Source: a virus. Taken from it: a stretch of DNA of 64,000 nt. The position numbers and the translations under genes were made by a program. Positions 1 through 64,000 of this stretch are shown here, piece by piece (positions within the stretch are counted from its first letter, which is position 1; each line of letters starts with the position of its first letter). The stretch is taken from positions 1 through 64,000 of the IMG/VR virus record IMGVR_UViG_3300042922_000542; one strand, given 5' to 3'. The notes under the pieces were generated by a model. The model saw nothing but the letters and a program-made list of their open reading frames with translations, did no database searches and was not told the DNA's origin.

Positions 1-515
1 AAATCTTCATATTCAACGTCTTTCTTAACATCAATAAGCTGATTTTCCATATCATCATCTTGATCAGAAATCGGTTCAGGTGGGACATCTAAACCATCAT
101 CAGCATCTTCTTTTAATTTTTCCATAGCTGATTCAAAATGTTCTGCACCAATATTATTTATAGATCTGAGTACAAATTCAAGCAATGGTGCTTTAGTTGA
201 ATCGTATGCAGATTTAAGATACTGCAGACCTGATGTATTTTTATAGCCTATAAAATCATTAATATCTTTTTTCATAGCACCACGATTGCCATCACAATAG
301 CCAGGATCAAATGGTAAAACTTTCATATAGATGTCTAACAAAATGTGTTTTGCACATTCCTCTTTGAATTTCTCAACATCATCACTTATCTGTTGACGGT
401 ATGCGTGGAATTTAGGATGTGCTCTATTTATAGCACCACCATTCATATTATCATGTTTAATATTACCACTTATTGATGGAATATTATCATATGATTCTAT
501 TAGTTTATTATTCAT
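1..515 (-). CDS. hypothetical protein, N-terminal part only (gene runs off the left edge)
   Basis: ATG at 515-513 with AAGGAG (rc of 523-528) 7 nt upstream. Hand translation (MNNKLIESYDNIPSISG...) stays open to position 3. Absent from the ORF track because no stop lies in the window. Confidence 0.6.
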   Translation of the reverse strand, partial: MNNKLIESYDNIPSISGNIKHDNMNGGAINRAHPKFHAYRQQISDDVEKFKEECAKHILLDIYMKVLPFDPGYCDGNRGAMKKDINDFIGYKNTSGLQYLKSAYDSTKAPLLEFVLRSINNIGAEHFESAMEKLKEDADDGLDVPPEPISDQDDDMENQLIDVKKDVEYED

Positions 516-540
516 ATCGTATCTCCTTAATATTTATTTT

Positions 541-3360
541 TTATGATTCTTCTATTAATATTATATCCGCTACATCGACCATAAGGTGTTCAGGAACATA
601 GATAAACAACTCATTTTCTTGAAGATTACTTATATCGTCATACTTTACACGGATGTACTGCTGATTAGCATCATAATCATTTATACCTAAGAATTTTAAA
701 TGATCTACATTAGGATTATTTGATTCAATTAGATTGATCAGATTTGAGATATATACATTTAATAATTTATTATTATTAAGATTCTCAAAATAACTCTTTA
801 TTTGGGTTATTACAGATTGTGCTGTTTGTGTATATGCAGTTCTATCTATTACTGATAATTTGAATCGAATTTTTAGGTGTAGATTATCAAGTAACATATT
901 ACTATCAGGATCTCCAATATAATAACTATTAGATCTTCCATATGTATTAAATAATTTGAAATCTAAATGGGAATTATTATCTAATCGTTCAAATATCATA
1001 GGTTTAACAGCAGCATATTGTTCTGTAAATGCTCGGATGAAATATGACATCTTAGCATCATCTAGTGGAATATCATATTTTATAAAAGGCATTAATGATG
1101 CTCTTAGAGTATAGTTTCCGATTGATCCAGCAAATGATAATGTTGATCTCATCATACTTAGTGGGTTATATAATACAAGCTCACGATAATCATTAGAAAA
1201 TTTATTTGCCATAACATGCTCGCTATAATTCGGATCATCATATAATCCTTTTGTCGAGTTTGTAGGCTCTGATGGTTTAACTAAGACAGCGAAATCGATC
1301 ATACTCTCAGATGAGTCTAATAATACTTGTCCTGTTCTTGGTCCATTTTTTAATAATGATATCGCGTTTATAGTTTTAGCTAAATCTAAAGATAGCAGTC
1401 CATCATCTTTCATATTATCATCAACATTGATGATAGCTTCAAATTCAATCAGACCACCTTCACTAATGGATATTGGATACATTTCAATATATCCTGTTTC
1501 GCCATAACGACGAGTTTTCAATATCATCACTATTCGCAAGTTATTTAATTTATAATCAGGGAAGTCATAAACATTACCACTTACATATTGATATGTCTCT
1601 GAAATCATATCCTGTGGTATGACAGGAGAACATAGTACTCTTATAGTATAACAATTATTAGTACTACTTGACAATGTTCTATCAATTGACATTGTTGAAA
1701 GTTGGAAATGTAAAAATTCCTGATTATTAATATATATTTCCGTTGGCCATGATGTATCATGTATTAAATAATTATACAATATGGATGTTCCTGGTTTTCT
1801 ATTAATTTTAATATAAAATGGATTGACGAACATAAATGGTCGACTATCAGTTATTTGTGGGATAACAGAATCTGTTATAAATGCACTATTACTAGTATCG
1901 ACACCGGTACACATAACCACTGTATCTCTAGATAATTTATCCATTTTTGAATAATCTACTGGTAATGCTGGATCATAATCAATAGATGAAGGGTCATATT
2001 TAGAGTCATAATATGGATTTGATTTGTATTCCCATATATGGCCTGGCTTAATAATAAATTCATTATCATCATTGATAAAATCAAATTCATCATTATTCAC
2101 TTCTATTGATAGTGTGTTAGTTGGATAAATATATGAGTTATCAGTAATAGCAACGAATTGTGAAAATAATTTACCAGATGGGTCATCTCTTCTCTTAAAG
2201 AAATAAGATTTAGTATCATAACGTTTTGCAAAATTGTTGAACCATTCATCCAAATCATGGTCTGTTGCTAATACATTTGCTGTATTATACGCAAGTTTAA
2301 CATCATCTCTTAATAATTCAATATCTTTTTTATCAGATCCCATCGTTGAACCTGAATAACATAATGCAACAATTCTAGTATTAGCATTGTATTCATATTT
2401 TTCAGAACTTTTTTCAACACTGACTTGGGCCTGCGGATTATATAAGTCGAAATTAGCACTTTTACCATGACAGGTATAAATTGTATATTCGATTTTACTA
2501 TTAAAGCTAGGTCTAAAGAAACTTTTTGATGCCGAGAAACTCAATCTGATGATATTGTCATCATAAAAACTATAAAACGCAAAAGGATTTTGTTCTGGAT
2601 CACTATATTGTATTTTAAGTTTCATTGGTAAACGTTCACCAGTAGGAGTAATATAAGTTAAATCTATTCCTGCTATCTGATCAGTCCATGTAATATCTAC
2701 ATCTGAGTTTGTAGTAACAAGGTTGTCTGATAATGTTTCTTGATCTATTTTCCTATCAAATTCTTGTAGTGTAACAAATAGCACAACCCAGCCATTATTA
2801 GTAACTTTACACTTAATATATCTATTTGTAACAATTGATATTGAGTTTGCAATGCTCATATCATACTGAGATTCAAATGTAGGTTTACCATTAATATACC
2901 TATGATTTATTATTATATCATAATCCAAATGGTATATATTATTTCCGATGATAACTTTTGTATCTCGATCTAATTTGTATTGAAATATATCAGTTCCTGG
3001 TAGTTTAGATGAATTTTTTATAACATCTTCTGCCCATAACTGAATTGCGAAATTACATCTACTAGGTGTTGCGAAAGTATAACCTAGATCGAACAAAGCA
3101 GCTTCAGAATATATTGAATTTGGTAAAATTGCTTTCGTTATGAAGTTTTCATTTAACATCAATGAAGATGTGTAATATGAATCTTCTATTGCTTGTGATA
3201 TATATTCGGATACAACTCCGACGAATCCAGCATTTAATTTATTAATCGGAATATTGGGAAATGCTTTTGGGATTAATCCATTTGATATATAGTCTTTAAC
3301 TGAAAAATTATCAGTATAATCCCTAACTATAATTTTTTGATTATTATACGTTTCCAGCAT
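541..3360 (-). CDS. large protein of unknown function (939 aa), possibly virion/baseplate module
   Basis: 954-aa ORF in the track. I prefer Met16 (ATG 3360-3358) because AAAGAAAGG lies upstream and this removes the overlap with the preceding gene. No catalytic motif recognised. The structural role is guessed only from neighbouring tail-fibre-like genes. Confidence 0.7.
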   Translation of the reverse strand: MLETYNNQKIIVRDYTDNFSVKDYISNGLIPKAFPNIPINKLNAGFVGVVSEYISQAIEDSYYTSSLMLNENFITKAILPNSIYSEAALFDLGYTFATPSRCNFAIQLWAEDVIKNSSKLPGTDIFQYKLDRDTKVIIGNNIYHLDYDIIINHRYINGKPTFESQYDMSIANSISIVTNRYIKCKVTNNGWVVLFVTLQEFDRKIDQETLSDNLVTTNSDVDITWTDQIAGIDLTYITPTGERLPMKLKIQYSDPEQNPFAFYSFYDDNIIRLSFSASKSFFRPSFNSKIEYTIYTCHGKSANFDLYNPQAQVSVEKSSEKYEYNANTRIVALCYSGSTMGSDKKDIELLRDDVKLAYNTANVLATDHDLDEWFNNFAKRYDTKSYFFKRRDDPSGKLFSQFVAITDNSYIYPTNTLSIEVNNDEFDFINDDNEFIIKPGHIWEYKSNPYYDSKYDPSSIDYDPALPVDYSKMDKLSRDTVVMCTGVDTSNSAFITDSVIPQITDSRPFMFVNPFYIKINRKPGTSILYNYLIHDTSWPTEIYINNQEFLHFQLSTMSIDRTLSSSTNNCYTIRVLCSPVIPQDMISETYQYVSGNVYDFPDYKLNNLRIVMILKTRRYGETGYIEMYPISISEGGLIEFEAIINVDDNMKDDGLLSLDLAKTINAISLLKNGPRTGQVLLDSSESMIDFAVLVKPSEPTNSTKGLYDDPNYSEHVMANKFSNDYRELVLYNPLSMMRSTLSFAGSIGNYTLRASLMPFIKYDIPLDDAKMSYFIRAFTEQYAAVKPMIFERLDNNSHLDFKLFNTYGRSNSYYIGDPDSNMLLDNLHLKIRFKLSVIDRTAYTQTAQSVITQIKSYFENLNNNKLLNVYISNLINLIESNNPNVDHLKFLGINDYDANQQYIRVKYDDISNLQENELFIYVPEHLMVDVADIILIEES

Positions 3361-3376
3361 TATATCATACCTTTCT

Positions 3377-5290
3377 TTATTTAATTTTATAACCAAATAA
3401 ATCATTATCTTTAAAACCTATTACATCAGGTCTATTCATAAATTGTAAACGAAGCGTTGCTAAATTATAATCTCGCTTATCAATAGCATCCCTTATTAAA
3501 GTAGGATCGCTTAAAGGCATTTTCATTTGAATAAATGGTACGCCTACATATGGTCTAGCACTATGAGCATATTCAGTATTAAACTGAGTTTCATATACAG
3601 TTTTATTAGATTTACGAGATAAACTATCCCACGAACCTGGTAAACCACTACAATTATTAAATTCTAATAATGATATCGGTGACAAATCTCGTTTAAATGA
3701 ATATTTAAATCTGATATCTAATCTAGGTGCATCACCAGGACTATTATTAGAATTCCAACTTAACGCATTTGCTCCGGTATTAACAGGGAACACACCATAA
3801 TATTTTGTCCAATATAATAAGTCTGATCCATCTTCACCAGTTTTAAGTACATATACTGATGCTGCATAATCCAATGTTTTTGTATACACGTGACTATTAT
3901 TTATATTAGGGGTATCCATACTATTTTCATTTAATGAATATGACGGAGACCACGCTCCTCTAGATACATTATCAATGTATATTACCCACAATTTCAATAA
4001 ATTAATTATAGAATAATACTTATCATCTGTAAAACTAACGCTGAATTCTCCAGCAGATCTGCCAGTATACGTATTTCCATACTGCATGCTATATTCATTC
4101 CATGATTTTCCTGCAGTATTAGTACCAATCGTTTCATCTTCAATTTGAAAAGATGATGCCGCATTAGACAATAACATATTAAAATTATTACTATCATTGC
4201 AATGACGTTTATCTACTAATAATTTAAATAGTGCAGGATTTCGCATCCACAACATTGCAGATTCTGTATGATTTAAACATTGAGCTGCTGCATTTAAACC
4301 TTGTCCTCGTCTTTCGAGAATATTCAAATCGGGACGTGTAAAAAATACGTGTGTAAATGATTTATTATGAGCTAAATTCGGATCAGGTGTTTTAAATCTA
4401 TTATATAAAAAATATCTCATATATTTTGCAATAGCGTTATCACCATGTACCGGAATACCCAATGCTGCTCTAAGTTCAGTCATACTCTCTTCCAATGTTC
4501 TTGTTTTTTTATTAGCACCCAATGATGTAGGACCAGTTTCTATTCTATAGTCATATGATGCAGGTATATAATCTTTATAATTTGCCGAACTGATTTTATT
4601 TGGAAAAGCTTGATTATTTTGTATAACATTTTTATTATCATTTAACATTTCAGCTAATTTTGATTTATCTGATGCAGCTGTAGGAGTTTCTAATCGCATT
4701 ATACTATTATCTAATTTAATTTTGGTAGCGCCACTATCAGATAAATTTACATCATATTGTATTTTTTTAAACTTAACTGGAGCAATTTTATTATCCATTG
4801 ATGTTTCAGCGATCAATGTATTTAATGCCAACTCATTTTTTAATGAACCAGTTTGATGAATTTGGGTAGTCGTAGTCTGTTTTGTGTTAGCAGGCGGTTT
4901 CCAAGACAAGGCATGTTCGGTAGTTGTAAATAATCCTTGGACTTGAGGCGCCTTTGATAATACAGTAACAGCTTCTTTCTCTACCTTAGATTTACCTATA
5001 GCTGGTATAGGTTTTGGTTCTGTAATAATAACCATTTCAGGATGAATTATATTGTTAGCGATACCATCGGGCTCTACTTGCCAAACAACAACATTTTTAC
5101 CACCACTCTCAGTATATACGCGAACCTTAGTCTTTCCATAGAAATTTGATACAGATTCGACTGTTCCCCATAGTGCGCCACCTTCAATGTATTTAGACAC
5201 ATGTGTTGCAATTTTGTTATTTGTTATATCTTTGGCTCCAATTTTAATTTGTACTTTGTCACCGGGATGTATATCTTTTACATTCGCCAT
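3377..5290 (-). CDS. hypothetical protein (637 aa), possibly virion module
   Basis: Long ORF with AAAGGAGG upstream of the ATG at 5290. No motif recognised. Confidence 0.75.
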   Translation of the reverse strand: MANVKDIHPGDKVQIKIGAKDITNNKIATHVSKYIEGGALWGTVESVSNFYGKTKVRVYTESGGKNVVVWQVEPDGIANNIIHPEMVIITEPKPIPAIGKSKVEKEAVTVLSKAPQVQGLFTTTEHALSWKPPANTKQTTTTQIHQTGSLKNELALNTLIAETSMDNKIAPVKFKKIQYDVNLSDSGATKIKLDNSIMRLETPTAASDKSKLAEMLNDNKNVIQNNQAFPNKISSANYKDYIPASYDYRIETGPTSLGANKKTRTLEESMTELRAALGIPVHGDNAIAKYMRYFLYNRFKTPDPNLAHNKSFTHVFFTRPDLNILERRGQGLNAAAQCLNHTESAMLWMRNPALFKLLVDKRHCNDSNNFNMLLSNAASSFQIEDETIGTNTAGKSWNEYSMQYGNTYTGRSAGEFSVSFTDDKYYSIINLLKLWVIYIDNVSRGAWSPSYSLNENSMDTPNINNSHVYTKTLDYAASVYVLKTGEDGSDLLYWTKYYGVFPVNTGANALSWNSNNSPGDAPRLDIRFKYSFKRDLSPISLLEFNNCSGLPGSWDSLSRKSNKTVYETQFNTEYAHSARPYVGVPFIQMKMPLSDPTLIRDAIDKRDYNLATLRLQFMNRPDVIGFKDNDLFGYKIK

Positions 5291-5360
5291 TAAAGGAACC
5301 TCCTTTATAAATATACTTTAATAAATACTTAAAAATTAGTAAAAGGGAGATGCAATAGTT

Positions 5361-8300
5361 ATGGGCAAACAAATAGCCAAAAAAATTATACAATCTAGAA
5401 CATATATGGATCCAGATCAACGACCAATACCTGATCATGACTACTATCTTACGTATCCAATAACTACATTTGATGGTGTTAAGAAAAATGATAATGATGA
5501 TTCATCAAATTTAACTGATGAATTCGAACTCATTGATCAAAAATTAGCATTAAAACAGAATCAAATTCCAGCAAATAATTCAGGTCATATTGTAACATAT
5601 ACTAATGAACCTGGGGTAATTGGCACTAGGCCTGTTGTATCAAGTATTAACTTGGATCCTGCATTAAGAAATAATATTAATATTCCAACTGAAGCTGCAG
5701 TTGGTGCATTGAGTGATAGTAAAGTAAATAATAGAGATTTTAATACTCACGTGTCAGATGAAATTATTCATACATCCGAATATGAAAAAACGAATTGGAA
5801 TAATATGACACCCATTGGTGACTTCAATATACATACACATGATAAAGATATTCATATCACACCAAATGAACGTGCATCATGGAATGCCAAGGCGAATCAA
5901 AGTGATTTGAACTTGCACATCAATAATATCAACAATCCACATAGCGTTACCGCAGCCCAGATCAATACTTATACGAAACCTGAAATTGATACTAAGTTAT
6001 TATCAATACAAACTAAGTTCTTCAACTATTTGAATATAATATGGGATCAAAAACTTGGTATCGCCAAATTAGTTGAATATGATGCTATTAATTGGGATCC
6101 AAATTATATCTTAGGTTATAACGAAAGATTACCAGATATTGGAGATCCAACTGGTGTGTATTTTGCGCTAGCTCCTGCTACAAATTATCTCAACAATCAA
6201 ACAAATGATGTTATTATTTATATTAAAAAACCATCTATGGTATGGGTTGAGATAGGTCGTCAAACATTAGATCCTGGTGATCTAGTTGTAAGATATCCCG
6301 ATACGGCAATGTTTGTATGGATGGGAGGACGATTTGTAGAACTTATAACACGAAATAGCGATAGTCCTGATGATCCTGGTGGTGGCCTTAATGAACCTAT
6401 GCCGCCGTATACTGTAAAAGCTAATAATACAAACATTACGACTACACCACAAGATGTAAAATATGATGATATTTTGAGTAAATTAATTAGTATGATGAAT
6501 CCACAAGATATGGCGGATTTAATAAAACCACATCTAGATATTAAGGCTAGTGGTGACAAAGATATTTTAGGCAAAAGATGGATTAAGAGTAATTTTGATA
6601 GTGATGCAAATAGTGATAACGTCAAAGAGGCTATCAAAACGTATTATTTCAATGGAATATGGTTATTATACAATCACCATAAAGGTATATATTATTCCAC
6701 TGGTGGAAAATACTGGATGCCGACTAATGTAACTGATGCTAGTATCGTTTACTATTATGAAGAAAATGGATTATTATATGCCCTTTCAGTATTGATGAGC
6801 GACATGTTCGATATATCATTATCTTTATATTATTCAACTGATGGTATAAATTGGAGTGAATATAAACAGAATGGTGGGTACAATCTAATGTATCAAAATG
6901 GAATATGGCTATCTGGTGCTAGATCTTATATGCGTGAAGCACAAGAAGGTCATGCTATAACTGATCAATATAGTGGATTTGGGATACGCTATTCAGAAGA
7001 CGGTATAAATTGGATAAATAGTAATATTGCATCTGGAATTTTACAAAAATGCTATTACTATAATAATGTATGGATCGCAATCATGGAATACGTTGGTTCA
7101 AGTGGTCAGAGTCTTATGTTCCAAGTATATTATTCACGAGATGGTAAATTTTGGAGCAGCGGAATCAACATACCATCATCGGATTATGAAATAAGTATTG
7201 ATGTCAAAGATAATGTTTTATTCATTTTCAATATAAGTGACACTACCTATTATTCGTCCGATGGTATACAATGGCATAATACTAATCATGATTTTGGAAA
7301 GTGTATATGTACAGATGATGTATGGGTTGCATCTATAAGTTATGAAGGTTTATATTATTCAATTGATGCAGGAGTATCATGGAATAGTACAATTAATACT
7401 GATATACAAGATTTAGATTATAATAATAATATGTGGATTGTAGCCACAAATAAGAATATCTATTATTCTACAGATGGAATTAATTGGACTATAACAAACG
7501 CATCTCCAGGCAGTGAAACTTATAATTATTTCGACGATATTTATTATGGTAATGGCACATGGATAGTTCGAGGTTATAAGAAACTGTGTTATTCAACTGA
7601 TGGTGTAACTTGGAATGATTCCACAGCAATTTATAATGCGACTAGTTCTTTAGATATGATTGAATGTTATGGTGAATTATGGCTTGCTAATACTTCTACC
7701 GGATTTTACTATTCTACAAATGGCATCAACTGGACAACAATCGGTATAACACCATCTATGTTTTCTACTATCTATTATGAAAATAATATGTGGCTGTTAT
7801 TCGATAATGATAACAATGTAATATATTATTCAACCGATGGTATATTGTGGTCGCTATGTAGTATACCTGAAGGTATACTTCAATATGGTATTTATCATAA
7901 AAATAATATGTGGTTTGTAATTATTATGGATGACGATGGATCAGATTTAATGCATTTATGCCAATCTACTGATGGTATAACATGGACACTAACTAACATT
8001 TCTGCCAATTATATAAATATTAAATATGTTATTGATAAATGGATTGTGACCACGTATAATGAAATCGGATTAGTGTCATACTATTCTCTTGATGGCATAA
8101 CTTGGAATAATGGACCTACTACAAATTTCAATTATTCATCATATTACCCAGCAAATGGAATGGTTGTATCATGGGATAACACGGGTATAAAATATTCTAT
8201 AGATGGAGAAATATTTCATCCAACAAATATTACAGATCCAATTAAAATGTGTTGGAATGAAGGTGGAGTATGGTTTGCAACAAAGATTCAAATTTCAGAA

Positions 8301-9107
8301 AATGGTAACATTATTTCGGTTGCATCATATTATTCGATAGATGGTATATTATGGCAAATGATGGATATTCTTATAGCACCTAGTTATGTTATGAATATGG
8401 GTGACGTTGCCGAATATTATAATGATGGCAAATGGATAAAGGTGAACGCATTACCGATAATGGGCGGAGGTTCTGATCCTGAATATCAATATTATCATTC
8501 CACAAATGGAATCGATTGGGATTATATTAATTTATTCGATATTCCTTATAATTATTTTAAATATATTTATTATGCGAATAACTTATGGGTCGCAAATATA
8601 TATATACTCAATGATAGTCAGGACGGATGGTATGGATGCACATGTTATTCAGAAGATGGTATAAATTGGGTAAAAAGTAATATGGGGGTTAATACAAGTT
8701 ATATGATACAGGATGAAATACAATGTTGTTACTATGCAAATAATATATGGGTAGCAGCTGGTATGATGGGAATATATTATTCTTATGATGGGAAAACGTG
8801 GCAACAAACTGCCAGAGATAACAACTCAATTTGGAACTTTCATATATGCTATTATATTGAAGATAGTCATACATGGATATGTAATGGTCGTTGGAACGAT
8901 GGTAATGCTACTCATGTTAATCGAGATACAGAATTGTTTTATTCGCATGATGGTAAAACTTGGCATTATGTTAACGAAATACCATTTGACAAAATAGATC
9001 GTATCGTATCATATGATGCTCATGATGGAGTTATCGTAGCAGGTGGAGTTAAAACTGTATTCTTTTCATCAGGTAATGAATTAAATTATCGACCAAAACT
9101 AGAATAA
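5361..9107 (+). CDS. tail fibre / receptor-binding protein with C-terminal multi-blade Asp-box (BNR-like) repeat region
   Basis: RBS AAAGGGAG. The N-terminal third has tail-fibre-type His motifs (IHTSEYEKTNWN, IHITPNERASWN, NNPHSVTAAQI). The NNPHxVT motif is shared with ORF 21310-23634. The C-terminal two thirds carry about 18 copies of Y-Y-S-x-D-G-x-x-W. Confidence 0.75.
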   Translation: MGKQIAKKIIQSRTYMDPDQRPIPDHDYYLTYPITTFDGVKKNDNDDSSNLTDEFELIDQKLALKQNQIPANNSGHIVTYTNEPGVIGTRPVVSSINLDPALRNNINIPTEAAVGALSDSKVNNRDFNTHVSDEIIHTSEYEKTNWNNMTPIGDFNIHTHDKDIHITPNERASWNAKANQSDLNLHINNINNPHSVTAAQINTYTKPEIDTKLLSIQTKFFNYLNIIWDQKLGIAKLVEYDAINWDPNYILGYNERLPDIGDPTGVYFALAPATNYLNNQTNDVIIYIKKPSMVWVEIGRQTLDPGDLVVRYPDTAMFVWMGGRFVELITRNSDSPDDPGGGLNEPMPPYTVKANNTNITTTPQDVKYDDILSKLISMMNPQDMADLIKPHLDIKASGDKDILGKRWIKSNFDSDANSDNVKEAIKTYYFNGIWLLYNHHKGIYYSTGGKYWMPTNVTDASIVYYYEENGLLYALSVLMSDMFDISLSLYYSTDGINWSEYKQNGGYNLMYQNGIWLSGARSYMREAQEGHAITDQYSGFGIRYSEDGINWINSNIASGILQKCYYYNNVWIAIMEYVGSSGQSLMFQVYYSRDGKFWSSGINIPSSDYEISIDVKDNVLFIFNISDTTYYSSDGIQWHNTNHDFGKCICTDDVWVASISYEGLYYSIDAGVSWNSTINTDIQDLDYNNNMWIVATNKNIYYSTDGINWTITNASPGSETYNYFDDIYYGNGTWIVRGYKKLCYSTDGVTWNDSTAIYNATSSLDMIECYGELWLANTSTGFYYSTNGINWTTIGITPSMFSTIYYENNMWLLFDNDNNVIYYSTDGILWSLCSIPEGILQYGIYHKNNMWFVIIMDDDGSDLMHLCQSTDGITWTLTNISANYINIKYVIDKWIVTTYNEIGLVSYYSLDGITWNNGPTTNFNYSSYYPANGMVVSWDNTGIKYSIDGEIFHPTNITDPIKMCWNEGGVWFATKIQISENGNIISVASYYSIDGILWQMMDILIAPSYVMNMGDVAEYYNDGKWIKVNALPIMGGGSDPEYQYYHSTNGIDWDYINLFDIPYNYFKYIYYANNLWVANIYILNDSQDGWYGCTCYSEDGINWVKSNMGVNTSYMIQDEIQCCYYANNIWVAAGMMGIYYSYDGKTWQQTARDNNSIWNFHICYYIEDSHTWICNGRWNDGNATHVNRDTELFYSHDGKTWHYVNEIPFDKIDRIVSYDAHDGVIVAGGVKTVFFSSGNELNYRPKLE
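6642..9107 (+). repeat. about 18 tandem protein-level repeats of about 45 aa (YYSxDGxxW plus N-x-x-W-hydrophobic), beta-propeller-like
   Basis: Hand count of motifs such as YYSTDGINWS, YYSRDGKFWS, YYSSDGIQWH, CYSTDGVTWN, YYSLDGITWN, FYSHDGKTWH, each followed about 20 aa later by NxxW(I/V/L)A. They resemble the SxDxGxxW Asp-box of BNR/sialidase-type propellers. Confidence 0.7.
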
Positions 9108-9120
9108 ACTAATTAATATT

Positions 9121-9148
9121 ATAGATAGATCCAAATGGATCTATCTAT
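9121..9148 (+). terminator. rho-independent terminator-like hairpin
   Basis: atagatagatcc-aaat-ggatctatctat, a 12-bp perfect stem followed by aatattttta, just after the stop at 9107. Confidence 0.7.
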
Positions 9149-9219
9149 AATATTTTTATGTTTGTATATTATAACATAACATTATATGAAGCAATATTAT
9201 ATAAGGCGGTATTATAGAT

Positions 9220-10104
9220 ATGGATCGTAAATTAATTTTAGGAATAGATTATAATAATATAATGTTTGCAAGTTATTATAGTCCAGAAAAGATTAATAGT
9301 AAATTAATTAACACAAATGCAATTAATGGATTCTTCTTTAAATTAAAAAAACTGAAGGAATATGTTAATCCTGATTATATTGTAATATGTAATGATTTAG
9401 GACGGGAAAAAACATTCAGGAGAAAGATTTACCCAGGGTATAAAGCTAATAGGCAATCAACACCTTCATCGATAGGTGAACAATTTGCATATGGTTTACA
9501 GATTGCCCAGGCATTAGGATATCCAATTATAAATGATGATAATTATGAAGCAGATGATACACTAGGTATGATATCAAGATATGCTATAGATAATAATATG
9601 GATATGATTATAGCATCATCAGATAGAGACTATTTTCAATTAGTTACTGATGAAATTAATATATTTAATATGAAACATCAGGAATTAATCGATATTGAAT
9701 GGATTCAAAATAAATACGGACTAACACCCGATCAATTGATAGATTTAAAGGCACTAATTGGTGATAAATCGGACAATATCCCAGGGGCTAGAGGGATAGG
9801 TGAATATACAGGCCTAGAATTATTACAGACATGGGGTTCGATTGAAAAAATATATAAGAATTTAGAATGCATTAAACCCGCATTACGAAATAGACTTGAA
9901 CTTGATAAGAAGAATGTCGATATGAGTAAATTTTTAGGCACTATTATTACAGACTATAGTTTGATCGATATAAATATGAATAAGATTGAGCGTCAGCCAC
10001 AAGATACTAATCAACTACGAGATGTTATAAACTATTTAGAACTATATCAATTACATGATATTATGAAATATACATTGTTACACGATAAACTGATAACAGA
10101 ATAA
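9220..10104 (+). CDS. 5'-3' exonuclease / flap endonuclease (Pol I N-terminal domain family, PIN plus H3TH)
   Basis: Motifs FRRKIYPGYKANR, YEADDTLG and the H3TH signature GDKSDNIPGARGIGEYTGLELL. Confidence 0.9.
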   Translation: MDRKLILGIDYNNIMFASYYSPEKINSKLINTNAINGFFFKLKKLKEYVNPDYIVICNDLGREKTFRRKIYPGYKANRQSTPSSIGEQFAYGLQIAQALGYPIINDDNYEADDTLGMISRYAIDNNMDMIIASSDRDYFQLVTDEINIFNMKHQELIDIEWIQNKYGLTPDQLIDLKALIGDKSDNIPGARGIGEYTGLELLQTWGSIEKIYKNLECIKPALRNRLELDKKNVDMSKFLGTIITDYSLIDINMNKIERQPQDTNQLRDVINYLELYQLHDIMKYTLLHDKLITE

Positions 10105-10190
10105 TGTAATTTAGGTACCAATTCAAACATATCTGTTAATACATAAAATTTATAAATGTTAAAAAATATAAAATTGAGGAGATAGATAAT

Positions 10191-11180
10191 ATGGCTATAA
10201 TCGGATATACTGAAAACACTGACTTGACTTCTTTCAATGAATCAACTCTTTCAAAGAGTGAAACATTTAAATTATTTCAAGCCATCGGCGACCCAATAGA
10301 AAAAGCAAAAAACCTCATCAAAAATGCACGGGTTTTAACAAATGAAGATATTGAAACAGCGTATATTCAAGTTAAACAATATTCAAATTCATTAAGTAGA
10401 TCTGCTGTTAAAGCATACGATACCGGTTCCGTAGTTCTTTTATACACCGAGTTACCGTCACTTAGAATGAGTCAAGCATTTCCATTTATTACATTTAGGC
10501 ATAAAGATAAATATATCACATATATATTTATCGATAAATATATATCTAAAAGAAAAGATGGTGGATTGGATTTAAGCCCTGCGGTGTTACATGATTTATT
10601 AATAGGCGGAGTTATCGCCAATAAATTAAAAACTAATTATGATTCATTAGCAAGTAATCAATACCTACAAAAAATGTTAATGGAAATTTACACAAAATTC
10701 GTTACCCGTATTATTAATAAAGAATATGGAATCGGTGCAGATAAACAAATATCTGATTCAGCGCAATATTTTATAAATAGATTTTTCCTGGAAAAGATAT
10801 TTGAAACTAATGATGTGCCAGAAAACATTGAACGTCTTAGTATAAATAAATTAAAATATTTAGATGAAATGCTCATAAATGAAATAAAAATTAAATATGA
10901 AACTGCAAACCCATCATCATTTAGTGAATTATTGGAATTAGTTAAATCATTAAGTGTGAGGATGAATTCATTAACATTAAAATTATTTACAGATAAATGG
11001 ATTAATTATTATTACGCACCTGCAACATTAGCAATTGACAACATGGAATATTTAATATTCATGATAATTGCATTACTGCATGGAAATAATACGATTATAT
11101 CAATTAAAGCATCTGAAATAGTTAAGGAAACAAAAGGTATTAAAATGTTACAAGAAGAAATGCTGAAATTAATAAATTAA
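10191..11180 (+). CDS. hypothetical protein (329 aa)
   Basis: RBS GAGGAG 8 nt upstream. Long ORF with no recognised motif. Confidence 0.75.
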   Translation: MAIIGYTENTDLTSFNESTLSKSETFKLFQAIGDPIEKAKNLIKNARVLTNEDIETAYIQVKQYSNSLSRSAVKAYDTGSVVLLYTELPSLRMSQAFPFITFRHKDKYITYIFIDKYISKRKDGGLDLSPAVLHDLLIGGVIANKLKTNYDSLASNQYLQKMLMEIYTKFVTRIINKEYGIGADKQISDSAQYFINRFFLEKIFETNDVPENIERLSINKLKYLDEMLINEIKIKYETANPSSFSELLELVKSLSVRMNSLTLKLFTDKWINYYYAPATLAIDNMEYLIFMIIALLHGNNTIISIKASEIVKETKGIKMLQEEMLKLIN

Positions 11181-11243
11181 ATTTATATACTTATAGGAAC
11201 TATTAGATTAATTCAATAATAATATAAAAGGAGTGTTCAAACT

Positions 11244-11546
11244 ATGGCAGCAATTATAAAAAATGTAGTAATCGATGAATTTGAAATACCTGAGGAGTTA
11301 GCCAAAGAACTTAGCTCATTATTAACAGAATCTTCTATTAAGAAAGCATTGCTTGTGGAATTAGTTGAAGTGCCGGCTAAATATGATATCATTGAAAATG
11401 CAGTAATTATACTTGAAGATAAAATAACTGCATTAAAGAATATGATCACTAGAGAATATGTTCCAAATCATTACAGATCTTCTGAATATTCTTGGAACTA
11501 TGATGGTTATGCCACTGCAGGTCGCATTGTTCAAATTATGAAATAA
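11244..11546 (+). CDS. hypothetical protein (100 aa)
   Basis: RBS AAAGGAG upstream. The opposite-strand ORF 11237-11449 has no RBS. Confidence 0.7.
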   Translation: MAAIIKNVVIDEFEIPEELAKELSSLLTESSIKKALLVELVEVPAKYDIIENAVIILEDKITALKNMITREYVPNHYRSSEYSWNYDGYATAGRIVQIMK

Positions 11547-11561
11547 CATATACTAAAAATA

Positions 11562-11585
11562 ATGGGGGACAATCAAGTCCCCCAT
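11562..11585. terminator. bidirectional terminator hairpin between convergent genes
   Basis: atggggga-caatcaag-tcccccat with T-rich tracts on both sides. Confidence 0.75.
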
Positions 11586-11607
11586 TATTATTTATTTTTT
11601 TATTTTA

Positions 11608-11901
11608 TTAGCAATTGCATCCACGACTAGTACAAGAGCAGCCATCATTATCTTCAACTAATATCATTCCGCAGTTATTGACAAACGAAATATACAAATC
11701 CGATTTTTTATCAGATGTAGACGAAACGTAGCCCTTACTTAATTCTTGTCTTAATACACTTAGACGAGTTGTTATATCAACCCATTCATTCGTGAATGAT
11801 TCATGCACGCCAACAAATTGTTCAACCGCATTAGCACGCCCAATCAATTCTAGTGGCAATACATTTGTATCAATTAATTCATATTGAACTTTCTTAACCA
11901 T
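11608..11901 (-). CDS. small protein with C-terminal Cys motif (CSCTSRGCNC); candidate radical-SAM substrate
   Basis: RBS CAGGAG placed immediately after the stop of the upstream Cys-rich gene. It is the last gene of the operon before the terminator. Four of its five Cys lie in the last 10 residues. Confidence 0.7.
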   Translation of the reverse strand: MVKKVQYELIDTNVLPLELIGRANAVEQFVGVHESFTNEWVDITTRLSVLRQELSKGYVSSTSDKKSDLYISFVNNCGMILVEDNDGCSCTSRGCNC

Positions 11902-11915
11902 TATATTTCTCCTGA

Positions 11916-13181
11916 TTAATAATTTATTTTTCTGAATGATCTCTGTTGATCTTCTCGATTCATAGGTTGAGGATATCCAATTGTAGTCGGTTCTGTATGA
12001 TATGATTTCTCTGAAATATCTGCAGATGTATTAGATTGTAAATACGTTGTACAATGTCCTACGCATGTACTAATGCATTTATCAGTACAATTATTAAAAC
12101 AATCTCTATTACAACTTGAGTCACACCACCAACCACATAAATTGGCACAATTAGAACAAGTACCCTGACATTTAACTGAGCATAAACCAATACACATACC
12201 CACACATGAGTAGCAAAGATCACTACAACCACCACATGAGTCAGTGCAATTATCATAACAATGATTCACACATTTATTTACGCATGTTTGAGTACAATAA
12301 ATATTACATGCTTGGCCACATTGAACCGAACATTGACTTGAACAAGGTCCACAATTAAATCCACAATTGTTAGCGCATGTTCTACATAATGATGAACATG
12401 CATTTGAACATAGTGCTGTACATGATTTACCAACACAATTAACACTACATGTATTTACACATGCACCCTTACTTGCACCGCATGATGAACGACAAGCTTC
12501 TAGATGACAACTCGTGTTACAATCCTTTTGACATAGACCGGTACACGAACCACCGCAATTTCCACATCCCGTTGATCCAGGCGGTTTAGCATCCTCTTGG
12601 GATGATGCATGACCATCACATGTTGTACATATACCAGTGTTTGCATTACAATCACTTGCACAATTTGTACAACCGCCACCACCAGAACTAGTAGTTGCAC
12701 ATTCTTCTCTACACGATGTTCCACATCCTGTGCATGCACCACTACAACCACTACAACCATCTCCAGTACTAGTGCCGCTACATCCTCCACCACAGGTACC
12801 ACCGCATCCACCTTCACATCCATTTCCACAACTAGAGCTACACATAGAACAGTCACCTGAACAACTTCCAGGGCAACTAGTATCTCCAGGATCTGGTGCA
12901 GCAGATGACGATCCTTTACAAGTACCAGTACAACCACTACACCCTCCACTGCATCCATTAGAACATGATCCGGACCCAGCATTACAAGTATCTCTACACA
13001 TACCTTTACATGTTGTACCACAACTATCAGAACTACAACCTGCACCGCATCTAGATTGACAAGATGTTCCACAACTACCACATCCAGTACCAATACTCTT
13101 TGTTGCTGTGGTACTACTAGAACTACTAGCAGCATCTTTTGCTTGTTTTATAGCACCTATTATTCCTGACAATAAACTCAT
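11916..13181 (-). CDS. hyper-cysteine-rich protein (421 aa, 78 Cys by hand count, mostly Cx3C spacing)
   Basis: RBS AAGGTGA. A Cys-free 33-aa N-terminus is followed by three Cys/Gly/Ser/Thr blocks separated by short Pro/Asp linkers, then a Cys-free 44-aa tail. The frame is chosen by RBS and operon context among several open frames. Confidence 0.8.
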   Translation of the reverse strand: MSLLSGIIGAIKQAKDAASSSSSTTATKSIGTGCGSCGTSCQSRCGAGCSSDSCGTTCKGMCRDTCNAGSGSCSNGCSGGCSGCTGTCKGSSSAAPDPGDTSCPGSCSGDCSMCSSSCGNGCEGGCGGTCGGGCSGTSTGDGCSGCSGACTGCGTSCREECATTSSGGGGCTNCASDCNANTGICTTCDGHASSQEDAKPPGSTGCGNCGGSCTGLCQKDCNTSCHLEACRSSCGASKGACVNTCSVNCVGKSCTALCSNACSSLCRTCANNCGFNCGPCSSQCSVQCGQACNIYCTQTCVNKCVNHCYDNCTDSCGGCSDLCYSCVGMCIGLCSVKCQGTCSNCANLCGWWCDSSCNRDCFNNCTDKCISTCVGHCTTYLQSNTSADISEKSYHTEPTTIGYPQPMNREDQQRSFRKINY

Positions 13182-13214
13182 TTATCAATCACCTTCTTTA
13201 CACAATGATCTGTA

Positions 13215-14852
13215 TCAAACACGTATACCCGTATTTGCATTACAATCTATTTTACATGTAGCTGTACAAGCACTAGTACAACCAAAACACGTTCCAGTAC
13301 ATGTTAAATTACATGATCCAGTACAACCATCACAAGCTGTACACCCATTTGAACATCCAGTGTCACAGTTACCACAATTATTACTGCAGGTTACAGTACA
13401 ATTATCGTAGCAACTATTTTTACAAGTACTGAAACATGACAATGTACATACACCCTCACATACACCAGCACAATCACCTGTACAATCTGCAACACAACCC
13501 TCTTTACACGATTGACCCTTTCCAGATTTATAACCACCATTATGTTCATTATCATTACTAATGCATCCACCAAAACAACTAGTTGAACAATATGTATTAC
13601 AAGTTGTAAAACATAATGCTGAGCATACTGAATCCCAACATGTCGTTTTTTTATTAGGATAATATTGACATGAGAATGAACATCCACTGCATGTATACGT
13701 TGATGATATTACTGTATTTTGGATAACTGCACTTGAGGCTGTCTGTCCACAATTATTACTACATCCGCTAGGGTTACCTGTAGATTTAATAGAAACTGTA
13801 TCAGCTCCTGCATTCAAACAAGATTTACCACCAATATCACTACATTTGGTTTTACATCCAGAATAACATTGTGTCGTACATCCTGTACATATATTACCAC
13901 AATCTGAATGACATGCATTACCGCATCTGCTCCAACATGTGGATGCACAACCTTCGGAACATTGATTATCACATGTTAGATAACATAAACCTGTACATGC
14001 TACATTACACAATCCTTTAGATCCTGTTGAAATTTGTCTTGATGGATATTCTGATCCTCTATTAGGGTTTCTAGGATTAGCTCCAAATCTAGATGCTGAA
14101 CTAATGCCACCTGTCACTTGATCAACTACTGTTTCATTTCGTTGATCGTCCTGAGTAATTATATGACGATGAACAATCGGTGAAACATATGGGTTTATCG
14201 GATGATGATCAATAACACCAGGACTTGCTCCATAATCATCATAGAAGTTAGTCTCATCAGGACCACTATGACCTGGTAATATTTCTTCACCATCATATTC
14301 TCCAGATGGATATTCTACTGGAACTGTTACGGTTTTACCATTATTTGCAATAGGGTATAAACCATATCCTGTATACATACCATTCGTAACTCCATTATTA
14401 GGGTCATATTTCTGAAAAGATTCAGTAACGGGCACATTTAAAATATCATTTTCAGCAGCTTCTATTTTTGTTGATATATCTTCAGGATCTCTAAACACTA
14501 AACCCGCAACCTCATCTCTGCCATAGAATAAATCTATGTCATGGATCTTAGATAAACCAACTAAATAGTTTTGTATTTCATCAACATCAATTCTAGCACT
14601 AGATGAATTAATATCTCCAACAGGATTATCTCCTTGCGCAGGATATTTGATATTTCTTGTAGGTTCTATGGATCCGGTAGATGGAGTATTAATGGTATAT
14701 GTTTTATCTGTGACTTCACTAGTCCTATCAGCTCCGACTGCAGGTGTAGTTAACGGATCCCACCATTTAAATGTTCCACGACGTTTAATCTCAGCATTTA
14801 ATTTATCCTTAATTGCATCAAATTCTGTTTTTGAATATAATTTATCATTCAC
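13215..14852 (-). CDS. two-part protein: Cys-free N-terminal domain (about 280 aa) plus C-terminal Cx3C lattice (52 Cys)
   Basis: No ATG near the 5' end. The track starts at GTG 14870. I prefer GTG 14852 because GAGGTG lies 6 nt upstream. The first Cys is residue 288 of the track ORF (nt 14009). The protein ends in ...CKIDCNANTGIRV. Confidence 0.75.
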   Translation of the reverse strand: MNDKLYSKTEFDAIKDKLNAEIKRRGTFKWWDPLTTPAVGADRTSEVTDKTYTINTPSTGSIEPTRNIKYPAQGDNPVGDINSSSARIDVDEIQNYLVGLSKIHDIDLFYGRDEVAGLVFRDPEDISTKIEAAENDILNVPVTESFQKYDPNNGVTNGMYTGYGLYPIANNGKTVTVPVEYPSGEYDGEEILPGHSGPDETNFYDDYGASPGVIDHHPINPYVSPIVHRHIITQDDQRNETVVDQVTGGISSASRFGANPRNPNRGSEYPSRQISTGSKGLCNVACTGLCYLTCDNQCSEGCASTCWSRCGNACHSDCGNICTGCTTQCYSGCKTKCSDIGGKSCLNAGADTVSIKSTGNPSGCSNNCGQTASSAVIQNTVISSTYTCSGCSFSCQYYPNKKTTCWDSVCSALCFTTCNTYCSTSCFGGCISNDNEHNGGYKSGKGQSCKEGCVADCTGDCAGVCEGVCTLSCFSTCKNSCYDNCTVTCSNNCGNCDTGCSNGCTACDGCTGSCNLTCTGTCFGCTSACTATCKIDCNANTGIRV

Positions 14853-14915
14853 ACTTATCACCTCAATCACATTTATATTTGCATTTATTTAATTTTAAAG
14901 AGTCTGCAAATTCAA

Positions 14916-16727
14916 TTATTGGTTTTCCAATACGGTAATTGTAGAACGAGCCACTATCATTTTTAATAATTTTAACTCTTCCTCATTAATAACCATCAAT
15001 GCCCATTCGTCGGGTAATTGTAATTTTCTTACTCCCAAATTATAATGTGGTTTCTTTATAGCTAACAGGTTCCAGTAATATACATTGGCTAAGTGTTCGG
15101 CAAACATTTGTAAACATATGAATTGAGTTCTCTTATTTGCAGTCCCATATGTTTGATGGCATAACCCACTACACCAAGAGCAAGAAGATCCAATTGGACA
15201 ATCATAACAAATATCATTTGATTGTGAACGCCTTGTTACACTATCCATCATCGACAATATTTCGGATCCTTCTTCTCTACCAACCATACCAGTATCAATA
15301 TGACCTATACATTGCTCTTTGCATTTCGTTCCAAGTGATGATGGCATATATCTAATACATGGATAAAATTTACCCTTGTAGTCTAGTGCCAACATTGATC
15401 CTAATCCTCCACACCAATTTTGATCCGAAGTGTGTTTAAGCCTAGTCTCAGGTTTATCATCGAATATAGCAATATATAGATGCTCTAAATTATTTTCCAG
15501 CAAGTAGTTCGCTAGTTTCTTTAATTGTTCATATTCTAGTGTAGCAGTTTCTTGTGTCCAAACATCTTCAAACACGCAGTTTAAATTGATAGATTCCATA
15601 TCCTCATTGATGAAATTAATAACTGAATCATATAAATATTTCATATTTTCTGGAGCCAATGTCATCTTTGAATTTCTTTCGGTAGTATGATATTTATTAA
15701 AATGATTTAATGCAAGAATATCGATATCATACGAGCCTTCACCATTAGGCTGGATTCTACATGAGTCTTGTAATTCTTTATTACCATCTATTGATATATT
15801 AAATGAAACATGTTTAGCATATTTTTTAAAGAAATCTTGCACGTCTCTATCAAAATATAACATCCCATTGGTACATATAGAAATTCTATGCATTGCAAAC
15901 CATGGATGGTTTAATTCATAGCATCTTTCTAAAAAATATTCATAAATCTTTTTGGTAAGATTAATTTCTAACAATGGGTCCCCACCAATAAACTCAATGA
16001 TTATTGCAGGTGAATTGTGTTTATTAATATAACTATATTCATCATTTAAAAGTTTATCGATAAATGCTTTAGCTGTTGGAAATTTCATTCTTCCACATGT
16101 TTTATTTATCTGATAACAATATGTGCAGGATAAATTACAATCCTCAGTTGTTTGGAATGTAAAGTTGTGTACATATATTGATGTATCCTTATTAGTAGGA
16201 TCTACTGTATCTTGAGTAAACAATTCAGGGTAAACTTTTTGAATGGCATCACTATAACTTTCAACATTAAATCTAAAAAATTGATTTGGCATTATATTAA
16301 ATACTTCATCATCCTTTATTTTATCATCAATATAATTTAAACAATTTTCATCATCAGATAATATTATTACATCAAATCCAATCTCTTGATTTTTGAAATC
16401 AATATGTTTAACAATTACCTCAGATATATTATCAATATTATATGAGGAAACTCCAGATGATTCGATTATATCATTTAAGAATACTGCAACTATTTCACAG
16501 AATCCATAACGTACCTCGTCCAAGATACTAGTAAGTTTTTCATGTAATTCCGGGATTTTATCTAGATCCTTATTATGGTCATACATATAATTTATTCTAA
16601 ATGATATCGCATCAGCTTCATATCGTAACCTGGTTGTTTTATGATACCCGAATGTCTGCATTTCAAATATATCGAATTGCTGATTGTATAATTTAATTTT
16701 TTTATATAATGCATTTGTCTCTTTCAT
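14916..16727 (-). CDS. radical SAM / SPASM-domain enzyme with about 190-aa N-terminal extension (603 aa)
   Basis: RBS AGGAGG. CNLSCTYC (CxxxCxxC) at nt 16116-16139. C-terminal GKFYPC ... CYDCPIGSSCSWCSGLC auxiliary-cluster pattern typical of SPASM proteins. Confidence 0.85.
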   Translation of the reverse strand: MKETNALYKKIKLYNQQFDIFEMQTFGYHKTTRLRYEADAISFRINYMYDHNKDLDKIPELHEKLTSILDEVRYGFCEIVAVFLNDIIESSGVSSYNIDNISEVIVKHIDFKNQEIGFDVIILSDDENCLNYIDDKIKDDEVFNIMPNQFFRFNVESYSDAIQKVYPELFTQDTVDPTNKDTSIYVHNFTFQTTEDCNLSCTYCYQINKTCGRMKFPTAKAFIDKLLNDEYSYINKHNSPAIIIEFIGGDPLLEINLTKKIYEYFLERCYELNHPWFAMHRISICTNGMLYFDRDVQDFFKKYAKHVSFNISIDGNKELQDSCRIQPNGEGSYDIDILALNHFNKYHTTERNSKMTLAPENMKYLYDSVINFINEDMESINLNCVFEDVWTQETATLEYEQLKKLANYLLENNLEHLYIAIFDDKPETRLKHTSDQNWCGGLGSMLALDYKGKFYPCIRYMPSSLGTKCKEQCIGHIDTGMVGREEGSEILSMMDSVTRRSQSNDICYDCPIGSSCSWCSGLCHQTYGTANKRTQFICLQMFAEHLANVYYWNLLAIKKPHYNLGVRKLQLPDEWALMVINEEELKLLKMIVARSTITVLENQ

Positions 16728-16797
16728 TATAATACCTCCTGTTATATATTAACTTTATTTAGCTTAATTCTTAGTAATATTAAAATCATATAAAGAT

Positions 16798-16821
16798 AAT
16801 GGATGGGCAATCCCATCCATT
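16798..16821 (-). terminator. hairpin (terminator or attenuator) inside the radical-SAM cluster
   Basis: aatggatggg-caat-cccatccatt, between the stop at 16826 and the start at 16727. Confidence 0.55.
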
Positions 16822-16825
16822 ATCA

Positions 16826-17662
16826 CTATCTATTATTTGATATGTATTCTTGATATATCATGGATAGTTCTTGATCAACTTTATTCCGCTCAGTTAATTT
16901 TGTATCATCATATTTTTGCTCGGATAACAATTGACCATTACAGTCCTTCGTTGAAATTACATAATGTGAATTGACATTAACGGTATTAATATTCTCAATA
17001 GTGATTTCATTATCGATAAAATAATTATCATAGATTAATTGTTTCATAATACTCATATAATGATCTCTAATAATATTGAAATCATCACTGACAAATCCAA
17101 ATTCAATTCGTTTAAATCCAATAGAAACTAAATTATTGATACTTTCTTTAAGATATCCAATATTAGATTTATTTAAAGTACAATGTGCAATTAGGTTAAT
17201 CCCACTCTTTATGAATTTGCCTATATTGTCTATTATATAATCATATGATCCTTTCCCGTTTTTAAGTATACGATTAATATTGTGCGATAATTTATTACCA
17301 TCTATTGAAATACATAATAAAATATTATATTTTTTAATGGTATTAATAATTTCATCTGAATACATCATACCGTTAGTTGAAGTTACAAATTTAAATTTAT
17401 ATTCAGAATAATGATCAATAATATATTTACATATTTGATTTAGTCGATCTATAAATAAAAATGGTTCACCGCCTAATAATTCAACAGTAATCGACCTACC
17501 CGTAATATGCAACATACTTTCATCGAATATCCGAATTATATCATCTATGGTACTATCTGATTCAATATCACTATCAAGCATATTATTATATACATAACAA
17601 TATTTACATCTCATATTGCAGAGCTTAGTAATATACATATTTATATGTCGACATTCAGACAT
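16826..17662 (-). CDS. radical SAM enzyme, short form without SPASM tail (278 aa)
   Basis: CNMRCKYC at nt 17597-17620 and a GGEP motif (LLGGEPF). The start overlaps the upstream stop as TAATG, which implies translational coupling. Confidence 0.85.
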   Translation of the reverse strand: MSECRHINMYITKLCNMRCKYCYVYNNMLDSDIESDSTIDDIIRIFDESMLHITGRSITVELLGGEPFLFIDRLNQICKYIIDHYSEYKFKFVTSTNGMMYSDEIINTIKKYNILLCISIDGNKLSHNINRILKNGKGSYDYIIDNIGKFIKSGINLIAHCTLNKSNIGYLKESINNLVSIGFKRIEFGFVSDDFNIIRDHYMSIMKQLIYDNYFIDNEITIENINTVNVNSHYVISTKDCNGQLLSEQKYDDTKLTERNKVDQELSMIYQEYISNNR

Positions 17663-18783
17663 TAATCATCATCCTTCAAATTAAATTTAATACGAATATT
17701 GTCATATCCAATTTTATTAATAAACATTTCAGATGCATCATAAAAAAGTTTTATTGCTTTACATACACCATCTATGGGTTCACATATATTTTTCTTACCA
17801 TGTTCCATTATTGCTGCAAAACATTGACCATAGCATACGCCATATAATTCACAATTTCTACATTTTGGAGATATATCATGTGAAAAGTTTTTATATATAT
17901 TTGCAATATTATTGGTTTCATCAATATCAGTAAATATGGAACCAAGTTTAGTATGTTCAAAGCGGTTATTGAAAAAACGTTGACAAGGATATATGTCACC
18001 ATTGGGTGCTAATGCAATTGTAGATGAACCAGCTGAACAGAAGTAGGTTCTACCGTGGGCTTTACATCTATATGGTAATAGTAAGCCAGTATCAAGAAAT
18101 GGAGTTTCCGAGTAAAATTTATCAACTAGAAATTCTACATATTCAATATAAAAATTCTTTAATCTCTCCAATTGCACATCATTCCAATCGCAATCTCGGA
18201 CAATACTCAAATTAATACGCCTGAATCCATCTTTGATGTAATCTTTAATACCATCTAGGACATAATCAATATTATCAGGTGATATCATAAATTTAAATAT
18301 TTTAGAGCTGATTGGTCTGTTATTAGCTTCACAATATAGTGTAGCACCTTTTATACAGTCATCATAGCTACCTTTACCATTTGGATATACCCGACATCTA
18401 TCATGGCTGCTTCTCCCACCATCTAGGGACATACTAATCCCTATTTCATTATTCTTGAGATATTCAACCTTCTCTTTATTTAATAATGTCAAATTACTTG
18501 TAGTCATAATTGCAATATTTACATCTGGTCGCATTTTTTTTACTTCATTGATATTATCAACTATTTTACAGAATTTTTCCCATTCCATTATAGCCTCTCC
18601 ACCGAATAAATCAATATGAAGAGATTTTATATCATTTTTAACGATAATATTATTAAGAAATACGGGCAAATATTCAATAACATCATCCGATATTGTTAAC
18701 CCGTTTGTTTTATTAACATAGCAATATTTACAACGCAAATTGCATTTCTCAGTTACAATAATAATGATTGTACTAATTTTCAT
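17662..18783 (-). CDS. radical SAM / SPASM-domain enzyme (373 aa)
   Basis: CNLRCKYC at nt 18721-18744. The C-terminus reads CSAGSSTIALAPNGDIYPC ... CRNCELYGVCYGQC, the canonical Cx2Cx5Cx3C SPASM pattern. Confidence 0.9.
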   Translation of the reverse strand: MKISTIIIIVTEKCNLRCKYCYVNKTNGLTISDDVIEYLPVFLNNIIVKNDIKSLHIDLFGGEAIMEWEKFCKIVDNINEVKKMRPDVNIAIMTTSNLTLLNKEKVEYLKNNEIGISMSLDGGRSSHDRCRVYPNGKGSYDDCIKGATLYCEANNRPISSKIFKFMISPDNIDYVLDGIKDYIKDGFRRINLSIVRDCDWNDVQLERLKNFYIEYVEFLVDKFYSETPFLDTGLLLPYRCKAHGRTYFCSAGSSTIALAPNGDIYPCQRFFNNRFEHTKLGSIFTDIDETNNIANIYKNFSHDISPKCRNCELYGVCYGQCFAAIMEHGKKNICEPIDGVCKAIKLFYDASEMFINKIGYDNIRIKFNLKDDD

Positions 18784-18794
18784 TTTTTATACCT

Positions 18795-19184
18795 CTAATT
18801 ATCACCTATTACCAAACCACATTGATCACAATCACATGCACATCTATCACAATTGCAAGAACATCTATCGCAATCACAATCACAATTATCGCAATTACAT
18901 TGACATGTATTATTGTATATTGTCGTAGCAGCTATACTGGCATTATTAAAAACTGTAGCAAGTATATATTTGCCTTGTTCAAAATTTATCAATGAACTAA
19001 GATCTGCCTTGGGATATACCGCTGAATGACCATTTGCAGCAACTAAATTATTTTTAATTGATGTAAACAAAGTGCTAGTTATTAAATTACCTTTCACGGC
19101 TCTTTCTGTATTTGCAGGTTGACCAAGTCGTATTCGAGTTTGATCAACCGATGCAGCAACAACATTTGCATCATCCGCTAACAT
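18795..19184 (-). CDS. protein with C-terminal alternating Cys tail CQCNCDNCDCDCDRCSCNCDRCACDCDQC; candidate radical-SAM substrate
   Basis: The track ORF begins at GTG 19217. I prefer ATG 19184 (AAAGG 7 nt upstream). There are 13 Cys within 27 residues near the C-terminus. The stop lies 9 nt before the RBS of the next radical-SAM gene. Confidence 0.75.
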   Translation of the reverse strand: MLADDANVVAASVDQTRIRLGQPANTERAVKGNLITSTLFTSIKNNLVAANGHSAVYPKADLSSLINFEQGKYILATVFNNASIAATTIYNNTCQCNCDNCDCDCDRCSCNCDRCACDCDQCGLVIGDN

Positions 19185-19194
19185 TTTCTGACCT

Positions 19195-19518
19195 TTAACT
19201 ATTGCCAATGTTATCACCCACTTTTACAATAAAATCAATAGACTCATATAAAATATCACTGATTGAGAAGTGATATATATTCTTTACAATATTACTTATA
19301 GATTTAACGATGGTACCATTTACCAATACCTGAACTGATTTTACTGGTTTATCCCTAAAATATTGATTTAAAACTGTACCTGTTGTTGGAACAACATCAT
19401 TTATGATACGTAATTGAGTTAATTCACTCCCAACATTCATAAAAAAATTTATCCCCGCAGTTTTATCAATTATAACATCTTCATCAATATATTCAATTTT
19501 TATTTTTACACCTTCCAT
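19195..19518 (-). CDS. hypothetical small protein (107 aa) within the radical-SAM cluster
   Basis: RBS AGGAGGG. No Cys motif. Function unknown. Confidence 0.7.
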   Translation of the reverse strand: MEGVKIKIEYIDEDVIIDKTAGINFFMNVGSELTQLRIINDVVPTTGTVLNQYFRDKPVKSVQVLVNGTIVKSISNIVKNIYHFSISDILYESIDFIVKVGDNIGNS

Positions 19519-19549
19519 AATTTAACCCTCCTGTTTATAATAATTAATC

Positions 19550-19951
19550 TTATTCATAATTAAAATGGAGTTCGGAATTAGATAAATATATTCGATCTAT
19601 TATTATATCATCCATAATATTTATACCATATGAGATACTCTTTACGCCTAATATTTCATCACATATTTCATCTCCATTAAACATTTGAACATTGATTACT
19701 TTTCGATCCATCAATGCTTGACGAATTATATCAAATTTTTCATGAAAGTCGTTAACTGTGACATTTCTAATGATTAATGCATTTGATATCATTTTGCTTA
19801 AACTATTTGCCACTGTGAGACTATCATCTCGGTATCGTACGGCCGATACTACCGGGGATTGAGGTAGGGATGTTGGATCTATATTAATATTAGGCACCAC
19901 ATCTAATGTCATCGTCACCATTGGTTCGATTATTATTTTTACACGTGTCAT
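19550..19951 (-). CDS. hypothetical small protein (about 133 aa) within the radical-SAM cluster
   Basis: The track start is 19972. Met8 at 19951 has AAAGGGG about 10 nt upstream. It overlaps the 3' end of the upstream radical-SAM gene by about 62 nt. Confidence 0.6.
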   Translation of the reverse strand: MTRVKIIIEPMVTMTLDVVPNINIDPTSLPQSPVVSAVRYRDDSLTVANSLSKMISNALIIRNVTVNDFHEKFDIIRQALMDRKVINVQMFNGDEICDEILGVKSISYGINIMDDIIIDRIYLSNSELHFNYE

Positions 19952-21224
19952 TGCATGAACACCCCTTTTCATTTATCATACGAGAAACTTTTTCTGTTAT
20001 TAATAATTCATGTAATTCTAATAAATGTTGTAGCGTTATTATTTGACCTTCCGTAAAATTATCAGTTAGAAGTCTACCCATTTCTTGCAAAACTGTAATT
20101 GAGACTTCGTGATCTCTATGAATTTTACCAAATAGTCGTTCATATACATAAATCGATAATTCCATTTCAACCTCTAATAATTTACAATACTTAGGAAAAC
20201 CATATGCGATATTTCCATTTTCTATATAATTAATAGCCATACAGCTCTTGCAGTTATAATTCTTACATTCAGAACATGCCTTGTATCCAGTCATATATTT
20301 TTTATACATCTCTTCATATGGTGCACATTTTAATGTATTTATACCATTAAATACATCACCAATTATAGTATCTGGGTCATTCATGAATGCATGGCATGGA
20401 TATATATAACCATCTGGAGCTACAGTGCAAAATGATACACCCGCACCGCATGTTTTATCGGCATGTCGCTCTTTATATACCATTGATGAAAATTGTTTAT
20501 AATTCCCTCCACTATTTTCACAATCCTCAATGATTGCATTGGCAATATGGGTATATTGCTCTCTAAATATAACATAATCATTTTCATCCCAATTCTCTTC
20601 ATGAAGAGGCATAAACCATATCTTATCAAATCTTAAGATATTTTTAAAGAAGATGTATGACTCATGTGCATATGGTAATGTTGCTTTGGTTATAACACTA
20701 TGCACTGATAATTTATTAGATGGAATGTCTAATTTATCAAATAATGCTCTAAGTTTTTTTATCGTCTCTATTATATTATGAGATGAACCATTACCCGCAT
20801 GATCAATTCTTTGCAGATCATTAATCCTAGGAATTGAATCAAATGATAATTGAATTGAAAAACTTTCAGGATTATTTACCCACCAATTGGTTAGAAATTG
20901 TTCGTATTCATTATTGTATAATACACCATTTGTTATCAATTCACTATTATATTTCAAACCATGTTTTTTACATTGATCCATAGCATAATTGAATATGTGG
21001 TTCATAGTATTTATATTGAGTGTAGGCTCCCCTCCAAAATATGACACACTAATACTTGTTTTATTATTAACTAAAGCATCATGGATAAGTAAATCAATTG
21101 TTTTTTCACCAATCTCATTACTCATAAATTTACCCTTTGATGAATTATTTTTTTCAAAACAATATTTACAATTAAGATTACATGTGTCTGTTAATAGTAT
21201 CGATGCACTCGTAAATGATGACAT
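19890..21224 (-). CDS. radical SAM / SPASM-like enzyme (444 aa)
   Basis: RBS AGGAGG. CNLNCKYC at nt 21159-21182. CGAGVSFCTVAPDGYIYPC ... CSECKNYNCKSC, plus a C-terminal helical extension ending in GCSCNDTC. Confidence 0.85.
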   Translation of the reverse strand: MSSFTSASILLTDTCNLNCKYCFEKNNSSKGKFMSNEIGEKTIDLLIHDALVNNKTSISVSYFGGEPTLNINTMNHIFNYAMDQCKKHGLKYNSELITNGVLYNNEYEQFLTNWWVNNPESFSIQLSFDSIPRINDLQRIDHAGNGSSHNIIETIKKLRALFDKLDIPSNKLSVHSVITKATLPYAHESYIFFKNILRFDKIWFMPLHEENWDENDYVIFREQYTHIANAIIEDCENSGGNYKQFSSMVYKERHADKTCGAGVSFCTVAPDGYIYPCHAFMNDPDTIIGDVFNGINTLKCAPYEEMYKKYMTGYKACSECKNYNCKSCMAINYIENGNIAYGFPKYCKLLEVEMELSIYVYERLFGKIHRDHEVSITVLQEMGRLLTDNFTEGQIITLQHLLELHELLITEKVSRMINEKGCSCNDTCKNNNRTNGDDDIRCGA

Positions 21225-21286
21225 TTATTACGCCTCCTGATAATTATAGAAATTAATATTGTATGTTGTTTAAGATTCCTATATTT

Positions 21287-21319
21287 AAATAGTTAATCCG
21301 ATTGTCGGATTAACTATTT
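21287..21319 (-). terminator. terminator hairpin overlapping the tail-fibre stop codon
   Basis: aaatagttaatccg-attgt-cggattaactattt, a 14-bp perfect stem. Confidence 0.65.
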
Positions 21320-23634
21320 AAAATTAATATTTTTACTCTTTGAATATCTTCCGTATCTTTATTCTCTAATGCCTTACCTATTATAGATCCTGGAATACTT
21401 GATACTGAACTTTTTCCAACGCCTTTGATAGACGATGTTGTTATTAAATCTCCAGCTTTAACCTTGCCGGTAATATATGCAGATACTCTTCCTGTTAATC
21501 CTATAGGTATATTTCTTTCTAAGTTTTCCTCAGTGGTATATCCTTCTTCCAAACCTAATAAATATCCATATGTATCAGATACTACACCAACAACCAATGT
21601 CGAATATTCACCAGTGCTTTTTCGATAATTACCAGTTTCTGGATTTAATTCTATAATATCGCCAGGTTTAAAATCTTCAGACATATCATCCTTTTTAAAT
21701 AACTCGGCAACGTCACCCCATACTGCATTCTGAACTAAAGAGCCTGTTATGGTACCGGTAACTGTTAAATTACCAGTGATCGTTCCGCCAGTGAGTGGTA
21801 AATATGGATGGGTGTGTCCATTATCAGATTTATTATTCCATGCTGCTATTTGAGCATCTGTTACAAATCTATTAGTAGTATTTTGAGTTATAATCGATGC
21901 TGGGTGGCTCGCAGGATGTTGATATGAATATGGAGCGAGTTTAGATGCCAAAGCTTGTAGTTGTTCCACCGTGGATCTACTACTAATAGAATCGATTATA
22001 GTTGCAAATGATACATCAGTTGGTGCTGCAGCAGCACTAGTCATATTTCCTTTAATAGAAAATGCAGGTATATCTGCTAATTTTATATTCGTTACAGCTT
22101 TATCTCGTATTTTTGTAGTTAATATAGATAAATCTGCAATATTATAATCAGTTACAGCATTCATTTGAATTTTATGATTATTTACACAACCCTCACCCAA
22201 TTCATCGGAAGTTATAGTAAATGCAGCAATCTTTATACCAGTAACAGCCCTATCTGCAATAGCTGGCGTTTTAACGGACCCTTGCAATATATGATAATCG
22301 CGTATTGCATTACCAGCTATCTTTGAAGCAATGATCGTCCCATCTAATAAGTGATTATACATTACATTATTATCAGCTATATGTTCGGCAAGAATTGCAC
22401 CTGCTTTAATATCAACACTGTCCGCAACGGCTTTGTATGCTAAGTTTTGTAATCCTGTAACGTGTATTTCATCAACTACCGTACTGACATCACCATTTAT
22501 CATGTATGATATAGAACCATTATTTGAACCAGATCCTATCTCTATAGATTGTATAAATCTGCCATCAGCTTCAGCTTTACTGTATACATCTGTAGCCTGT
22601 GGTAGTGCTGCCACATTTATTGATAGACCGTTAGGTGTTTCAGAAAAATAAGTTGCATCATATTTTGATATTGTGAAATCCTGTATATCCCACCAATAAT
22701 TATCACCATCATGTTTACATGCAGCAATTGCACTATAATTAGAATTTTCTTTATTTTTAATCAGATATATATGTCTTTGTAATAATGGCGATGCCATCGG
22801 TAAATCTGAAACTTTATTTACAATATCAATAAATTCAACGTAGTCAGTTAAATCAGGTCCAACTATGGTATCAACATATGATGTCACGAAGTCAACTACT
22901 GCTTTAGATGATGGATATTTAACATCATCATAGTTTGTAGTATGTGATATAGTCACTGATTTGTTAGCAATATTTTCTTTAGCTGCAAATAATGGTCCAT
23001 GTGAAAATGGATTTGTCAAATGTGTTGTATAATCATTTAATAAATTAACCATTCTGGCATCTAGTAAATCAATACTATCGTTTAATTCAGTTTGTACATT
23101 AGATAATGCATTACGTATATCACTATGTGCTGTATTGCTAGTATCATGAATACCAATAATATTATTAATTGTATTTGAAACACTACCATCCGAATCTAAT
23201 TGATCTATTGTAACGTTGTGAGGATTATTAAAATTTGCAAGATGTGCGGTTAATGATGATAGGTCTATATTAAAATTATAATTTTCTAATATCGACATTA
23301 CTGCATTTCTCTGATTATATGATAATGGCTTCTCCAAATCAGATGTATTGTTAACCCGACCGAGTCCTATATCTTCAGATGTAATATTAATATCGCCGTA
23401 CATCCCATTTACAGATGTTACTGGGAATGTAATATATCCAATACCACCTTCTTTTATTTCTTCACGTATATCATCTAGTATTTGACGTAATGTTATTTCG
23501 TTCGCATCCTGTTGGTCATATATAGCATCTAATACACTTCTAGGCCAAATTATATCGGCCATACTAGTACTCGGATTATTCTCATCATCAAATACAATTT
23601 GATCGCGGATAACTTTATTCCTAATATTATTCAT
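21310..23634 (-). CDS. tail fibre protein with probable C-terminal intramolecular-chaperone / autoproteolytic domain
   Basis: I prefer Met9 (AGGAGG 9 nt upstream). It has NNPHNVTIDQL, reiterated A(V/I)TxxKIAxxxI repeats and GGTITGNLTVTGTITG. The C-terminal segment (VVGVVSD...GLTGRVSAYITGKVKAGDLITTS) resembles the Peptidase_G2/IMC type as I remember it. Confidence 0.75.
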   Translation of the reverse strand: MNNIRNKVIRDQIVFDDENNPSTSMADIIWPRSVLDAIYDQQDANEITLRQILDDIREEIKEGGIGYITFPVTSVNGMYGDINITSEDIGLGRVNNTSDLEKPLSYNQRNAVMSILENYNFNIDLSSLTAHLANFNNPHNVTIDQLDSDGSVSNTINNIIGIHDTSNTAHSDIRNALSNVQTELNDSIDLLDARMVNLLNDYTTHLTNPFSHGPLFAAKENIANKSVTISHTTNYDDVKYPSSKAVVDFVTSYVDTIVGPDLTDYVEFIDIVNKVSDLPMASPLLQRHIYLIKNKENSNYSAIAACKHDGDNYWWDIQDFTISKYDATYFSETPNGLSINVAALPQATDVYSKAEADGRFIQSIEIGSGSNNGSISYMINGDVSTVVDEIHVTGLQNLAYKAVADSVDIKAGAILAEHIADNNVMYNHLLDGTIIASKIAGNAIRDYHILQGSVKTPAIADRAVTGIKIAAFTITSDELGEGCVNNHKIQMNAVTDYNIADLSILTTKIRDKAVTNIKLADIPAFSIKGNMTSAAAAPTDVSFATIIDSISSRSTVEQLQALASKLAPYSYQHPASHPASIITQNTTNRFVTDAQIAAWNNKSDNGHTHPYLPLTGGTITGNLTVTGTITGSLVQNAVWGDVAELFKKDDMSEDFKPGDIIELNPETGNYRKSTGEYSTLVVGVVSDTYGYLLGLEEGYTTEENLERNIPIGLTGRVSAYITGKVKAGDLITTSSIKGVGKSSVSSIPGSIIGKALENKDTEDIQRVKILILNS

Positions 23635-23776
23635 TGTTATCATCCTCCTATATGTCATAAAATATAATTATTACTCTAATTTATATTAAACAAATGGTTT
23701 GAGTGCTGATGAAGAAAAGCAAAAAAATGAATTATTTAGATTATATATTATTCTATAAATATACCATAAAATCATA

Positions 23777-23785
23777 TGGTATAAT
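23777..23785 (+). promoter_or_regulatory. extended -10 element TGgTATAAT (host sigma-70/sigma-A type)
   Basis: catatGGTATAATaaat lies 22 nt upstream of the ATG at 23808. No convincing -35. In an AT-rich genome this could arise by chance. Confidence 0.35.
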
Positions 23786-23807
23786 AAATAAAATGGAGGC
23801 ATCGCAG

Positions 23808-24179
23808 ATGAAAATATCAATTAAACGAGTATCACTTGAAAATAATATGGATGTTATAAACTATATAACTAAAGGTATGAGACCATCCAAAGAAGATTTC
23901 AATACAATGATAGGTAAAATACAGGCTGTAGATCCAAATCGAAATGTATTTAATACGAGTCTTAGTGTTGAAGAGTTAAAATTAATTTATGAGAATAAAA
24001 AAGAAAATGAGAATCGTGCAGCAATATTTGGATTATTACTAGCGTCGATGGCATTTTTATTTGGTGTTAAAAAGGGAAAAGAGGTTGGGTTTGAAGAATG
24101 CCGAGAACAATATGATGAAAGGGTAAACGATGCACTCGATTCGGCGGGACTTGGTAGAATAACGATTAAAACATTCTAA
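23808..24179 (+). CDS. hypothetical protein with one C-terminal transmembrane segment
   Basis: The track ORF starts at GTG 23703. GGAGG lies 8 nt upstream of ATG 23808. The hydrophobic stretch is AAIFGLLLASMAFLFGV. Confidence 0.65.
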   Translation: MKISIKRVSLENNMDVINYITKGMRPSKEDFNTMIGKIQAVDPNRNVFNTSLSVEELKLIYENKKENENRAAIFGLLLASMAFLFGVKKGKEVGFEECREQYDERVNDALDSAGLGRITIKTF

Positions 24180-24183
24180 AAAA

Positions 24184-24208
24184 ATAAGGTGGTTAATAGC
24201 CACCTTAT
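24184..24208. terminator. bidirectional terminator hairpin
   Basis: ataaggtgg-ttaatag-ccaccttat followed by a T-run. Confidence 0.7.
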
Positions 24209-24218
24209 TTTATTTTTT

Positions 24219-24449
24219 TTATTTTATATTAAGCATATTAATATTTGTATTAGCAGTGTTGACATATATTTTCATATCACCAATTAAAACTTTAAATATA
24301 GTCCCGCATGGGAGTAATGCTATACCAGCATCGCCTGTAAATTTTTGCCCGTTAGCTAATGTTATAACTGCAATGGGTCCTGATACTTCATCATTTTCTA
24401 TATCCAATCTTGCAGCAATAATAGGTATGTCTTTAATATTTGTACCCAT
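24219..24449 (-). CDS. hypothetical small protein (76 aa)
   Basis: ATG 24449 overlaps the upstream stop as TAATG. The track uses an upstream GTG instead. Confidence 0.6.
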   Translation of the reverse strand: MGTNIKDIPIIAARLDIENDEVSGPIAVITLANGQKFTGDAGIALLPCGTIFKVLIGDMKIYVNTANTNINMLNIK

Positions 24450-24736
24450 TAATTCATCCACCACCTATCATCTCGAATATTACCATCGTCTTTATCGTAG
24501 GTATTAAATATACTGGGTACTTCATGTTTATTATATGTATTATATGTATTTACTACTTCATTTTCATCATATGTTATATCATCATCACTATTAGAATCAC
24601 ATTCATTGGCCATTTCATCTTCTTCATATAATTTATCAATAAATAATTCACATGCCGATTGTTTTGTACATTCGTAGCATTCATTAGTAGTCGTTTTTAT
24701 ATTTAAATGTGTGCAATTGAATGCTAATCTATCCAT
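24449..24736 (-). CDS. hypothetical acidic, Cys-containing small protein (95 aa)
   Basis: AAGGAG lies 8 nt upstream of ATG 24736. Contains CTHLN...CYECTKQSAC and an acidic tail. Confidence 0.6.
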   Translation of the reverse strand: MDRLAFNCTHLNIKTTTNECYECTKQSACELFIDKLYEEDEMANECDSNSDDDITYDENEVVNTYNTYNKHEVPSIFNTYDKDDGNIRDDRWWMN

Positions 24737-24756
24737 AATTACAACTCCTTGTGCCA

Positions 24757-25263
24757 TCATACCATTAATACAGAATCCATATTTTTTCTAGCGTATGTTA
24801 AAAATTTATATTGTAGACCTGTTGTAGATGTAAGAATTTCGCTAGATTTGACTAATTCGAATGTATCGTCATTAAAATTTGGCATGAATATATCGGCTTT
24901 AAATGTTGATTGTATTTGAGTGATCAATAATATGTCACACAAAGGGAGAAACTGTTTATATATCATGGAGCCTCCAATAACATATATGTCTTCATTAGAA
25001 TTCTTATATGCGTCATGGAACCCCTTAATTGAATCAAATTGTTCAATATCATCTCCAAGTAATGTGTCAGATGACGAGATAACTATATGATGCCTGTTTT
25101 TTAATGGCTTATGTAATGATTCATATGTACGTCTTCCCATCAATATTTTATGATGCTCCGTCATACATTTAAAATATCTAAGATCTTCTGGAAGACTCCA
25201 TGGCAATTTGCCATTGTTTCCAATTTCACGATTTAATCCCATTGCTCCAATCAATATAAACAT
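24757..25263 (-). CDS. folA: dihydrofolate reductase
   Basis: IGNNGKLPWSLPEDLRYFKCMT...LMGRRTYESL, a typical DHFR N-terminal signature. The gene is adjacent to thyA. Confidence 0.9.
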   Translation of the reverse strand: MFILIGAMGLNREIGNNGKLPWSLPEDLRYFKCMTEHHKILMGRRTYESLHKPLKNRHHIVISSSDTLLGDDIEQFDSIKGFHDAYKNSNEDIYVIGGSMIYKQFLPLCDILLITQIQSTFKADIFMPNFNDDTFELVKSSEILTSTTGLQYKFLTYARKNMDSVLMV

Positions 25264-25291
25264 AATTATCTCCTTATATATTTATTAATTA

Positions 25292-26080
25292 TTATACAGC
25301 AGCTTTACCTAGGTCAAGCTTGCCAGCATTTTGATAATTTTCTAAAACAAAGTCTTCAGCTTTAAATGCATAGAAATCGGTTGTATCATTTTTTATAATC
25401 AATTTTGGTGCATCATATCTAGGTCTTGTCAATTGTTCTTTTAATCCATCGATTTGATTTTCATAAATATGTGCATTATTTATTACATGAGTCAATGTGC
25501 CAACTTGTAAACCGCTCGATTGAGCTAACATGTGAACTAATACTGCAAATTGGCTAGTATTGAATGGCACACCTAATCCCCAGTCGGCACTACGTTGTAC
25601 CAACATACAATTCAGTTTACCCCATGCTACATCAAACATTGTTAAGAAACAACAAGGTGGAAGATTGCATTCAGGTAAATGTGGTATTTGCCATAAGTTT
25701 ACCATCATTCTTCTATCCTGTGGATTATTTCTTAAACTATCTAAAAGATTATCAATTTGATTGTACTTCTTAACAACAAATCCATATGATTCGCCGATTG
25801 TATTGTCTTCACGAGCCCATGAATCCCATATATGTATACCTTGGTTTTGTAATAAACTTACATCATTTGATTGCTGTTGATATATCCATAACATTTCTTT
25901 GACGGCAGTTTTAAATGCAACTGTTTTTGTAGTTAGTATAGGAAATTCCTCAGCTAAATTAAACTGCATTATTTGATGCGGCAATTTCCATGTTTTAATT
26001 CCAGTTCTGTTTTGATCAAAATATCCAGCATCAATAATGTTCTGTCCAATATTTAAATATTGATCATCGTATTTACTCAT
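25292..26080 (-). CDS. thyA: thymidylate synthase (ThyA family)
   Basis: NRTGIKTW, catalytic-loop LPPCC (normally PPCH), and QRSADWGLGVPFNTSQFAVLVHMLAQ. Confidence 0.9.
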   Translation of the reverse strand: MSKYDDQYLNIGQNIIDAGYFDQNRTGIKTWKLPHQIMQFNLAEEFPILTTKTVAFKTAVKEMLWIYQQQSNDVSLLQNQGIHIWDSWAREDNTIGESYGFVVKKYNQIDNLLDSLRNNPQDRRMMVNLWQIPHLPECNLPPCCFLTMFDVAWGKLNCMLVQRSADWGLGVPFNTSQFAVLVHMLAQSSGLQVGTLTHVINNAHIYENQIDGLKEQLTRPRYDAPKLIIKNDTTDFYAFKAEDFVLENYQNAGKLDLGKAAV

Positions 26081-26165
26081 AGTCTAGCTCCTTTATAAAA
26101 ATAATTTGTAAATTAATATTAAACGGGAAACCCCAATTATGAGGTTCCCCATTTTCTTATATTTT

Positions 26166-26735
26166 TTATTTTGTAATTACTTTGCCGCTCTGATCTCTTC
26201 TAACTTTTGTTTGAAGATGTGATGGCACTGGAGATTTAACTCTAACTTGAACGCTATCTTGAGTTGTTATTTCGGCTGTACCAACAACTTCTTTACTCTT
26301 GATATCACGAACTGTAATAGTCTTTGTTTTGCCTTTTACTGGCATTAAGTAAACTGATCCGCCAAAATCTTTTTGGTCAGCTAATGGTAATTTCTTACCA
26401 GTTCTCAACCACTCTGTTACAATTGCAGGTATCGCCTGAGCTAAACCGCTTGTAGCTATTTCGGATGTATTCAATACAGCAGCTTCTGATTTTTGTGGGT
26501 ATTTTGCATTGTCCAATGTTTTCTTCGCATCCGCAACAAATAATTCGCTTATGTTCTTTTCAACTTCTTTACCCTGAGCTTTATCATATGACTTAACCAT
26601 GAATTCTTTGTCATTAGCTAATGCATTTACAAAGGATCCAAATGTTTGAGATGAAAATGCTCCTTTTCCTGTAAGTGTTGTAGTGGCGTTATTTTCGCCT
26701 TTGATTTGTGTTAAAACTTCCATTACTGATTTCAT
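26166..26735 (-). CDS. hypothetical protein (189 aa), probably highly expressed
   Basis: Strong RBS TAGGAGGAAAAATT-ATG. No motif recognised. Confidence 0.75.
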   Translation of the reverse strand: MKSVMEVLTQIKGENNATTTLTGKGAFSSQTFGSFVNALANDKEFMVKSYDKAQGKEVEKNISELFVADAKKTLDNAKYPQKSEAAVLNTSEIATSGLAQAIPAIVTEWLRTGKKLPLADQKDFGGSVYLMPVKGKTKTITVRDIKSKEVVGTAEITTQDSVQVRVKSPVPSHLQTKVRRDQSGKVITK

Positions 26736-26875
26736 AATTTTTCCTCCTAGGATTTTTAATTGTATTTTAAGGACTTACACTACTAGTACTATGCTTAAAT
26801 ATTTTTAATATAAATAATATTTAATTGAAATACTTGCATGTATCCCTGTATCTTATTATAGAATATATAAGTATA

Positions 26876-26911
26876 TTTTAAGATAGCCGGAAGAACCCGG
26901 CTATCTTAAAA
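26876..26911 (-). terminator. terminator hairpin
   Basis: ttttaagatagccgg-aagaac-ccggctatcttaaaa, a 15-bp stem. Confidence 0.7.
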
Positions 26912-26918
26912 TCTAACA

Positions 26919-27338
26919 TTATTCCTTGCGAGACTGCTGTTCCTTCATCATATCTTTGAATTCATTTCCCATGTTTATTATTATATCATATTCCTTATTA
27001 GCATCTGCGATATCCTTTAATATATTACTATATTTAACTTCAATACTAGATATTCTTTCCATGATATCATTAATATCTGATTGTTGTATTTTAATATCCG
27101 AAAGGACTATTCTTAAAATTGCGTCAAGTTTTAGTAATGTCATTTCTTGAATGTAAATATCACGTTGACGATTTAATTCACTGATACGCTGTTTGATAGC
27201 TTTTTCTTTTTCCATGAATACTGTCTGTTCATCGATTTTGCTGAGCAGTTCACGTTGATCTTTTTGTATTAATAATGTTATAATAGAAAATATTCCTGTG
27301 AATAGGGCTACAATTACAGTTGCAACATTCGGATCCAT
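26919..27338 (-). CDS. membrane-anchored coiled-coil protein (139 aa)
   Basis: N-terminal hydrophobic segment VATVIVALFTGIFSIITLLI, then heptad-like charged sequence. Confidence 0.7.
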   Translation of the reverse strand: MDPNVATVIVALFTGIFSIITLLIQKDQRELLSKIDEQTVFMEKEKAIKQRISELNRQRDIYIQEMTLLKLDAILRIVLSDIKIQQSDINDIMERISSIEVKYSNILKDIADANKEYDIIINMGNEFKDMMKEQQSRKE

Positions 27339-27377
27339 AGATATATCAACCTTCTTTCCTTAAATATTCAAATCGTT

Positions 27378-27995
27378 CTAGCTATCACATGATGTCGTTA
27401 ACCGATATAATCTGATTAATGAACTAAAATAGTCTTGCCTATAGTTGATATATACCGTTATGGCTAATATTAGGACAAATACTATTAATAAATATGATAT
27501 TATAAATACAAACGAAAATTCATTTATTGCATCGAATTCCATGCTAAATACAATTAGAAGTCTCTTTGATCCATCATTGGTAGTTATCCAACTCCAAAAT
27601 ATATCCTCACTATGGTCATCTATAGTAAATTGATATTTCCCGGATTCTAAAGAATTTAATAATTTAAATAAATCAGAATTATCCTTGATACTGAAATCTT
27701 CAAATTGCTCTGGACAGGCTCGATGTAAATTATATTGTTCGTCATATATAGCTATTTTTCGATGAGGAATGTTGTCGATATATTCTATCATTGATGAACA
27801 CGTAGCGTCTATATCATTTGTATCAGAATTAATTATTATTGTCTTTAACATTGTCAGTACAGCAGAACTGCTATTATCTTTATAGCGTTCAATATAATTA
27901 TTCCACAATATCATTAAAATAATAACTAATAAATTTATCGCAACCACTGATAGAGCAATTGCCCATCTAATTAATTTAAGCCGCATTTTCCCCAT
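27378..27995 (-). CDS. two-pass membrane protein with about 130-aa extracytoplasmic loop (205 aa)
   Basis: Hydrophobic segments WAIALSVVAINLLVIILMILW and FVFIISYLLIVFVLILAITVYI flank a soluble domain. Confidence 0.7.
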   Translation of the reverse strand: MGKMRLKLIRWAIALSVVAINLLVIILMILWNNYIERYKDNSSSAVLTMLKTIIINSDTNDIDATCSSMIEYIDNIPHRKIAIYDEQYNLHRACPEQFEDFSIKDNSDLFKLLNSLESGKYQFTIDDHSEDIFWSWITTNDGSKRLLIVFSMEFDAINEFSFVFIISYLLIVFVLILAITVYINYRQDYFSSLIRLYRLTTSCDS

Positions 27996-28096
27996 AAAGT
28001 TTGAACCACCCCATCTATGCTTTTTAATATCATTTTATATTAATATTCTGTGATTATCTATAGAGCCCACATTTTGTTTAAATTAAAATTAAAAAA

Positions 28097-28124
28097 TTAT
28101 GAGGGGAGTTGTATCCCCTCATAA
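28097..28124 (-). terminator. terminator hairpin
   Basis: ttatgagggga-gttgta-tcccctcataa with a T-run downstream on the minus strand. Confidence 0.75.
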
Positions 28125-28127
28125 CTT

Positions 28128-29066
28128 TTATCTCGCATATAATCTATAAATTGCTTCTATCTCATCACCTTCATCTAATATGATTGAGGATCTTGTAAAA
28201 TGAGTAAATAATCTTAAACTTTCATAGTCTCGTATTTCATTATTATACCAGCCGGTCACTAACCCAATTTCATTAATTCTAGGTGTTGTACCACTCTGTG
28301 TAAAATATCCTTTACCATCTTTATTATTGATACTCCAATTCATTTCAACATATGACTCTATAGGAATTGATGAGGTTGATGCATATACCGAATCGTCAAC
28401 CAATTCAGATTCATCACCATTTTCAGTTACCCACGCGTGTACTATATGAGGTTTTGGATCATCAAATCTCTTAACATAGTATGATGTTACACCATTGAGA
28501 TCCTGATATTTACCAAAGTATTTTTCCTGATCAATCGTGGTACCATCATTACTCATTCTAAATGGGATTGCATGAAATAGTGTACGACGTTTATAGTCAG
28601 TAGCAATTGCTGTAACATTATCCTCTTTAGCACCACCATCCCCACACATAAACCCAAATATGAAGTTCATTGCAGAAATATTAACCCCTGCATTAATAGC
28701 AGATCCCGGTTGTGATCCATTTATTTCAGCATTAAACGATGATGATTTATACAATGCCTTAGGTATACCTATTTTCATTTGTGGAGCTTCCTCATTTAAG
28801 TCACCAACTCTTAATGTGGTTTCTTCATCTAAACCGATATTAAATAATTTATTAAATACAAATTGATATGCACCTATTGGGATAATATTATTTTCTCTGA
28901 ATAATACCTCACCTAATTTTGATCTATAGGATTTATTACCGAACGGATCAATAAATTCTTCAGTTATTCTATTTCTCCCAACGATCAATTCTCCCCTAAG
29001 GCCACTACCTAAATACTCCTTACTCAACGTTAAACGATCTGATATATTAATTAGACTCTCATACAT
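28128..29066 (-). CDS. hypothetical protein (312 aa)
   Basis: Long ORF with RBS AAAGGAAA. No motif recognised. Confidence 0.75.
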   Translation of the reverse strand: MYESLINISDRLTLSKEYLGSGLRGELIVGRNRITEEFIDPFGNKSYRSKLGEVLFRENNIIPIGAYQFVFNKLFNIGLDEETTLRVGDLNEEAPQMKIGIPKALYKSSSFNAEINGSQPGSAINAGVNISAMNFIFGFMCGDGGAKEDNVTAIATDYKRRTLFHAIPFRMSNDGTTIDQEKYFGKYQDLNGVTSYYVKRFDDPKPHIVHAWVTENGDESELVDDSVYASTSSIPIESYVEMNWSINNKDGKGYFTQSGTTPRINEIGLVTGWYNNEIRDYESLRLFTHFTRSSIILDEGDEIEAIYRLYAR

Positions 29067-29152
29067 GATAATTAATTTCCTTTCTTATAATAATTTCTTT
29101 TTATTGTAAAGTCAGTTATATAATATAACTTATATTACGGAGGTAACTCATA

Positions 29153-30436
29153 ATGAATATTAAACCTGGTACAAAAATATTTTTATGTAAATATATAATA
29201 AAAAATTTAATAATAATGAATAATGATGATGCAATGCAAATGGATCCAACAAATATACTTATGATCGAATATATTAATGATTATGAAAAGTCATTATTTG
29301 CGGTATTAAAAGTAACACTACGAATAGACGTTCGAAAGAAAATTTATATTCTCGCAAATAAAAGAGATATTAAATGTAAATTAGAAATTGATAAAATTGG
29401 TTATGACGTTGATGTTGAAAATCGTATCACTAATCCAGAACCTGTGATCTCATCTGTATTCTCAGTTTATTTTAATGATGATGATGAAAGTATTGATACA
29501 TCTATATTAGAAAAACGTCTGAATATGAATGATGGCAACGATTCAATTACTGCATCTCAGGATATAAATGATGAGAATTATTTTGAAACTCAAAATACTA
29601 TCGATTTATATTTATTTAATCCAACGTTATTAAAAGCATCCAGATATTCTCATAATGCCGTATATACTTCTGGTACATTACAAAATATAATAGGTCATGT
29701 ATTAACTGTAAGTAAACATGATAAAGTTTTAATGAGTCGAATTGAAAATACCGAGGTATATAAAGAACTATTGCTGCCAGCTAATCCAGCATATAAAAAT
29801 TTATTGTATCTAGATCAATATTATGGATTATATAAAACTGGAGCATTAATTTATTACGATATTGATGTTTTATACATATTAAATACTAATGGCAAAGTTA
29901 CGGCTAAACGAAAAAATGAATGGGGTGAATCAACATTTCTAATTCCAGAATTAGAAAATAGTATACCTGGTTCTGGGATGTTGCGCCAACCTGATGAAAA
30001 AATATTCTATTTAACTGTTGCCGAAGGTGATGTAAATCCACAAAAGACATCTATTATGAAAAATGTGGATGTTGGTAGTAAGTTAAAATTAGCATTATCT
30101 GATGATACAACTATAGACCTTATTACATCACAGCAATCATACATTGATAATCAAAATACTTCTGTAATAAATGTTAAAAAAGAAAATAAATATACTGGTA
30201 CTATGTTACAAGCAAGACTACAGGAAAATGAAGCTGTTATATACATAAGTGGTAATAATCTAGATATAAATGCTTTCACACCAAATAAAACATTTAAAAT
30301 TATTTATGACGAGCAATCAAAAAATACTAAATATAAAGGTGAGTATAGATTAGCATATGCATATCATTGCATTAAAGCTGAATCAGAATCTTATTCAACT
30401 GCATCGCATCATATCATATTAAAAAAAACTAAATAA
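29153..30436 (+). CDS. hypothetical protein (427 aa)
   Basis: RBS GGAGG 9 nt upstream. Confidence 0.75.
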   Translation: MNIKPGTKIFLCKYIIKNLIIMNNDDAMQMDPTNILMIEYINDYEKSLFAVLKVTLRIDVRKKIYILANKRDIKCKLEIDKIGYDVDVENRITNPEPVISSVFSVYFNDDDESIDTSILEKRLNMNDGNDSITASQDINDENYFETQNTIDLYLFNPTLLKASRYSHNAVYTSGTLQNIIGHVLTVSKHDKVLMSRIENTEVYKELLLPANPAYKNLLYLDQYYGLYKTGALIYYDIDVLYILNTNGKVTAKRKNEWGESTFLIPELENSIPGSGMLRQPDEKIFYLTVAEGDVNPQKTSIMKNVDVGSKLKLALSDDTTIDLITSQQSYIDNQNTSVINVKKENKYTGTMLQARLQENEAVIYISGNNLDINAFTPNKTFKIIYDEQSKNTKYKGEYRLAYAYHCIKAESESYSTASHHIILKKTK

Positions 30437-30440
30437 AAAA

Positions 30441-30470
30441 ATATAGGGGAATTTTATAATTCTCCTATAT
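30441..30470. terminator. bidirectional terminator hairpin
   Basis: atatagggga-loop-tctcctatat (one G-T pair) followed by a T-run. Confidence 0.6.
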
Positions 30471-30480
30471 TTCTATTTTT

Positions 30481-30795
30481 TTATAAAATATTATTCTTTA
30501 ACATATTAATCCGTAATGCCTTACCATAAGCTATAGCTAAACGTTCATGGAGTATTTTCAGCAATGACATATCATCATTATACTTAGACGTCGTAATTTC
30601 ATCAAGTAGTTCAACACATGCATCATTAAATGCCTGCTTGTGTTCAGCATCACCAATTGACGCCTCAGTAGTTTCAACAAAATCTGTTTGAATTTCCCAG
30701 TAACGATTTTTTGCTGTATCCATGCTGTGGATAAAACTATATAGATGGTCAAGATTTGCATTTAAAACAGATGTTTTATTATCGGATCCACTCAT
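30481..30795 (-). CDS. hypothetical protein (104 aa)
   Basis: RBS AGAGGTGA. Confidence 0.7.
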   Translation of the reverse strand: MSGSDNKTSVLNANLDHLYSFIHSMDTAKNRYWEIQTDFVETTEASIGDAEHKQAFNDACVELLDEITTSKYNDDMSLLKILHERLAIAYGKALRINMLKNNIL

Positions 30796-30835
30796 TTATT
30801 AAATCACCTCTTTTTATTTTTATAGATTAATTTTA

Positions 30836-31120
30836 TCACATTTCATTGATTGATTTTAGTTTCAATAATATATCGAGCATATAACCCTCAAGTTTAATCT
30901 TTTCTAGATTATAAACTGTATAAGATATAGGGCATAAAGGTTTAATTATTGCCATTTCGAACTTACTCAATCCGATAAAATATTTTTCACCATCTATTAT
31001 TACATACGATCGTTTAAATATGGTATTTGAATTATCGACCAAGTACATGCTCTTTCCAGATCGATCAACTTTAACGCTATTCTTATATTTATTTATACAT
31101 ATTTTATCATTTTTATCCAT
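30836..31120 (-). CDS. hypothetical protein (94 aa)
   Basis: RBS AAAGGTGGA. Confidence 0.7.
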   Translation of the reverse strand: MDKNDKICINKYKNSVKVDRSGKSMYLVDNSNTIFKRSYVIIDGEKYFIGLSKFEMAIIKPLCPISYTVYNLEKIKLEGYMLDILLKLKSINEM

Positions 31121-31193
31121 AATCTATCCACCTTTATCATATTATATTTATATAGATAAAATATATAATATTAAATAGTCCATATACGATTTA

Positions 31194-32372
31194 TTATATA
31201 ATGATGTTTAACATTCTCTTAGCTCGGGTAATGCCGGTATAAATTAATCGTTTTTGTAAATCGATATCATTGTTGGTATTATCAATAATAAATGTGACCT
31301 TATCCCAATGACTAATTCTACTTATATTTGCAGATAAAGCATAAGCATATGAAAACTTCATAGGTTCATCTGGCACAATCTGTGTTGACTTTAGATCAAA
31401 ATTATTTAAATGGTGACGGTCCATTACTAAATCCAGAAATTCATCATGATAGAATTCAGGTTTAAAGTTTACTGTAACATATTTGGTTGTAGGTGCATGT
31501 TTATTGACTTTAGTTAAATAACCAACTAAGCCTTTAGTCAAATGAACTTTAACATTTTTATTATCATTATTTACCAATCCTTCATTATATATAGATGATT
31601 CTGTAATTACCCTCTCACCAACAACATTGACAATATCTTTTCTATGCATTACCCTGTTTCGATAAATGTTATTTATTGCATGGCGCAACTCTTCAGATAC
31701 GGTTATATTCATATCTGATACTTTTAAATTATAAAGATTCATTTGTCTTCTTGGCACTATACTAACATTGTCGTAATTTCCATATTTTAATGTTTCCCCA
31801 TTAATGATTTTATGTGCAAAATACACTATAGGATTTTTAATATATTCCGGATTTACTTCATTTAATTCAATATTTGCATCTCGTAAAAATGTAAAAGTAT
31901 TCGGTGCTGGTAACAGCATCGGATCTCTTATAAGTATTACTGGCAATCCGAAAGATGCCAAATCTTGAATTGTTTGTAAATCCAATAGCGTTGAATCAAA
32001 CACCACCATTAATTTATATCTAGGATTTATTTTTGATTTGCGTTTCTTTTTCCATTCAAATTTTGTATGATCACTGGCCGGATTGAGTATAGGAATTGTA
32101 TTGAAATCCGTGATTCTAATATATTCATATAGAACATGATTTATATAATATGCATGGTATCCCTTTATTGCTAAATCCAATACTTGTTTTTGGTTATATG
32201 ATAAATACATAATTTCTCTTTTATCAAGATTTGTTGATTCTACAAAACCCATTATAGTATCAAATACACCAGTACCCACAACACCGGATATTTCAATTAA
32301 CTGATGCTGATATTTATTATACCATGAATTGAGTTTTGATAATGCCACGTATTGATCATTCGTAAGCATCAT
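31194..32372 (-). CDS. SF1 Dda/RecD-like helicase homologue with degenerate Walker A and B motifs
   Basis: The N-terminus LTNDQYVALSKL...GVVGTGVFDT matches the LTxxQ...GxAGTGKT layout but has lost the Lys-Thr. VVFDSTLL replaces DEaSM. RDPMLLPAP resembles GDxxQLPPV. C-terminal YTGITRAKRML is present. Confidence 0.65.
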   Translation of the reverse strand: MMLTNDQYVALSKLNSWYNKYQHQLIEISGVVGTGVFDTIMGFVESTNLDKREIMYLSYNQKQVLDLAIKGYHAYYINHVLYEYIRITDFNTIPILNPASDHTKFEWKKKRKSKINPRYKLMVVFDSTLLDLQTIQDLASFGLPVILIRDPMLLPAPNTFTFLRDANIELNEVNPEYIKNPIVYFAHKIINGETLKYGNYDNVSIVPRRQMNLYNLKVSDMNITVSEELRHAINNIYRNRVMHRKDIVNVVGERVITESSIYNEGLVNNDNKNVKVHLTKGLVGYLTKVNKHAPTTKYVTVNFKPEFYHDEFLDLVMDRHHLNNFDLKSTQIVPDEPMKFSYAYALSANISRISHWDKVTFIIDNTNNDIDLQKRLIYTGITRAKRMLNIII

Positions 32373-32475
32373 ATTGCTTCACCTACCTATTTCATTTAGA
32401 TTATATTACAGAGTTCATGTAGCATTTAAAGATAATATGATTATACATTCTTTTATTAAGAAGGAGGATTATAAT

Positions 32476-32805
32476 ATGAATATTATTGATAATATTAGAG
32501 TTGAATTACAAGAGTTAGATATTTTAGATAAAACAAGACAGTATATGAATTCATTAGACAATATAGATGATAAGAAAAAAATACTGTTTGATGTTATGCA
32601 TGCATTCAATCCAAAACAAGCTAAATATTTCGAAAACATGTATGAAAATCTTAATGAATCCGAAAAGAAAGAATTCATCGATTCTACTATATGTGATGGT
32701 ATAATAATCTCTGTAGGAAACTATGATGATGTAAAACGTAGTAGAACAATAAGGGATGTTAATGAAAAATTTGGTGATATTTTAAATAGAAATGAAAATA
32801 AATGA
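32476..32805 (+). CDS. hypothetical protein (109 aa), paralogue of 33319-33708
   Basis: AAGGAGG upstream of ATG 32476 (the track start is further upstream). Shares LDNIDDKKxxLF...F(E)xxYExL(S/N)xxEKxxFI with the downstream paralogue. Confidence 0.7.
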   Translation: MNIIDNIRVELQELDILDKTRQYMNSLDNIDDKKKILFDVMHAFNPKQAKYFENMYENLNESEKKEFIDSTICDGIIISVGNYDDVKRSRTIRDVNEKFGDILNRNENK

Positions 32806-32836
32806 ATAATTTGATACTGGAGGGATATATTATATT

Positions 32837-33307
32837 ATGGAAATTAAAATTGAGAAGTATTTATCAGAAGAGCAGATGAAAACAATTGCTGAAGAGGTCT
32901 TTACCGAAAAAATGAAGGCTGATGTAGATCGAGTGATTCAAGCAAGAACATGTGGAAAACTCGTTGATAATATTTTTAACAAAATAGTGGAATCATATGT
33001 CACTGAGATTTCAGATAAGTATAAAGATGATATACTAAAGCTATGTAAATCTGAAATATCCAGGGATCAGAGTAATAACAATGATTGGGATGATACGTTG
33101 AGGGCAACCATCGATTATAAATTAAAGGAAACTTCAAATGTAATAATCGATGAACATATAGATGAAATAAAACCTATAGTATATTCCAAAATTTTAAGAT
33201 GTTGCAACGAAGTATCCGTAAATGCTTTCATTAGTGATATCATAAGGAAACTTGATTTAGATAAGGCGGTTAAAGAAGTATTAGGCGAATATGCCAAAAA
33301 AATATGA
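32837..33307 (+). CDS. hypothetical protein (156 aa)
   Basis: RBS GGAGGG. Confidence 0.7.
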   Translation: MEIKIEKYLSEEQMKTIAEEVFTEKMKADVDRVIQARTCGKLVDNIFNKIVESYVTEISDKYKDDILKLCKSEISRDQSNNNDWDDTLRATIDYKLKETSNVIIDEHIDEIKPIVYSKILRCCNEVSVNAFISDIIRKLDLDKAVKEVLGEYAKKI

Positions 33308-33318
33308 GGTATAATATA

Positions 33319-33708
33319 ATGAATAATAGTTATGATCACTCAAATAAATCTGACATCGAAGATCGTGCATTAGAAAAAACCAATGTTGCTAGTATTGGAA
33401 TCGATACAAGAATCATTTTTGCATGTAAAGATGTTAGGGAATGTATGATGACACTTGATAACATCGATGATAAGAAAAATGTATTATTCGCCACTATGAA
33501 AATTTTAGCCCCTATGCAGGTTAAACATTTTGAAGATTTATATGAATCACTTAGTGCAGAAGAGAAGCATAAATTTATCGAGATGACTATTAGGGATGGT
33601 ATATTTATAATTGATAATTCATCTAAAGATGATGCTATGATTACAAATGCTATAAATGAAATTCATGCCAAAATTAAGGATTTTGAATATAGTGAAAATC
33701 TAATATGA
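33319..33708 (+). CDS. hypothetical protein (129 aa), paralogue of 32476-32805
   Basis: GAGGT 8 nt upstream of ATG 33319. Confidence 0.7.
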   Translation: MNNSYDHSNKSDIEDRALEKTNVASIGIDTRIIFACKDVRECMMTLDNIDDKKNVLFATMKILAPMQVKHFEDLYESLSAEEKHKFIEMTIRDGIFIIDNSSKDDAMITNAINEIHAKIKDFEYSENLI

Positions 33709-33743
33709 TTATTCACATACTATAAAAAGAGAGGTAATACATA

Positions 33744-34340
33744 ATGGAAGAAAATCAGGTTTATTCAGTTAAGGGATGCGAAACTGGACATATATCAATT
33801 CGGAATCGTGTTATGCATAATGAAAATATACACTATGTCGAAAATGTCAATGTTCATATAGAATTGTTGGAAGGCGGTATAATGCCGCAATATAAACATT
33901 GCGGTGATGCTGGAATGGATGTATATGCGATAAATGATATGATTATAAAACCAGGAGCTACAGTTAGGGTTCGTACTGGTATAAAGTTAGCAGTGCCATT
34001 TGGATATGAGGTTCAGGTTAGACCTAGAAGTGGAATATCCTTTAACACACCATTGAGGGTTGCTAATGCACCTGGCACTATAGATAATAATTTTAAAGGT
34101 GAAATAGAAGTAATTATGACTAATACATCCCCTCATAATATGGATATAACAGGCATGCCACTATTAACATTAGAATCTGAAGGCAATCAATTTGGCACAT
34201 ATAACATAAGAAAAGGTGATAGAATAGCACAAATTGTATTAGAGAAAATTCCTATAATGGAATTGATTCAGGTTGATTCAATCGCGGATATTGGTGAAGA
34301 TAGAGGCGGTGGATTTGGTTCATCTGGTATAACTGGTTAA
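33744..34340 (+). CDS. dut: trimeric dUTPase with N-terminal extension and internal insertion
   Basis: All five motifs are present: AGMDVYA, RPRSGIS, GTIDNNFKGEI, GDRIAQIVL, RGGGFGSSG. Confidence 0.9.
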   Translation: MEENQVYSVKGCETGHISIRNRVMHNENIHYVENVNVHIELLEGGIMPQYKHCGDAGMDVYAINDMIIKPGATVRVRTGIKLAVPFGYEVQVRPRSGISFNTPLRVANAPGTIDNNFKGEIEVIMTNTSPHNMDITGMPLLTLESEGNQFGTYNIRKGDRIAQIVLEKIPIMELIQVDSIADIGEDRGGGFGSSGITG

Positions 34341-34373
34341 AATAAGAGGGGGGGAAACAATCCCCCTCTTATT
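34341..34373. terminator. bidirectional terminator hairpin
   Basis: aataagaggggg...ccccctcttatt followed by a T-run. It overlaps the stop of the minus-strand gene. Confidence 0.7.
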
Positions 34374-35367
34374 ATTTTTTATCTTTTTTATCGCTTGTAG
34401 GTTCAAGTAGATTATGTTTATCCGATTTTTCTAATTGTTTAAGAGTCTTATCAATTGTTGAAATATCCGATATTATATATTTAACTAAATTTCCTATTAT
34501 TGATACAACTGTGGAAATCATTTGTATAGAATTCTTCGCTTTCAATTGATCCTCGGGCGATAATTTTGAAACTGTCCCTTTTATCTTATTCGCATCAAAT
34601 TTGGTCTCAGCCATTTTAGCCAACTCTTCAAATTTAGGTTTATCTGCTTTTAATGAATTTAAAACATTATTTATTCCAGTATAATATACGGACTTTGGAG
34701 ATAAATATGTTTCAACTACCTGTTTATTATTAACATGAATTACGGTTTTTTCAAATTTGATTTTAGATATTTTATTATAGATATTATTCATTTTATTATA
34801 AGTCACAAAATCATTTCCATTAAATATAAATAACCCTTTAGAATAATCACCTTCAGTAGTAAATGAGGTTGCCAGTGTCATGAAATCTTTTAGATATTTA
34901 ATAATATCAGTTTGTAGCAATGGCATATCATCTATAGTTATATACAATTCGATATTTTTATTAACTTTATTATATATTTTTTCTGGAATTTTTGTTAAAT
35001 ATTTAATCATTTTAGCTAATGCCAAAGGTATTTTAACTAAATTTACAATTATAAATTTTAGTATTTTTGTAATCAGATTCATGGAATTAACAGTTAGCTG
35101 ATATATTGTATCAATTATTGCTCCTCCTGCATCTGTTATATTATTATACACCTCTAATGCATCTTTAGTACCTTTACCAGCGCGATTAGCTGCATTCTTA
35201 ACACCTCGTATAATTCCTTGAGACTGTCCAACTGCAGCTTCATTAAATAATAAATCAGTAGATAATAACATGTCTAATGATTCAATATGCGATGTGAATT
35301 CATTGAATGAATTATTATCTATATCAAATTCAGTAAATATGTTTAATTCAAAAATGTCATTTGACAT
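34372..35367 (-). CDS. hypothetical protein (331 aa)
   Basis: AAGGAGG upstream of Met10 of the track ORF (ATG 35367). Confidence 0.7.
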   Translation of the reverse strand: MSNDIFELNIFTEFDIDNNSFNEFTSHIESLDMLLSTDLLFNEAAVGQSQGIIRGVKNAANRAGKGTKDALEVYNNITDAGGAIIDTIYQLTVNSMNLITKILKFIIVNLVKIPLALAKMIKYLTKIPEKIYNKVNKNIELYITIDDMPLLQTDIIKYLKDFMTLATSFTTEGDYSKGLFIFNGNDFVTYNKMNNIYNKISKIKFEKTVIHVNNKQVVETYLSPKSVYYTGINNVLNSLKADKPKFEELAKMAETKFDANKIKGTVSKLSPEDQLKAKNSIQMISTVVSIIGNLVKYIISDISTIDKTLKQLEKSDKHNLLEPTSDKKDKK

Positions 35368-35487
35368 AAGTATTTTCCTCCTTATTAGAATCATTTAAAT
35401 ATATCGTATTAATATTTTGGTTCAAAAATAGTATACTAAGTATCTACTATTATATATTATAAATACAGTAGAATATGGAGGTATATT

Positions 35488-35658
35488 ATGAAAAATCATG
35501 TAATAGAAAAAGTTGTCAAGACAAGAATAATAGATAATACTATATTTAGTGGATTTAAACCCGGTTATCTTTATATTGGACAGTGTCCAAATTGTAATTT
35601 ACCAAGGATTATATGCGGTCATGAAATAAAAGTAAATCAGGAGAATACTAATGAATAA
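35488..35658 (+). CDS. small protein (56 aa) with CPNC...C-x-H motif
   Basis: Below the track's size cut-off and found by hand. GGAGG lies 7 nt upstream. Sequence: MKNHVIEKVVKTRIIDNTIFSGFKPGYLYIGQCPNCNLPRIICGHEIKVNQENTNE. Confidence 0.5.
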   Translation: MKNHVIEKVVKTRIIDNTIFSGFKPGYLYIGQCPNCNLPRIICGHEIKVNQENTNE

Positions 35659-35824
35659 TATAGATAGATTAGAAGAATATGAAAATATTGATTTTGATCG
35701 ATTAATTATCGATATCAATAGAGGTAAAGTTAAATGTGGTAAATATGCACATCTTGTTAAAATTAAAGAAAATAATAAAAAGGAGAATAACCATGGATCA
35801 AAAAATAACGACAAATTCAAATAA
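35651..35824 (+). CDS. small protein (57 aa)
   Basis: Found by hand. CAGGAG lies 6 nt upstream. The start overlaps the previous stop (ATGAATAA). Confidence 0.45.
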   Translation: MNNIDRLEEYENIDFDRLIIDINRGKVKCGKYAHLVKIKENNKKENNHGSKNNDKFK

Positions 35825-35960
35825 TAATTTAAAATTCGATGAATTACTTAAAACGAATAAAGATAATAATACAGTTGGAAAAAATCATAATGAGAGTGCT
35901 ATAAATAATGAATCATTAAGTTCAGAACCAACCGGCAAATTACAATATTTCACCGAATAA
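35793..35960 (+). CDS. small Cys-free peptide (55 aa), candidate precursor peptide
   Basis: AAAAGGAG lies 7 nt upstream of ATG 35793 (Met20 of the track ORF). It is followed directly by a 14-bp hairpin and then a radical-SAM gene. Asn/Ser-rich, ends in ...EPTGKLQYFTE. Confidence 0.5.
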   Translation: MDQKITTNSNNNLKFDELLKTNKDNNTVGKNHNESAINNESLSSEPTGKLQYFTE

Positions 35961-35990
35961 TATAGTAGGTGGGTTTCCACCTACTATATT
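35959..35990 (+). terminator. strong hairpin (terminator/attenuator) between the peptide gene and the radical-SAM gene
   Basis: aatatagtaggtgg-gttt-ccacctactatatt, a 14-bp perfect stem, then aattttcattt. Confidence 0.7.
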
Positions 35991-36017
35991 AATTTTCATT
36001 TACTAGGAGGGATTATA

Positions 36018-36764
36018 ATGATATTAATGTTAACTTCAAGATGCAATGGCAATTGTACTCACTGTATGTCTAGATGCACTGAAGATGGAATTGATATGAG
36101 TATGAAGGTACTCAAAGATAGTATAGAATTTATTAAGAAATTATATGTTAATACTATAAATATTGGCGGCGGTGAACCGACAATGCACCCTGCATTTATA
36201 GAATGTTTAAAGCTTATCAAAAATGAGATTGGTGACCGCATCATCACATTATGTACAAATGGGATTTTTGTACGTAATGAATATTTATTCAATGAAATAA
36301 AGGAATTAGATATATTAATTCAAACTACATATAATGCAGATTTATATAAGACTGGTTTGACTGATGAGGAAATAAATAAATTAAAAGATATAAGTGTTGT
36401 TGTATTGGATGAACCATCTAAGGAGAGATTACTTGAATATGGTAGAGCATTAGACAATAATCTTGAAACATCAACTACGAGAATATCACCATTATGTTTT
36501 AATATAAGATCCCTAGTTAAGGCTAGTGAATTTGAGCTGGATGCTGCTATTAATAGACTTGAATGGATGAATAAATTCTGCTGCCCAACAATTAGACCTG
36601 ATGGATCAATCAGTTTAAGTGAATCATTATGTTGTCCATCAATCGGGACAATATATGATAGTATTGATACTCTTACAGAAAATATAAAAAAATTTAATTG
36701 TACCAATTGTGTTTATGCCAAACGATTACTCAATGATGATCGATATTCATCAATATTAAAATAA
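36018..36764 (+). CDS. small radical SAM enzyme (248 aa) with C-terminal Cys cluster
   Basis: RBS AGGAGGG. CNGNCTHC at nt 36042-36065. GGGEP motif. C-terminal CCPTIRPDGSISLSESLCCP...CTNC. Confidence 0.8.
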   Translation: MILMLTSRCNGNCTHCMSRCTEDGIDMSMKVLKDSIEFIKKLYVNTINIGGGEPTMHPAFIECLKLIKNEIGDRIITLCTNGIFVRNEYLFNEIKELDILIQTTYNADLYKTGLTDEEINKLKDISVVVLDEPSKERLLEYGRALDNNLETSTTRISPLCFNIRSLVKASEFELDAAINRLEWMNKFCCPTIRPDGSISLSESLCCPSIGTIYDSIDTLTENIKKFNCTNCVYAKRLLNDDRYSSILK

Positions 36765-36786
36765 TAAAATATAACGGGGGTATTAC

Positions 36787-37344
36787 ATGGAAAATATTAC
36801 AACAATAATCAATACATCAAATATCATACAGGAACATTTAGAACCTATCGTATTAAAAGTACGAAAAGAGATGTCTGAAATTTATGATATTACAAAATCA
36901 GAATATGCTGAATATGCAGGTCTATGCAATGTAGGTTGCGCGATGTTTAAATTTGAAATACAAGAACTAGCGAAGAAATATGATTTAGATATTAAGACTA
37001 TGATAATACACGGTGAGCAAAGACATAATCATCGCATTAAACCTGATGATTGGTATATTCAACATACATGGATTTCTGTATATGGTTTATGTTTGAATGA
37101 AAATATTTATGTGGATTTAACATCGCAACAATTTAAGTATTTATATGATGATATTCCTGATTATTACATATCAACAACTCCACCGCCATGGTATATGCCA
37201 GATAAAGAAAATGGTTTCTTTAAGATATATGATTTTAACAAATGGATCGCAATCCATATCATTGAAAATATTGATTATCATATATGGGGTGGAATTTGCA
37301 AATTGTATAATAAATTATTAAAAATAAATAAAAAGAATAAATAA
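36787..37344 (+). CDS. hypothetical protein (185 aa)
   Basis: RBS ACGGGGG upstream. Confidence 0.7.
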   Translation: MENITTIINTSNIIQEHLEPIVLKVRKEMSEIYDITKSEYAEYAGLCNVGCAMFKFEIQELAKKYDLDIKTMIIHGEQRHNHRIKPDDWYIQHTWISVYGLCLNENIYVDLTSQQFKYLYDDIPDYYISTTPPPWYMPDKENGFFKIYDFNKWIAIHIIENIDYHIWGGICKLYNKLLKINKKNK

Positions 37345-37368
37345 AGAAGGGTTTAAACCCTTCTTTAT
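37341..37368. terminator. bidirectional terminator (perfect palindrome)
   Basis: ataaagaagggttt/aaacccttctttat followed by a T-run. Confidence 0.75.
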
Positions 37369-37375
37369 TTTTTTA

Positions 37376-40300
37376 TTAGGGATTATATGATTCTACATGC
37401 ATCTTCCAAGCTTCAGTATCAACAGGGGCATATAATACTCGGTCAGTTCCTTTATATGATGATTTTGTATGATCCGAATCATCTATATAGCGTCCAACTC
37501 CAACTTCACCTGATATCCAACTCGAAGACTGTCCACTAGGATCCACTTCTTTACCATTCTTGAAAAATTTACATTCATCAATCATTCTAAGTGAACCCAT
37601 GCTATACTTACGGAGATTTATTATTTTATCCCCATTATTTAAAATTCCGTTTTGAATAATATCGGATGCATCGGATATCACCAGATTATATTTTGATTTA
37701 TGTTTAGTATCATATAAACCAAATTCAACATTCTCACCTCTACCGGCAAGTGTTATATTATATATCAATGAATGAATTGCATCAAACACTTTTACCATAT
37801 TCGAATTTCCGCCAGCATCCATTTTATCAGCAAATATATATCGGATAGAAGATCCAGCAAAATCGATCATGTGTGATTTAAAATATTTAATTAATGTGAT
37901 TAATGGTTTAAAAAACATATCATTTCCTACAGCAGTTTGTTCAAAATATTTTAAATGCATATTTAATTCATTTTCAATTGCAATTACGATATTCATCAAA
38001 TCATTCATCCAGCTATCTCTCGAAGTTTCAGCCTTATCAAATAATGCTTCAAATCTAGGATTTTTACGAATGATATAATCTTTATATGTAGCTGCAGGTT
38101 GGGCTTCACCATTCATATCCATTCTAACTTTAGATATTAGAATTTTCTTGAATATTTCATTTCTAATTGCAACTGGTAACTTTTCACCAATTGTATACGC
38201 TCTATTCGAATTTGGAACTACTGTTGTAACTTTAAAATATGCATTATTTAATTCATTATCATTTAATGCATTTATTTGTCCTATAACGGATCTAACAATT
38301 GATTCATCAACCTTATCCCCATTCCACCAGATTGGATTTTTTATGAGAGTTCCATTATTATTAATATATCTGAGATCTGGACTATTGATGATATCAAAAA
38401 AATATACATTATCACCATTCGGTGTAGTAACATACCATTTTTTAGATTCACCCAAACCTGTTCCCAGAAATGGGAAATATGAAGGATACATTACCATCTC
38501 TTCAACTGTTATAGCACTACCTGATGGTTTATGTGGATAAAATAAACTAAATGCTTGCCAATCATCATTTGATAACCTAAACTCAGCTAAAATCTTATCT
38601 ACTGGAGAAATAAAGTTATCAACAAATACTGAACGAACTGCATCATATACAAATAGTGCACGGTATATCTTTTCATACTCGTTAAACTGATCCTTATTGT
38701 TAGTCCTAGAAATTTCATAAGTGAGCCAGTCTCTTAGAGGTATCATAACATCATTAAATAATCGATTTATATCAGATGGGCTTTTCATAGATAAATTATT
38801 GATCAACCCTAATATTCGATCTTTATCAGTATATTTAGTTGTATTGATAAATTGTCTGAACAGATCTAGATCCAACTCGAAATTAAACCCAGCAACAGCT
38901 AATAATCCTGAAGCGGATGATATGATTTCACCAGTTAAATTGTTATTTTCACACATTGCGGCCATTATAAATACTGAGAGGTCAAATAATGATATTTTCT
39001 CATTACTAAATACCTCAGGTACAGATATCATGAATGTATCAGTGAAGTTTTTATTATCCACAAGCATCCTTAGGAAATATATTGATTCAAATAATGAAGC
39101 CGTTTGGTCAACCATTGATTCGATCATAATATATTTAGAATCTGAATATGAATAATATTTGTTTTTAATAGCGGCTTGGGTATCTGGTAGTTCCCACCAT
39201 CTAGGATCGGCACCGGTTACATCGCTATAATTAAAAGTCTTTGATTTGGATGTTATCATATCATTATAAGTATTTTTAGATTTTAAATCAACCGCCTCGA
39301 AGTATATATCTGTATTTAATGATTTAAATGGGGTTCCAGTTTCAGGATTGATTGTTGTCAGTAAATCTAAATCCTCAGAAGAATTAATTGGGGTTCCATC
39401 TGAGAATAATGCCTGACCATCATCACCAAATATCTGTTGTTTAATCATCATAAATTTACTTATCGTAATATTATCATATTTTAAAATTTTGACTAAATCA
39501 TAGAATACCGGATTTGTTGCTTTGCTTCTTATAAGTTTATTTAATGATACAACAAGTTTTCTTTTAACTTCTTGAGTCATTATTAATGATCGTGGAATAC
39601 CATACATCTGAAATATTGTTTGAATTATCGTATCATCTATAAATCTATTATCTGAAGTATGTTCCACTGATTTACTGCATAGCTGCATTAGTACAAACGC
39701 AACTATAATAAGTGATATAAATTCTCTGTAGTTCTCAAATAGATCAATGTATTCAACGTTGTATATCGTACGCACAACATAATCACGATACTGATTATAC
39801 AATGTTGCAAATTCTTTAAGAAGATATGGGTTTACATCATTTCTATCCATGGGAATATAACGTATTAATTGAAAATCTCTCGCTCGTCTTGCAATATATA
39901 TGTCGATACGATATAGGCCTAAATAGCGGAGATATTCTTTATCCGGATTATTTGCAAGTATTTCATTGTATTCATCTGTTAGTATATATTTATTCTGTAT
40001 TGCATCTGTTAATTCATGAACTGGAATATTAGTAGTTATCCCATATAGCTGTTTTAAGTTATCTGATAAATAAATAAAATCCTTACTGGTTGCATTGATT
40101 GGTGGTTGTCCATTAAGCATTCTATAATAATCATTCTTTTCTACATAATTATTGATTACGGTGCTTCTCCCAATCTCTAATAAATGATCCCGATATATTA
40201 ATGGAACATTGTATATATTTTTTAACCATGAATCTATAATTTGATATTTGAGATTAGGTGTAATTTGTTGAAACATCGCATGTGTATATAAATGTTGATA

Positions 40301-40471
40301 TGTTAAATATGAATCCTCTTTCATCATTGCATGTATCCATAATGCAGCTTCTTTAGAAGTTTCCACCGTCTCATATTTATCAGCTTCTATTTTATTTTTT
40401 ATAGCTATAAAATTCATAATTTTTTCTATGTCTGTAAAGAGATTTTGGATAGGATTAATTAATTTTGGCAT
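37376..40471 (-). CDS. large protein of unknown function (1031 aa)
   Basis: Uninterrupted ORF with RBS AAGGAAGGGA. No motif recognised. Confidence 0.8.
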   Translation of the reverse strand: MPKLINPIQNLFTDIEKIMNFIAIKNKIEADKYETVETSKEAALWIHAMMKEDSYLTYQHLYTHAMFQQITPNLKYQIIDSWLKNIYNVPLIYRDHLLEIGRSTVINNYVEKNDYYRMLNGQPPINATSKDFIYLSDNLKQLYGITTNIPVHELTDAIQNKYILTDEYNEILANNPDKEYLRYLGLYRIDIYIARRARDFQLIRYIPMDRNDVNPYLLKEFATLYNQYRDYVVRTIYNVEYIDLFENYREFISLIIVAFVLMQLCSKSVEHTSDNRFIDDTIIQTIFQMYGIPRSLIMTQEVKRKLVVSLNKLIRSKATNPVFYDLVKILKYDNITISKFMMIKQQIFGDDGQALFSDGTPINSSEDLDLLTTINPETGTPFKSLNTDIYFEAVDLKSKNTYNDMITSKSKTFNYSDVTGADPRWWELPDTQAAIKNKYYSYSDSKYIMIESMVDQTASLFESIYFLRMLVDNKNFTDTFMISVPEVFSNEKISLFDLSVFIMAAMCENNNLTGEIISSASGLLAVAGFNFELDLDLFRQFINTTKYTDKDRILGLINNLSMKSPSDINRLFNDVMIPLRDWLTYEISRTNNKDQFNEYEKIYRALFVYDAVRSVFVDNFISPVDKILAEFRLSNDDWQAFSLFYPHKPSGSAITVEEMVMYPSYFPFLGTGLGESKKWYVTTPNGDNVYFFDIINSPDLRYINNNGTLIKNPIWWNGDKVDESIVRSVIGQINALNDNELNNAYFKVTTVVPNSNRAYTIGEKLPVAIRNEIFKKILISKVRMDMNGEAQPAATYKDYIIRKNPRFEALFDKAETSRDSWMNDLMNIVIAIENELNMHLKYFEQTAVGNDMFFKPLITLIKYFKSHMIDFAGSSIRYIFADKMDAGGNSNMVKVFDAIHSLIYNITLAGRGENVEFGLYDTKHKSKYNLVISDASDIIQNGILNNGDKIINLRKYSMGSLRMIDECKFFKNGKEVDPSGQSSSWISGEVGVGRYIDDSDHTKSSYKGTDRVLYAPVDTEAWKMHVESYNP

Positions 40472-40495
40472 ATGTAAATCATTCCCTTCCTTATT

Positions 40496-41587
40496 TTAAT
40501 TTATTATCTCTACTTCGTATATGGAATCAAAAGAGTCTCTCGCAACTTTATTCTTTTGATCTATATTCTTTATCTGAAATGTTGGATTTGGATAATCCCT
40601 TATTTCTTCACCAGTGCTAGTATTTATAGTTTTATAACGATGCTTATTGTCAGCCGCATTATATTCAACAACTGTCTTTTTTGGAATATTTTCATATTTA
40701 ATATGGTTGCTAGCTTCGATTCCTTCAAAAGCAAATTTATCTGGATCGAAATCCTCAAATACCATATTACCTGATGATATCGATGAATTGACTGGAGCGG
40801 CTGCTGCTTGTGCAGTATTATTTGACTGTGGAGTCGGTGCACTAGGATAGGCGGCGCCACTACCCATGTTTGATATTATTGATGAACCCAATAATGTTAA
40901 GTCGGTTTGATCAAATCCTCCACTACCGTTACCAAGTTCTTGTTGTAGTTTTTTATCCTTCATATAAAGATCTGCAACAGTTTTCTTGATGTTAGTGATC
41001 TCTTTAATTACTGATAATGCATTAGCTCTTGAACTAATTACAGTTGCTGCTAATTCAACCGCAGTTTTATTTAATGGCATAGCATCCTTAGTATTTGGAC
41101 CTACCATTGTTTTGTATCGTCTTTGTAGATCATCAGTAAATTTGTTCTGCTCCGATACTATAGATTTTAACATATTTAATTCATTCTCAAATTCTTTAGT
41201 AAAATTTGCTTTTTTCTTCTTTTTTGATTTCTCTACCAATATCATATTTCCGGTAGAATCTTCATCGATCCACTGTTTATATTTCTTCTTATTTTTCTTA
41301 GGTTTAACATAATCTAGATCGTCCCCAGTTAGATTAACTATAACGTCTTTCCAACTATCTAATGCTCTTTCCTGTTTTTCTTTTTTAGTTAATGGACGGT
41401 CTTCATTTTCTCCATTCTCAGATGTCTTAGATTCTTGATCTCGTTCGGCTTGTTTGGCTTCTTTTAATGCACGTTTCTCTTCAGCCAACTTATTGTGTTC
41501 ATCCGCTCTATTTTTTAATATCCCTGAATAAATTTGTAATACTGATTGTTGTACATCATCAGGTGATGTTGATGTTTGTTTTTTCAT
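40496..41587 (-). CDS. Lys/Glu-rich protein with low-complexity Ala/Pro/Ser segment (363 aa)
   Basis: RBS AAAGGAA. The N-terminal half is charged and coiled-coil-like. Confidence 0.75.
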   Translation of the reverse strand: MKKQTSTSPDDVQQSVLQIYSGILKNRADEHNKLAEEKRALKEAKQAERDQESKTSENGENEDRPLTKKEKQERALDSWKDVIVNLTGDDLDYVKPKKNKKKYKQWIDEDSTGNMILVEKSKKKKKANFTKEFENELNMLKSIVSEQNKFTDDLQRRYKTMVGPNTKDAMPLNKTAVELAATVISSRANALSVIKEITNIKKTVADLYMKDKKLQQELGNGSGGFDQTDLTLLGSSIISNMGSGAAYPSAPTPQSNNTAQAAAAPVNSSISSGNMVFEDFDPDKFAFEGIEASNHIKYENIPKKTVVEYNAADNKHRYKTINTSTGEEIRDYPNPTFQIKNIDQKNKVARDSFDSIYEVEIIN

Positions 41588-41754
41588 ATTAAAACATTCC
41601 TTTCTAGGTATTTTATCATAATCTATAAAGATTTATAGTCTTAATGACATTGTTTCATAAGGTGAAATTATAATAATATTTAAATATATGAATTCAAAAC
41701 GACATTTATATATTATATAAATAAGAATAATAAATAAAGGGGACTTAAAAGATT

Positions 41755-44079
41755 ATGGCAAAGAAAAATCTCGAACAAAATATTGAACTCGAATTAAGTA
41801 ATTCGACGACATTCAATCCATTAATAAATGCATTAAGGGAGAATGATAAGAAAAATTTATTTAAATCAAATGTCGTTACTTACTTTCACAAGACGGGATT
41901 TCCACTATTTGATTATTATTTTGGATCGGTCATAAATATTCATGATGAATTGGGTGCAGTTATACGACAAGAGCCTATGATTGGTCAAGCTGCTGGAACA
42001 TTTAATTTAGTTTTAGCAAACTCTGGTGCGGGAAAGGCCCAACCATTAAGTACTCTTATACCAACACCATATGGCGTCAAACCAATGGGTAGTATAAATA
42101 AGGGGGACCGTGTATTTGGACGCAATGGTAAACCAACCAAAGTAGTTGGTGTATTTGATCAAGGTGAAAAAGATATTTATAAGATCACATTCCAAGATAA
42201 TAGAACTGCATATTGTTGTAAGGATCATCTATGGAATGTTAAAATAGGAAAGTCTGCTTATAAAACATTATCACTAGAAGAAATAATAGATATTAGAAAT
42301 GATAATCCTAATGAATATTATGGCATTCCGATGTTGAGTAAACCGGTATCATACTCAAGTAAAAAAGTCCCGGTACACCCATACGTATTAGGTACAATGA
42401 TTGCAAATAACTGTTTAGATTCAGCAACTTTAACTCTTATGAAAGATGATAGTTTTATTCCTAATAAAATAGCCGAGTTGGGTAATTTCCATGTTATACA
42501 AGCTGGATTTGATCCTACATTATTTACATTCCATGAGAAAGATAATAAAATATTCCGTATTATGACTGTTGATATATTAAAGGAACTGCCTGAGTTAATA
42601 GGTATTGATGAGGCATCAGTATATATACCTGATATTTATATGTATAATGATATTAATACTAGAATGGAATTATTAAAAGGATTGATGGATTCACTTGGAT
42701 ACATACTATACTCGAATGGCAGATACTGTGTTAGATTTGGAGCGAAATCAGAAAAATTAATGAAGCAAGTTAGAGAATTGATATGGGGATTAGGATATAG
42801 TACATCTAAGATATCTAAAGCTTTCGGAAACAATAAAGCATTTATGATGTCGATTAATATACCTCACATATTCAAAAAACAATTATTTTCTCTTCCATTA
42901 AAATTAGATTTTGCAGAGAAAGCTGCTCAGTCTCCTAGCACTAAACGTTATAATCAATTATCAATTACTAATATTGAATATAGCCATAAAGAACAGGCAA
43001 GATGTATTAAAGTTGAAAATAGTGATGGGTTATATATAACTGAAGATTACATAGTTACACATAATACAACATTAGTTGTACAAATGGCAGCAAATATCAT
43101 ACGTCAATATAGAAATAGCATTATTATTCATTATGATTGTGAAAGCAGGTTTGATATATCAAGAGGTGAAAATATATCTCAACTTCCAATTAGTGATTTT
43201 AATAATGGCACATATACATTAAAATCCGGACTTGTAACGTTAGATATTATGCAAGAATCGATAGTCGATTTATATGCCAATAAAATGAAAATGAAAGATG
43301 AATTAATGATAAAGACTGGGAGAATGAACGAATTTGGTGAGGAAATAGAGATTCTTGAGCCAACTGTTATAATAATAGATTCAATAACATCTGTTATCAA
43401 CGAATCATTCTCAGTTAATGACTCTAAAGATATGAATAAATTAGGTGGATTACGAAGCAATACAGCTGGAGCTAGAGATGCTAAAACACTTAAAGGATTC
43501 TTAAAAGATATAATTCCGTTATGTAAAGAGGCTAATATAATAATATACGCAATCAATCATATCAATGGAAATATGAGTATGAATGCATTTAGTGGACCGA
43601 CAAAACAACAGAATTTTATGAAACAGGATGAAGCAATTCCAGGCGGAAAAGTTTTAATATTTTATCCATATAATATAATTAAGATGATTGCTAAGACATC
43701 TGATGACTTTACAGAGGACAGTGATGGATTTAATGGTCATATGGTTGCATTCGAACCGGTAAAGAGTTCATCAAATCAATCAGGAAATACATCAAAAGGT
43801 GTTTCATTTGAGATGGTGTTCTCATATAAGGATGGATTCGATTCATTAAGGAGTTTAATTTTATATGGGAAGGAAAAAGGAATAATAGAAGGTAATAAGC
43901 CAAGAATGAAATTTAAGGATGATCCCTCATTCACATTTTCATTTAAAAATATACACGCCGAGAAAAATGAAAAACCAATATGGGATAATATTAAAAAATA
44001 CATAATGCCCGAATTAGAAACACATTTAAGTTTTGTTGAACCTAATGTAAAATTTGATAATAGACAATTAGATTATTAA
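41755..44079 (+). CDS. uvsX: UvsX/RecA-family recombinase interrupted by an in-frame intein
   Basis: The spliced extein restores Walker A (GAGK|TT). It also has Walker B VIIIDSITSV, then RDAKTLKGFLKDIIPLCKEANIIIYAINH and IPGGK, matching the T4 UvsX layout as I remember it. Confidence 0.8.
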   Translation: MAKKNLEQNIELELSNSTTFNPLINALRENDKKNLFKSNVVTYFHKTGFPLFDYYFGSVINIHDELGAVIRQEPMIGQAAGTFNLVLANSGAGKAQPLSTLIPTPYGVKPMGSINKGDRVFGRNGKPTKVVGVFDQGEKDIYKITFQDNRTAYCCKDHLWNVKIGKSAYKTLSLEEIIDIRNDNPNEYYGIPMLSKPVSYSSKKVPVHPYVLGTMIANNCLDSATLTLMKDDSFIPNKIAELGNFHVIQAGFDPTLFTFHEKDNKIFRIMTVDILKELPELIGIDEASVYIPDIYMYNDINTRMELLKGLMDSLGYILYSNGRYCVRFGAKSEKLMKQVRELIWGLGYSTSKISKAFGNNKAFMMSINIPHIFKKQLFSLPLKLDFAEKAAQSPSTKRYNQLSITNIEYSHKEQARCIKVENSDGLYITEDYIVTHNTTLVVQMAANIIRQYRNSIIIHYDCESRFDISRGENISQLPISDFNNGTYTLKSGLVTLDIMQESIVDLYANKMKMKDELMIKTGRMNEFGEEIEILEPTVIIIDSITSVINESFSVNDSKDMNKLGGLRSNTAGARDAKTLKGFLKDIIPLCKEANIIIYAINHINGNMSMNAFSGPTKQQNFMKQDEAIPGGKVLIFYPYNIIKMIAKTSDDFTEDSDGFNGHMVAFEPVKSSSNQSGNTSKGVSFEMVFSYKDGFDSLRSLILYGKEKGIIEGNKPRMKFKDDPSFTFSFKNIHAEKNEKPIWDNIKKYIMPELETHLSFVEPNVKFDNRQLDY
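42037..43065 (+). mobile_element. intein (343 aa) with LAGLIDADG-type homing-endonuclease domain; class-3-like (Ala1, W-C-T signature)
   Basis: It starts at Ala95 immediately after GAGK and ends ...YIVTHN, with Thr as the +1 residue. Block B is CKDHLW (Trp at 42232-42234). Block F has Cys in ARCIKVE (43003-43005). Block G is VTHN. The LAGLIDADG-like motifs are YVLGTMIANNC and LLKGLMDSLGY. Confidence 0.8.
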
Positions 44080-44098
44080 AAATATTAAGGTGGTAAAT

Positions 44099-44332
44099 AT
44101 GGAAATAACATTAGCTATTAAATTTGAAGAACCTCCCGAAGACTTTCTATTCTTTAATAATATATTAAAAATACCAGAGTGCTCGAAACACCATATCCAT
44201 TATGATAGAGATAGTGTTTATAGGCATCAAGGTAATATTACATATCTATCCGGTGAGTTTTTAACAAACATAGTTAAGGTTTTTAGCGATGCCAATATGA
44301 GTATCGTCGAATTAGAATTTAAAATAAAATAA
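44099..44332 (+). CDS. hypothetical small protein (77 aa)
   Basis: AAGGTGG lies 5 nt upstream of ATG 44099 (the track starts at an upstream GTG). Confidence 0.65.
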   Translation: MEITLAIKFEEPPEDFLFFNNILKIPECSKHHIHYDRDSVYRHQGNITYLSGEFLTNIVKVFSDANMSIVELEFKIK

Positions 44333-44334
44333 AA

Positions 44335-44365
44335 AAAATAGACGGGTGATATTCCCGTCTATTTT
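44335..44365 (+). terminator. terminator hairpin
   Basis: aaaatagacggg-tgatatt-cccgtctatttt. Confidence 0.7.
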
Positions 44366-44388
44366 AATTTAATATGAGGTGATTGAGT

Positions 44389-44733
44389 ATGGCAATTATG
44401 CATAAGGAAGAATCCGATACATTAATTAATACGGTAACATCATTAGTATCAAGTAATAATGCATGGGAAAGTGTATTAAAATTTTTCAATAATGATAAAA
44501 TAGGAAAAGGATATCTTGAAAAAGCCCGACGGGAAGTTTTTGATAATAATCAAGAATATTCTATAATGATTATAACTGCCTTGGAAGACATGAGTGAGCG
44601 TATACAGGATGCAATTGATGATGAAGATAATATGGATAACAATAAATTACGTAATGAAATATATAAACTAGAATCAGAAAATACAAAATTAAAGAAAAAA
44701 CTTTATAATATTAAAAATGCCATGTATGAATAA
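44389..44733 (+). CDS. hypothetical protein (114 aa), C-terminal coiled coil
   Basis: GAGGTG lies 7 nt upstream of ATG 44389 (the track uses an upstream TTG). Confidence 0.65.
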   Translation: MAIMHKEESDTLINTVTSLVSSNNAWESVLKFFNNDKIGKGYLEKARREVFDNNQEYSIMIITALEDMSERIQDAIDDEDNMDNNKLRNEIYKLESENTKLKKKLYNIKNAMYE

Positions 44734-44735
44734 AA

Positions 44736-44762
44736 AATAAAGGAGGCAACACCTCCTTTATT
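44736..44762. terminator. bidirectional terminator hairpin
   Basis: aataaaggagg-caaca-cctcctttatt followed by T8. Confidence 0.75.
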
Positions 44763-44766
44763 TTTT

Positions 44767-45351
44767 TTAATCGGAATTTGGATATGTTAATATGGCTTGA
44801 AATTCTGTGATTTTCAAATCTTCAAAAACTGCTATTCTAGGCTTGGTATAATTATACGGATCTACCTCTTTACGTTTAAATATCAAACTGACCCAAGCCT
44901 CTTCCTGAGGATCGTCTCTATTTATTATTACTTCATATCCAGTATTAGCTACTGTAAATATTTCTCTAATTCGCGATTCAATTATATCATAGTGTTTATT
45001 AATTTTTATTTTTCTTTCATTTTCAGGTTCCCCATACCACCATGCATTAGACCAATCATCAGGAAAATCTGAAAGTATAGCATCAAATTCAATGTCTGAT
45101 GGTAATGGAATAAGCACACCTTCAATTTCAGGATGATGACAACAAATTCCTCCCGTTTGATTAGAATAATAAATTCCGCTTGGGATTTTAATAATAATGT
45201 GTGAATTGTGACTACTCCATAATTGAATAATACGTTTAATATCATAAATTGGTTGCATTTCACAACCACATTTAGCACACATATGAGTGAGTAATCCTTT
45301 ATCATCTGAACTAATAAATACAGAATTACATTTGGGACATTGATATTTCAT
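44767..45351 (-). CDS. protein with N-terminal zinc-ribbon (194 aa)
   Basis: RBS GGAGGTGA. Zinc-ribbon motif CPKC-x19-CAKC. Confidence 0.7.
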   Translation of the reverse strand: MKYQCPKCNSVFISSDDKGLLTHMCAKCGCEMQPIYDIKRIIQLWSSHNSHIIIKIPSGIYYSNQTGGICCHHPEIEGVLIPLPSDIEFDAILSDFPDDWSNAWWYGEPENERKIKINKHYDIIESRIREIFTVANTGYEVIINRDDPQEEAWVSLIFKRKEVDPYNYTKPRIAVFEDLKITEFQAILTYPNSD

Positions 45352-45718
45352 TTAAATCACCTCCATTGATAGACTCTAATATCAATTCAATGACATCGTC
45401 TTTTTCGTTAATTGAATATTTATAATGATTATTAAATGCAGTAGATGTAAGTGTATAAATACCATCACTATATAATAGTTGATACACATATCTTGTTATA
45501 TTTTCAGATATTTGCAATCCGTCTCGAATGCCTCTAATTACGATATGTACTGGTTTTTTCTGCATGATTAATAGATATCTATGATTCTCATACCATAATG
45601 ATTCATTTATTTCATTATTCTCAGGTGGAGAACCGCATAATAAAAATTTAGATGCTTCATAAATATATTTTTTATCACTGTCTGTTAATGGTTTAAAATT
45701 ACCCATAATAAAAGTCAT
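45326..45718 (-). CDS. hypothetical protein (about 126-130 aa)
   Basis: AGGAG abuts the first ATG, so Met5 (45706) may be the real start. The 3' end overlaps the next gene by 26 nt. Confidence 0.6.
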   Translation of the reverse strand: MTFIMGNFKPLTDSDKKYIYEASKFLLCGSPPENNEINESLWYENHRYLLIMQKKPVHIVIRGIRDGLQISENITRYVYQLLYSDGIYTLTSTAFNNHYKYSINEKDDVIELILESINGGDLNEISMSQM

Positions 45719-45741
45719 CTCCTAATACATTAATAAAAAAT

Positions 45742-45767
45742 AAATAGGGGATACGTATCCCCTATTT
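45742..45767 (-). terminator. terminator (perfect palindrome)
   Basis: aaataggggatac/gtatcccctattt with a T-run downstream on the minus strand. Confidence 0.75.
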
Positions 45768-45786
45768 ATTTTATTTATTTAAATTT

Positions 45787-46461
45787 TTATTTCTTTAAAT
45801 CATTTTGCAGCAGCTTTCTAACTTCTGGATTTTCAGATGATTCCACTTCATTAACATGTACATACACTGTATACTCTACAGTATCTTTTGTTATCGGAAC
45901 GATATCAACTATTTCCATTCTACCATTAACTTTATTTGTAGTTGGGTCAGTTAACATATTCTTGATAACAGCATCAGGTCTAGCAGCAAATACTATCCAT
46001 GAATCTTTTGTACCAGTTTTGATTCTTCGAGGAACTGAATAATACATCATCTGTTTAATTTGGTCTTCAGTTAATCCAAATGATTCTTCCAACTGATCCA
46101 ATTTTCTGTAATCATTCAACATCGATTCTAATTCTTTTTTATCATAACTGTATTGTCTAACGATGAAATCCCAAATTTTCTTAACAAATTTTATATCACT
46201 CTCACTGTCAACCATTCTAATGATCCAGCTATTATCTTCTTTCTTTTCAATAACATCATCAGACATTGCAACCTTAAGCATTGCATATGAACGACGTGGT
46301 ACCGATTTTTTCTTCTCCCAGTAATCTACTGACATTTCAACTTTTGTTCCAGGTTGCATTGCTGCAGCCTTAGCAGCTATAAATATTTTCATTTGATCTG
46401 ATGTAATCTTATATACATCAATTTGTCCATTTGGTTGAATATTAGCTCTGTTTAAACTCAT
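45787..46461 (-). CDS. hypothetical protein (224 aa), probably highly expressed
   Basis: Strong RBS TAGGAGGATTACAATTATC-ATG, with its own upstream terminator and a 200-nt leader region. Confidence 0.75.
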   Translation of the reverse strand: MSLNRANIQPNGQIDVYKITSDQMKIFIAAKAAAMQPGTKVEMSVDYWEKKKSVPRRSYAMLKVAMSDDVIEKKEDNSWIIRMVDSESDIKFVKKIWDFIVRQYSYDKKELESMLNDYRKLDQLEESFGLTEDQIKQMMYYSVPRRIKTGTKDSWIVFAARPDAVIKNMLTDPTTNKVNGRMEIVDIVPITKDTVEYTVYVHVNEVESSENPEVRKLLQNDLKK

Positions 46462-46633
46462 GATAATTGTAATCCTCCTACGATTTTTTTGATCTTGTTA
46501 AATTCATTGTATTATTAATATTATAATAATAAATAGGTATGTATGCTATTATAATATATAACTTAGATTAAATAATAATTCATGATTAAAACCCCTTACT
46601 ATTATACTACTAATTCGATAATATATAATTAAT

Positions 46634-46665
46634 ATGATAGTGTAGGGTAAACCCTACACTATCAT
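46634..46665 (-). terminator. terminator (15-bp palindrome) after the RNAP gene
   Basis: atgatagtgtagggt-aa-accctacactatcat. Confidence 0.75.
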
Positions 46666-46670
46666 ACATT

Positions 46671-49472
46671 CTATATATCTTCTATAATAGTATCTAGATT
46701 TAAATTTCCAACATTTACTGTTTGTACGTGCTTTGCTTTTAGATTTAGATTTAAGTCTGAATATGCCAGTTGTGAAACCAATAAACCTAAATATCTAGTA
46801 TCTAATTTATAGAATAGCGTTCCCGCACATTTACTACAGATCTTTTTATTGGTGCATACCATCGGTGATCTAAAATTTAACACCTTGCCAACATACCCAT
46901 TGACATTTTCGGATGTTAACATCTTTAATTGATCACCCTCAATGAAATATGAATCAACTAATTCTTTTTTGTTTCTACTACTTACAGTAATAGGTATACT
47001 TCTCTTTGTGCCGCAATCAGTACCAGGATCATCAACTTCAATCATTTGTAATAACGCAAGGAGCTGTTTACCCATATAGCCGGCACTAGCAGTTGCAATT
47101 GCACTTGGGTACGCACCAGATACTATCGAGTTTGCATGTGCTGGTATATCTTTAACATTTATACCATTCATAAAACTTGTTTCGATAAAGTCAAATTCAT
47201 TGGTAATCTTATTTAATACTGGACCTTTTAGTATAGAATTGTTTTTATAGTTATTAGCAAAATCAAGATCACCAGATAGGTATAAATCCATTCCTGGATC
47301 ATCCTTCAATATTTCCCTAGCATATGCAACTAACTCTTTCTCAATCCTATTCATTATCACAATATTTTTATCAGCGATTTCTTTTTCATATTGTTTATAT
47401 AATTCAGCTTTTCGTTTTTCAATCTCTGGTAATGGTTTAGCCATACGAATAGAAATAGTATGTGCTAACATTCCGTTTAACCAGTAACCTAAATTATCTC
47501 TTCGATTTGTATAATCATCAAACTGGGCTCTATTTATTTTATCATTCATATATAGTTGACCTATTAGTTGATCAGTAAATGATAAACCCGATTTACCCAT
47601 CTCTATATCAATAAATTTAGTTTCTGATATAACCCCAGATCCATGTAATATATACCTATTGAATATGAATCTACCCAATGTTGTAGTAAATTCACCATGA
47701 CCATCATAAAAATAATTTGCTGGCACGATCATAGTATCCCAAGTGTTATATCTAGATTGTCTTTTTACTGTATTTTTAGTATGAGATATATCTGCCGTAT
47801 CAGAAACAATATCAGCAATAAATGTACGTGTATAATCACCAACTGGTGTTTTCAGATATACATCGGTATCATATGCATTTACTTTCTTAGAATTAATTCT
47901 AATTTTAGTAAGTTCATAATATGAATTGTAAACCTCTTTAGAAACTACACGTATATTAGAACCCGTAACAGTTAATGCCGATAATTTTCTATTCATTATA
48001 ACTTCGGCTTCTCTATTAGCTTCATCTGTCCATAAACCTCTAACAGAACATTGGTCACCATCGTAGTCAGCACCTTGTCCTTCGAGATTGGAGTTTGAGT
48101 ATACCAATGTATCTATAAATTGTACACCGACCTTATCAGGATCAGTATTCATATCAATATGTGGATAGAATCGATACTCAACTCCATTGAAAATAACGTG
48201 ATCGTGTGTCTTGGTAGATTGCACTCGAACCTTATTAAAAAATAAACCTTTGTCCGTTCCAACCGGATAACGACTAATCATTATATGTCGCTTTTCACAT
48301 ACATCAACACATGCTAAATATAAAATGTCTGTAATTGTTAAAGGTCTTTTCAAATCACTATGATTATTACCAATGATTTGTTTTCCCTTTAATACCATCA
48401 TAACTTTAATCGCATCTTTTTTAGCATTTGGAGATATAGCTTCTACTATAATTGGTTTAAATCTATTATCTGGATTACGTACATAATCCAAAATCATTTT
48501 CTTAACAACCTTTTCTGAAAATTGCAATTCTGGATTTTTTAATGAAATTGAAACTTCCTTTTGCTTTTCAGGATCATAATACCTTACTAAATTTGCATCA
48601 TTAATAATTTCTCTAGTAAAAAAATTCTTGACCCATGATTCTACAAATGGATAGAACGCAGCGCAGCATTGGGCGATTGGTAATGCAGCATGATTAATGT
48701 CGACCATATTATCTTCTAATCGTTCATTATTGTAAGTAGGTGCAGATATAACTGAACGGGTTCCATATGTAATATTTTTACCCATAAGATACCGTTTTAT
48801 CATTCCATACTTACCCCTTATACGATCTTTGAAATAATTATAAACTTCACCTAATGTCTCTTGTATTCTTGCCTGGGTTGTATACTGCCTTCTTGCAAAA
48901 ATACCTCCCTCTGACAATAGACCAACCATTCTAATGATTGCGGTATAATGTTTATTTAATTGATTAATACGGTCAGAATTATCATCATCGGTTGATACAA
49001 ATACGTCCCTATAGAATGGAGGACATATAACGAGTCTTGTTATAAATATATCATCTTTATTAGTATTCTTTAAAAATGTTAATGATCTTTCATTTGATGA
49101 TGCTGATTTACTCCAATCTATTTCATCCCAATGGTCATATAATTGATGTAGTCCAGTCCATCCATTTTCATTATCTTCAACCAACATGCTATCCTTGATA
49201 CTATAACGTCTGGTTCCAGAGACAATATATATTACACCTTTAAACAATCTTTTTAAGAATGCTTCATACACATGTGGGTGGATAAATGGATTTTTTAAAT
49301 CAATATAAGCATATGTTCCCAATCTGTCACTTTTGCTTATACCAAATATTTCATTTGATAATACGCCCCCTGGATCAAATAATCCTTTATTCGAAAATAA
49401 TCTTGGAGATGTACATTCCTGAATTGCATTTACTTGAATAAATCTATTTACATCTAACAATTCCAGTTTCAT
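46671..49472 (-). CDS. multisubunit-type RNA polymerase beta-prime-like catalytic protein (YonO-like or jumbo-phage-like)
   Basis: GADYDGDQ (Asp triad at nt 48054-48068) matches NADFDGD. KRYLMGKNITYGTRSVISAP (48738-48794) matches the beta-prime LLGKRVDYSGRSVI motif. N-terminal IFG...GYIDLKNPFIHPH matches IFGP...GHIELAAPVAHIW. Start taken at Met44 (AAAGGAG upstream, ATG 49472). Confidence 0.8.
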   Translation of the reverse strand: MKLELLDVNRFIQVNAIQECTSPRLFSNKGLFDPGGVLSNEIFGISKSDRLGTYAYIDLKNPFIHPHVYEAFLKRLFKGVIYIVSGTRRYSIKDSMLVEDNENGWTGLHQLYDHWDEIDWSKSASSNERSLTFLKNTNKDDIFITRLVICPPFYRDVFVSTDDDNSDRINQLNKHYTAIIRMVGLLSEGGIFARRQYTTQARIQETLGEVYNYFKDRIRGKYGMIKRYLMGKNITYGTRSVISAPTYNNERLEDNMVDINHAALPIAQCCAAFYPFVESWVKNFFTREIINDANLVRYYDPEKQKEVSISLKNPELQFSEKVVKKMILDYVRNPDNRFKPIIVEAISPNAKKDAIKVMMVLKGKQIIGNNHSDLKRPLTITDILYLACVDVCEKRHIMISRYPVGTDKGLFFNKVRVQSTKTHDHVIFNGVEYRFYPHIDMNTDPDKVGVQFIDTLVYSNSNLEGQGADYDGDQCSVRGLWTDEANREAEVIMNRKLSALTVTGSNIRVVSKEVYNSYYELTKIRINSKKVNAYDTDVYLKTPVGDYTRTFIADIVSDTADISHTKNTVKRQSRYNTWDTMIVPANYFYDGHGEFTTTLGRFIFNRYILHGSGVISETKFIDIEMGKSGLSFTDQLIGQLYMNDKINRAQFDDYTNRRDNLGYWLNGMLAHTISIRMAKPLPEIEKRKAELYKQYEKEIADKNIVIMNRIEKELVAYAREILKDDPGMDLYLSGDLDFANNYKNNSILKGPVLNKITNEFDFIETSFMNGINVKDIPAHANSIVSGAYPSAIATASAGYMGKQLLALLQMIEVDDPGTDCGTKRSIPITVSSRNKKELVDSYFIEGDQLKMLTSENVNGYVGKVLNFRSPMVCTNKKICSKCAGTLFYKLDTRYLGLLVSQLAYSDLNLNLKAKHVQTVNVGNLNLDTIIEDI

Positions 49473-49545
49473 AAAGTAATTAACTCCTTTCTGTATTATA
49501 TAATACGGTTTTATAATTGCGTTACTGCTATAAATGAAGTTATAT

Positions 49546-49571
49546 GTGATAGAGGGAATTCCCTCTATCAC
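49546..49571 (-). terminator. terminator hairpin upstream of the RNAP gene
   Basis: gtgatagaggg-aatt-ccctctatcac. It lies inside the track's N-terminal extension of the RNAP ORF, which supports the later start. Confidence 0.6.
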
Positions 49572-49615
49572 ATACACCTTATTTTGTTCTAGGAGGAACA
49601 TTTATGTCAGCAAAT

Positions 49616-50077
49616 TTAATTTGGTGATGATTTTTTCATGTCCAACAGTACTTTTTCAATCATAGAAGATATTAATTTATCAAGAGCTATTTGACCACCT
49701 AATATCTCTAAGAGATTTCCCTGCTGGAATCCTATCGGTAGGGTATCATAAATTAATTGTTTAGCCAATTCATTCAATTCGATAATTTCATCTTCAGTTA
49801 ATTTTCCATCATTAGCAGCAGCTTTATATCTTTCTGCAAATACCATGTTTGCCGAAACTGCTGTTTTTACGATAGTTTCTAATTGTGCTAATGCCTGTAA
49901 AACTATTTCATTTAAAGCAGAAATGGAGTCATTTTGATTTTTTTCAGTCATTGAAACTATTAATGCTTTGATATAGTCCTGAAATTTAATTAGCAATATT
50001 GGAACTATTGTTAAAATTAATGGGATAAGGATATTATTAACTACCAATGGTATTAGTTGTTCTAAAAATTTACCCAT
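49616..50077 (-). CDS. small membrane protein (153 aa), N-terminal TM segment(s)
   Basis: RBS AGAGAGGT. Hydrophobic N-terminus LIPLVVNNILIPLILTIVPILLI. Confidence 0.7.
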   Translation of the reverse strand: MGKFLEQLIPLVVNNILIPLILTIVPILLIKFQDYIKALIVSMTEKNQNDSISALNEIVLQALAQLETIVKTAVSANMVFAERYKAAANDGKLTEDEIIELNELAKQLIYDTLPIGFQQGNLLEILGGQIALDKLISSMIEKVLLDMKKSSPN

Positions 50078-50153
50078 AATTCTAAACCTCTCTTTTTGTA
50101 ATATTTTTATTTATAATATAGTGACACTTATTTTTTTGATATCTATACAAAAA

Positions 50154-50183
50154 AAATATATTGCAATTATATGCAATATATTT
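50154..50183 (-). terminator. terminator hairpin
   Basis: aaatatattgca-attata-tgcaatatattt followed on the minus strand by T8. Confidence 0.65.
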
Positions 50184-51278
50184 CTATTCAGTATCTGATG
50201 AATCTTCAACGATCATATATATCGCTGTTATATTACCAGTTAATTGAGATATTGAACTGGAGTTTACACTACCACTATTTCTTATGGACTTCTCTAATGT
50301 AGATGTATTCACAATGAATTCTATTAATCCACCATATTGGCGATTAACACCATGACTACTGTACATTCTTTTTGCATCCGTATGTAAATCTGATTTATGA
50401 TCCCCTATTTTTGCGGTGTACATACCATTTTCACCAACAATAAGAAATCGTTGACCTTCGATACCATCTCTGGTATATGCCGATCCTAAAGCTACCAGAT
50501 AATCATCTCCGCTATCATTTACGGTGAATTGATTTTCCTGTAATGTGAATCGTCTAAATCCATTAGTATCAGTGTAGGCTGATGCGGAATGACTTACTCT
50601 ATATGCCGCTGAGCTACGTTTTGTAATTGCCCTATAATCTTCATAAGGTTTAAAAGATGCAATATTGATATTATCACCATAATCTACGGGTAATGGATAT
50701 TTTACCAGTTTACCAGATTCTATATTTATCACTTCATTACCAATATTTTCAATCCATGTTTTATTTTCATCGGATTCAACCATCGAATTGTCTAGATGTT
50801 GAATAGCGATATCTTGAATATTTCTATTAATGAATCCACCCCTACTAGCTAATAGTACTGAGGTTTGTGGAGAAGTTACAACTTCTGATACTTCTTGTTT
50901 TTGTACATCATTTTCATTAACTTGTAATTCTTGTGTATTGTACATATTAGATTCAAATGAATTAGTAATATCTTCAATATGTCTATTTTGATCGGCTTCT
51001 ATTTCCTCTAATATGGGTAGTACATCATATTCATTTAATACTGATACCATTTCAACTTCTTCGATCTTATCACTATCATGTGTCATGATATATAAATCGT
51101 CACTCATTACTGTGGCGTGACCTGTAGGTTTACCAGTTGTAATAGATGCGACAATTAAAATAGCTATGACCCATTTAAATGGAGTGATTGATTTTCTTGT
51201 AGCTTTTTTGGTTATCACCATAATAAATAATGTAAGAAGCATAATAAACTCGATAATATTTTTAAATATTTTTTTCAT
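50184..51278 (-). CDS. membrane-anchored protein (364 aa), function unknown
   Basis: RBS GGAGGT. Two N-terminal hydrophobic segments. The C-terminal domain is unassigned. Confidence 0.75.
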   Translation of the reverse strand: MKKIFKNIIEFIMLLTLFIMVITKKATRKSITPFKWVIAILIVASITTGKPTGHATVMSDDLYIMTHDSDKIEEVEMVSVLNEYDVLPILEEIEADQNRHIEDITNSFESNMYNTQELQVNENDVQKQEVSEVVTSPQTSVLLASRGGFINRNIQDIAIQHLDNSMVESDENKTWIENIGNEVINIESGKLVKYPLPVDYGDNINIASFKPYEDYRAITKRSSAAYRVSHSASAYTDTNGFRRFTLQENQFTVNDSGDDYLVALGSAYTRDGIEGQRFLIVGENGMYTAKIGDHKSDLHTDAKRMYSSHGVNRQYGGLIEFIVNTSTLEKSIRNSGSVNSSSISQLTGNITAIYMIVEDSSDTE

Positions 51279-51393
51279 TTTGAAATACCTCCGAAGTATA
51301 ATTTATATTCTTATCGTAGTATATTTACAATATATAATTTTATATTATAAATATGCCATGACACAAATAATATTAAAAGGAGCTCGATAGTAC

Positions 51394-52161
51394 ATGTCTA
51401 GAATAGTAAAACCTGAAATCCAAAAATATAATTTAATACAATTAAACAATTTGATCCATTCGGATCCAAGACGTAGTACATACCATCTAAATCATATAAG
51501 ATTAACGTGCAAATACGCAATAATGTTAGCTAGAAAATTATCTTTAGATGTGGATATAAATAAATTACGTTATGCGGCGTTAGCTCATGACATATTGAAA
51601 GAAAAAAGTTTCAATATCAGTGTCAGAGAAATCAACATAGGAGGAATTAATATCCCTCAAGATTTAAATTGGTATGTTAGAAAAAATCTAGATATATTAG
51701 AATTATATGGTTTGGATGATTACTTTAATAGTGATGCGCAATTGCATGCATTATCAGCAGGAATATTCCTACATAAGGAATTAAATATAACCGATCCAGA
51801 TATAATATATCCAGTATTCTTTCACTCATGCCCTATAATATCCATATATGAAACACTGGATCCACATACACAGGCACTTGTTGATATTATAATGCTATCA
51901 GATAAATTATCATCAAATAAACTCAAACGAGAGTTGAAAAAAATATCATATAATCTCGAGGTTGCTGTTTTCGGTGAGAGCAATACTGAGTTAAATTATT
52001 CACTTGGATTATTATTAGCTAGATTAATAGCACAAGGTAATTCTCCAGGCAAACATGCAATAATTGCTACTGATTTCTATCACAGAAGATTAATGAAGAC
52101 TCAGCCATTTATGACAGAAAAATCATTGGAGGTAATAAAATTATGGCTAAAAAAACAATAA
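51394..52161 (+). CDS. HD-domain phosphohydrolase (YqeK-like layout)
   Basis: H-x-x-H...AALAHDILKE (H...HD metal-binding signature). RBS AAAGGAG. Confidence 0.65.
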   Translation: MSRIVKPEIQKYNLIQLNNLIHSDPRRSTYHLNHIRLTCKYAIMLARKLSLDVDINKLRYAALAHDILKEKSFNISVREINIGGINIPQDLNWYVRKNLDILELYGLDDYFNSDAQLHALSAGIFLHKELNITDPDIIYPVFFHSCPIISIYETLDPHTQALVDIIMLSDKLSSNKLKRELKKISYNLEVAVFGESNTELNYSLGLLLARLIAQGNSPGKHAIIATDFYHRRLMKTQPFMTEKSLEVIKLWLKKQ

Positions 52162-52658
52162 CACCTGAAATGGAACTAAAAACTGCAATCGAATCAATCC
52201 TTAACGGATCGGGATCTGTTTATTTTAATGTTAACGGAATATTACTTTCTAAAAACAAATTAGATCGTATTGTAATAGTAGTTCCAGATAAGTTATTACT
52301 TGAGGGATTAATTGAGGATAAAACCATTAACATTGAAGAATTAACTATAGATCATCAGTATTTTAAATATTATAATAATTTATTTAAGTATGGTGAAGGA
52401 ATTGATAGCGATGATTGGATATCATTACAATCTGATGAATTATATGCTGGAAATACAATTGATATTAATATTAAGGATTATGAATGCCCAATTCAAATTA
52501 ATAAAGATTTACTTCCGATAAAATTAAAGAAATCTGAATATGAAAATATATTTTATCGTATATTTATGGATCCACTAATAATTGGATTACGAAAGGATTT
52601 TAAATCAATAAATGAAGGCTATTCATTCTCAATGTTAACATTGTTTAGAATTATATGA
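52143..52658 (+). CDS. hypothetical protein (171 aa)
   Basis: GGAGG upstream. 19-nt overlap with the preceding gene. Confidence 0.7.
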   Translation: MAKKTITPEMELKTAIESILNGSGSVYFNVNGILLSKNKLDRIVIVVPDKLLLEGLIEDKTINIEELTIDHQYFKYYNNLFKYGEGIDSDDWISLQSDELYAGNTIDINIKDYECPIQINKDLLPIKLKKSEYENIFYRIFMDPLIIGLRKDFKSINEGYSFSMLTLFRII

Positions 52659-52671
52659 GGGGGACTTTTAT

Positions 52672-52989
52672 ATGGGTATGTATTATTATTTCTATAAATC
52701 AGATACTGATAAAGATGATTTTGAAAGTGGTAAAATTGCCGGTATTCCGGATGATCTAGGTACTAAATATGGGCTCGAATCAATAAATCACTATAGGGAA
52801 AATTGTTCATTGCGAAAGAATGACAATGGTGCATGTTCATGTTGTGATTGTAGTAGCGTAACTAGATATAAAATATCAAGGGAAAATGGTAGAGAAATCG
52901 CTAAGGATATGTATGTAAATCAAACATTATTTGATGATTTAATGAATTTCATAATGCAAGATTTTCTTTGGATACGATTGGATTATTGA
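52672..52989 (+). CDS. hypothetical protein (105 aa) with CSCCDC motif
   Basis: RBS GAGGGGG. Confidence 0.7.
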   Translation: MGMYYYFYKSDTDKDDFESGKIAGIPDDLGTKYGLESINHYRENCSLRKNDNGACSCCDCSSVTRYKISRENGREIAKDMYVNQTLFDDLMNFIMQDFLWIRLDY

Positions 52990-53045
52990 AATGATAATTC
53001 AAATACTAGTAAATTATCAAACAGAGCTAGAATAAATAAAATATA

Positions 53046-53070
53046 GGAAGTGGGTTAAATACCCACTTCT
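53046..53070 (+). terminator. terminator hairpin
   Basis: ggaagtgggt-taaat-acccacttct. Confidence 0.65.
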
Positions 53071-53149
53071 TATTTAATTAGAATTAACAATTATTTATTT
53101 TTTTTATTAACTTATATATTATAGCAACAAGAAGGAGAGTGGCTTACTA

Positions 53150-54577
53150 ATGACATTCGAAATATTTAATACTCACATGGAATTATATCCATATACAAAG
53201 GATGATTATCCAGTTATAGAGTTTATGTATACAGCTATTGATAAATTTTCACAAAATGAATTTCCATGCGGTTATACAATTACTGAAAATAAATTATTCT
53301 TACCCCGGGGCACGAGTGTAAGTAAGATCGAGCAAATCACAGGTGAAACTGCTCTTTATAATAAGGAAAGTGATCCATCATCAGAAATGAATAAAAAGCA
53401 CCACTGTTTCTATGATCTGCGAAATAAATTACAAGAAGATACGGTTTTATTTTTAACAGAAAATTCTAATAAACAATTAGCTGTCAATCTTTCTACAGGT
53501 TTCGGTAAAACATTATGTACGGCATATGCTATAACTAGATTAGGCGAACGAGCATTAATAATAACACCAAATGAAGGTTTAAAACAACAATGGATGAAAA
53601 CATTTTTAACAATGTTTGATTATAAAAAAACAGAAGGGTTGAATATATCTGGATCTGATATTATGGAAGATATTATGAATGATTTAATTGACCCATGCGA
53701 TGTTTATTTTGTTAATCATCAAACTCTTCAGAGTTATTTATCCAATCATACACCGTACATGTTACATCAATTCTTTAAAAAATTGAAGATAGGTATAAAA
53801 GTATATGATGAATCTCATCTTCAATTCGCCAATATATTATTTATGGATTTCTTTAGTAATACTAACAGAACTTGGTATCTTACGGCGACATTTGATAGAA
53901 GTGATAAAACAGAATCAGCTTGTTTTAAGAGAGCATTTAATTCGGTTGAAACATTCGGTGAAATGGAATCATATAATGAACAACGTAAACATGTCATATA
54001 TCATGTAACTCATATTAGAAGCAGGATTAATAATAAACAATTGAGAAAGCTATTAGGATATCAAGGTTTAACATCAGCATCATATGGTAAATATGCTTTC
54101 TTTGAAGATACCAATGAAACAGCATATATGGCAATCAGAACTATAGTTGATAAAATTAAAGATATTGATGGTAAGATGCTGATATTAGTTCCATTAATAA
54201 GTGTCATTGAAGATGTTGTAGCTAAATTAAAGAAAGATTTTCCTGATAAACGAATTGGGGAATATCATTCAAAAATAAGTAAAGATGAAAAAGAAGATAC
54301 ATTGAAGAAAGATATTATAGTATCAACAATTGCATCTTGTGGTACTGGTGTCGATATTAAACGATTACGTTCAGTAATTTGTATAGAACCTTATGCATCA
54401 AAAGTAACAGCACAACAGGTTATTGGTCGTTTGAGGGAATTCGCACCAGATAAAGATACATATTATTTTGATATTGTGGATATCTCAATTCCTCAGCTTG
54501 GATGGTGGTTTAGAGGTAGATTCAAAAAAATAGAGGCATTGGTAAAATCAGTAATATACTTAAATTTGGATGAGTAA
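53150..54577 (+). CDS. SF2 DExH-box helicase
   Basis: Walker A STGFGKT, motif II DESH, motif III TAT, motif VI QVIGRLRE. Confidence 0.85.
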   Translation: MTFEIFNTHMELYPYTKDDYPVIEFMYTAIDKFSQNEFPCGYTITENKLFLPRGTSVSKIEQITGETALYNKESDPSSEMNKKHHCFYDLRNKLQEDTVLFLTENSNKQLAVNLSTGFGKTLCTAYAITRLGERALIITPNEGLKQQWMKTFLTMFDYKKTEGLNISGSDIMEDIMNDLIDPCDVYFVNHQTLQSYLSNHTPYMLHQFFKKLKIGIKVYDESHLQFANILFMDFFSNTNRTWYLTATFDRSDKTESACFKRAFNSVETFGEMESYNEQRKHVIYHVTHIRSRINNKQLRKLLGYQGLTSASYGKYAFFEDTNETAYMAIRTIVDKIKDIDGKMLILVPLISVIEDVVAKLKKDFPDKRIGEYHSKISKDEKEDTLKKDIIVSTIASCGTGVDIKRLRSVICIEPYASKVTAQQVIGRLREFAPDKDTYYFDIVDISIPQLGWWFRGRFKKIEALVKSVIYLNLDE

Positions 54578-54633
54578 TGATAATTGCTGATAATATATTA
54601 ATTAAAAAATAATCGCATATGTCTAATAATATC

Positions 54634-54779
54634 AATTATATATTATTAATATAATATATATTATAATAATATTATATAATATTATTATATATATTAATAT
54701 ATATATATATAATATATATAGTATATTATATTAAATATATAATATATATATAATATAATAATAATTATATATAATTATT
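54634..54779. repeat. 146-nt tract of pure A/T (single G at 54721), rich in short TA palindromes
   Basis: Direct reading: 54634-54720 and 54722-54779 contain no G or C. It lies in a 305-nt intergenic gap after the helicase gene. Confidence 0.9.
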
Positions 54780-54882
54780 CGAATACATCATATACGATTT
54801 ATTTCTAATATATTTAGTAAATAACCGTAAAAGACAAGTAATATTCAAAAATCTATTAAAAAATATTCTAGGAGGAACTAAG

Positions 54883-55713
54883 ATGGGTAATGAAAAAAAG
54901 ATTTATATTATTAATGGTAATGGTATTGCAGGTGACGGTAGACATATTTCAAATATGCTAATGAATATTGTTAAATACAATGCAATGCTAAATGCTGAAC
55001 AAGCTGCTATTGATGAAGCTGATTTTAAAAAATCTACAAATAATCAGGAGGAAGTAAATTTGAATAAAATGGTTAAATTATATGATTTAAATGATGAATC
55101 ATTATTATCATTAATTAATGATATAAATGATATATTAGTATCTAGAAATGCTGAAGAAAATAATAAAAGCGATAATATAACTACATATGATGTTAATGAT
55201 AAATGCTGCCAGGCATGTCAAATTCAAGAACTATGTGCACCCATTGCTAAAGATATGAATGAAGCACAAAGAGTTAAGTCCATGAATTCAATAATGGATA
55301 TTAATAAAAATATGATGGAACTTCATACAACACCAATTCAATCATATCCATTCGAAATTAAAAGTGAAAGTATTAAACCAATTATGAGTGAAGCAAGAGG
55401 TGTTAATCTATACGGCATTCGTAAAAAAAGACTAAATAAAATAATTAAGAAGGCTGTAAGATCTGAACTGGCAGGTGTTGTAAATAAATTGGCACTTATA
55501 ATCGAATCTATAGATGATTTAGGGTATCTTGTGGATGATAAATATAAAGAAATTAATCAACGTGTTGATGTGTTATATCAGCCATTAAATAAAATCTTAA
55601 CTAAGACTGATCATGCAGAATGTAATAAGGGCAATGCACCTATTATAACAAGCGTTACAAGTATGCCTCTTAACAATGATCAATCGGATAAACATGATTG
55701 CTGCAAACATTAA
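54883..55713 (+). CDS. hypothetical protein (276 aa)
   Basis: RBS AGGAGG. Contains CCQACQIQELC and a C-terminal HDCCKH. Confidence 0.75.
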   Translation: MGNEKKIYIINGNGIAGDGRHISNMLMNIVKYNAMLNAEQAAIDEADFKKSTNNQEEVNLNKMVKLYDLNDESLLSLINDINDILVSRNAEENNKSDNITTYDVNDKCCQACQIQELCAPIAKDMNEAQRVKSMNSIMDINKNMMELHTTPIQSYPFEIKSESIKPIMSEARGVNLYGIRKKRLNKIIKKAVRSELAGVVNKLALIIESIDDLGYLVDDKYKEINQRVDVLYQPLNKILTKTDHAECNKGNAPIITSVTSMPLNNDQSDKHDCCKH

Positions 55714-55742
55714 ACTGTGAGCTAAGGAGATTTTAATATTTT

Positions 55743-56300
55743 ATGAAAAATAATAAATCTATGAGTAATGGAGTTATACATAAATCAATATTTATTATAA
55801 ATGGTGCCGGTGGTACAGGTAAGGATGAATTTATAAAATGCTGCAGTGAATATAAACGTATATTAAATATATCATCTGTTGATCATGTAAAGGATGCATT
55901 GGCAATGTTATGTCCAACATATCATTGGGGTTTAGAAAAGCAGAAAGATGAAATCGGTAAAACATGGAGACAAAATCTTCATGATTTAAAAACGTTATCT
56001 ATAAATATGGATGATGGTCCTTTTAAAGTTATAGATGATAAAATTCTAAACTTCTTGTGTGATGATGGGGAACACGATGTATTATTTATACATGTACGTG
56101 AACCTGAGGAGATCTCCAAGATACAACGTTGTTATTCATGTAAAACATTATTAATTACTAATATCAATGCATACCCACTCGATTCATTAGATTTTGAAAA
56201 GAATGTTGTAAATTTTAATTACGATATTACAATTGATAATGATAGTACTATAGATAATTTGCGTGAAAACGTAAAAAAGTTTATAAAAAATTATTGTTAA
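55743..56300 (+). CDS. P-loop protein, dNMP-kinase-like (GxxGxGKD)
   Basis: INGAGGTGKDEF. A GKD-type P-loop, as in T4 gp1-type dNMP kinases as I remember them. About 185 aa. Confidence 0.5.
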   Translation: MKNNKSMSNGVIHKSIFIINGAGGTGKDEFIKCCSEYKRILNISSVDHVKDALAMLCPTYHWGLEKQKDEIGKTWRQNLHDLKTLSINMDDGPFKVIDDKILNFLCDDGEHDVLFIHVREPEEISKIQRCYSCKTLLITNINAYPLDSLDFEKNVVNFNYDITIDNDSTIDNLRENVKKFIKNYC

Positions 56301-56328
56301 ATAATGGGCGGGATATCCCGCCCATTAT
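56301..56328. terminator. bidirectional terminator (perfect 14-bp palindrome)
   Basis: ataatgggcgggat/atcccgcccattat. Confidence 0.8.
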
Positions 56329-56334
56329 TTAAAT

Positions 56335-56979
56335 TTAATATCTAGGAATTAATTTTTCATATGTTTTCATAAATAATTGATCGTCTTCTGCAATGACACT
56401 CAGAGCATTCATAAATTTTTGATTTTTTTCGTTTGGAAAATAAAACTTGACATAACCATTTCTCCCAAATTTTTTTATCATGTGTTTTTTAACGCGATCT
56501 CGCTCTTCATCATATGTATAATTAGGATTAAGATTGGCACCATGGTGATATGCGCGAATTATAACCCTATGTACATCATCTATATCTTTATCAGCATCTG
56601 CTACTATTTTACCATAAATACTTCTTGGTTCTCTAGTAGAACTTGCACGATGATCTTCGACAGCTTCTTTAATAATTTGAATTTCTTCACTGGTAAACCA
56701 GGAATCTAATATTGAATCATTTTTAACCAATACGCCTGAATTTCTTTCATGTATATCCCTAGGCCCTATAGTTAATCCTAGATCATGATATGCTGCAACC
56801 GTATAAACAATATTGGGGTTAATGTCGTGCATATCTAATAATACGATTAGCTCCATTGATCTAGATATGACTTTTAATATGTGATCCCTCCCATGTCCTT
56901 TATCGCAAGTATCATACAACGGTATGATTGCATTTTCAATATATAATTGTAAATTAGGTTGCACTGAATCGTATTTCAT
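56335..56979 (-). CDS. HD-domain phosphohydrolase
   Basis: HGRDH...AAYHDLG signature. RBS TAGGAGGAA. Confidence 0.75.
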   Translation of the reverse strand: MKYDSVQPNLQLYIENAIIPLYDTCDKGHGRDHILKVISRSMELIVLLDMHDINPNIVYTVAAYHDLGLTIGPRDIHERNSGVLVKNDSILDSWFTSEEIQIIKEAVEDHRASSTREPRSIYGKIVADADKDIDDVHRVIIRAYHHGANLNPNYTYDEERDRVKKHMIKKFGRNGYVKFYFPNEKNQKFMNALSVIAEDDQLFMKTYEKLIPRY

Positions 56980-57288
56980 AATAATATTATTCCTCCTAAG
57001 ATTTTAATATGTCATAAATTTGTGTATAATGTTTTTTATAAAAATATTAGTACTTATTATTTTTTGATTCCTCCTATTTTATATTATTTTTATATATTTA
57101 TTTTTATTTAGTAATTATATTATTAATTTAAATAGTAACGAAGTATACATTTTTTGATATATATTCCTATACTATTATTAAATTAATAATATATAAGGTA
57201 TTATCACTCATATACGATATCAAGATCGCATATTGAATATATCTAAATATATATTATGATATTAATAAATTAATGGAGGATTATTATA

Positions 57289-57744
57289 ATGAAAGAAATA
57301 AATTTAAATGTAACATCATTTGTTATACCAAATACAGCTTCAAAAATGACTGAATTTCATGGTAAAGAGTTATATTTTAAAAATATACATGAATTGAATA
57401 ATATTGAATATAATGAAAATAATAAGATTGTACAACTGTGGTCATATAATCATGAAGAACTAAAATGTGATAATATTGGAAATCATAAATTTAAATTAGA
57501 AATTGATGGTATTACTGAAACTATGTTTATGGTAGATCTAACTTGGATACCTTATGAATTGATTAAAGATTGTAAAGAAGGGGATGTTGTAACATTTAAA
57601 TTTCCATATATGACTCATGATATTCATGACGTTACTTCAATTAATATGATATTCAATATTAATATGAAATGTCAACAAGCAGAATCTAGATATCGCAGAT
57701 TTGGTAATTTTGAAGATGTTGTTAAATCGGTTATGCGAATATAA
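57289..57744 (+). CDS. hypothetical protein (151 aa)
   Basis: RBS TGGAGGA. Confidence 0.7.
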   Translation: MKEINLNVTSFVIPNTASKMTEFHGKELYFKNIHELNNIEYNENNKIVQLWSYNHEELKCDNIGNHKFKLEIDGITETMFMVDLTWIPYELIKDCKEGDVVTFKFPYMTHDIHDVTSINMIFNINMKCQQAESRYRRFGNFEDVVKSVMRI

Positions 57745-57747
57745 AAT

Positions 57748-57775
57748 AAATAAGGTGGGTAAGCCCACCTTATTT
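57748..57775. terminator. bidirectional terminator hairpin
   Basis: aaataaggtggg-taag-cccaccttattt followed by a T-run. Confidence 0.8.
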
Positions 57776-57781
57776 ATTTTT

Positions 57782-60700
57782 TTAATCTAAATTTATATTT
57801 ATTTCATTTTTTATAATGTTGATAGTATTTTTTGTACTATTGATACTTATAATGTTTGGATCGTATACTTTATATAGAGCTTCATTTAGATTGTGTGTTA
57901 GTATACCATATTCATCATACAATCTAACTGACATTCCATACCATTCATTCTTATCAATTATTACATGTGATTGTAGGTATGGATCGTTATTAATTTCTTC
58001 TTTCCATTCATCATTTAATAGATTAACTATAGTTATATAATCGATTGGCTTCCATTTAAATTGGCTCCATACCATTGATCGACCTGTTAAAGGAATTCCC
58101 TCTAACGTTGGAGCATTTAATACCATATACTGGAATGGTGTATTTACTATATCCGGTAACGGTAAATCTTCTGATGTATATAATCTTAATAGTATATCTC
58201 TATCGGTATCAACATTCTCAGGATAATCTTTATAATCAGGATGATCTCTACCAACTTGTCGCCAAACAGGTGTTAATAATTTTTCTTGTTCATCAATTGC
58301 ATAGTTATCATCAGGCAATGTACCTTTTAACGCATCATCCAAATATGTTGAATAATTCCATACCGGATATGGTCTTAAACTATCTTCAGAATCTATTACT
58401 TCTAGAAACTCGTCACTGAAATACTCATCTTGTGATCTATTAATTTCAAGAATTTCTAAATTTTTTAATGAAGTTAATCCATGCAAAAATATTTTTGTTG
58501 GTGAAATAATCGTAACTTCATCATCTAATAATTTACCGTTTACCCAGAATTCAAAATATGTTTTGTTTAAAGGTTTATTTATTTTACCTTCAAGATTGAT
58601 ATAACCATGTTTGGGAATGTTTCTCTGTACATAAACTGATCTAACTGGGTAAGGTAGGGTTCTAATCTCAACTTGTTCATTGCGTCTATATAGATTTAAG
58701 AATGTAACATCAGTTCCAGTTTCAGTTAAATTGGTATCTAATGTAGGTTTCTCTGTTGAGCAATTAACTATTGGCATTCTAATATTATTTAGTAACATAT
58801 AAAATCTATCTTGCGGTGCTTGATAGTTTGGTATTTTATATGTTGGGGTCATTTCCCAGTCATTACCCATAAATCTCCATCTATGAGGAGTCTTATCTAT
58901 TGTAATAGTATAATTTGTCGGTTCTGGAATATTATATTTCGGAATTATCTTGAATTCACCTTTAGGTGGAACTGCCATTGCATCCGTTATATTTTTTATC
59001 CAACCATCATCGATTGATTCAATTTCAAATGTTCTAAACTCAACATACATTTTTGCAGCAGTATGGGTTCCTATATATTCACTCTGGTATATTATAAATT
59101 CATAATTTCCAGCATCAGGAATTTCAGGAATATGTCTAGGTGTAAATGATAGCACATGGCTTGACATATCGGATTTGATATCGCCAAATATCTGGATATT
59201 ATGATCCTTATTGTATGCCCATGCTGAACCGGTTGTATATCCATCCCCAGGATATGTTACAATATGTGATGTAATTTTGGTATAGGTTTCGGTTCCTTCA
59301 TATATAACATCAATTGGATCTGCAACTATTCTTATTTCATCTGATCCAACAATAGGAATTGCAGTACTGTCCTGATTTATTACTTGGACATCATCTATAT
59401 TGATTGTATTACCTACATCATCAATGACTGCTGTATTTTCATCTAGTATTACCTCAGTATTTTTTTCTTTGTATGATATATTTCTAAACCATACATCGAA
59501 TCTGCTGCTATCCATTACATTTTCGAAGCTATTTGTATTATTATTAAATAATATTATATCTTCTAAATGTATCTCATTACGATAATGCATATAATCAGCT
59601 AATTTGAATAGCATTCCATCTTCTTTAGTGTGTTCAGATATTGTATAGTTTTTAGTCTGTGTATATGGAAATAGTTTTCTAATACGAATTGATCTTCCGG
59701 TATTAATATTCACTCTAGCAGGTAATATGTTTATTTCATCAATGATAGATGTAAATATATCCAATTTTGCGTTACGTAATAATGAATTATTACGCTTTTG
59801 AGTATCAGCTGTTTTGTTTAGATATAATTTCATGTCATATTTGAAATATTCATCATCTTTTAGAAATGTTAATGTAAAACCTAAATCATTATCGTCATCA
59901 TCGAATATTGATTCCAATTCCCATCTACTTTGATCATTTAAATCCTCCCATTCTTTAGTAGTCCAGTTAAATACAGAGATATCATTAGGACCTATATTGT
60001 GAATGTAGGTAGAATTATTTTCATAATGTGGAACATATGTCGGTTTCCATTTTCTAGTATTTATGTTTCTTTTAATCATATCATATGATCTGACTGTCAT
60101 CCACGGTGCATCTGGATACTGTTGGCGGATGTTTGGATATCCGGGTTTATAATCAGAATCCATCCAAAATACATCAAACCATCTCCATGTCTCATCTGAG
60201 ATTATACCATCATCATATATTAATTCACCTAATCCATTTATACCTGTTATTTTATATATGCAACGATGTAAATCCCTAGTTTCGTCCACATTAATCCCGA
60301 CAGTTTTACCTATAATAACATTAGGTAGTTGTGATTTATTAACAGGCCTTTCTGCAAATGTTTCGAAATTATAATCGGTGACTACTGAATTTTCAGAGTT
60401 ACACATTAACACTTGGCTTATAAATTGATATTCCCCTTTAACTGGTTGATTTGGTGGAATTCTTTTAGTATCATCTATAAATGGGTGCGTAACTTCTTCA
60501 ACGTTTTGAATGCCATTCCACTTATCATTGATATCGCCTGTTATTGAATTATCAATACGATTTCCTTGGTAAAAGTGATGTTCTGGATCCCCATCGTCAC
60601 ATGCAGGGTCAGGTAATGGATCAAGCATTGGAATTGAAGGGTACATAAATGTATCATTACGATCATCCATTGGAAGATTATCATGACGATGTTCAATAAA

Positions 60701-63700
60701 TGTTATATCAGGCCACTTAGGTGATATTGGCTTTGATACACCGTCTGCCGTTAGTTTATCATAATTTGATACATGAAATTCATCATCAATGTTATTTTGC
60801 TGATCATCCACAGCATTTAAATTTTCCCCAGCTATATCATAGCGTTCATATATTAATTTACCATCAGTCAAACTTATTTCTGCGATACCTTTATATGGAT
60901 CCATTATAAGTTTAGATACTAATAATTTTAAACAATATTCATCAGCATCCACATATATTTCTTGACCATTATGGTATCCGGCTCCAGGGTCTTGAATTGT
61001 GATAGAATTGATTTTGTATATGAAATGTTGATCTCCGGAAATATACAATGAAGAATTCTTCAGATTGTTAATTTTATTTGCGTTGATGTATAAAACATCA
61101 AGTTTTCTAGAATTTAAATGTGAATTATCTTCATGACGTTGGTAGAAGTCTGTAACCTGTTTACCACCAATAAAGACTTCATAGTTTAATTCTAGATCAT
61201 GAATGTTATCGAATTTGAATGTCATTAATTCACTATCATCGAATTTATTTGGTGCATCTACGAAATAATTATCAGGATCTATTAACAGTTCTGGAGTAAT
61301 TGATTCAGTTTTTATATCGATCTTTAATCCATCTCCAGATATTTCATTTGTAAATGTTTCGAATACGCCCCATATCTTTTCACTCAATGCATATTCTATC
61401 ATTGGCTTAACTGATGCCACGCCTTCAGCATCAATCGATATAATTTCGAAGCATAATGAATATCCTTTCATCAATACATATTTATCTGGTATGGCTATAG
61501 ATACGATTTGTCCTACTGAATAATTGTTGCCAGGGGATGCTATAGAAGCTTCATATATTCGATAATACAGATTATCATTTATATTTGTATGATCCAATGG
61601 GTCCAAAATTGATTTCAATTCAACATCTAATGTATTTATTGTTACATTTGAAATATTAATTTCATCAATGCCGGTATTAATTTCAATGATTATATTCTTT
61701 AATTCATTTATCAAATTTACACAAATTATTTTTGCTTCTGAATTACTATACGCACTTAACATCAATGAATATTTATTAAGTACAGATGATACGTATTGTG
61801 TTATAAGCCTTAATGTGCTTTCGCTGTCCCATGCTTCACCACTGTTACATGCTATTTGTATATTATCACGTACTTCCTCAGCCATTTTATCTATAAACTG
61901 AGGATCACTCCACCCTAATAAATGCCTATAGTGTTTTATTGTTTCAATTAGATGATTATATTTTTTCAATAGTAATCTAATATCAAGTTTCGAACGTGAT
62001 TCAATTAGTTGATCTCCGGCCGTTTGAACATCTGGCAATTTATCGATTGCTAAATTAATAGATTCAATAAGATTTGAAGTGATATTACTACTATATTTAG
62101 CCAATATATAATTCCATCGTTCTTGGATATCATTAATCTTTGATATTACTTTAGATAATGCGAAGTTCTCAATTGGATTTGGGTTATTGGCTGATATTAC
62201 TAAAGCATTTAATATTTCATATATAAATGAAACAGTTGGTATTATTATTCTATTTGCAACTATTGGTATATCAGTTACTGAATTTACGTTAACCGTTAAC
62301 CCCATGCCAACATCCCCATTATCACGACTCATGTATGATTCTAATCTCGATGGATCATTAAATGATAATTGATAATAATTTATATGAGGTATAAGGCTTG
62401 TAACAGTTCCGTTAGGTAGCGTTTCATTAACTTCAAATGTTCCTACATCTGGAATATTGATAATATCATTATTGTTATATGAAACTCCGCTCGACTGGAT
62501 CGACAGATCATTTATACTATACATATTCATGTATGTCGGCCATTCGTTACAAGGTATATACGCTGTGTTTGCTAAATCGATATATGATATGCATGCATTT
62601 ATTTTATCCTGTAATATTGTATCGGATGTTTCATAATTCTGAAGTATTATTTTTATTTTATTTAATAATACAACGGAATATATTTCTTGATCGTATTTAC
62701 ATTGATCTAGTATATTAACGATATCGGTCGGTAAATTATTATCAAATGTATTTTTTAATGAATTTTCTAGTGTGAGAATATTAAATGTCAATGGAGGTCT
62801 CTTAACAATTCGATTTGTCATGTCCGAATCATCCAATATTTTTGTCATATAGTCAAAATATGATGGTATCCATTGATTATATAGGTATATTTCGAAATTT
62901 GATATTTTATCGTAACCATTCCATTTTAGTTTAATAATCTCTTTCATTTTATTCACTACATCATCAAATGGAAATCCAAAATCGTCACTTTTTAAATATG
63001 TCTCAAGACCCAATTTATAATATGGCTCCATTGTGTTAGTAAACAATTCATTGAATCTAACATATGATGGATTATCTGCAACGTATTCCATCATCTCCCA
63101 TTTACTACCAGTCAATAGCAATCCTTTATATATGGAATTCAATGCCATCCAATAGAAGCGTTCCATAAACACATTGTGATAAGCCCCTCTCATTTCTTCA
63201 TATCTATATAATACATCATCATATGAAGGGGTTAAGGGCATAATATCATTCGAGAGTTCTCTTGGATTAATCGTATCACTATAAAAAAAGAATGCCTTGT
63301 ATACACCATTTGGATTTATAGTTTCATTACTTAAGGGCTTGACAAAGTATACATCTGGAAAATGTTGGATAATTTCTCTTGCTTTTGGCCTCCATACCTG
63401 ATCTACGGTATCGTATTCGAAACACCAAAAGTTATTTACATCAACTGGGCGTTGAAAACGTACCTTTCCTTTATATTCATCAGGGTCACACCATAGGTAT
63501 TTCCTAGTAATAGATCTTATTATGTTGGCTATATAGAATTTTTCAGTTAAGCTAACACATTTTTGAATTATCGTATTGCATGTTGGATAAAAATCATATG
63601 GTATATATATTTCATTCCACCCAGCAGCTCGTATCATTTCTATTTCTTTAATAAATACATCCCATGCATCTTCCGTAACTTTATCACGTGGAGATAGACG

Positions 63701-64000
63701 TTTATCCAAAAATATACCTTGAGTATTATATAAATTTTCTCCATGATTTTTTAATAACTCAATCCATTGATTCCAATTTTCAGCATTCTTTAAATTGTCA
63801 TTTTTTATATAATGTTTGAAATTGCTTACTGTATTTGAAAATATCCCTATCGTAGATTTAAATGTATCTATTTCATCTCGAATAACATCATAGGGTTCAA
63901 TATGATTGGTATATGCATCAGATAATACTATAGGTCTTATTATATTCATCCATCCATCATAATTTTTTTGAGTACTAGGATTTTCATCGATGTATATCTG
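57782..64000 (-). CDS. giant protein (at least 2055 aa, possibly longer; frame stays open to the window edge)
   Basis: Uninterrupted 6.2-kb ORF. The 51 nt upstream of the first Met (63950-64000) are in frame with no stop and no obvious RBS, so the true start may lie outside the window. No catalytic motif recognised. Confidence 0.8.
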   Translation of the reverse strand, partial: QIYIDENPSTQKNYDGWMNIIRPIVLSDAYTNHIEPYDVIRDEIDTFKSTIGIFSNTVSNFKHYIKNDNLKNAENWNQWIELLKNHGENLYNTQGIFLDKRLSPRDKVTEDAWDVFIKEIEMIRAAGWNEIYIPYDFYPTCNTIIQKCVSLTEKFYIANIIRSITRKYLWCDPDEYKGKVRFQRPVDVNNFWCFEYDTVDQVWRPKAREIIQHFPDVYFVKPLSNETINPNGVYKAFFFYSDTINPRELSNDIMPLTPSYDDVLYRYEEMRGAYHNVFMERFYWMALNSIYKGLLLTGSKWEMMEYVADNPSYVRFNELFTNTMEPYYKLGLETYLKSDDFGFPFDDVVNKMKEIIKLKWNGYDKISNFEIYLYNQWIPSYFDYMTKILDDSDMTNRIVKRPPLTFNILTLENSLKNTFDNNLPTDIVNILDQCKYDQEIYSVVLLNKIKIILQNYETSDTILQDKINACISYIDLANTAYIPCNEWPTYMNMYSINDLSIQSSGVSYNNNDIINIPDVGTFEVNETLPNGTVTSLIPHINYYQLSFNDPSRLESYMSRDNGDVGMGLTVNVNSVTDIPIVANRIIIPTVSFIYEILNALVISANNPNPIENFALSKVISKINDIQERWNYILAKYSSNITSNLIESINLAIDKLPDVQTAGDQLIESRSKLDIRLLLKKYNHLIETIKHYRHLLGWSDPQFIDKMAEEVRDNIQIACNSGEAWDSESTLRLITQYVSSVLNKYSLMLSAYSNSEAKIICVNLINELKNIIIEINTGIDEINISNVTINTLDVELKSILDPLDHTNINDNLYYRIYEASIASPGNNYSVGQIVSIAIPDKYVLMKGYSLCFEIISIDAEGVASVKPMIEYALSEKIWGVFETFTNEISGDGLKIDIKTESITPELLIDPDNYFVDAPNKFDDSELMTFKFDNIHDLELNYEVFIGGKQVTDFYQRHEDNSHLNSRKLDVLYINANKINNLKNSSLYISGDQHFIYKINSITIQDPGAGYHNGQEIYVDADEYCLKLLVSKLIMDPYKGIAEISLTDGKLIYERYDIAGENLNAVDDQQNNIDDEFHVSNYDKLTADGVSKPISPKWPDITFIEHRHDNLPMDDRNDTFMYPSIPMLDPLPDPACDDGDPEHHFYQGNRIDNSITGDINDKWNGIQNVEEVTHPFIDDTKRIPPNQPVKGEYQFISQVLMCNSENSVVTDYNFETFAERPVNKSQLPNVIIGKTVGINVDETRDLHRCIYKITGINGLGELIYDDGIISDETWRWFDVFWMDSDYKPGYPNIRQQYPDAPWMTVRSYDMIKRNINTRKWKPTYVPHYENNSTYIHNIGPNDISVFNWTTKEWEDLNDQSRWELESIFDDDDNDLGFTLTFLKDDEYFKYDMKLYLNKTADTQKRNNSLLRNAKLDIFTSIIDEINILPARVNINTGRSIRIRKLFPYTQTKNYTISEHTKEDGMLFKLADYMHYRNEIHLEDIILFNNNTNSFENVMDSSRFDVWFRNISYKEKNTEVILDENTAVIDDVGNTINIDDVQVINQDSTAIPIVGSDEIRIVADPIDVIYEGTETYTKITSHIVTYPGDGYTTGSAWAYNKDHNIQIFGDIKSDMSSHVLSFTPRHIPEIPDAGNYEFIIYQSEYIGTHTAAKMYVEFRTFEIESIDDGWIKNITDAMAVPPKGEFKIIPKYNIPEPTNYTITIDKTPHRWRFMGNDWEMTPTYKIPNYQAPQDRFYMLLNNIRMPIVNCSTEKPTLDTNLTETGTDVTFLNLYRRNEQVEIRTLPYPVRSVYVQRNIPKHGYINLEGKINKPLNKTYFEFWVNGKLLDDEVTIISPTKIFLHGLTSLKNLEILEINRSQDEYFSDEFLEVIDSEDSLRPYPVWNYSTYLDDALKGTLPDDNYAIDEQEKLLTPVWRQVGRDHPDYKDYPENVDTDRDILLRLYTSEDLPLPDIVNTPFQYMVLNAPTLEGIPLTGRSMVWSQFKWKPIDYITIVNLLNDEWKEEINNDPYLQSHVIIDKNEWYGMSVRLYDEYGILTHNLNEALYKVYDPNIISINSTKNTINIIKNEININLD

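Follow-up and report, generated by a model that had tools for sequence, protein, structure and literature searches.

Candidate cassettes for protein-scale cysteine modification by radical-SAM enzymes in the tail-gene region of a gut jumbo phage

Radical-SAM maturases and their CXXX-repeat targets are catalogued in bacteria as curated families, comprising the NCBIfam family TIGR04115 ('radical SAM peptide maturase, CXXX-repeat target family'), TIGR04119, the second maturase of the canonical system, which is present in a Prevotella locus, and the Pfam target family PF27846 ('Cxxx_rpt'). In Bacteroidales, the targets are 170-246 aa long with 24-42 Cys and are encoded immediately upstream of true TIGR04115 genes; in Firmicute-type loci the CXXX peptides span only 28-64 aa. 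In the searchable literature we found no experiment on any CXXX-family enzyme or target.

Here we describe a block of minus-strand genes in a window of 64,000 nucleotides (positions 1 to 64,000 of IMG/VR record IMGVR_UViG_3300042922_000542), on a 246-kb contig of a phiKZ-like gut jumbo phage. The block lies inside the tail-fibre gene region, directly downstream of the gene for a 782-aa tail-fibre protein (21310..23658, minus strand) that matches PHROG phrog_892, 'tail fiber protein' (E 1.8e-13), and eight more tail-category families, with a weak match to a Peptidase_G2/IMC autoproteolysis domain; these PHROG families bear out the phage tail-gene setting given in a first-pass annotation. Non-structural genes also occur among the flanks (FEN exonuclease, DHFR and ThyA). 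We found four radical-SAM genes and three strongly Cys-repetitive proteins, in the order rSAM1, two small non-Cys ORFs, Cys140, rSAM2, rSAM3, rSAM4, Cys551, Cys421 and p97, which departs from the 1:1 interleaving of enzymes and Cys proteins first proposed. Nor does the block form the single unit that had been described. The two bracketing terminator-like hairpins were located, one at the junction of the tail-fibre gene and rSAM1 (21284..21322; 18-bp stem, then AGGAGG and the rSAM1 ATG) and a bidirectional one at the convergent block end (11558..11589; 13-bp stem, 6 GC pairs, T tails on both strands), and a third at 16795..16824 (13-bp stem, 6 GC pairs, T-rich minus-strand tail) divides the block into two distinct cassettes. 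We somewhat favour reading these as two adjacent enzyme-plus-substrate cassettes, A (21224-16826) and B (16727-11608). Ribosome-binding sites of the AGGAGG type are present, as had been noted, with one ahead of each Cys-rich ORF start.

The annotated ORFs and the four CxxxCxxC motifs were all recovered, the first Cys being Cys15 in rSAM1 (19890..21224), Cys14 in rSAM2 (17662..18783), Cys15 in rSAM3 (16826..17662) and Cys197 in rSAM4 (14916..16727), and profile searches placed all four enzymes above the cutoff of Pfam Radical_SAM PF04055. The SPASM-like endings reported for three of them stand as patterns (G-x4-C, then Cx2Cx5Cx2-3C, in rSAM1, rSAM2 and rSAM4), but only rSAM2 exceeds the Pfam SPASM cutoff of 21.5 bits (25.7 bits, compared with 16.8 bits for rSAM1 and no match for rSAM4); for rSAM4 the SPASM-type assignment is upheld by a full-length TIGR04115 alignment and an AF2 model matching the CteB and anSME folds. 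The best NCBIfam matches of the enzymes are to PapB, SCIFF and the CXXX-repeat family, and these sequence comparisons support their assignment as radical-SAM/SPASM maturases of the thioether-forming clade.

Cassette B begins with rSAM4 (603 aa), which aligns to TIGR04115 over profile positions 3-359 of 359 at 344.4 bits, 5.6 bits below the curated cutoff of 350; an orthologue in a related locus (L001) scores 352.7 bits, and bona fide bacterial members 418-634. The N-terminal ~185 aa of rSAM4 form a phage-specific domain. The AF2 model (pLDDT 82.5, pTM 0.83) finds CteB (5WHY) as its best Foldseek match (E 2.8e-15), followed by anSME, ChlB, SuiB and SkfB, and sequence comparison with the PDB likewise ranks the thioether-forming CteB first. 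The rSAM4 gene is kept throughout a jumbo-phage clade and is a frequent host of inteins, which usually occupy core genes. Unlike in the canonical system, the second maturase TIGR04119 is missing here, save for a weak partial match in rSAM1 (aa 209-365).

The presumed substrate of rSAM4, Cys551 (13215..14870), consists of a conserved 287-aa N-terminal domain and a CXXX-repeat region, with all of its 52 Cys falling within aa 288-543 of 551 and C-x3-C spacing in 39 of the 51 Cys-Cys gaps. Cys421 (11916..13181; 421 aa) holds 78 Cys, with the same spacing in 54 of 77 gaps, and over its C-terminal half shares homology with the second CXXX block in the ~890-aa fused proteins of relatives. On balance, Cys551 and Cys421 would correspond to two halves of what is one ~890-aa protein in most relatives, and the orthologue in another locus, L003, displays the same type of split. 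The first-pass cysteine counts (13 in Cys140, 52 and 78) were exact; the dominant spacing, C-x3-C in these two proteins and a CxCxCxx heptad in Cys140, was not stated there. Units follow the composition C-[S/G/T]-[G/S/T/N]-[S/T/G/N], which is also that of the Bacteroidales targets, and lack a conserved acceptor residue of the kind that Asp provides in PapB substrates. Faint precomputed matches connect Cys551 to PF27846, which is flagged on 119 of the 120 Cys551 homologues listed. AF2 is confident for the Cys551 N-terminal domain only, in which we detected no structural or profile link to any known virion protein, and predicts the Cys region at pLDDT 26-49 despite a 59-sequence alignment; in these models, the failure to fold fits a structure that may depend on modification or a cofactor. 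The cassette closes with p97 (11608..11901), a small, conserved accessory protein with positional counterparts in L003 (95 aa, 49% identity) and L001 (92 aa, 23% identity). Its CSCTSRGCNC tail is missing from both of these closest orthologues, which means that p97, listed among the Cys proteins in the first pass, is not conserved as one. We lean towards cassette B being a phage version of the catalogued bacterial CXXX-repeat maturation system.

Cassette A opens with rSAM1 (444 aa), which is PapB/SCIFF-like (PF04055 38.6 bits; PapB NF047865 183 bits, cutoff 340). It is followed by h140a (19550..19972), with its listed start lying 83 nt inside the 3' end of rSAM1, which leaves the true start uncertain, and by the Cys-free h107 (19195..19518); neither small protein matched a family in Pfam, NCBIfam or PHROG. 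Both have positional counterparts in a related cassette, L007, of similar size for h140a, with no BLASTP similarity between the two, and of 111 aa for h107. The presumed substrate Cys140 (18795..19217) has an N-terminal domain of ~100 aa and then four CxCxCxx heptads (aa 105-133), with 13 Cys in 140 aa (129 aa in the JGI gene call). Its family comprises 153 representative clusters at E<=1e-3, or 45 under the stricter threshold of E<=1e-10, and in all eight members inspected the N-terminal domain precedes [CxC(D/N)C(D/N)x]n. Directly downstream lies the PapB-like rSAM2 (373 aa; PF04055 41.2 bits, NF047865 183 bits, cutoff 340), and in L007 the Cys140 homologue is likewise followed directly by a radical-SAM gene. 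rSAM3 (278 aa; PF04055 60.2 bits), in which Pfam and NCBIfam found no SPASM domain, shares with rSAM2 the TAATG overlap noted in the first pass, indicating translational coupling. The balance of the evidence tips towards a separate, rarer system in which PapB-like rSAM1 and rSAM2, plus rSAM3, accompany Cys140.

Conserved synteny was found elsewhere. Cys551 has 129 homologous clusters, the longest of their contigs measuring 297 kb, and the homologue loci inspected (L003 and the duplicates L001 and L002) retain the order of a radical-SAM gene (605 aa), a CXXX protein and a small protein of ~95 aa. In L001 and L003 a gene of 648 aa or 582 aa, with no significant family match, lies directly upstream of the radical-SAM gene, in the position of the window's tail-fibre gene, and L007 counts as a further independent tail-associated context. 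Cultured Salmonella and Erwinia jumbo phages carry an unannotated cassette of the cassette B kind; in SPN3US, CR5 and pEa29 the order is a virion structural protein, two CXXX ORFs, a radical-SAM pair and a tail assembly chaperone. In the fecal phage MT835573, the module is flanked by Ig-domain structural or tail proteins on one side and by tail-fibre genes on the other, and Aeromonas phage 332-Vera has eight radical-SAM genes in its tail-fibre cluster (PMC12390700). The homologous modules in Salmonella, Erwinia and Aeromonas phages also contradict the earlier argument that radical-SAM enzymes imply an anaerobic host. Such a host is likely here on other grounds: the phage comes from the gut, a close relative has NrdD, and one orthologue falls in the bin of a Lachnospiraceae MAG. 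On another phage contig, MT835472, we observed an ordinary small RiPP pair, with a SCIFF-like 47-aa peptide adjoining a radical-SAM gene.

Protein-scale cysteine modification is the best reading of the enzyme class, family affinity, repeat architecture, conservation, purifying selection and tail-module synteny of this locus, and the Cys-rich proteins are the most plausible substrates. The cassettes would be of RiPP type, scaled up to whole proteins in a tail-gene region. rSAM4 would act on Cys551 and Cys421, with p97 as accessory, and binding of each substrate by its enzyme would rely on an N-terminal helix or domain. Working in the host cytoplasm, the enzyme would abstract hydrogen atoms and link Cys sulfur to carbons of neighbouring residues, forming sactionine- or ranthionine-type thioethers repeatedly along the repeat tract; such cross-links are probably the chemistry, by extrapolation from relatives only 20-25% identical. 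A tract unable to fold by itself would become a densely stapled module that reductants could not open, and the product is probably tail-associated, a tail or tail-fibre component or accessory that would survive outside the cell, including in the reducing gut, in which disulfides are unreliable. We put this whole explanation, with two cassettes, thioether chemistry and a tail-associated product, at a joint probability of roughly 55%.

The extreme cysteine density and the Tat signals of the bacterial homologues are just as typical of proteins that bind metals or cofactors, which counts against this reading. The Cys-repeat proteins could bind metal or Fe-S clusters in the manner of metallothioneins or poly-ferredoxins, with the radical-SAM enzymes loading the cofactor or modifying non-Cys residues, as the 10-19% Cys with small polar spacers, the metallothionein-like CxC runs of Cys140, the lack of an AF2 fold without ligand and the use of Tat by Bacteroidales homologues, a route typical of cofactor-loaded proteins, would suggest. 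We regard this as unlikely, since Pfam and NCBIfam gave no match to a metal-binding family, metallothioneins and ferredoxins included, no known cluster-binding motif has, to our knowledge, a strict C-x3-C period, the adjacent enzyme belongs to a peptide-maturase clade whose characterised members (CteB, PapB, anSME and QhpD) modify Cys-containing peptides, and enzyme and target occur together in every phage and bacterial locus inspected.

Rather unlikely is a role of the modified proteins inside the infected cell, in redox or thiol buffering, in anti-defence, or in tail-fibre assembly, as a chaperone or scaffold that does not stay in the virion. No secretion signal is visible in the phage substrates, which would leave them cytoplasmic until lysis, and the SPN3US and CR5 module lies near a 'tail assembly chaperone' gene; however, bacteria export the homologous module to their cell envelope, which suggests that a modified CXXX tract suits an extracytoplasmic milieu, and no defence or anti-defence family was matched in Pfam, NCBIfam or PHROG. 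We consider it improbable that the cassettes yield RiPP-like bioactives released at lysis and unrelated to the virion, such as a bacteriocin, a signal or a toxin directed at host or competitor. In favour of such products, the enzymes come from families that are classic in RiPP maturation, a repeat 'core' follows the N-terminal part of the substrates, and both the MT835472 pair and the short Firmicute-type peptides offer precedents. Against them, the substrates here and in relatives are 140-890 aa long and have conserved globular domains at the N-terminus (in relatives also domains at the C-terminus), Pfam, NCBIfam and PHROG revealed neither a leader protease nor a transporter or immunity gene within the block, secretion signals are lacking, placement is repeatedly in tail modules and not in moron positions, and rSAM4 is retained across its clade and hosts inteins. 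Finally, that the Cys-rich ORFs are chance or wrong-frame ORFs, as alternative ORFs of 140-211 aa in other frames at 12500-13135 and a GC content there of 0.39 vs ~0.30 elsewhere could suggest, is refuted by Cys columns invariant in the annotated frame across more than 120 homologues (59 in the Cys551 alignment), by the ribosome-binding sites and by pN of 0.16-0.29 vs a saturated pS of ~0.70 against 72%-identical orthologues (Cys421, 0.287 vs 0.703; Cys551 Cys region, pN/pS ~0.22), a substitution pattern by which these are real genes under purifying selection.

Measured against known systems, the rSAM4 family and the CXXX-repeat targets were described beforehand, as TIGR04115, TIGR04119 and, through faint matches, PF27846; JGI had already given the TIGR04115 name to the exact rSAM4 protein, and JGI and NCBI annotators also use it for an orthologue, so the first-pass view that no equivalent was described does not hold. 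The Bacteroidales targets differ in carrying a Tat signal and a lipobox, in keeping with use of the module outside the cytoplasm, and their length already makes large target size a matter of degree. What appears to be undescribed is the scale (421-551 aa here, ~890 aa when fused in relatives), the conservation across over 100 protein clusters from gut jumbo phages, the repeated embedding in tail gene modules, and the analogous unannotated CXXX ORFs that adjoin the radical-SAM pair of SPN3US-like phages in 70 records.

We found that the gene block spanning 23658-11608, in which every gene lies on the minus strand, is organised as two units with a hairpin between them, whereas the first-pass annotation had described four radical-SAM enzymes interleaved 1:1 with four cysteine-dominated proteins. 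At the 23658 side stands a tail-fibre protein of 782 aa (phrog_892 and eight other tail-category families), and a hairpin at 21284-21322 lies between its gene and rSAM1 (444 aa), the first of the enzymes. Cassette A (21224-16826) continues with h140a and h107, two small ORFs without cysteine bias, then Cys140 (18795-19217), which carries 13 cysteines and four CxCxCxx heptads, and finally rSAM2 (373 aa) and rSAM3 (278 aa), which share a TAATG overlap. Following a terminator-like hairpin at 16795-16824 between rSAM3 and rSAM4, cassette B (16727-11608) comprises rSAM4 (14916-16727; 603 aa), Cys551, Cys421 and p97, in that order, and a bidirectional terminator-like hairpin at 11558-11589. The listed h140a ORF shares 83 nt (19890-19972) with the 3' end of rSAM1, and its start is possibly at Met8.

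The earlier reading was largely correct about the contents of this block. The cysteine counts of 13, 52 and 78 in Cys140, Cys551 and Cys421, the presumed substrates, agreed exactly, but p97, the fourth protein counted as cysteine-dominated, proved different, as neither of its positional counterparts (49% and 23% identical) has the CSCTSRGCNC tail. We conclude that p97 is a small conserved accessory protein, not a Cys substrate. The possibility that p97 is the detached C-terminal domain of the 889-aa proteins of related phages was also considered and rejected, with BLASTP finding no significant similarity. In the same comparison, there was none among h140a, h107, p97 and their positional counterparts in L007 (a locus with a cassette-A-like arrangement) and L001 (a related jumbo-phage locus), nor with the C-terminal domain of the 889-aa proteins, SPN3US gp165 or the N-terminal domain of rSAM4. 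The Pfam, NCBIfam and PHROG scans returned no family for h140a, h107 or p97.

The enzyme class had been read correctly. The four CxxxCxxC motifs are found at 21159-21182, 18721-18744, 17597-17620 and 16116-16139, and all four enzymes score above the Pfam gathering cutoff for PF04055 (30.2-60.2 bits; cutoff 29.5), with an identity among them of only 23-29%. Three had been described as SPASM-like, SPASM being a C-terminal auxiliary-cluster domain with a 7-Cys motif; the cysteine patterns are indeed present in rSAM1, rSAM2 and rSAM4, but only rSAM2 exceeds the Pfam cutoff (PF13186/TIGR04085; 25.7 bits, cutoff 21.5). rSAM1 reaches 16.8 bits against the same cutoff and has a Cx2Cx5Cx2C motif, and rSAM4 has no Pfam SPASM match but shows the Cys motif, a full-length TIGR04115 alignment and a fold like that of CteB and anSME. 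rSAM3 has no SPASM domain in Pfam or NCBIfam and is a relative that lacks SPASM.

Upon comparison with curated maturase families, rSAM4 scored 344.4 bits against TIGR04115 over profile positions 3-359 of 359, 5.6 bits short of the curated cutoff of 350; for calibration, its 60%-identical orthologue in L001 scores 352.7 bits, a Bacilli-MAG member 418 bits and a Prevotella member 634 bits. The exact rSAM4 protein is named 'radical SAM peptide maturase (CXXX-repeat target family)' by JGI, and NCBI uses the same CXXX-repeat maturase name for an orthologue on a Lachnospiraceae-binned 153-kb contig. Cassette B belongs to, or borders, a curated family whose name it already carries in annotation, and so the claim that the locus has no described equivalent was wrong. 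Scores against other families were all below cutoff: 183, 183, 149 and 119 bits for rSAM1, rSAM2, rSAM4 and rSAM3, respectively, against PapB (NF047865; cutoff 340), 72-142 bits against the SCIFF maturase (TIGR03974; cutoff 425) and 52-92 bits against anSME (TIGR03942; cutoff 349). TIGR03906 (QhpD) was among the top matches of rSAM1, rSAM2 and rSAM4, at 85-115 bits with a cutoff of 453. We detected no SCIFF-like peptide within the window, and no sulfatase among the window ORFs scanned, a sulfatase with a C/S-x-P/A-x-R motif being the substrate expected of an anSME. The second maturase TIGR04119 was absent from the window, where the C-terminus of rSAM1 gave a weak partial match of 61.5 bits, and was not seen in the gene lists of L001 or of L003, another related jumbo-phage locus.

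The AlphaFold2 (AF2) model of rSAM4 (pLDDT 82.5, pTM 0.83) has CteB, the SCIFF thioether synthase, as its best structural match, followed by anSME, ChlB, SuiB and SkfB, and CteB is also its best PDB sequence match. Residues 1-185 are predicted with confidence to form an extra domain, which is kept in phage orthologues and absent from the 411-445-aa cellular enzymes. Since the best structural matches align approximately 400 columns and the CteB sequence match begins near residue 169, this domain appears unmatched, and the structural search recovered no recognisable RRE in it. We also observe that rSAM4 orthologues in related jumbo phages often measure 745-958 aa and carry Hint, intein-splicing and LAGLIDADG Pfam domains (P0148, P0156, P0160, P0167, P0182, P0234 and others), indicating that the rSAM4 gene is a frequent intein host.

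Next, we investigated the cysteine spacing of the cassette B proteins, the key feature that the first-pass annotation had left unstated. Cys551 and Cys421 are CXXX repeats: 39 of 51 Cys-Cys gaps in Cys551 (76%) and 54 of 77 in Cys421 (70%) are of four residues, and both genes lie directly downstream of rSAM4, consistent with a CXXX-repeat system, in which the target adjoins the enzyme. Cys551 has 129 homologous clusters (90% identity) at E<=1e-3, of which the 120 listed all have E<=5e-109; the homologues are mostly 750-900 aa, on contigs up to 297 kb, and a protein identical to Cys551 is present on a 246,147-bp JGI contig. A faint precomputed match to PF27846 (printed 'tSAM_targ_Cxxx_rpt') is found on all but one of the 120. 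Across 59 aligned homologues the cysteine columns are invariant, with a mean column identity of 33%, and many non-Cys positions of the repeat region are conserved too. Relative to the L003 orthologues, pN and pS are 0.158 and 0.728 for the Cys region of Cys551 (72% identical) and 0.287 and 0.703 for Cys421, showing at the sequence level that the cysteine ORFs are real genes under purifying selection. In most relatives there is a single fused protein of ~890 aa. Cys551 corresponds by alignment to the first two thirds of this protein, and the CXXX block that follows aligns with the C-terminal half of Cys421. The split is also found in L003, where the second protein has its own ribosome-binding site, which marks the split as a feature of the lineage rather than a sequencing error.

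Beyond these homologues, searches with the cysteine proteins were largely negative. The Pfam, NCBIfam and PHROG scans gave no family for Cys551, Cys421 or Cys140, and Pfam gave none for an 889-aa homologue or for the bacterial and SPN3US targets, the Pfam copy scanned seemingly being without PF27846. PHROG, Pfam, PDB and BFVD contained no virion-protein match to Cys551, Cys421 or Cys140, Foldseek of the Cys551 AF2 model against PDB and BFVD found nothing below E 0.6, and hhalign showed no relation between the Cys551 family and SPN3US gp167. Megablast of window positions 9000-24000 against 50,697 phage records yielded no match, nor did tblastn of Cys551 against phage records, which is partly accounted for by low-complexity filtering of the Cys region.

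We then examined cellular genomes. A GTDB search with the single rSAM4 sequence returned nothing. In an alignment-based rescan, genes of the TIGR04115 type appeared in MAGs of Bacteroidales, Prevotella and Tannerellaceae, and directly before each lies a gene for a CXXX protein (170-246 aa, 24-42 Cys); in these contigs (L011-L018) the target ORFs end at ~7940 and the rSAM gene lies at ~8001. CXXX targets are therefore a known class that can be fairly large. The bacterial targets open with a twin-arginine signal (SRREFFKK), after which come a lipobox Cys and then an acidic segment, a sequence pattern which suggests Tat-exported lipoproteins, possibly surface-exposed. Firmicute-type contigs encode CXXX peptides of 28-64 aa, and one Prevotella locus (L018) has a second canonical maturase, TIGR04119 (237 bits; cutoff 150). 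The CXXX proteins of the window phage are two- to four-fold larger again, and a conserved 287-aa domain replaces the export signal. The spacer composition C-[S/G/T]-[G/S/T/N]-[S/T/G/N] is common to phage and bacterial targets, and the CXXX units of neither contain a fixed acceptor residue.

Upon examining other phages, we observe that enzyme and target adjoin in every phage and bacterial locus inspected, and that rSAM/CXXX cassettes have a tail-module location in at least five independent contexts. L001, its duplicate L002 and L003 share a conserved core of a 582-648-aa gene, an rSAM gene (605 aa), one or more CXXX proteins and a ~95-aa protein, the upstream 582-648-aa gene having no significant family match. 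By tblastn, rSAM4 is 23-25% identical to 'radical SAM superfamily proteins' of cultured jumbo phages such as SPN3US and CR5 and many Erwinia phages. In SPN3US, CR5 and pEa_SNUABM_29, a tandem pair of ORFs (130-147 aa; 20-21 Cys with a four-residue period) lies directly upstream of the two rSAM genes, in the interval that separates them from the gene of a 'virion structural protein' (3130-3522 and 3533-3937 in the SPN3US locus, which in NC_027402 are the complement of about 143828-144220 and 143413-143817; 5154-5546 and 5516-5959 in that of CR5; 5100-5492 and 5502-5903 in that of pEa_SNUABM_29). RefSeq and GenBank either leave these stretches without annotation or place ORFs there in another frame or strand (e.g. 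SPN3US gp100/SPN3US_0166). Matches to the first 57 residues of the SPN3US protein are present in 70 phage records (Erwinia 34, Salmonella 32, Escherichia 2, Proteus 1, Enterobacteria 1), and in many of these no feature is annotated beneath the match. The best NCBIfam match of SPN3US gp163 is TIGR04115 (126 bits), and its nearest window protein is rSAM4. An unrelated fecal phage contig, MT835573, encodes a 193-aa CXXX protein and an rSAM gene product 37% identical to rSAM4, flanked by an Ig-domain structural/tail protein and by tail-fibre/tail genes. In the Aeromonas phage vB_AerVM_332-Vera (Chimalliviridae), eight rSAM genes lie in a structural cluster with five tail-fibre genes (PMC12390700); the authors (2025) call this battery 'highly unusual', and the word cysteine has no occurrence in their paper (PMC12390700).

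Several further phage loci with rSAM genes were noted. In MT835472, a 91-kb human fecal phage contig, a 47-aa SCIFF-like peptide (…GGCGECQTSCQSACKTSC…) at 6492-6635 lies directly upstream of an rSAM gene at 7001-7969, indicating that phages carry ordinary small RiPP pairs too. No Cys-repeat ORF adjoins the rSAM gene in its neighbourhood in Campylobacter phage CP220; approximately 7 kb away, at 14821-15008, gp032 begins a CxxC run (CKNCINCSNCKNCFDCEDCINCSNC…), the examined stretch ending within gp032. In L001, a further Radical_SAM gene at 21621-22670 (minus strand; at least 379 aa at the locus end) lies ~9 kb past the CXXX cassette, beyond a 1456-aa protein, and multi-rSAM content may be common in this clade.

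Cassette A carries a second type of presumed substrate. A word-indexed search with Cys140 found only two distant relatives, and HMMER, run as a full profile search, extended the family to 153 representative clusters at E<=1e-3, 45 of them at E<=1e-10. In all eight family members inspected, an N-terminal domain of ~100 aa precedes a run of [CxC(D/N)C(D/N)x]n heptads; Cys140 itself contains, by hand count, only one C-x3-D, Cx3(D/E) being the PapB substrate criterion. Some members (P0261, P0262, P0266) extend C-terminally by ~300 aa, an extension which by eye opens with a Hint/intein-like motif (e.g. 'CIAPGTLVMT') and would suggest autoprocessing where the Cys tract ends. In L007, two small ORFs, a Cys140 homologue and an rSAM gene follow the same order as in the window, and a tail-fibre-like gene comes next. 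Cassette A is an insertion specific to the window phage; L003, a 72-77% identical relative, lacks it. Scans of viral contigs with rSAM1 and rSAM2 found no close relatives. At the start of both substrate families there is, by eye, a helix of the form phi-x-x-phi-(K/N)-x-x-phi-N-x-x-x-x-R-(R/K)-x-G (Cys551 'FDAIKDKLNAEIKRRG', its N-terminal helix spanning aa 14-30; MT835573 'FTSLKNLINTEITRR'; P0257 'VLTQINKARNKYG'), which could be a recognition element.

The window derives from a phiKZ-like jumbo phage, as marked in its sequence by a multisubunit RNA polymerase beta homologue at 46671-49601 (minus strand; phrog_2986, phrog_2962) and by several virion structural PHROGs at 541-5290, 10191-11180 and 37376-40471; the virion structural PHROGs matched in the window include 21400, 21032 and 20751. 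A 1248-aa protein at 5361-9107 (plus strand) has tail-fibre-like N-terminal motifs, weak tail-fibre PHROG matches only, and ~20 repeats 'YYS.DG..W' that by eye resemble BNR/Asp-box propeller repeats, and it may be a glycan-binding receptor-binding protein. The 774-aa product of 41755-44079 (plus strand) has mixed PHROG matches, to the large terminase (aa 91-443), a UvsX-like recombinase (aa 438-660) and a DnaC-like loader, and a 2055-aa ORF at 57782-63949 (minus strand) has no PHROG match at E<=1e-3. Regarding the host, the rSAM genes had been taken to imply an anaerobe, of which they are no evidence, given that Salmonella, Erwinia amylovora and Aeromonas have phages with homologous modules. 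A gut anaerobe is hinted at by the ~30% GC of the window, by NrdD adjoining the cassette in L003 and by the orthologue binned with a Lachnospiraceae MAG; the window contains no tRNA genes that might hint at the host.

Modification of cysteines in large proteins, as originally proposed, is probable. By analogy with the characterised relatives CteB, PapB and QhpD, the enzymes would act in the cytoplasm and form Cys-S-to-carbon thioethers iteratively, repeat after repeat. As no acceptor side chain is conserved, a Cys-Asp rule like that of PapB is less plausible than C-alpha (sactionine-type) links or links to varied side chains. The AF2 prediction of Cys551, in which the N-terminal domain alone is modelled with any confidence and the Cys region has pLDDT 26-49 despite an informative alignment, supports the need for a modification or a ligand. 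The main rival explanation is that the Cys-repeat proteins bind metal or clusters, which the Tat signals and the extreme cysteine density fit equally, although the Cys proteins gave no metallothionein or Fe-S match in Pfam or NCBIfam at E<=0.01. Returning to thioether formation, synteny and the Tat/lipoprotein export of the bacterial homologues suggest that the modified module would serve outside the cell, as part of or accessory to the tail or tail-fibre apparatus, where thioethers, unlike disulfides, would hold in the reducing gut. The fullest form of this reading, to which we give a probability of roughly 0.3, is that whole proteins of the tail or virion surface are stapled by phage rSAM enzymes, with 20-90 cross-links making up a poly-thioether (or other Cys-derived) lattice. 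Such stapling would be widespread among phiKZ-like jumbo phages, those of gut anaerobes as well as Salmonella phage SPN3US, and would have been overlooked since its substrate genes lack annotation.

With the CXXX-repeat radical-SAM family already curated and rSAM4 annotated as a member, what is new lies in the setting (a phage, and its tail module), in the protein-sized targets, in the additional domain at the N-terminus of the enzyme and in the second, heptad-type cassette. The locus represents the CXXX system at its largest scale, with up to ~90 Cys per polypeptide, in the tail modules of a large gut jumbo-phage clade. Also new is that cultured jumbo phages carry the same module, its substrate genes being unannotated, which brings the question within reach of experiment. 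The SPN3US-like phages of Salmonella, Erwinia and E. coli are growable, mutable and suited to proteomics and cryo-EM, and therefore the chemistry of the family and rSAM cross-links in virions are directly testable. If true, the proposal would define a new class of virion post-translational modification, RiPP-like but at protein scale, with enzymes acting iteratively on long repeat proteins that would be of interest for protein stapling.

Finally, we compared the locus with known systems. The CXXX-repeat system was defined by comparative genomics, and we found no published chemistry, biochemical study or biological role for it, nor functional literature on SPN3US gp163-167 or on ranthipeptides in phages. 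Cassette B resembles this system in that rSAM4 spans the whole TIGR04115 profile, the target adjoins the enzyme, cysteines recur mostly every fourth residue and the small-residue spacers are shared with Bacteroidales targets. It differs in the extra conserved 185-aa N-terminal enzyme domain, the lack of a TIGR04119 partner, the target size (421-551 aa, ~890 fused in relatives, with 52-94 Cys, versus 28-246 aa in cells), the conserved 287-aa N-terminal domain in place of a Tat/lipoprotein signal, and the tail-module setting. CteB (SCIFF; PDB 5WGG/5WHY) is the top structural and PDB-sequence match of rSAM4, and PapB (freyrasin, ranthipeptides) is the best NCBIfam match of rSAM1 and rSAM2, likewise with a multi-Cys repeat substrate next door. 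The known substrates of CteB and PapB are peptides of ~45-50 aa with 6 Cys and defined acceptors, PapB using a Cx3D motif, whereas here family scores are far under the cutoffs and there are tens of Cys with no conserved acceptor. In the QhpD/QhpC system, an rSAM/SPASM enzyme joins Cys to Asp/Glu carbons while the protein subunit is still in the cytoplasm. Three of the enzymes here have TIGR03906 among their top matches, although at 85-115 bits against 453, and QhpC has few cross-links, is part of a redox enzyme, and is neither a repeat protein nor viral. The rSAM pair of SPN3US-like phages (Seoulvirus, Derbicusvirus; gp163/gp164, annotated merely as 'radical SAM superfamily proteins') shares the structural/fibre gene setting, the CXXX proteins and the combination of a SPASM-less rSAM with an rSAM/SPASM enzyme, but is only 23-25% identical and has two tandem targets of 130-147 aa with 20-21 Cys. 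The rSAM battery of 332-Vera is alike in lying in the tail module of a phiKZ-like phage (PMC12390700).

Follow-up and report, generated by a model that had tools for sequence, protein, structure and literature searches.

Radical-SAM (rSAM) peptide maturases are known for their roles in making small antibiotics and cofactors. In the locus described here such an enzyme is encoded beside its apparent substrate, a phage protein of full size that offers 78 cysteines as targets (130 when its partner protein is included), in the same gene block as a tail-fibre-like protein. The locus lies within a 64,000-nucleotide stretch of viral DNA, referred to here as the window. A preliminary description of the cysteine-rich protein offered three candidates for its nature: a multi-site substrate for thioether formation by neighbouring rSAM enzymes, a metal- or Fe-S-binding polymer, and a disulfide-knotted fibre.

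The open reading frame proposed at 11916-13181 is borne out and lies on the minus strand, where it encodes a 421-aa product (lat421). Its frame is the only nearly stop-free one of the six, the opposite-strand reading is riddled with stops, and a AGAAGGTGA-type ribosome-binding site precedes the ATG. Compared with the homologue on a related contig (L006), differences at codon positions 1, 2 and 3 number 68, 59 and 121, and a different codon is used at 58 of the 119 identical residues. On this pattern the frame is under purifying selection, and lat421 is a genuine jumbo-phage protein.

The reported count of 78 cysteines, which span residues 34 to 377 (nt 12051-13082), is exact and represents 18.5% of the protein, which has only 5 His. 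The spacing is mostly CxxxC with some CxxC, as had been noted: the 77 Cys-to-Cys gaps comprise 54 CxxxC and 13 CxxC, the others span 5-18 residues, and CC and CxC do not occur. Shuffling of the Cys region (5000 shuffles) gave 8.1 +/- 2.7 CxxxC gaps with a maximum of 18, and gaps of two or less numbered 31 +/- 3.4 with a minimum of 20, against none in lat421; because these ranges exclude the observed counts, the lattice is far beyond chance. The intervening residues had been described as almost only Gly, Ser, Thr, Asn, Asp, Val and Gln, which is too strong, as these make up 74% of the non-Cys residues, Ala, Lys and Leu are present too, and the third block contains conserved hydrophobic residues. 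The 12-nt DNA periodicity expected from the lattice is real, its power exceeding that of codon shuffles in 500/500 cases for A and 498/500 for T, but it is modest in size because phase slips at CxxC dilute it.

The architecture of lat421 is comprised of the following features, given in genomic order.

11916..13181, minus strand: lat421, Cys-lattice protein and C-terminal half of a split lattice protein (coding frame, homologues, fusions)
11919..12050, minus strand: tail of 44 aa without Cys, carrying the conserved motif ...SNT[ST]...P.P.NR.E.R.SF..
12051..12566, minus strand: Block C, residues 206-377, 44 Cys, conserved lattice domain (alignment and column analysis)
12567-12617, minus strand: linker 2, residues 189-205
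12618..13082, minus strand: Blocks A and B, residues 34-88 (14 Cys) and 103-188 (20 Cys), variable Gly/Ser/Thr-rich lattice
12876-12917, minus strand: linker 1, between Blocks A and B, residues 89-102

The lengths of the Cys-free 33-aa N-terminus and 44-aa tail and the division into three Cys blocks thus agree with the preliminary description, and the linker sequences that it quoted lie at residues 91-102 and 192-205. Its view of the N-terminus as leader-like does not survive comparison, as this region is not conserved in the L006 homologue and relatives carry the protein fused as a C-terminal half. Conservation is concentrated in Block C, where alignment of homologues shows every Cys at residues 258-377 to be invariant and free of indels, and where a near-invariant core, CGGCSDLCYSCVGMCIGLCSVKC...CGWWCD, occupies residues 316-357 (nt 12111-12236). 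Across the lattice, with column conservation computed over 13 sequences, the Cys and its spacing are the one invariant feature of the substrate. A position-specific analysis found no acceptor-type residue that keeps the same offset in all units, so that the topology of any cross-links cannot be inferred. The most conserved stretch bears hydrophobic residues and might be an oligomerisation or folding core, which counts against the reading that we favour below. In most relatives the tail is extended by an additional C-terminal domain, mostly of ~135-180 aa and up to ~250 aa or more, that is absent in lat421. The earlier statement that this is not a normal globular fold is supported. AlphaFold2 models were unusable for both lat421 with 4 homologues (mean pLDDT 31.4) and the N-domain of its partner protein with 5 homologues (mean pLDDT 35.6).

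That partner is encoded immediately upstream.

13215..14870, minus strand: lat551, 551-aa partner of lat421 (fused to lat421 in relatives)
13242-14009, minus strand: lattice of lat551, residues 288-543, 52 Cys
14010-14870, minus strand: N-domain of lat551, residues 1-287, conserved and non-repetitive, opening with a shared helix motif

Together the two proteins contain 130 Cys in 972 aa. A single polypeptide carries both the lat551 and lat421 parts in five relatives (P0008, P0007, P0010, P0011 and P0013), and lat421 is the C-terminal half of a lattice protein that is split into two genes in this phage. A further read-through ORF joining the two parts in L001 was dropped as evidence of fusion since it crosses a run of N. 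In-frame read-through from lat551 into lat421 was also rejected, as two stops intervene here and the frames differ in L006. DNA repeats shared by the two genes (36-75 nt, 71-81% identity) are weakly identical and not collinear, and therefore provide no clear sign of a recent duplication. The N-terminal helix motif of lat551 is leader-like and is common to L007_197, the short precursors of the SPN3US type, the CxC-repeat ORF o140b of the window and a CxC protein of contig L020; lat421 itself lacks the motif, a point against the reading favoured below.

No match was found in Pfam, PHROGs or NCBIfam for lat421, lat551 or o97, a small ORF that follows lat421 (the Pfam set searched with lat421 was one without PF27846, and the NCBIfam threshold for lat421 was E<=0.01). 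A sequence search of the PDB returned no match for lat421 or the lat551 N-domain, a megablast search of GenBank phages with the DNA of the region returned none, and no relative of the lat551 N-domain was found among 185,579 bacterial and archaeal genomes scanned. Word-indexed searches for relatives were either swamped by low-complexity words or recovered just 1-6 relatives.

The remaining genes of the block and its boundaries are listed below.

11558..11589, strandless: bidirectional terminator-like hairpin, ending the minus-strand operon and the convergent plus-strand genes
11608..11901, minus strand: o97, small ORF closing the operon, ending in CSCTSRGCNC
14916..16727, minus strand: rSAM603, 603-aa radical-SAM/SPASM enzyme, candidate maturase (TIGR04115 score, motifs)
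16116-16139, minus strand: CxxxCxxC motif of rSAM603, residues 197-204
16173-16727, minus strand: lineage-specific N-terminal extension of rSAM603, residues 1-185
16795..16824, minus strand: terminator-like hairpin at the boundary between the inserted sub-module and the conserved core (rSAM603, lat551, lat421, o97)
16826..21224, minus strand: second sub-module, inserted relative to L006, which also includes ORFs of 140 and 107 aa
16826-17662, minus strand: rSAM278, without SPASM, in the second sub-module
17662-18783, minus strand: rSAM373, with SPASM, in the second sub-module
18795-19217, minus strand: o140b, CxC-repeat ORF (repeat at nt 18819-18905), in the second sub-module
19890-21224, minus strand: rSAM444, in the second sub-module
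21310..23658, minus strand: fib782, tail-fibre-like protein heading the gene block (PHROG matches)

The preliminary description had treated lat421 as a stand-alone protein; lat551 as another lattice protein, o140b with its CxC repeat and the fibre gene had escaped it. At the position of o97, L006, L010 and L012 have an ORF of 83-104 aa with no detected sequence similarity to o97, and L020 carries an rSAM and CxC-repeat ORF analogous to those of the second sub-module. fib782 matches PHROG tail-fibre families at 1.8e-13 to 4.8e-7 and has a weak, sub-threshold Pfam match to the Peptidase_G2 IMC domain (E 4.8e-4); a PDB search with it found no match. Its designation as tail-fibre-like is based on these PHROG and sub-threshold Pfam matches, which weakens the case for a role of the lattice in the fibre.

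The candidate for a lattice-modifying enzyme is rSAM603, which is encoded directly upstream of lat551 and in which the CxxxCxxC motif and the SPASM motifs (cysteines at residues 439-538) are intact. It scores 344.4 bits over positions 3-359 of the 359-position NCBIfam model TIGR04115, titled 'radical SAM peptide maturase, CXXX-repeat target family', for which the curated cutoff is 350. The shortfall of 6 bits tells against a simple assignment to the family, but the next-best family, PapB, reaches 148.7 bits, less than half of that score. TIGR04115 is the clear closest relative, and by these profile scores rSAM603 is a sister to the curated maturases of CXXX-repeat targets. Among solved structures its nearest relative is 5wgg/5why, the thioether-forming CteB. 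PapB ranks second for rSAM603 and first for the three other rSAMs, with scores for the four enzymes of 148.7, 119.2, 183.3 and 183.3 bits (cutoff 340); the SCIFF maturase model gives 71.6-142 bits (cutoff 425) and the QhpD model TIGR03906 gives 85-115 bits (cutoff 453). Precomputed PF27846 tags, the name of which ends in SAM_targ_Cxxx_rpt, are present on four lattice homologues (P0001, P0003, P0004 and P0008), marked as faint or weak. The first of the three original candidates, a multi-site thioether substrate of the neighbouring rSAMs, is thus supported by the near-threshold TIGR04115 match, by the PF27846 tags on homologues and by an enzyme-lattice pairing that is kept in many phages and bacteria.

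This pairing extends to the gene order of related phages. A fibre-like gene, an rSAM603-type enzyme and one or more lattice proteins follow in that order in the window, L001, L006, L010/L011 and L013; the same three are present in L007, where the lattice gene comes second, after the fibre gene and before the rSAM. Homologues of fib782 occupy the matching position in L001, L006, L007, L010 and L013. An exception that counts against the pairing is the short contig L009, in which a fused lattice gene has no rSAM directly upstream. Inteins in relatives interrupt both the rSAM, at its catalytic motifs, and the lattice, which fits conserved and important genes. Among cultured phages, lattice ORFs adjoin rSAM pairs in SPN3US, SEGD1, CR5, EarlPhillipIV and pEa_SNUABM_29, and the neighbours are annotated as virion structural in four of these five records and as hypothetical in pEa_SNUABM_29. 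The SPN3US-type ORFs are ~130 aa long, with a ~50-aa leader and an 80-aa core that fit the leader/core format of ribosomally made, modified peptides (RiPPs). Precursors of 133-134 aa are known from SPN3US or CR5, and the corrected lattice ORFs of the SPN3US record lie at 143416-143817 and 143831-144229 on the minus strand. Several of the cultured-phage lattice ORFs have no annotation or were annotated in an incorrect frame or on the incorrect strand, and searches of existing proteomic data may therefore never have included them. The SPN3US paper makes no mention of the genes of the lattice/rSAM module. In the SPN3US record, gene numbers are offset by 3-4 from those of SEGD1, and SPN3US_0168, two genes upstream, may be the tail protein gp168 if the paper uses GenBank tags.

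On balance, we favour the explanation that the lattice is an rSAM substrate that becomes a thioether-stapled rod of the tail-fibre apparatus. The parts of this explanation differ in strength: lat421 is quite probably a substrate of rSAM603, thioether formation is, by analogy with related enzymes, about evenly balanced as the chemistry performed on the lattice, and a virion-fibre role is plausible with somewhat less than even confidence. rSAM603 would probably be recruited through the N-terminal helix motif and N-domain of lat551. By analogy with CteB, PapB and QhpD, it would cleave SAM to give a 5'-deoxyadenosyl radical, which would remove hydrogen from carbon in a non-Cys residue close by; the same carbon would then bond to the sulfur of a Cys bound at an auxiliary Fe-S cluster, and the cycle would repeat along the lattice. 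The product would be a chain of small thioether rings forming a stiff rod resistant to proteases and reduction. Because the module always follows a tail-fibre-like gene and most relatives add a C-terminal domain, the rod may serve the tail-fibre apparatus as a shaft or spacer, either within it or attached to it. The most specific form of the proposal, in which a fibre or baseplate part of a jumbo phage is a protein-sized 'RiPP' with up to ~130 Cys and an rSAM-made thioether ladder as a non-reducible rod, is doubtful as it stands.

Several other explanations have to be weighed against this one. The lattice could be a metal or Fe-S polymer that binds Zn, Cu, Fe or clusters, with the rSAMs idle or aiding cofactor insertion, and with the ligands, for example, arranged along the axis of an oligomeric fibre or serving as an intracellular sink for metal or sulfide. 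A Cys content of 18.5% in CxxC and CxxxC spacings is typical of metal ligands, T4 fibre tips bind iron via repeated HxH motifs, and low-confidence helices predicted by AlphaFold in Block C place the CxxxC cysteines on one face, as is also seen in copper-storage proteins. However, the metallothionein hallmarks CC and CxC are entirely missing, His residues number only five, the Gly/Ser-rich Blocks A and B are unlikely to be helical, and searches of PDB and Pfam found no similarity to metalloproteins. The best families of rSAM603 are peptide-modifying maturases, with no cofactor-assembly family among them. Cellular homologues have twin-arginine signals and TatA/TatC, a route for cofactor-loaded folded proteins, but Tat export would be no less expected of a protein with covalent cross-links. 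We regard metal binding as unlikely. A plain disulfide-knotted extracellular fibre, with the adjacent rSAMs of no functional meaning, would agree with the even number of Cys (78), the structural-gene neighbourhood and the fibre-like low-complexity sequence. Phage proteins nevertheless fold in a reducing cytoplasm, and the rSAM pairing is kept across distant phage lineages and bacteria; the related contig L010 encodes an anaerobic ribonucleotide reductase, which hints at anaerobic hosts in which disulfides would be unstable. We consider a disulfide fibre highly improbable, and both alternatives explain less than does thioether formation.

Two further explanations accept the rSAM enzymes and differ in the chemistry or the role of the product. 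The enzymes could modify the lattice by Cys-to-formylglycine conversion, epimerisation, C-methylation or C-C cross-links without forming a thioether ladder, as SPASM enzymes catalyse many reactions, the lower-scoring matches include anaerobic sulfatase maturase, cyclophane-forming enzymes and epimerases, four differently related rSAMs in the block suggest more than one type of reaction, and a fixed acceptor residue is not evident. Against this, the top families of all four rSAMs (TIGR04115, PapB, SCIFF maturase and QhpD) act on Cys-rich substrates, the characterised members of these families form thioethers, and nothing in the substrate other than Cys and its spacing is invariant; we find such chemistry unlikely. 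The product could instead be a RiPP-like effector, diffusible or acting inside the cell, whose fibre neighbour is coincidental; it might be an antimicrobial set free at lysis, or a factor for host takeover or against defence. The small SPN3US-type versions do resemble classical RiPP precursors, the maturases belong to RiPP families, and virion proteomics lend the structural reading no support. Yet the module yielded neither a leader peptidase nor an exporter, the version in the window is spread over two proteins of 972 aa in all with a large conserved N-domain, and relatives add a C-terminal domain; the fibre-like neighbour is retained in the window, L001, L006, L007, L010/L011 and L013, and four of five cultured-phage records show the module flanked by genes with a virion-structural annotation. 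An effector role is, in our assessment, very unlikely.

If the enzyme does staple the lattice, this would represent a new viral route to extracellular structures that survive reducing and protease-rich settings, and a natural case of massively iterative enzymatic cross-linking that could serve protein engineering. Were the product also part of the fibre or baseplate, it would be the first structural protein of a virus to be cross-linked after translation by radical-SAM enzymes. Stapling would also provide a first function for the orphan bacterial CXXX-repeat system, the lattice of which would then form a stiff stalk in surface proteins exported by Tat. Small versions of the module are present in cultured and genetically tractable phages (SPN3US, CR5 and Erwinia phages).

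Metallothioneins and the Csp copper-storage proteins share a very high Cys content with lat421, and Csp proteins have CxxxC-spaced cysteines along helices. lat421 differs in having no CC or CxC, no sequence similarity to solved structures or Pfam families, Gly/Ser-rich blocks and a tight linkage to peptide-modifying rSAMs. PHROG, Pfam and PDB searches returned no homology to virion proteins for lat421 or lat551, and a virion role draws its support from context, namely the fibre-like neighbour and, in cultured phages, genes annotated as virion structural. The ranthipeptide/SCIFF systems (freyrasin PapA/PapB and thermocellin CteA/CteB) likewise have SPASM rSAM maturases acting on Cys-rich repeats. 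Their substrates are ~45 aa long with 6 Cys, whereas lat421 has 421 aa and 78 Cys; the unconserved N-terminus of lat421 departs from their short leader and core format, and the rSAMs of the window score far under the curated PapB and SCIFF cutoffs. The Cys-X3-Asp rule of PapB is inapplicable to lat421, as position +4 is the next Cys. Within one repeat peptide PapB forms six thioethers, in CteB the auxiliary cluster has an open site to which a substrate Cys binds, and QhpD cross-links a whole protein subunit (PMC8172795). The QhpC/QhpD system is similar in that the Cys cross-linked by its rSAM/SPASM enzyme belong to a functional subunit of a protein rather than to a short peptide (QhpC is the thioether-cross-linked gamma subunit of quinohemoprotein amine dehydrogenase), and TIGR03906 is among the matches; it differs in that QhpC has few cross-links, no lattice and no phage context, and the TIGR03906 scores are low.

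The nearest counterpart is the bacterial CXXX-repeat system, which is described by models for the rSAM maturase (TIGR04115), its target (TIGR04117 and PF27846), CXXX_matur (TIGR04119) and CXXX_rpt_assoc (TIGR04116). The system has so far been defined in silico alone: no experimental study, bacterial or phage, was found in the literature, and a full-text search returned nothing on CXXX-repeat rSAM targets or phage Cys-repeat/rSAM modules. Weak homologues of lat421 led to a cellular cassette with a Tat-signal CXXX protein, TIGR04115, TIGR04119, TIGR04116 and TatA/TatC, the rSAM of which scores 622.7 bits on TIGR04115. The phage version is without TIGR04116, TIGR04119, the twin-arginine signal and TatAC of the cellular system, which counts against a simple equivalence. 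TIGR04116 had no match among the 10 operon ORFs scanned, and the sole match to TIGR04119, at 61.5 bits (cutoff 150), is to the SPASM part of rSAM444. An RR motif is absent from the N-termini of lat421 and lat551, and scanning of window ORFs revealed no Tat genes; the Tat signal and TatA/TatC pair were seen in the bacterial examples and may not be universal. The phage rSAM also differs from the curated family in its 185-aa N-terminal extension and its score just below the cutoff, and the phage target is distinguished by its two genes, distinct invariant C-terminal block, own N-domain and linkage to a tail-fibre-like gene. The two systems nonetheless share a tandem Cys-X-X-X target with the consensus C-[STGK]-[GNSD]-[STG], also seen in the bacterial target P0006, an adjoining rSAM/SPASM enzyme with TIGR04115 as its closest family, and a lattice that can flank or trail non-repetitive domains.

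The Cys-lattice protein lat421 (421 aa) is encoded late in a minus-strand block of genes headed by the tail-fibre-like gene fib782. The order of this block is as follows, with radical-SAM (rSAM) genes named by their length in residues.

Minus-strand block carrying the lattice genes, in gene order
21310-23658, minus strand, fib782, tail-fibre-like gene
19890-21224, minus strand, rSAM444, PapB-like
minus strand, 140-aa ORF, then 107-aa ORF
18795-19217, minus strand, CxC-repeat ORF of 140 aa with the C-terminal CxC repeat CQCNCDNCDCDCDRCSCNCDRCACDCDQC, among the three PapB-like rSAM genes
17662-18783, minus strand, rSAM373, PapB-like
16826-17662, minus strand, rSAM278, PapB-like
hairpin, then rSAM603, minus strand
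13215-14870, minus strand, lat551, a second Cys-lattice protein (551 aa) directly upstream of lat421
11916-13181, minus strand, lat421
o97, small closing ORF, then a bidirectional terminator

The lat421 frame is truly coding. It is the sole nearly open frame over the locus, stops occur throughout the plus-strand translation, and a Shine-Dalgarno sequence precedes the ATG. Differences from the homologue on the syntenic contig L006 are dominated by the third codon position (68/59/121), and 58 of the 119 identical residues use a different codon. A recount confirmed the 78 cysteines (18.5%) of the preliminary description, confined to residues 34-377 and spaced mostly CxxxC with some CxxC: the 77 successive gaps include 54 of CxxxC and 13 of CxxC type, with no shorter one. 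When the Cys region was shuffled 5000 times, CxxxC gaps numbered 8.1 +/- 2.7 (never more than 18), and gaps of length 2 or less, absent from the real protein, numbered 31 +/- 3.4 (never fewer than 20). The modular layout holds as described, with a 33-aa N-terminus, blocks of 14, 20 and 44 Cys, both quoted linkers and a 44-aa tail. The claim that intervening residues are almost only Gly, Ser, Thr, Asn, Asp, Val and Gln is exaggerated: their share of the non-Cys residues is 74%. In the DNA, the 12-nt periodicity is significant but of modest strength. In alignments of the 44-Cys block C (residues 206-377), every Cys from 258 to 377 lines up without indels, and residues 316-357 (CGGCSxLCYSCVGMCIGVCSVKC...CGWWCD) are near-invariant in 13 sequences, hydrophobic positions included. 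Judged by this alignment, block C is a constrained domain, more than low complexity. Position-specific comparison of the lattice units revealed no evident fixed acceptor residue for cross-links.

The partner lat551 comprises a conserved non-repetitive N-domain followed by a 52-Cys lattice in its C-terminal half, with 39 CxxxC gaps. When 1.84 billion cluster representatives were searched exhaustively with a profile, 103 matched at E<=1e-3, of which 21 reached E<=1e-30. The best of these (P0008, P0007, P0010, P0011 and P0013) are single polypeptides containing the lat551 N-domain, a lat551-type lattice, a lat421-type lattice and the conserved tail. By this comparison lat421 corresponds to the C-terminal half of a longer protein, which this phage and L006 encode in split form. 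The N-terminus of lat421, previously called leader-like, is not conserved in sequence. The peptide DCNANTGI occurs inside lat421 (12627-12662) and at the lat551 C-terminus (13221-13256), with 81% DNA identity over 36 nt, perhaps as a remnant of an old duplication or of the split point. Most relatives (P0001, P0003, P0007-P0012 and others) carry after the lattice tail an extra C-terminal domain, absent from the window protein, of usually ~135-180 aa and up to ~250 or more. It has no Pfam match and bears a motif like GGVFDINxxTGxIxIN, reminiscent of cadherin or Ig-like repeats. The lat551 N-domain has no relative among 185,579 bacterial and archaeal genomes.

The enzyme encoded upstream of the lattice genes, rSAM603, matches NCBIfam TIGR04115 ('radical SAM peptide maturase, CXXX-repeat target family') end to end at 344.4 bits against a cutoff of 350, with PapB as second family (148.7 bits); its nearest solved structure is 5wgg/5why (E 6.9e-15), which we take to be CteB. 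All four rSAM proteins of the block have the CxxxCxxC motif. The SPASM core Cys motif is present in rSAM603 and rSAM373, rSAM444 aligns across SPASM-family models with its C-terminal cysteines present, and rSAM278 lacks a SPASM domain; rSAM278, rSAM373 and rSAM444 score 119-183 bits as PapB-like, below cutoff, and the whole set is missing from L006. The long SPASM and short rSAM pairing recalls rSAM1/rSAM2 of SPN3US-like phages. In an unrelated viral contig, L020, an rSAM444-like gene is accompanied by a 187-aa ORF (10399-10959) sharing an N-terminal helix motif and CxC repeat with the window CxC ORF, and this combination looks like a second rSAM/Cys-repeat subsystem. The helix motif (hydrophobic-x-x-hydrophobic-[KR]-[DN]-x-hydrophobic-N) is common to these two proteins, lat551, the fused relatives, the 197-aa lattice protein of L007 and SPN3US-type precursors, and is a candidate recognition element.

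The source of the window is an AT-rich (30% GC) jumbo phage, with no near-identical relative found among GenBank phages. Besides tail-fibre-like genes and genes for virion structural proteins, it has, in split form, the beta subunit of a multisubunit RNA polymerase. A fifth, short radical-SAM gene (36018-36764, plus strand, 248 aa) lies 15 kb from the block with no Cys-repeat ORF nearby. DHFR, thymidylate synthase and dUTPase form a nucleotide-metabolism set at 24757-26080 (minus) and 33744-34340 (plus). The 64 kb contain no tRNA genes, and a 2055-aa ORF (57782-63949, minus) has no PHROG family match at E<=1e-5.

The order of fibre-like gene, rSAM603-type enzyme and lattice protein(s) recurs in the window, L001, L006, L010/L011 and L013; in L007 a fibre C-terminus is followed by the 197-aa lattice protein and then the rSAM. 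Among loci with upstream sequence, only the 4.8-kb contig L009 lacks an adjacent rSAM. Inteins interrupt relatives of both genes (L006 2991-6380; P0007, P0010, P0013, P0019; L001, L010, L013), and in the rSAM one site immediately precedes the third cysteine of the CxxxCxxC motif while another precedes the first SPASM cysteine. In the lattice gene, lattice Cys residues act as +1 nucleophile. The window copies are intein-free.

The phage lattice form is also present, unrecognised, in model jumbo phages. SPN3US, SEGD1 and pEa_SNUABM_29 (Seoulvirus) and CR5 and EarlPhillipIV (Derbicusvirus) carry 2-3 tandem ORFs, each with a ~50-aa leader and a ~80-aa CxxxC lattice, adjoining a gene with a virion structural annotation (in pEa_SNUABM_29 the annotation is hypothetical). 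A ~295-aa gene and an rSAM pair follow. Several GenBank records omit these ORFs or place a CDS there in another reading frame or on the complementary strand (SPN3US_0166, SEGD1_170, CR5_157, pEaSNUABM29_00267/268).

Small lattice ORFs in cultured jumbo phages
SPN3US (L019, JN641803), 13417-13818 and 13832-14230
SEGD1 (L008), 3131-4159; first copy appears frameshifted relative to SPN3US
CR5 (L014), 4145-4956
L016, 4091-4900

[quoted passage not shown] If it follows GenBank tags, the gp168 gene would lie two genes upstream of the lattice genes.

Observed here are a substrate-like lattice, its enzyme family, their conserved pairing, a gene fusion and a fibre neighbourhood, and lat551 and lat421 are the probable substrates of rSAM603. 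CteB has a recognition domain at its N-terminus and binds substrate Cys at an auxiliary-cluster site, PapB installs six Cys-X3-Asp thioethers, and the QhpD substrate is a whole protein (PMC8172795). By analogy with these enzymes, rSAM603 would processively link lattice Cys to neighbouring carbons as thioethers, and lat551 and lat421 would become a covalently stapled rod; other rSAM chemistry on the same substrate is improbable. Synteny and the architecture of N-domain, repeat shaft and C-terminal domain suggest a structural role, in which the stapled rod would belong or attach to the tail-fibre apparatus, and a non-structural RiPP-like effector is a somewhat more doubtful product. A cross-link that resists reduction would suit an extracellular structure if the phage infects anaerobes, and the anaerobic ribonucleotide reductase encoded on one related contig is only suggestive of such hosts. 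A plain disulfide fibre is very unlikely. A metal or Fe-S lattice is unlikely, if less so than any of these: Tat export of bacterial homologues leaves some room for a cofactor, whereas the strict absence of CC and CxC in lat421, the scarcity of His and the neighbouring peptide maturases argue against a metallothionein-like role.

The rSAM-modified CXXX-repeat protein already exists as a kind in curated HMMs, and a full-text literature search found no experimental or descriptive account of it. Weak lat421 homologues (P0005, P0006) led to the genuine cellular cassette, in which a CXXX-repeat protein with a twin-arginine signal stands with TIGR04115 (622.7 bits), its partner families TIGR04119 (235 bits) and TIGR04116 (92.6 bits), TatA and TatC; homologues carry the precomputed Pfam tag PF27846 ('...SAM_targ_Cxxx_rpt'). 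Bacterial cassettes on ENA metagenome contigs (L002-L004) have their own TatA/TatC pair, and their target, possibly a lipoprotein, has a twin-arginine signal followed by Cys, and lattices flanking both sides of a ~200-aa non-repetitive domain. This arrangement implies that the product is already modified and folded when exported. The human faecal record MT837480 (L017), deposited as phage ('Bacteriophage sp.'), has the cellular-type arrangement at 2219-3921, where a 175-aa lattice protein with a Tat signal is encoded immediately upstream of the rSAM. The record may derive from a bacterium or from a fragment of a prophage. In contrast to the cellular system, the phage module lacks that system's accessory genes and Tat export, brings other accessory genes, is linked to fibre genes, and has a protein-scale putative target, split or fused, that carries N- and C-terminal domains of its own; these features set the phage form apart as a distinct variant of these proteins.

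Follow-up and report, generated by a model that had tools for sequence, protein, structure and literature searches.

Gene content of the locus

The window examined here is a stretch of 64,000 nucleotides, positions 1 to 64,000 of the viral record IMGVR_UViG_3300042922_000542 (IMG/VR). Within it, two neighbouring cysteine-rich genes, gene A ('winA') and gene B ('winB'), lie beside a gene for a radical SAM (rSAM) enzyme, in a cluster that is flanked by tail-fibre-like and 'virion structural' PHROG matches. The features of the locus are as follows.

11608..11901, minus strand: 97-aa protein whose C-terminus contains Cys (…DGCSCTSRGCNC); it is conserved in the closest relative, again downstream of gene B
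11916..13181, minus strand: gene B, 421 aa with 78 Cys, the C-terminal half of the split protein
12567..13181, minus strand: segment of gene B specific to the lineage, made up of 33 Cys-free N-terminal residues and then a Cxxx region rich in Gly, Ser and Cys (residues 34-205)
12630..12653, minus strand: DCNANTGI copy 2, at gene B residue 177, followed by CTTCDG and leading into the conserved C-terminal half
13182..13217, minus strand: fission spacer, reading TGA, eight sense codons, TGA and TAA in frame with genes A and B
13215..14852, minus strand: gene A, 545 aa, the N-terminal half of a split giant CXXX-repeat protein, made up of a Cys-free N-region and lattice blocks 1-3
13218..13364, minus strand: hinge segment forming the gene A C-terminus (residues 497-545), hypervariable among relatives
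13224..13247, minus strand: DCNANTGI copy 1, at gene A residue 536, followed by Arg-Val-stop
13365..14009, minus strand: lattice blocks 1-3 (residues 282-496), with non-Cys residues conserved position by position
14010..14852, minus strand: Cys-free N-terminal region (residues 1-281), with islands of conserved motif
14859..14864, minus strand: Shine-Dalgarno-like GAGGTG, 6 nt 5' of the GTG start codon at 14850-14852
14916..16727, minus strand: 603-aa radical SAM/SPASM maturase, assigned to the CXXX-repeat target family
21310..23658, minus strand: tail-fibre-like gene, 782 aa, found directly upstream of the maturase in relatives

Structure and conservation of gene A

The longest version of the gene A reading frame, which ends at 13215 on the minus strand, begins at a GTG at 14870 and encodes 551 aa; initiation at the GTG at 14852 yields 545 aa. 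The preliminary description had favoured a GTG start, and this is upheld at 14852 by the Shine-Dalgarno-like element and by the starts of homologues, which coincide with this codon in the alignment and read MN(D/K/S). The closest relative likewise begins GTG AAC GAT, and another relative has an ATG at the same place. The same description had recognized a protein of two parts, a Cys-free N-terminal region followed by a Cx3C lattice with 52 cysteines, and this division holds: residues 1-281 contain no cysteine, all 52 occur within residues 282-537, and the spacing between successive cysteines is 4 (CxxxC) in 39 of 51 cases and 3 in six. The first cysteine was correctly placed at nt 14009 but numbered residue 288, a count made from the start at 14870; reckoned from 14852 it is residue 282. 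Gene B resembles gene A in spacing (54 of 77 are 4) and is denser in cysteine (18.5% versus 9.5%).

The lattice has a regular Cx3C period, with Ser, Thr, Gly and Asn among the cysteines. Identity to relatives at non-Cys positions is 38-52% in the lattice, close to the 44-54% of the N-region, and hence the lattice is not low-complexity filler. The N-region is predicted to be mostly coil, with low AlphaFold2 (AF2) confidence, and its conserved islands include an N-terminal helix motif, YSxxEFxxIKxxLNxEIxRRGTFxWWDPL. This region may, as the preliminary description suggested, anchor the protein to the virion or act as a very large leader. A 49-column profile of the family N-terminus retrieves a 193-aa mini Cxxx protein (E = 3.6e-4, 458 ORFs) that adjoins a 37%-identical maturase. 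Gene B and its L011 counterpart (start MATCANC…) lack the N-terminal motif, an observation that counts against the explanation favoured below if recognition depends on that motif.

Scans of genes A and B against Pfam, PHROG and NCBIfam returned no family above cut-off, and the precomputed matches to PF27846 'tSAM_targ_Cxxx_rpt' on record for both genes are faint only. Against the curated target models, with cut-offs of 20 bits (TIGR04114) and 50 bits (TIGR04117), gene A matches TIGR04117 alone, at a sub-threshold 15 bits (E = 0.02), and gene B matches neither. The family profile found nothing at E <= 1 among PDB sequences, and the N-region had no PHROG, Pfam or PDB sequence match. Among GenBank phages there was neither a DNA match for positions 11000-22000 nor a tblastn match for the gene A protein. 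AF2 models of the full 545 aa (15-sequence alignment, pLDDT 35) and of the N-region (24 sequences, pLDDT 48.7) were unusable, both being too poor for a fold search.

Division of the protein between genes A and B

A single ORF spans the counterparts of both window genes in at least eight related sequences, encoding 685-994 aa in L002-L010 and 1074 aa in L013. Full-length relatives of the pair range from 685 to 1564 aa, and the window genes together encode 966 aa. In alignment, gene A is colinear with residues 1 to ~555 of the single-gene relatives, and gene B residues ~206 to 421 are orthologous to their C-terminal half (248 bits versus 119 +/- 8 for shuffles). The lineage-specific part of gene B is mostly without counterpart in these relatives, whose short hinge (about 40-45 aa) aligns with it only in patches, and its GC content is 0.43, compared with about 0.36 in the flanks.

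With both ORFs in the same frame and a combined length that matches the single-gene relatives, one gene might seem to have been broken by an error of sequencing or assembly, or by recent pseudogenisation. We give this almost no credence, and it is already refuted by an independent Logan assembly of the same phage, which has identical gene calls of 545 + 421 aa, and by L011 (72% identity), where the same split is found. It recurs in L016 and L017, both halves being intact in all three. Furthermore, the in-frame TGA, TGA and TAA are followed by an RBS-like GAAGGTGA (13189-13196) preceding the ATG of gene B (13179-13181). The presence of the split in three other lineages, together with the independent assembly, marks it as an ancient fission of the gene within a hypervariable hinge.

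Two other accounts of the junction were rejected. Stop-codon read-through or recoding across the gap was ruled out because one of the three in-frame stops is a TAA and the standard code otherwise fits the window well. Recent tandem amplification was ruled out as well, only short arrays of period 9, 12 and 24 being found.

Duplication, chimerism and the DCNANTGI octapeptide

Gene A had been described as a chimera, in which an ordinary domain is fused to a lattice of duplicated Cys modules, each closed by DCNANTGI as a recognition or boundary motif. The octapeptide does occur in both genes, at a DNA identity of 22/24 nt (not 21/24, as first given); both differences are synonymous, a longer match extends to 29/36 nt, and the codon that follows differs by one base, CGT (Arg) versus TGT (Cys). 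When the Cys positions and composition of the two proteins were preserved, 9 of 1000 shuffles produced a common exact 8-mer or longer, so that a chance match is unlikely, though not overwhelmingly so. The motif also stands at a real module boundary, as proposed, this being the hypervariable hinge where the single gene is split in the lineage of the window. At the site of copy 1, the closest relative ends in SCNANTGSKV*, CNANTG being retained there despite synonymous changes; at the site of copy 2 it carries CSGGSGICTGCDG.

Beyond this boundary the proposal fails in its main parts. The best alignment of the gene A lattice with the 421-aa protein scores 133 bits, and Cys-preserving shuffles score 131.5 +/- 6.3, in contrast to the true orthologous pair with its 248 bits; being no more alike than such shuffles, the Cys blocks of A and B are not duplicated modules. 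Comparison of the DNA with itself gave short matches only, and a check for tandem repeats found no sizeable arrays. Nor is the protein an accidental chimera, since the architecture of N-region plus lattice is kept in every recovered relative long enough to show both, and is ancestral to the whole family. Finally, DCNANTGI was not found in L002-L010, nor at the second site in L011, and among homologues CNANTG alone is kept, where the protein of the closest relative ends; no distant homologue has the octapeptide, which is thus neither a conserved terminator nor a general recognition signal. We therefore regard the chimera of duplicated modules as largely refuted, and as very improbable.

A radical SAM maturase adjacent to gene A

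The key to what the lattice is lies in the rSAM maturase encoded upstream, on the same strand and 63 nt from gene A, with which the preliminary description had not linked the protein. This enzyme has an N-terminal extension of about 185 aa, a CxxxCxxC motif (CNLSCTYC, residue 197) and SPASM cysteines at 439, 457, 507, 510, 516, 519, 523 and 538. Pfam matches are to Radical_SAM and Fer4_12, the Pfam SPASM family not being reported at E <= 0.01. It aligns with positions 3-359 of the 359 in TIGR04115 at 344.4 bits, 6 bits short of the cut-off of 350; its orthologues in L011 and L013 score 344.8 and 360.1 bits. An identical protein bears the JGI name 'radical SAM peptide maturase (CXXX-repeat target family)', a name that NCBI also applies to a homologue with 58% identity. 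Among solved structures, that of the SCIFF thioether maturase CteB (5wgg, E = 7e-15) comes nearest. Against the PapB model NF047865 (cut-off 340 bits), the 603-aa enzyme scores 148.7 bits and three other rSAMs of the cluster score 119-183 bits, all below the cut-off.

The two genes are neighbours in most related jumbo-phage loci, the maturase gene directly preceding the lattice gene in L002-L008, L011, L013 and L017; in L010 it lies some 4 kb downstream and on the other strand, and the L009 locus showed no maturase. The enzyme probably modifies the gene A protein. Relatives carry intein insertions in lattice genes and in maturase genes alike. The window contains five rSAM genes; in IMG/VR, the rSAM cluster peculiar to the window yielded no relative of its 373-aa enzyme or 140-aa protein, and one match, 26% identical, to its 444-aa enzyme. 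A scan of genome contigs with the maturase confirmed no relative.

An rSAM/SPASM enzyme of the RiPP-maturing families suggests a second reading, that gene A encodes a RiPP precursor with a giant leader, in which the 281-aa N-region is only a handle and the modified Cys-rich core is cleaved off to act, once released, like a small-molecule effector (a toxin, a metallophore or a signal, for instance). The conserved N-terminal helix common to the gene A family and the 193-aa mini protein would suit this, as would the leader plus Cxxx proteins of classical size (about 130 aa) in cultured jumbo phages; long leaders occur in NHLP and Nif11 precursors. Yet family scans of the adjacent genes recognized no protease or exporter, two small neighbours being without any match, and the supposed core would comprise 250-700 aa with position-specific conservation. 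The large variable C-terminal domains that follow the lattice in relatives also fit a multidomain protein better than a released peptide, and we consider a RiPP precursor unlikely.

The extreme Cys density of both genes could alternatively reflect binding of metal or Fe-S clusters, the protein being a metallothionein-like sponge or a scaffold for the phage rSAMs whose thiols ligate metal and are not cross-linked. All five rSAM enzymes of the window need Fe-S clusters, and rSAM/SPASM enzymes bind them. Against this, the partner enzyme best matches a peptide-maturase family that is defined by Cxxx targets, and the lattice gene is kept in relatives with only one rSAM. To our knowledge, moreover, a regular Cx3C period with Ser/Thr/Gly/Asn corresponds to no cluster-binding or metallothionein pattern. 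Metal binding is thus, in our judgement, quite unlikely.

A predicted split target of the maturase

We consider it probable, on a balance well short of certainty, that gene A encodes the leading half of a giant jumbo-phage CXXX-repeat protein, split in this lineage, which is the predicted target of the adjacent maturase. The normal form of the family is one polypeptide of about 700-1500 aa in phiKZ-like jumbo phages, laid out as a Cys-free N-region with a conserved leader-like helix, then about 90 Cys arranged as position-specific Cxxx blocks. A conserved tail (…GPERxPTAxGYxYPxPxNRxEERESF…) follows the lattice, often with a variable C-terminal domain as well. As the predicted substrate of the TIGR04115-family enzyme encoded at 14916-16727, the gene A protein would most likely be modified by abstraction of hydrogen atoms and joining of Cys sulfur to carbons of neighbouring residues. 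The cross-links would be of thioether type, a chemistry extrapolated by homology with PapB, CteB and QhpD, where scores on the PapB model are 149-183 bits against its cut-off of 340. The outcome would be many thioether staples, made in the reducing cytoplasm, and the product, once hardened, probably functions together with those of the tail-fibre and virion genes nearby, its association with a virion or tail-fibre module being suggested by their proximity.

In the lineage of the window, the fission fell between blocks 3 and 4, at the hypervariable hinge. There gene A now ends …DCNANTGI-RV-stop, with a 33-nt in-frame spacer carrying the RBS, and gene B opens with new Gly/Ser/Cys-rich Cxxx repeats before rejoining the ancestral sequence at …DCNANTGI-CTTCDG…. 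On this account the octapeptide would be a locally duplicated hinge loop and not a general signal, a view based on the 36-nt match and the shuffle frequency of about 1%.

A more specific role can be put forward tentatively, and we think it possible but rather doubtful: a virion fibre shaft or similar rod of ~1000 residues, in which ~90 Cys are converted by the rSAM into dozens of intramolecular thioether staples. If true, this would represent an oxygen-independent covalent hardening that takes place inside anaerobic hosts, in their reducing cytoplasm. The protein would far exceed every known rSAM/SPASM substrate in size and in extent of modification, and no phage fibre before it would have been post-translationally cross-linked in such a manner. 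The split would then give two separately made pieces that co-assemble.

Comparison with known systems

Modular tail fibres and receptor-binding proteins share with the family a conserved N-terminus, a long repetitive middle and a variable C-terminal domain, and the window gene lies among tail-fibre-like and virion-structural genes. There is, however, no sequence or profile match to tail-fibre families in PHROG, Pfam or PDB sequences, and we know of no fibre shaft built from Cxxx repeats. Homology of the upstream tail-fibre gene to SEGD1 gp171 was considered and rejected, being not significant by BLASTP.

The ranthipeptide and SCIFF systems (PapB-PapA, freyrasin; CteB-CteA) have the same rSAM/SPASM architecture and Cys-rich substrates; PapB is the second-best NCBIfam match of the window maturase and CteB its closest solved structure. 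In PapA, repeated Cys-X3-Asp units are each stapled. The window enzymes nevertheless fall outside the PapB family on score, and the substrates differ in scale, being peptides under about 50 residues with 6 Cys, whereas the window family has 52-90 Cys. Acidic residues, the possible acceptors, occupy only 3-7% of each x position in the window lattice.

Closest in kind are the CXXX-repeat systems: the rSAM/SPASM enzyme of the window matches their maturase model TIGR04115 end to end, and the target likewise has tandem Cxxx repeats and is encoded by an adjacent gene. Their target models are short (98 positions in TIGR04117, a repeat unit of 18 in TIGR04114) compared with the 545 + 421 aa of the window. 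The window protein also differs in its 281-aa Cys-free N-region and in having position-specific blocks instead of uniform Gly/Ser-rich repeats; its host is a phage, many relatives carry a variable C-terminal domain, and scores fall below the target-model cut-offs. Genes A and B are, in our view, a giant, split phage variant of this family, which is known only from bioinformatics: its targets and maturases have so far been catalogued as the models TIGR04114, TIGR04115 and TIGR04117, and in the library searched we found no literature on CXXX-repeat systems, experiments included, or on phage rSAM/Cys-rich proteins. On this reading the system is conserved across gut jumbo phages of a widespread group (about 250-300 kb), and CXXX substrates are not confined to peptides but extend to real multidomain proteins that reach about 1500 residues. 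The system has been remodelled in evolution, the target gene having split at one hinge and inteins having entered both partner genes, and RiPP-type rSAM enzymes would then act as protein cross-linkers at a scale not described before.

Small Cxxx-repeat proteins with a paired rSAM (phrog_6085) are found in the Salmonella SPN3US-like phage SEGD1, Cronobacter phage CR5 and Erwinia phage pEa_SNUABM_29. These too are jumbo phages, in which the Cxxx genes closely follow a virion-structural or tail-fibre-like gene and closely precede rSAM genes that match TIGR04115 best within NCBIfam; the giant L013 protein matches phrog_6085 weakly. The phrog_6085 proteins differ in being 130-147 aa long, plus one of 68 aa with three CxxxC units, in occurring as 2-3 tandem copies with uniform CSG-type repeats, and in having no large N-region. 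The linked maturase is only 23-25% identical to that of the window, with 126 bits on TIGR04115, and the second rSAM is SPASM-less. Small phage proteins of CR5 and L015 pass the TIGR04114 cut-off, at 31.5, 32.4 and 21.3 bits. The Cxxx genes of the SPN3US/SEGD1 and CR5 systems occupy positions 2533-2937 of L014 and positions 2154-2546 and 2516-2959 of L018. Miniature versions of the system are thus present in cultured jumbo phages of Salmonella, Cronobacter and Erwinia, where annotation in the wrong frame has partly masked them, so that tractable systems exist in which its chemistry and function can be tested directly.

The putative target gene and the adjacent maturase

The minus-strand ORF ending at 13215 (gene A) encodes 551 aa if read from GTG 14870 and 545 aa if read from GTG 14852, the single nearby ATG being out of frame. 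The GTG start at 14852 is well supported, as originally proposed: an SD-like hexamer lies 6 nt ahead of it (GAGGTG-ATAAGT-GTG), aligned homologues begin at the same position (MN(D/K/S)…), and the closest relative likewise starts with GTG AAC GAT, another having ATG in its place. Read from here, residues 1-281 (the N-region) contain no cysteine and all 52 cysteines fall within residues 282-537 (the lattice), with a spacing of four in 39 of 51 intervals. The two-part protein of the preliminary description, a Cys-free front followed by 52 cysteines mainly in Cx3C, is upheld, but its first cysteine at 'residue 288' mixed the two starts (282 from 14852).

A radical SAM (rSAM) gene adjoins gene A:

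14916-16727, minus strand: radical SAM enzyme (the maturase), 603 aa, 63 nt upstream of gene A

Its best NCBIfam match, across the whole model, is TIGR04115 ('radical SAM peptide maturase, CXXX-repeat target family'), with 344.4 bits where the curated cut-off is 350 bits; the orthologue in L013, a related locus, lies above this cut-off at 360.1 bits. JGI gives the same name to an identical protein, and NCBI to a 58%-identical homologue. In the enzyme, CNLSCTYC occurs at residue 197 and SPASM-type cysteines occur between 439 and 538; among solved structures the closest in sequence is the SCIFF thioether maturase CteB (5wgg). Precomputed Pfam matches to PF27846 ('tSAM_targ_Cxxx_rpt'), both 'faint', are on record for gene A and for gene B, the next gene downstream (11916-13181, minus strand, 421 aa). 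From the TIGR04115 match, the SPASM motifs and the PF27846 record of the neighbouring genes, we infer that a dedicated rSAM/SPASM maturase has the lattice as its Cxxx-repeat target and is predicted to modify it; target and maturase are of a kind catalogued in family databases.

Distribution and conservation

With the N-region as query, HMMER returned only 23 clusters from an exhaustive search of 1.84 billion representatives; IMG/VR has nine related loci, the longest contig being 292 kb. The source is a jumbo phage of the RNA polymerase-encoding group, as shown by an identical maturase on a 246-kb JGI contig and by the following gene:

46671-49601, minus strand: phiKZ-type multisubunit RNA polymerase beta homologue, 976 aa, matching phrog_2986 and phrog_2962 in tandem

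L013 (GCA_023663985.1, contig JAMPGK010000011.1, 129 kb), which carries the maturase and a fused lattice gene of 1074 aa, was deposited in a 'Lachnospiraceae bacterium' MAG, and is a phage contig assigned to the wrong bin or else a hint of host range.

The lattice follows the N-region in all relatives of sufficient length to show it, so what had been described as a chimera is no oddity of this genome. Identity at non-Cys lattice positions is 38-52% in blocks 1-3 (those of gene A) and 25-42% in blocks 4-5 (the C-terminal half), against 44-54% in the N-region. With its recognisable signatures (CWSRCGNAC, CQFYPNKKTxCWD, CYSCVGMCIGxCSVKC and CGWWCD), the lattice is constrained sequence and not low-complexity filler. 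The N-region has conserved islands (an N-terminal helix, EFxxLKxRINxEIxRRGTFxWWDPL; DKTYTINNPS; LxGLSKIxDIxLFYGRDE; PSGExDGEE; FGxNPRNP), outside which it is rich in Pro, Gly and Asn; it matched no family and no PDB sequence, and in a low-confidence AF2 model it forms three helices and one hairpin. When its first 49 columns are used as a profile, they pick out a mini Cxxx protein of 193 aa (4517-5098 of locus L015) that adjoins a 37%-identical maturase, which would suit a leader-like docking element at the start of the N-region.

An old fission of the lattice gene

Both window genes are covered by a single ORF in L002-L010 (685-994 aa, 86-90 Cys) and by the 1074-aa ORF of L013. Gene A is colinear with residues 1 to ~555 of these single-ORF relatives, and residues ~206-421 of gene B correspond to the C-terminal half and conserved tail (…YPxPxNRxEERESF…) of the same relatives, an alignment of 248 bits, versus 119 +/- 8 in Cys-preserving shuffles. 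Between the aligned parts the window has ~230 extra residues, made up of the end of A and then, from the start of B, 33 Cys-free residues followed by repeats rich in Gly, Ser and Cys; the relatives have ~40-45 hypervariable residues there. The A/B gap reads, in one frame throughout, TGA, eight codons, TGA TAA and then ATG, with GAAGGTGA upstream of the gene B ATG. An independent Logan assembly gives the same 545 + 421 gene calls, and the split recurs in L011, the closest relative (72% identity; 544 + 448 aa), in L016 (637 + 707 aa) and in L017 (730 + 425 aa), which rules out a sequencing or assembly error or a pseudogene and shows the fission to be old and stable.

The Cys blocks of the two genes had been read as duplicated modules. 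This is rejected, since the best alignment of the gene A lattice with gene B (133 bits) is indistinguishable from shuffles keeping Cys positions (131.5 +/- 6.3); DNA self-comparison gave short matches only, and Tandem Repeats Finder only short arrays of period 9, 12 and 24.

The octapeptide DCNANTGI does occur in both proteins (nt 13224-13247 in gene A, 12630-12653 in gene B) as reported, although the DNA copies agree at 22 of 24 nt rather than 21, in a match extending to 29 of 36. It lies in the hinge between blocks 3 and 4. Gene A continues with Arg-Val-stop and gene B with CTTCDG…, running into the conserved C-terminal half, the next codons (CGT-Arg and TGT-Cys) being a single base apart. 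A shared 8-mer or longer arose in 9 of 1000 shuffles preserving Cys positions and composition. In the closest relative the A gene ends in SCNANTGSKV* and the B site is CSGGSGICTGCDG; CNANTG persists at three of the four sites although synonymous changes have occurred, which in so tiny a sample hints at local constraint. The motif marks a real module boundary, though not as a signal shared across the family; no relative beyond the closest carries it. The simplest account, held with moderate confidence from the 36-nt match and the ~1% shuffle frequency, is that a hinge loop was duplicated locally, at the time of the gene split or later. The puzzle of the shared octapeptide, explained by fission, is the ordinary part; the system around it is the interesting one.

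Cultured phages and overlapping reading frames

Searching with the maturase by tblastn, we found rSAM pairs (23-25% identity) in Salmonella SPN3US-like phages, Cronobacter CR5 and Erwinia jumbo phages. These carry 2-3 tandem ORFs of 130-147 aa, with ~20 Cxxx repeats, located between the rSAMs and a virion-structural gene:

L014 (Salmonella phage SEGD1), 2131-3159: tandem Cxxx ORFs upstream of the rSAM pair
L018 (Cronobacter CR5), 2154-2959: the same
L019 (Erwinia pEa_SNUABM_29), 2100-3122: the same

The CR5 proteins pass TIGR04114, and a SEGD1 protein is a member of phrog_6085, whose annotation is function-less. The deposited CDSs SEGD1_169/170, CR5_157 and pEaSNUABM29_00267/268 overlap these ORFs in another frame or strand and look like mis-calls, given the Val/Ala/Leu/Arg-rich translations of the two SEGD1 CDSs. 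Within 12500-13410 of the window the Cys-rich genes are likewise overlapped by several long ORFs read in other frames or on the other strand, for example:

12500-13135, minus strand: overlapping ORF
12637-13059, plus strand: overlapping ORF
13108-13410, plus strand: overlapping ORF

They translate as Val/Leu/His/Pro-rich sequence and are by-products of TGT/GGT/AGT codon periodicity, an effect that would also account for the seeming mis-annotation of the cultured phages.

Genomic neighbourhood and candidate role

Across relatives the order tail-fibre-like gene, maturase, lattice gene is kept; genes on the opposite strand encode a protein of 100 aa, a 'virion structural' PHROG member, an exonuclease and a further tail-fibre-like protein. 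After the lattice, relatives have variable C-terminal domains, 100 to 800 aa in length, as would be expected of a fibre or receptor-binding protein; the lattice protein is a candidate virion component. Inteins (Hint plus LAGLIDADG) interrupt the lattice genes of the relative proteins P0006, P0008, P0009 and L016-B (L016 7936-10059), their insertion points following lattice cysteines (…C|FKAGT…VHN|C…), and also many maturase homologues of related phages, which then measure 744-958 aa. Either partner of the Cxxx system is an intein target, and the inteins inside both show that lattice and maturase proteins are translated and conserved.

The 1248-aa tail-fibre-like protein at 5361-9107 (plus strand) has an N-terminal fibre motif (phrog_8147/25620) and then many YYSxDGxxW-type repeats, whose resemblance to BNR/Asp-box repeats suggests a propeller-like distal domain; proteins of 1070-1505 aa at this site in relatives have the N-terminal part alone in common. 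A block between the tail-fibre gene and the maturase is absent from all relatives and has the look of another rSAM-target module, distinct from the first:

16826-21224, minus strand, containing:
rSAM without SPASM, 278 aa
rSAM/SPASM, 373 aa, PapB-like at 183 bits
140-aa protein with a C-terminal CxC-repeat tail (CQCNCDNCDCDCDRCSCNCDRCACDCDQC)
two small ORFs
rSAM/SPASM, 444 aa, also matching TIGR04119 ('CXXX repeat peptide maturase') at 61.5 bits, cut-off 150

Directly downstream of gene B lies a further small gene:

11608-11901, minus strand: 97-aa protein, C-terminus …DGCSCTSRGCNC

Its L011 counterpart, in the same place and 43% identical, has the Cys motif internally (SCSCKTASCGS); the protein is a candidate third small target or partner. 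Distant from the cluster is a fifth radical SAM gene (36018-36764, plus strand, 248 aa, 13 Cys, CNGNCTHC near the N-terminus).

Proposed chemistry and relation to known systems

In PapB and CteB, a 5'-deoxyadenosyl radical and auxiliary clusters serve to bond the sulfur of a Cys to a carbon atom in another residue. By analogy, the window maturase would staple the lattice processively at many sites through thioether-type links. It is related to the families of these ranthipeptide maturases but is no member of them (149 bits on the PapB model, cut-off 340), and its acceptor chemistry may differ from PapB's, because the x positions of the lattice are chiefly Ser, Thr, Gly and Asn, with Asp/Glu just 3-7% per position. 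The literature library searched yielded no paper on CXXX-repeat systems, nor on Cys-rich rSAM targets in phages; the CXXX-repeat system is so far known from database models only, and the giant, multidomain, split phage form described here is a new variant of it.
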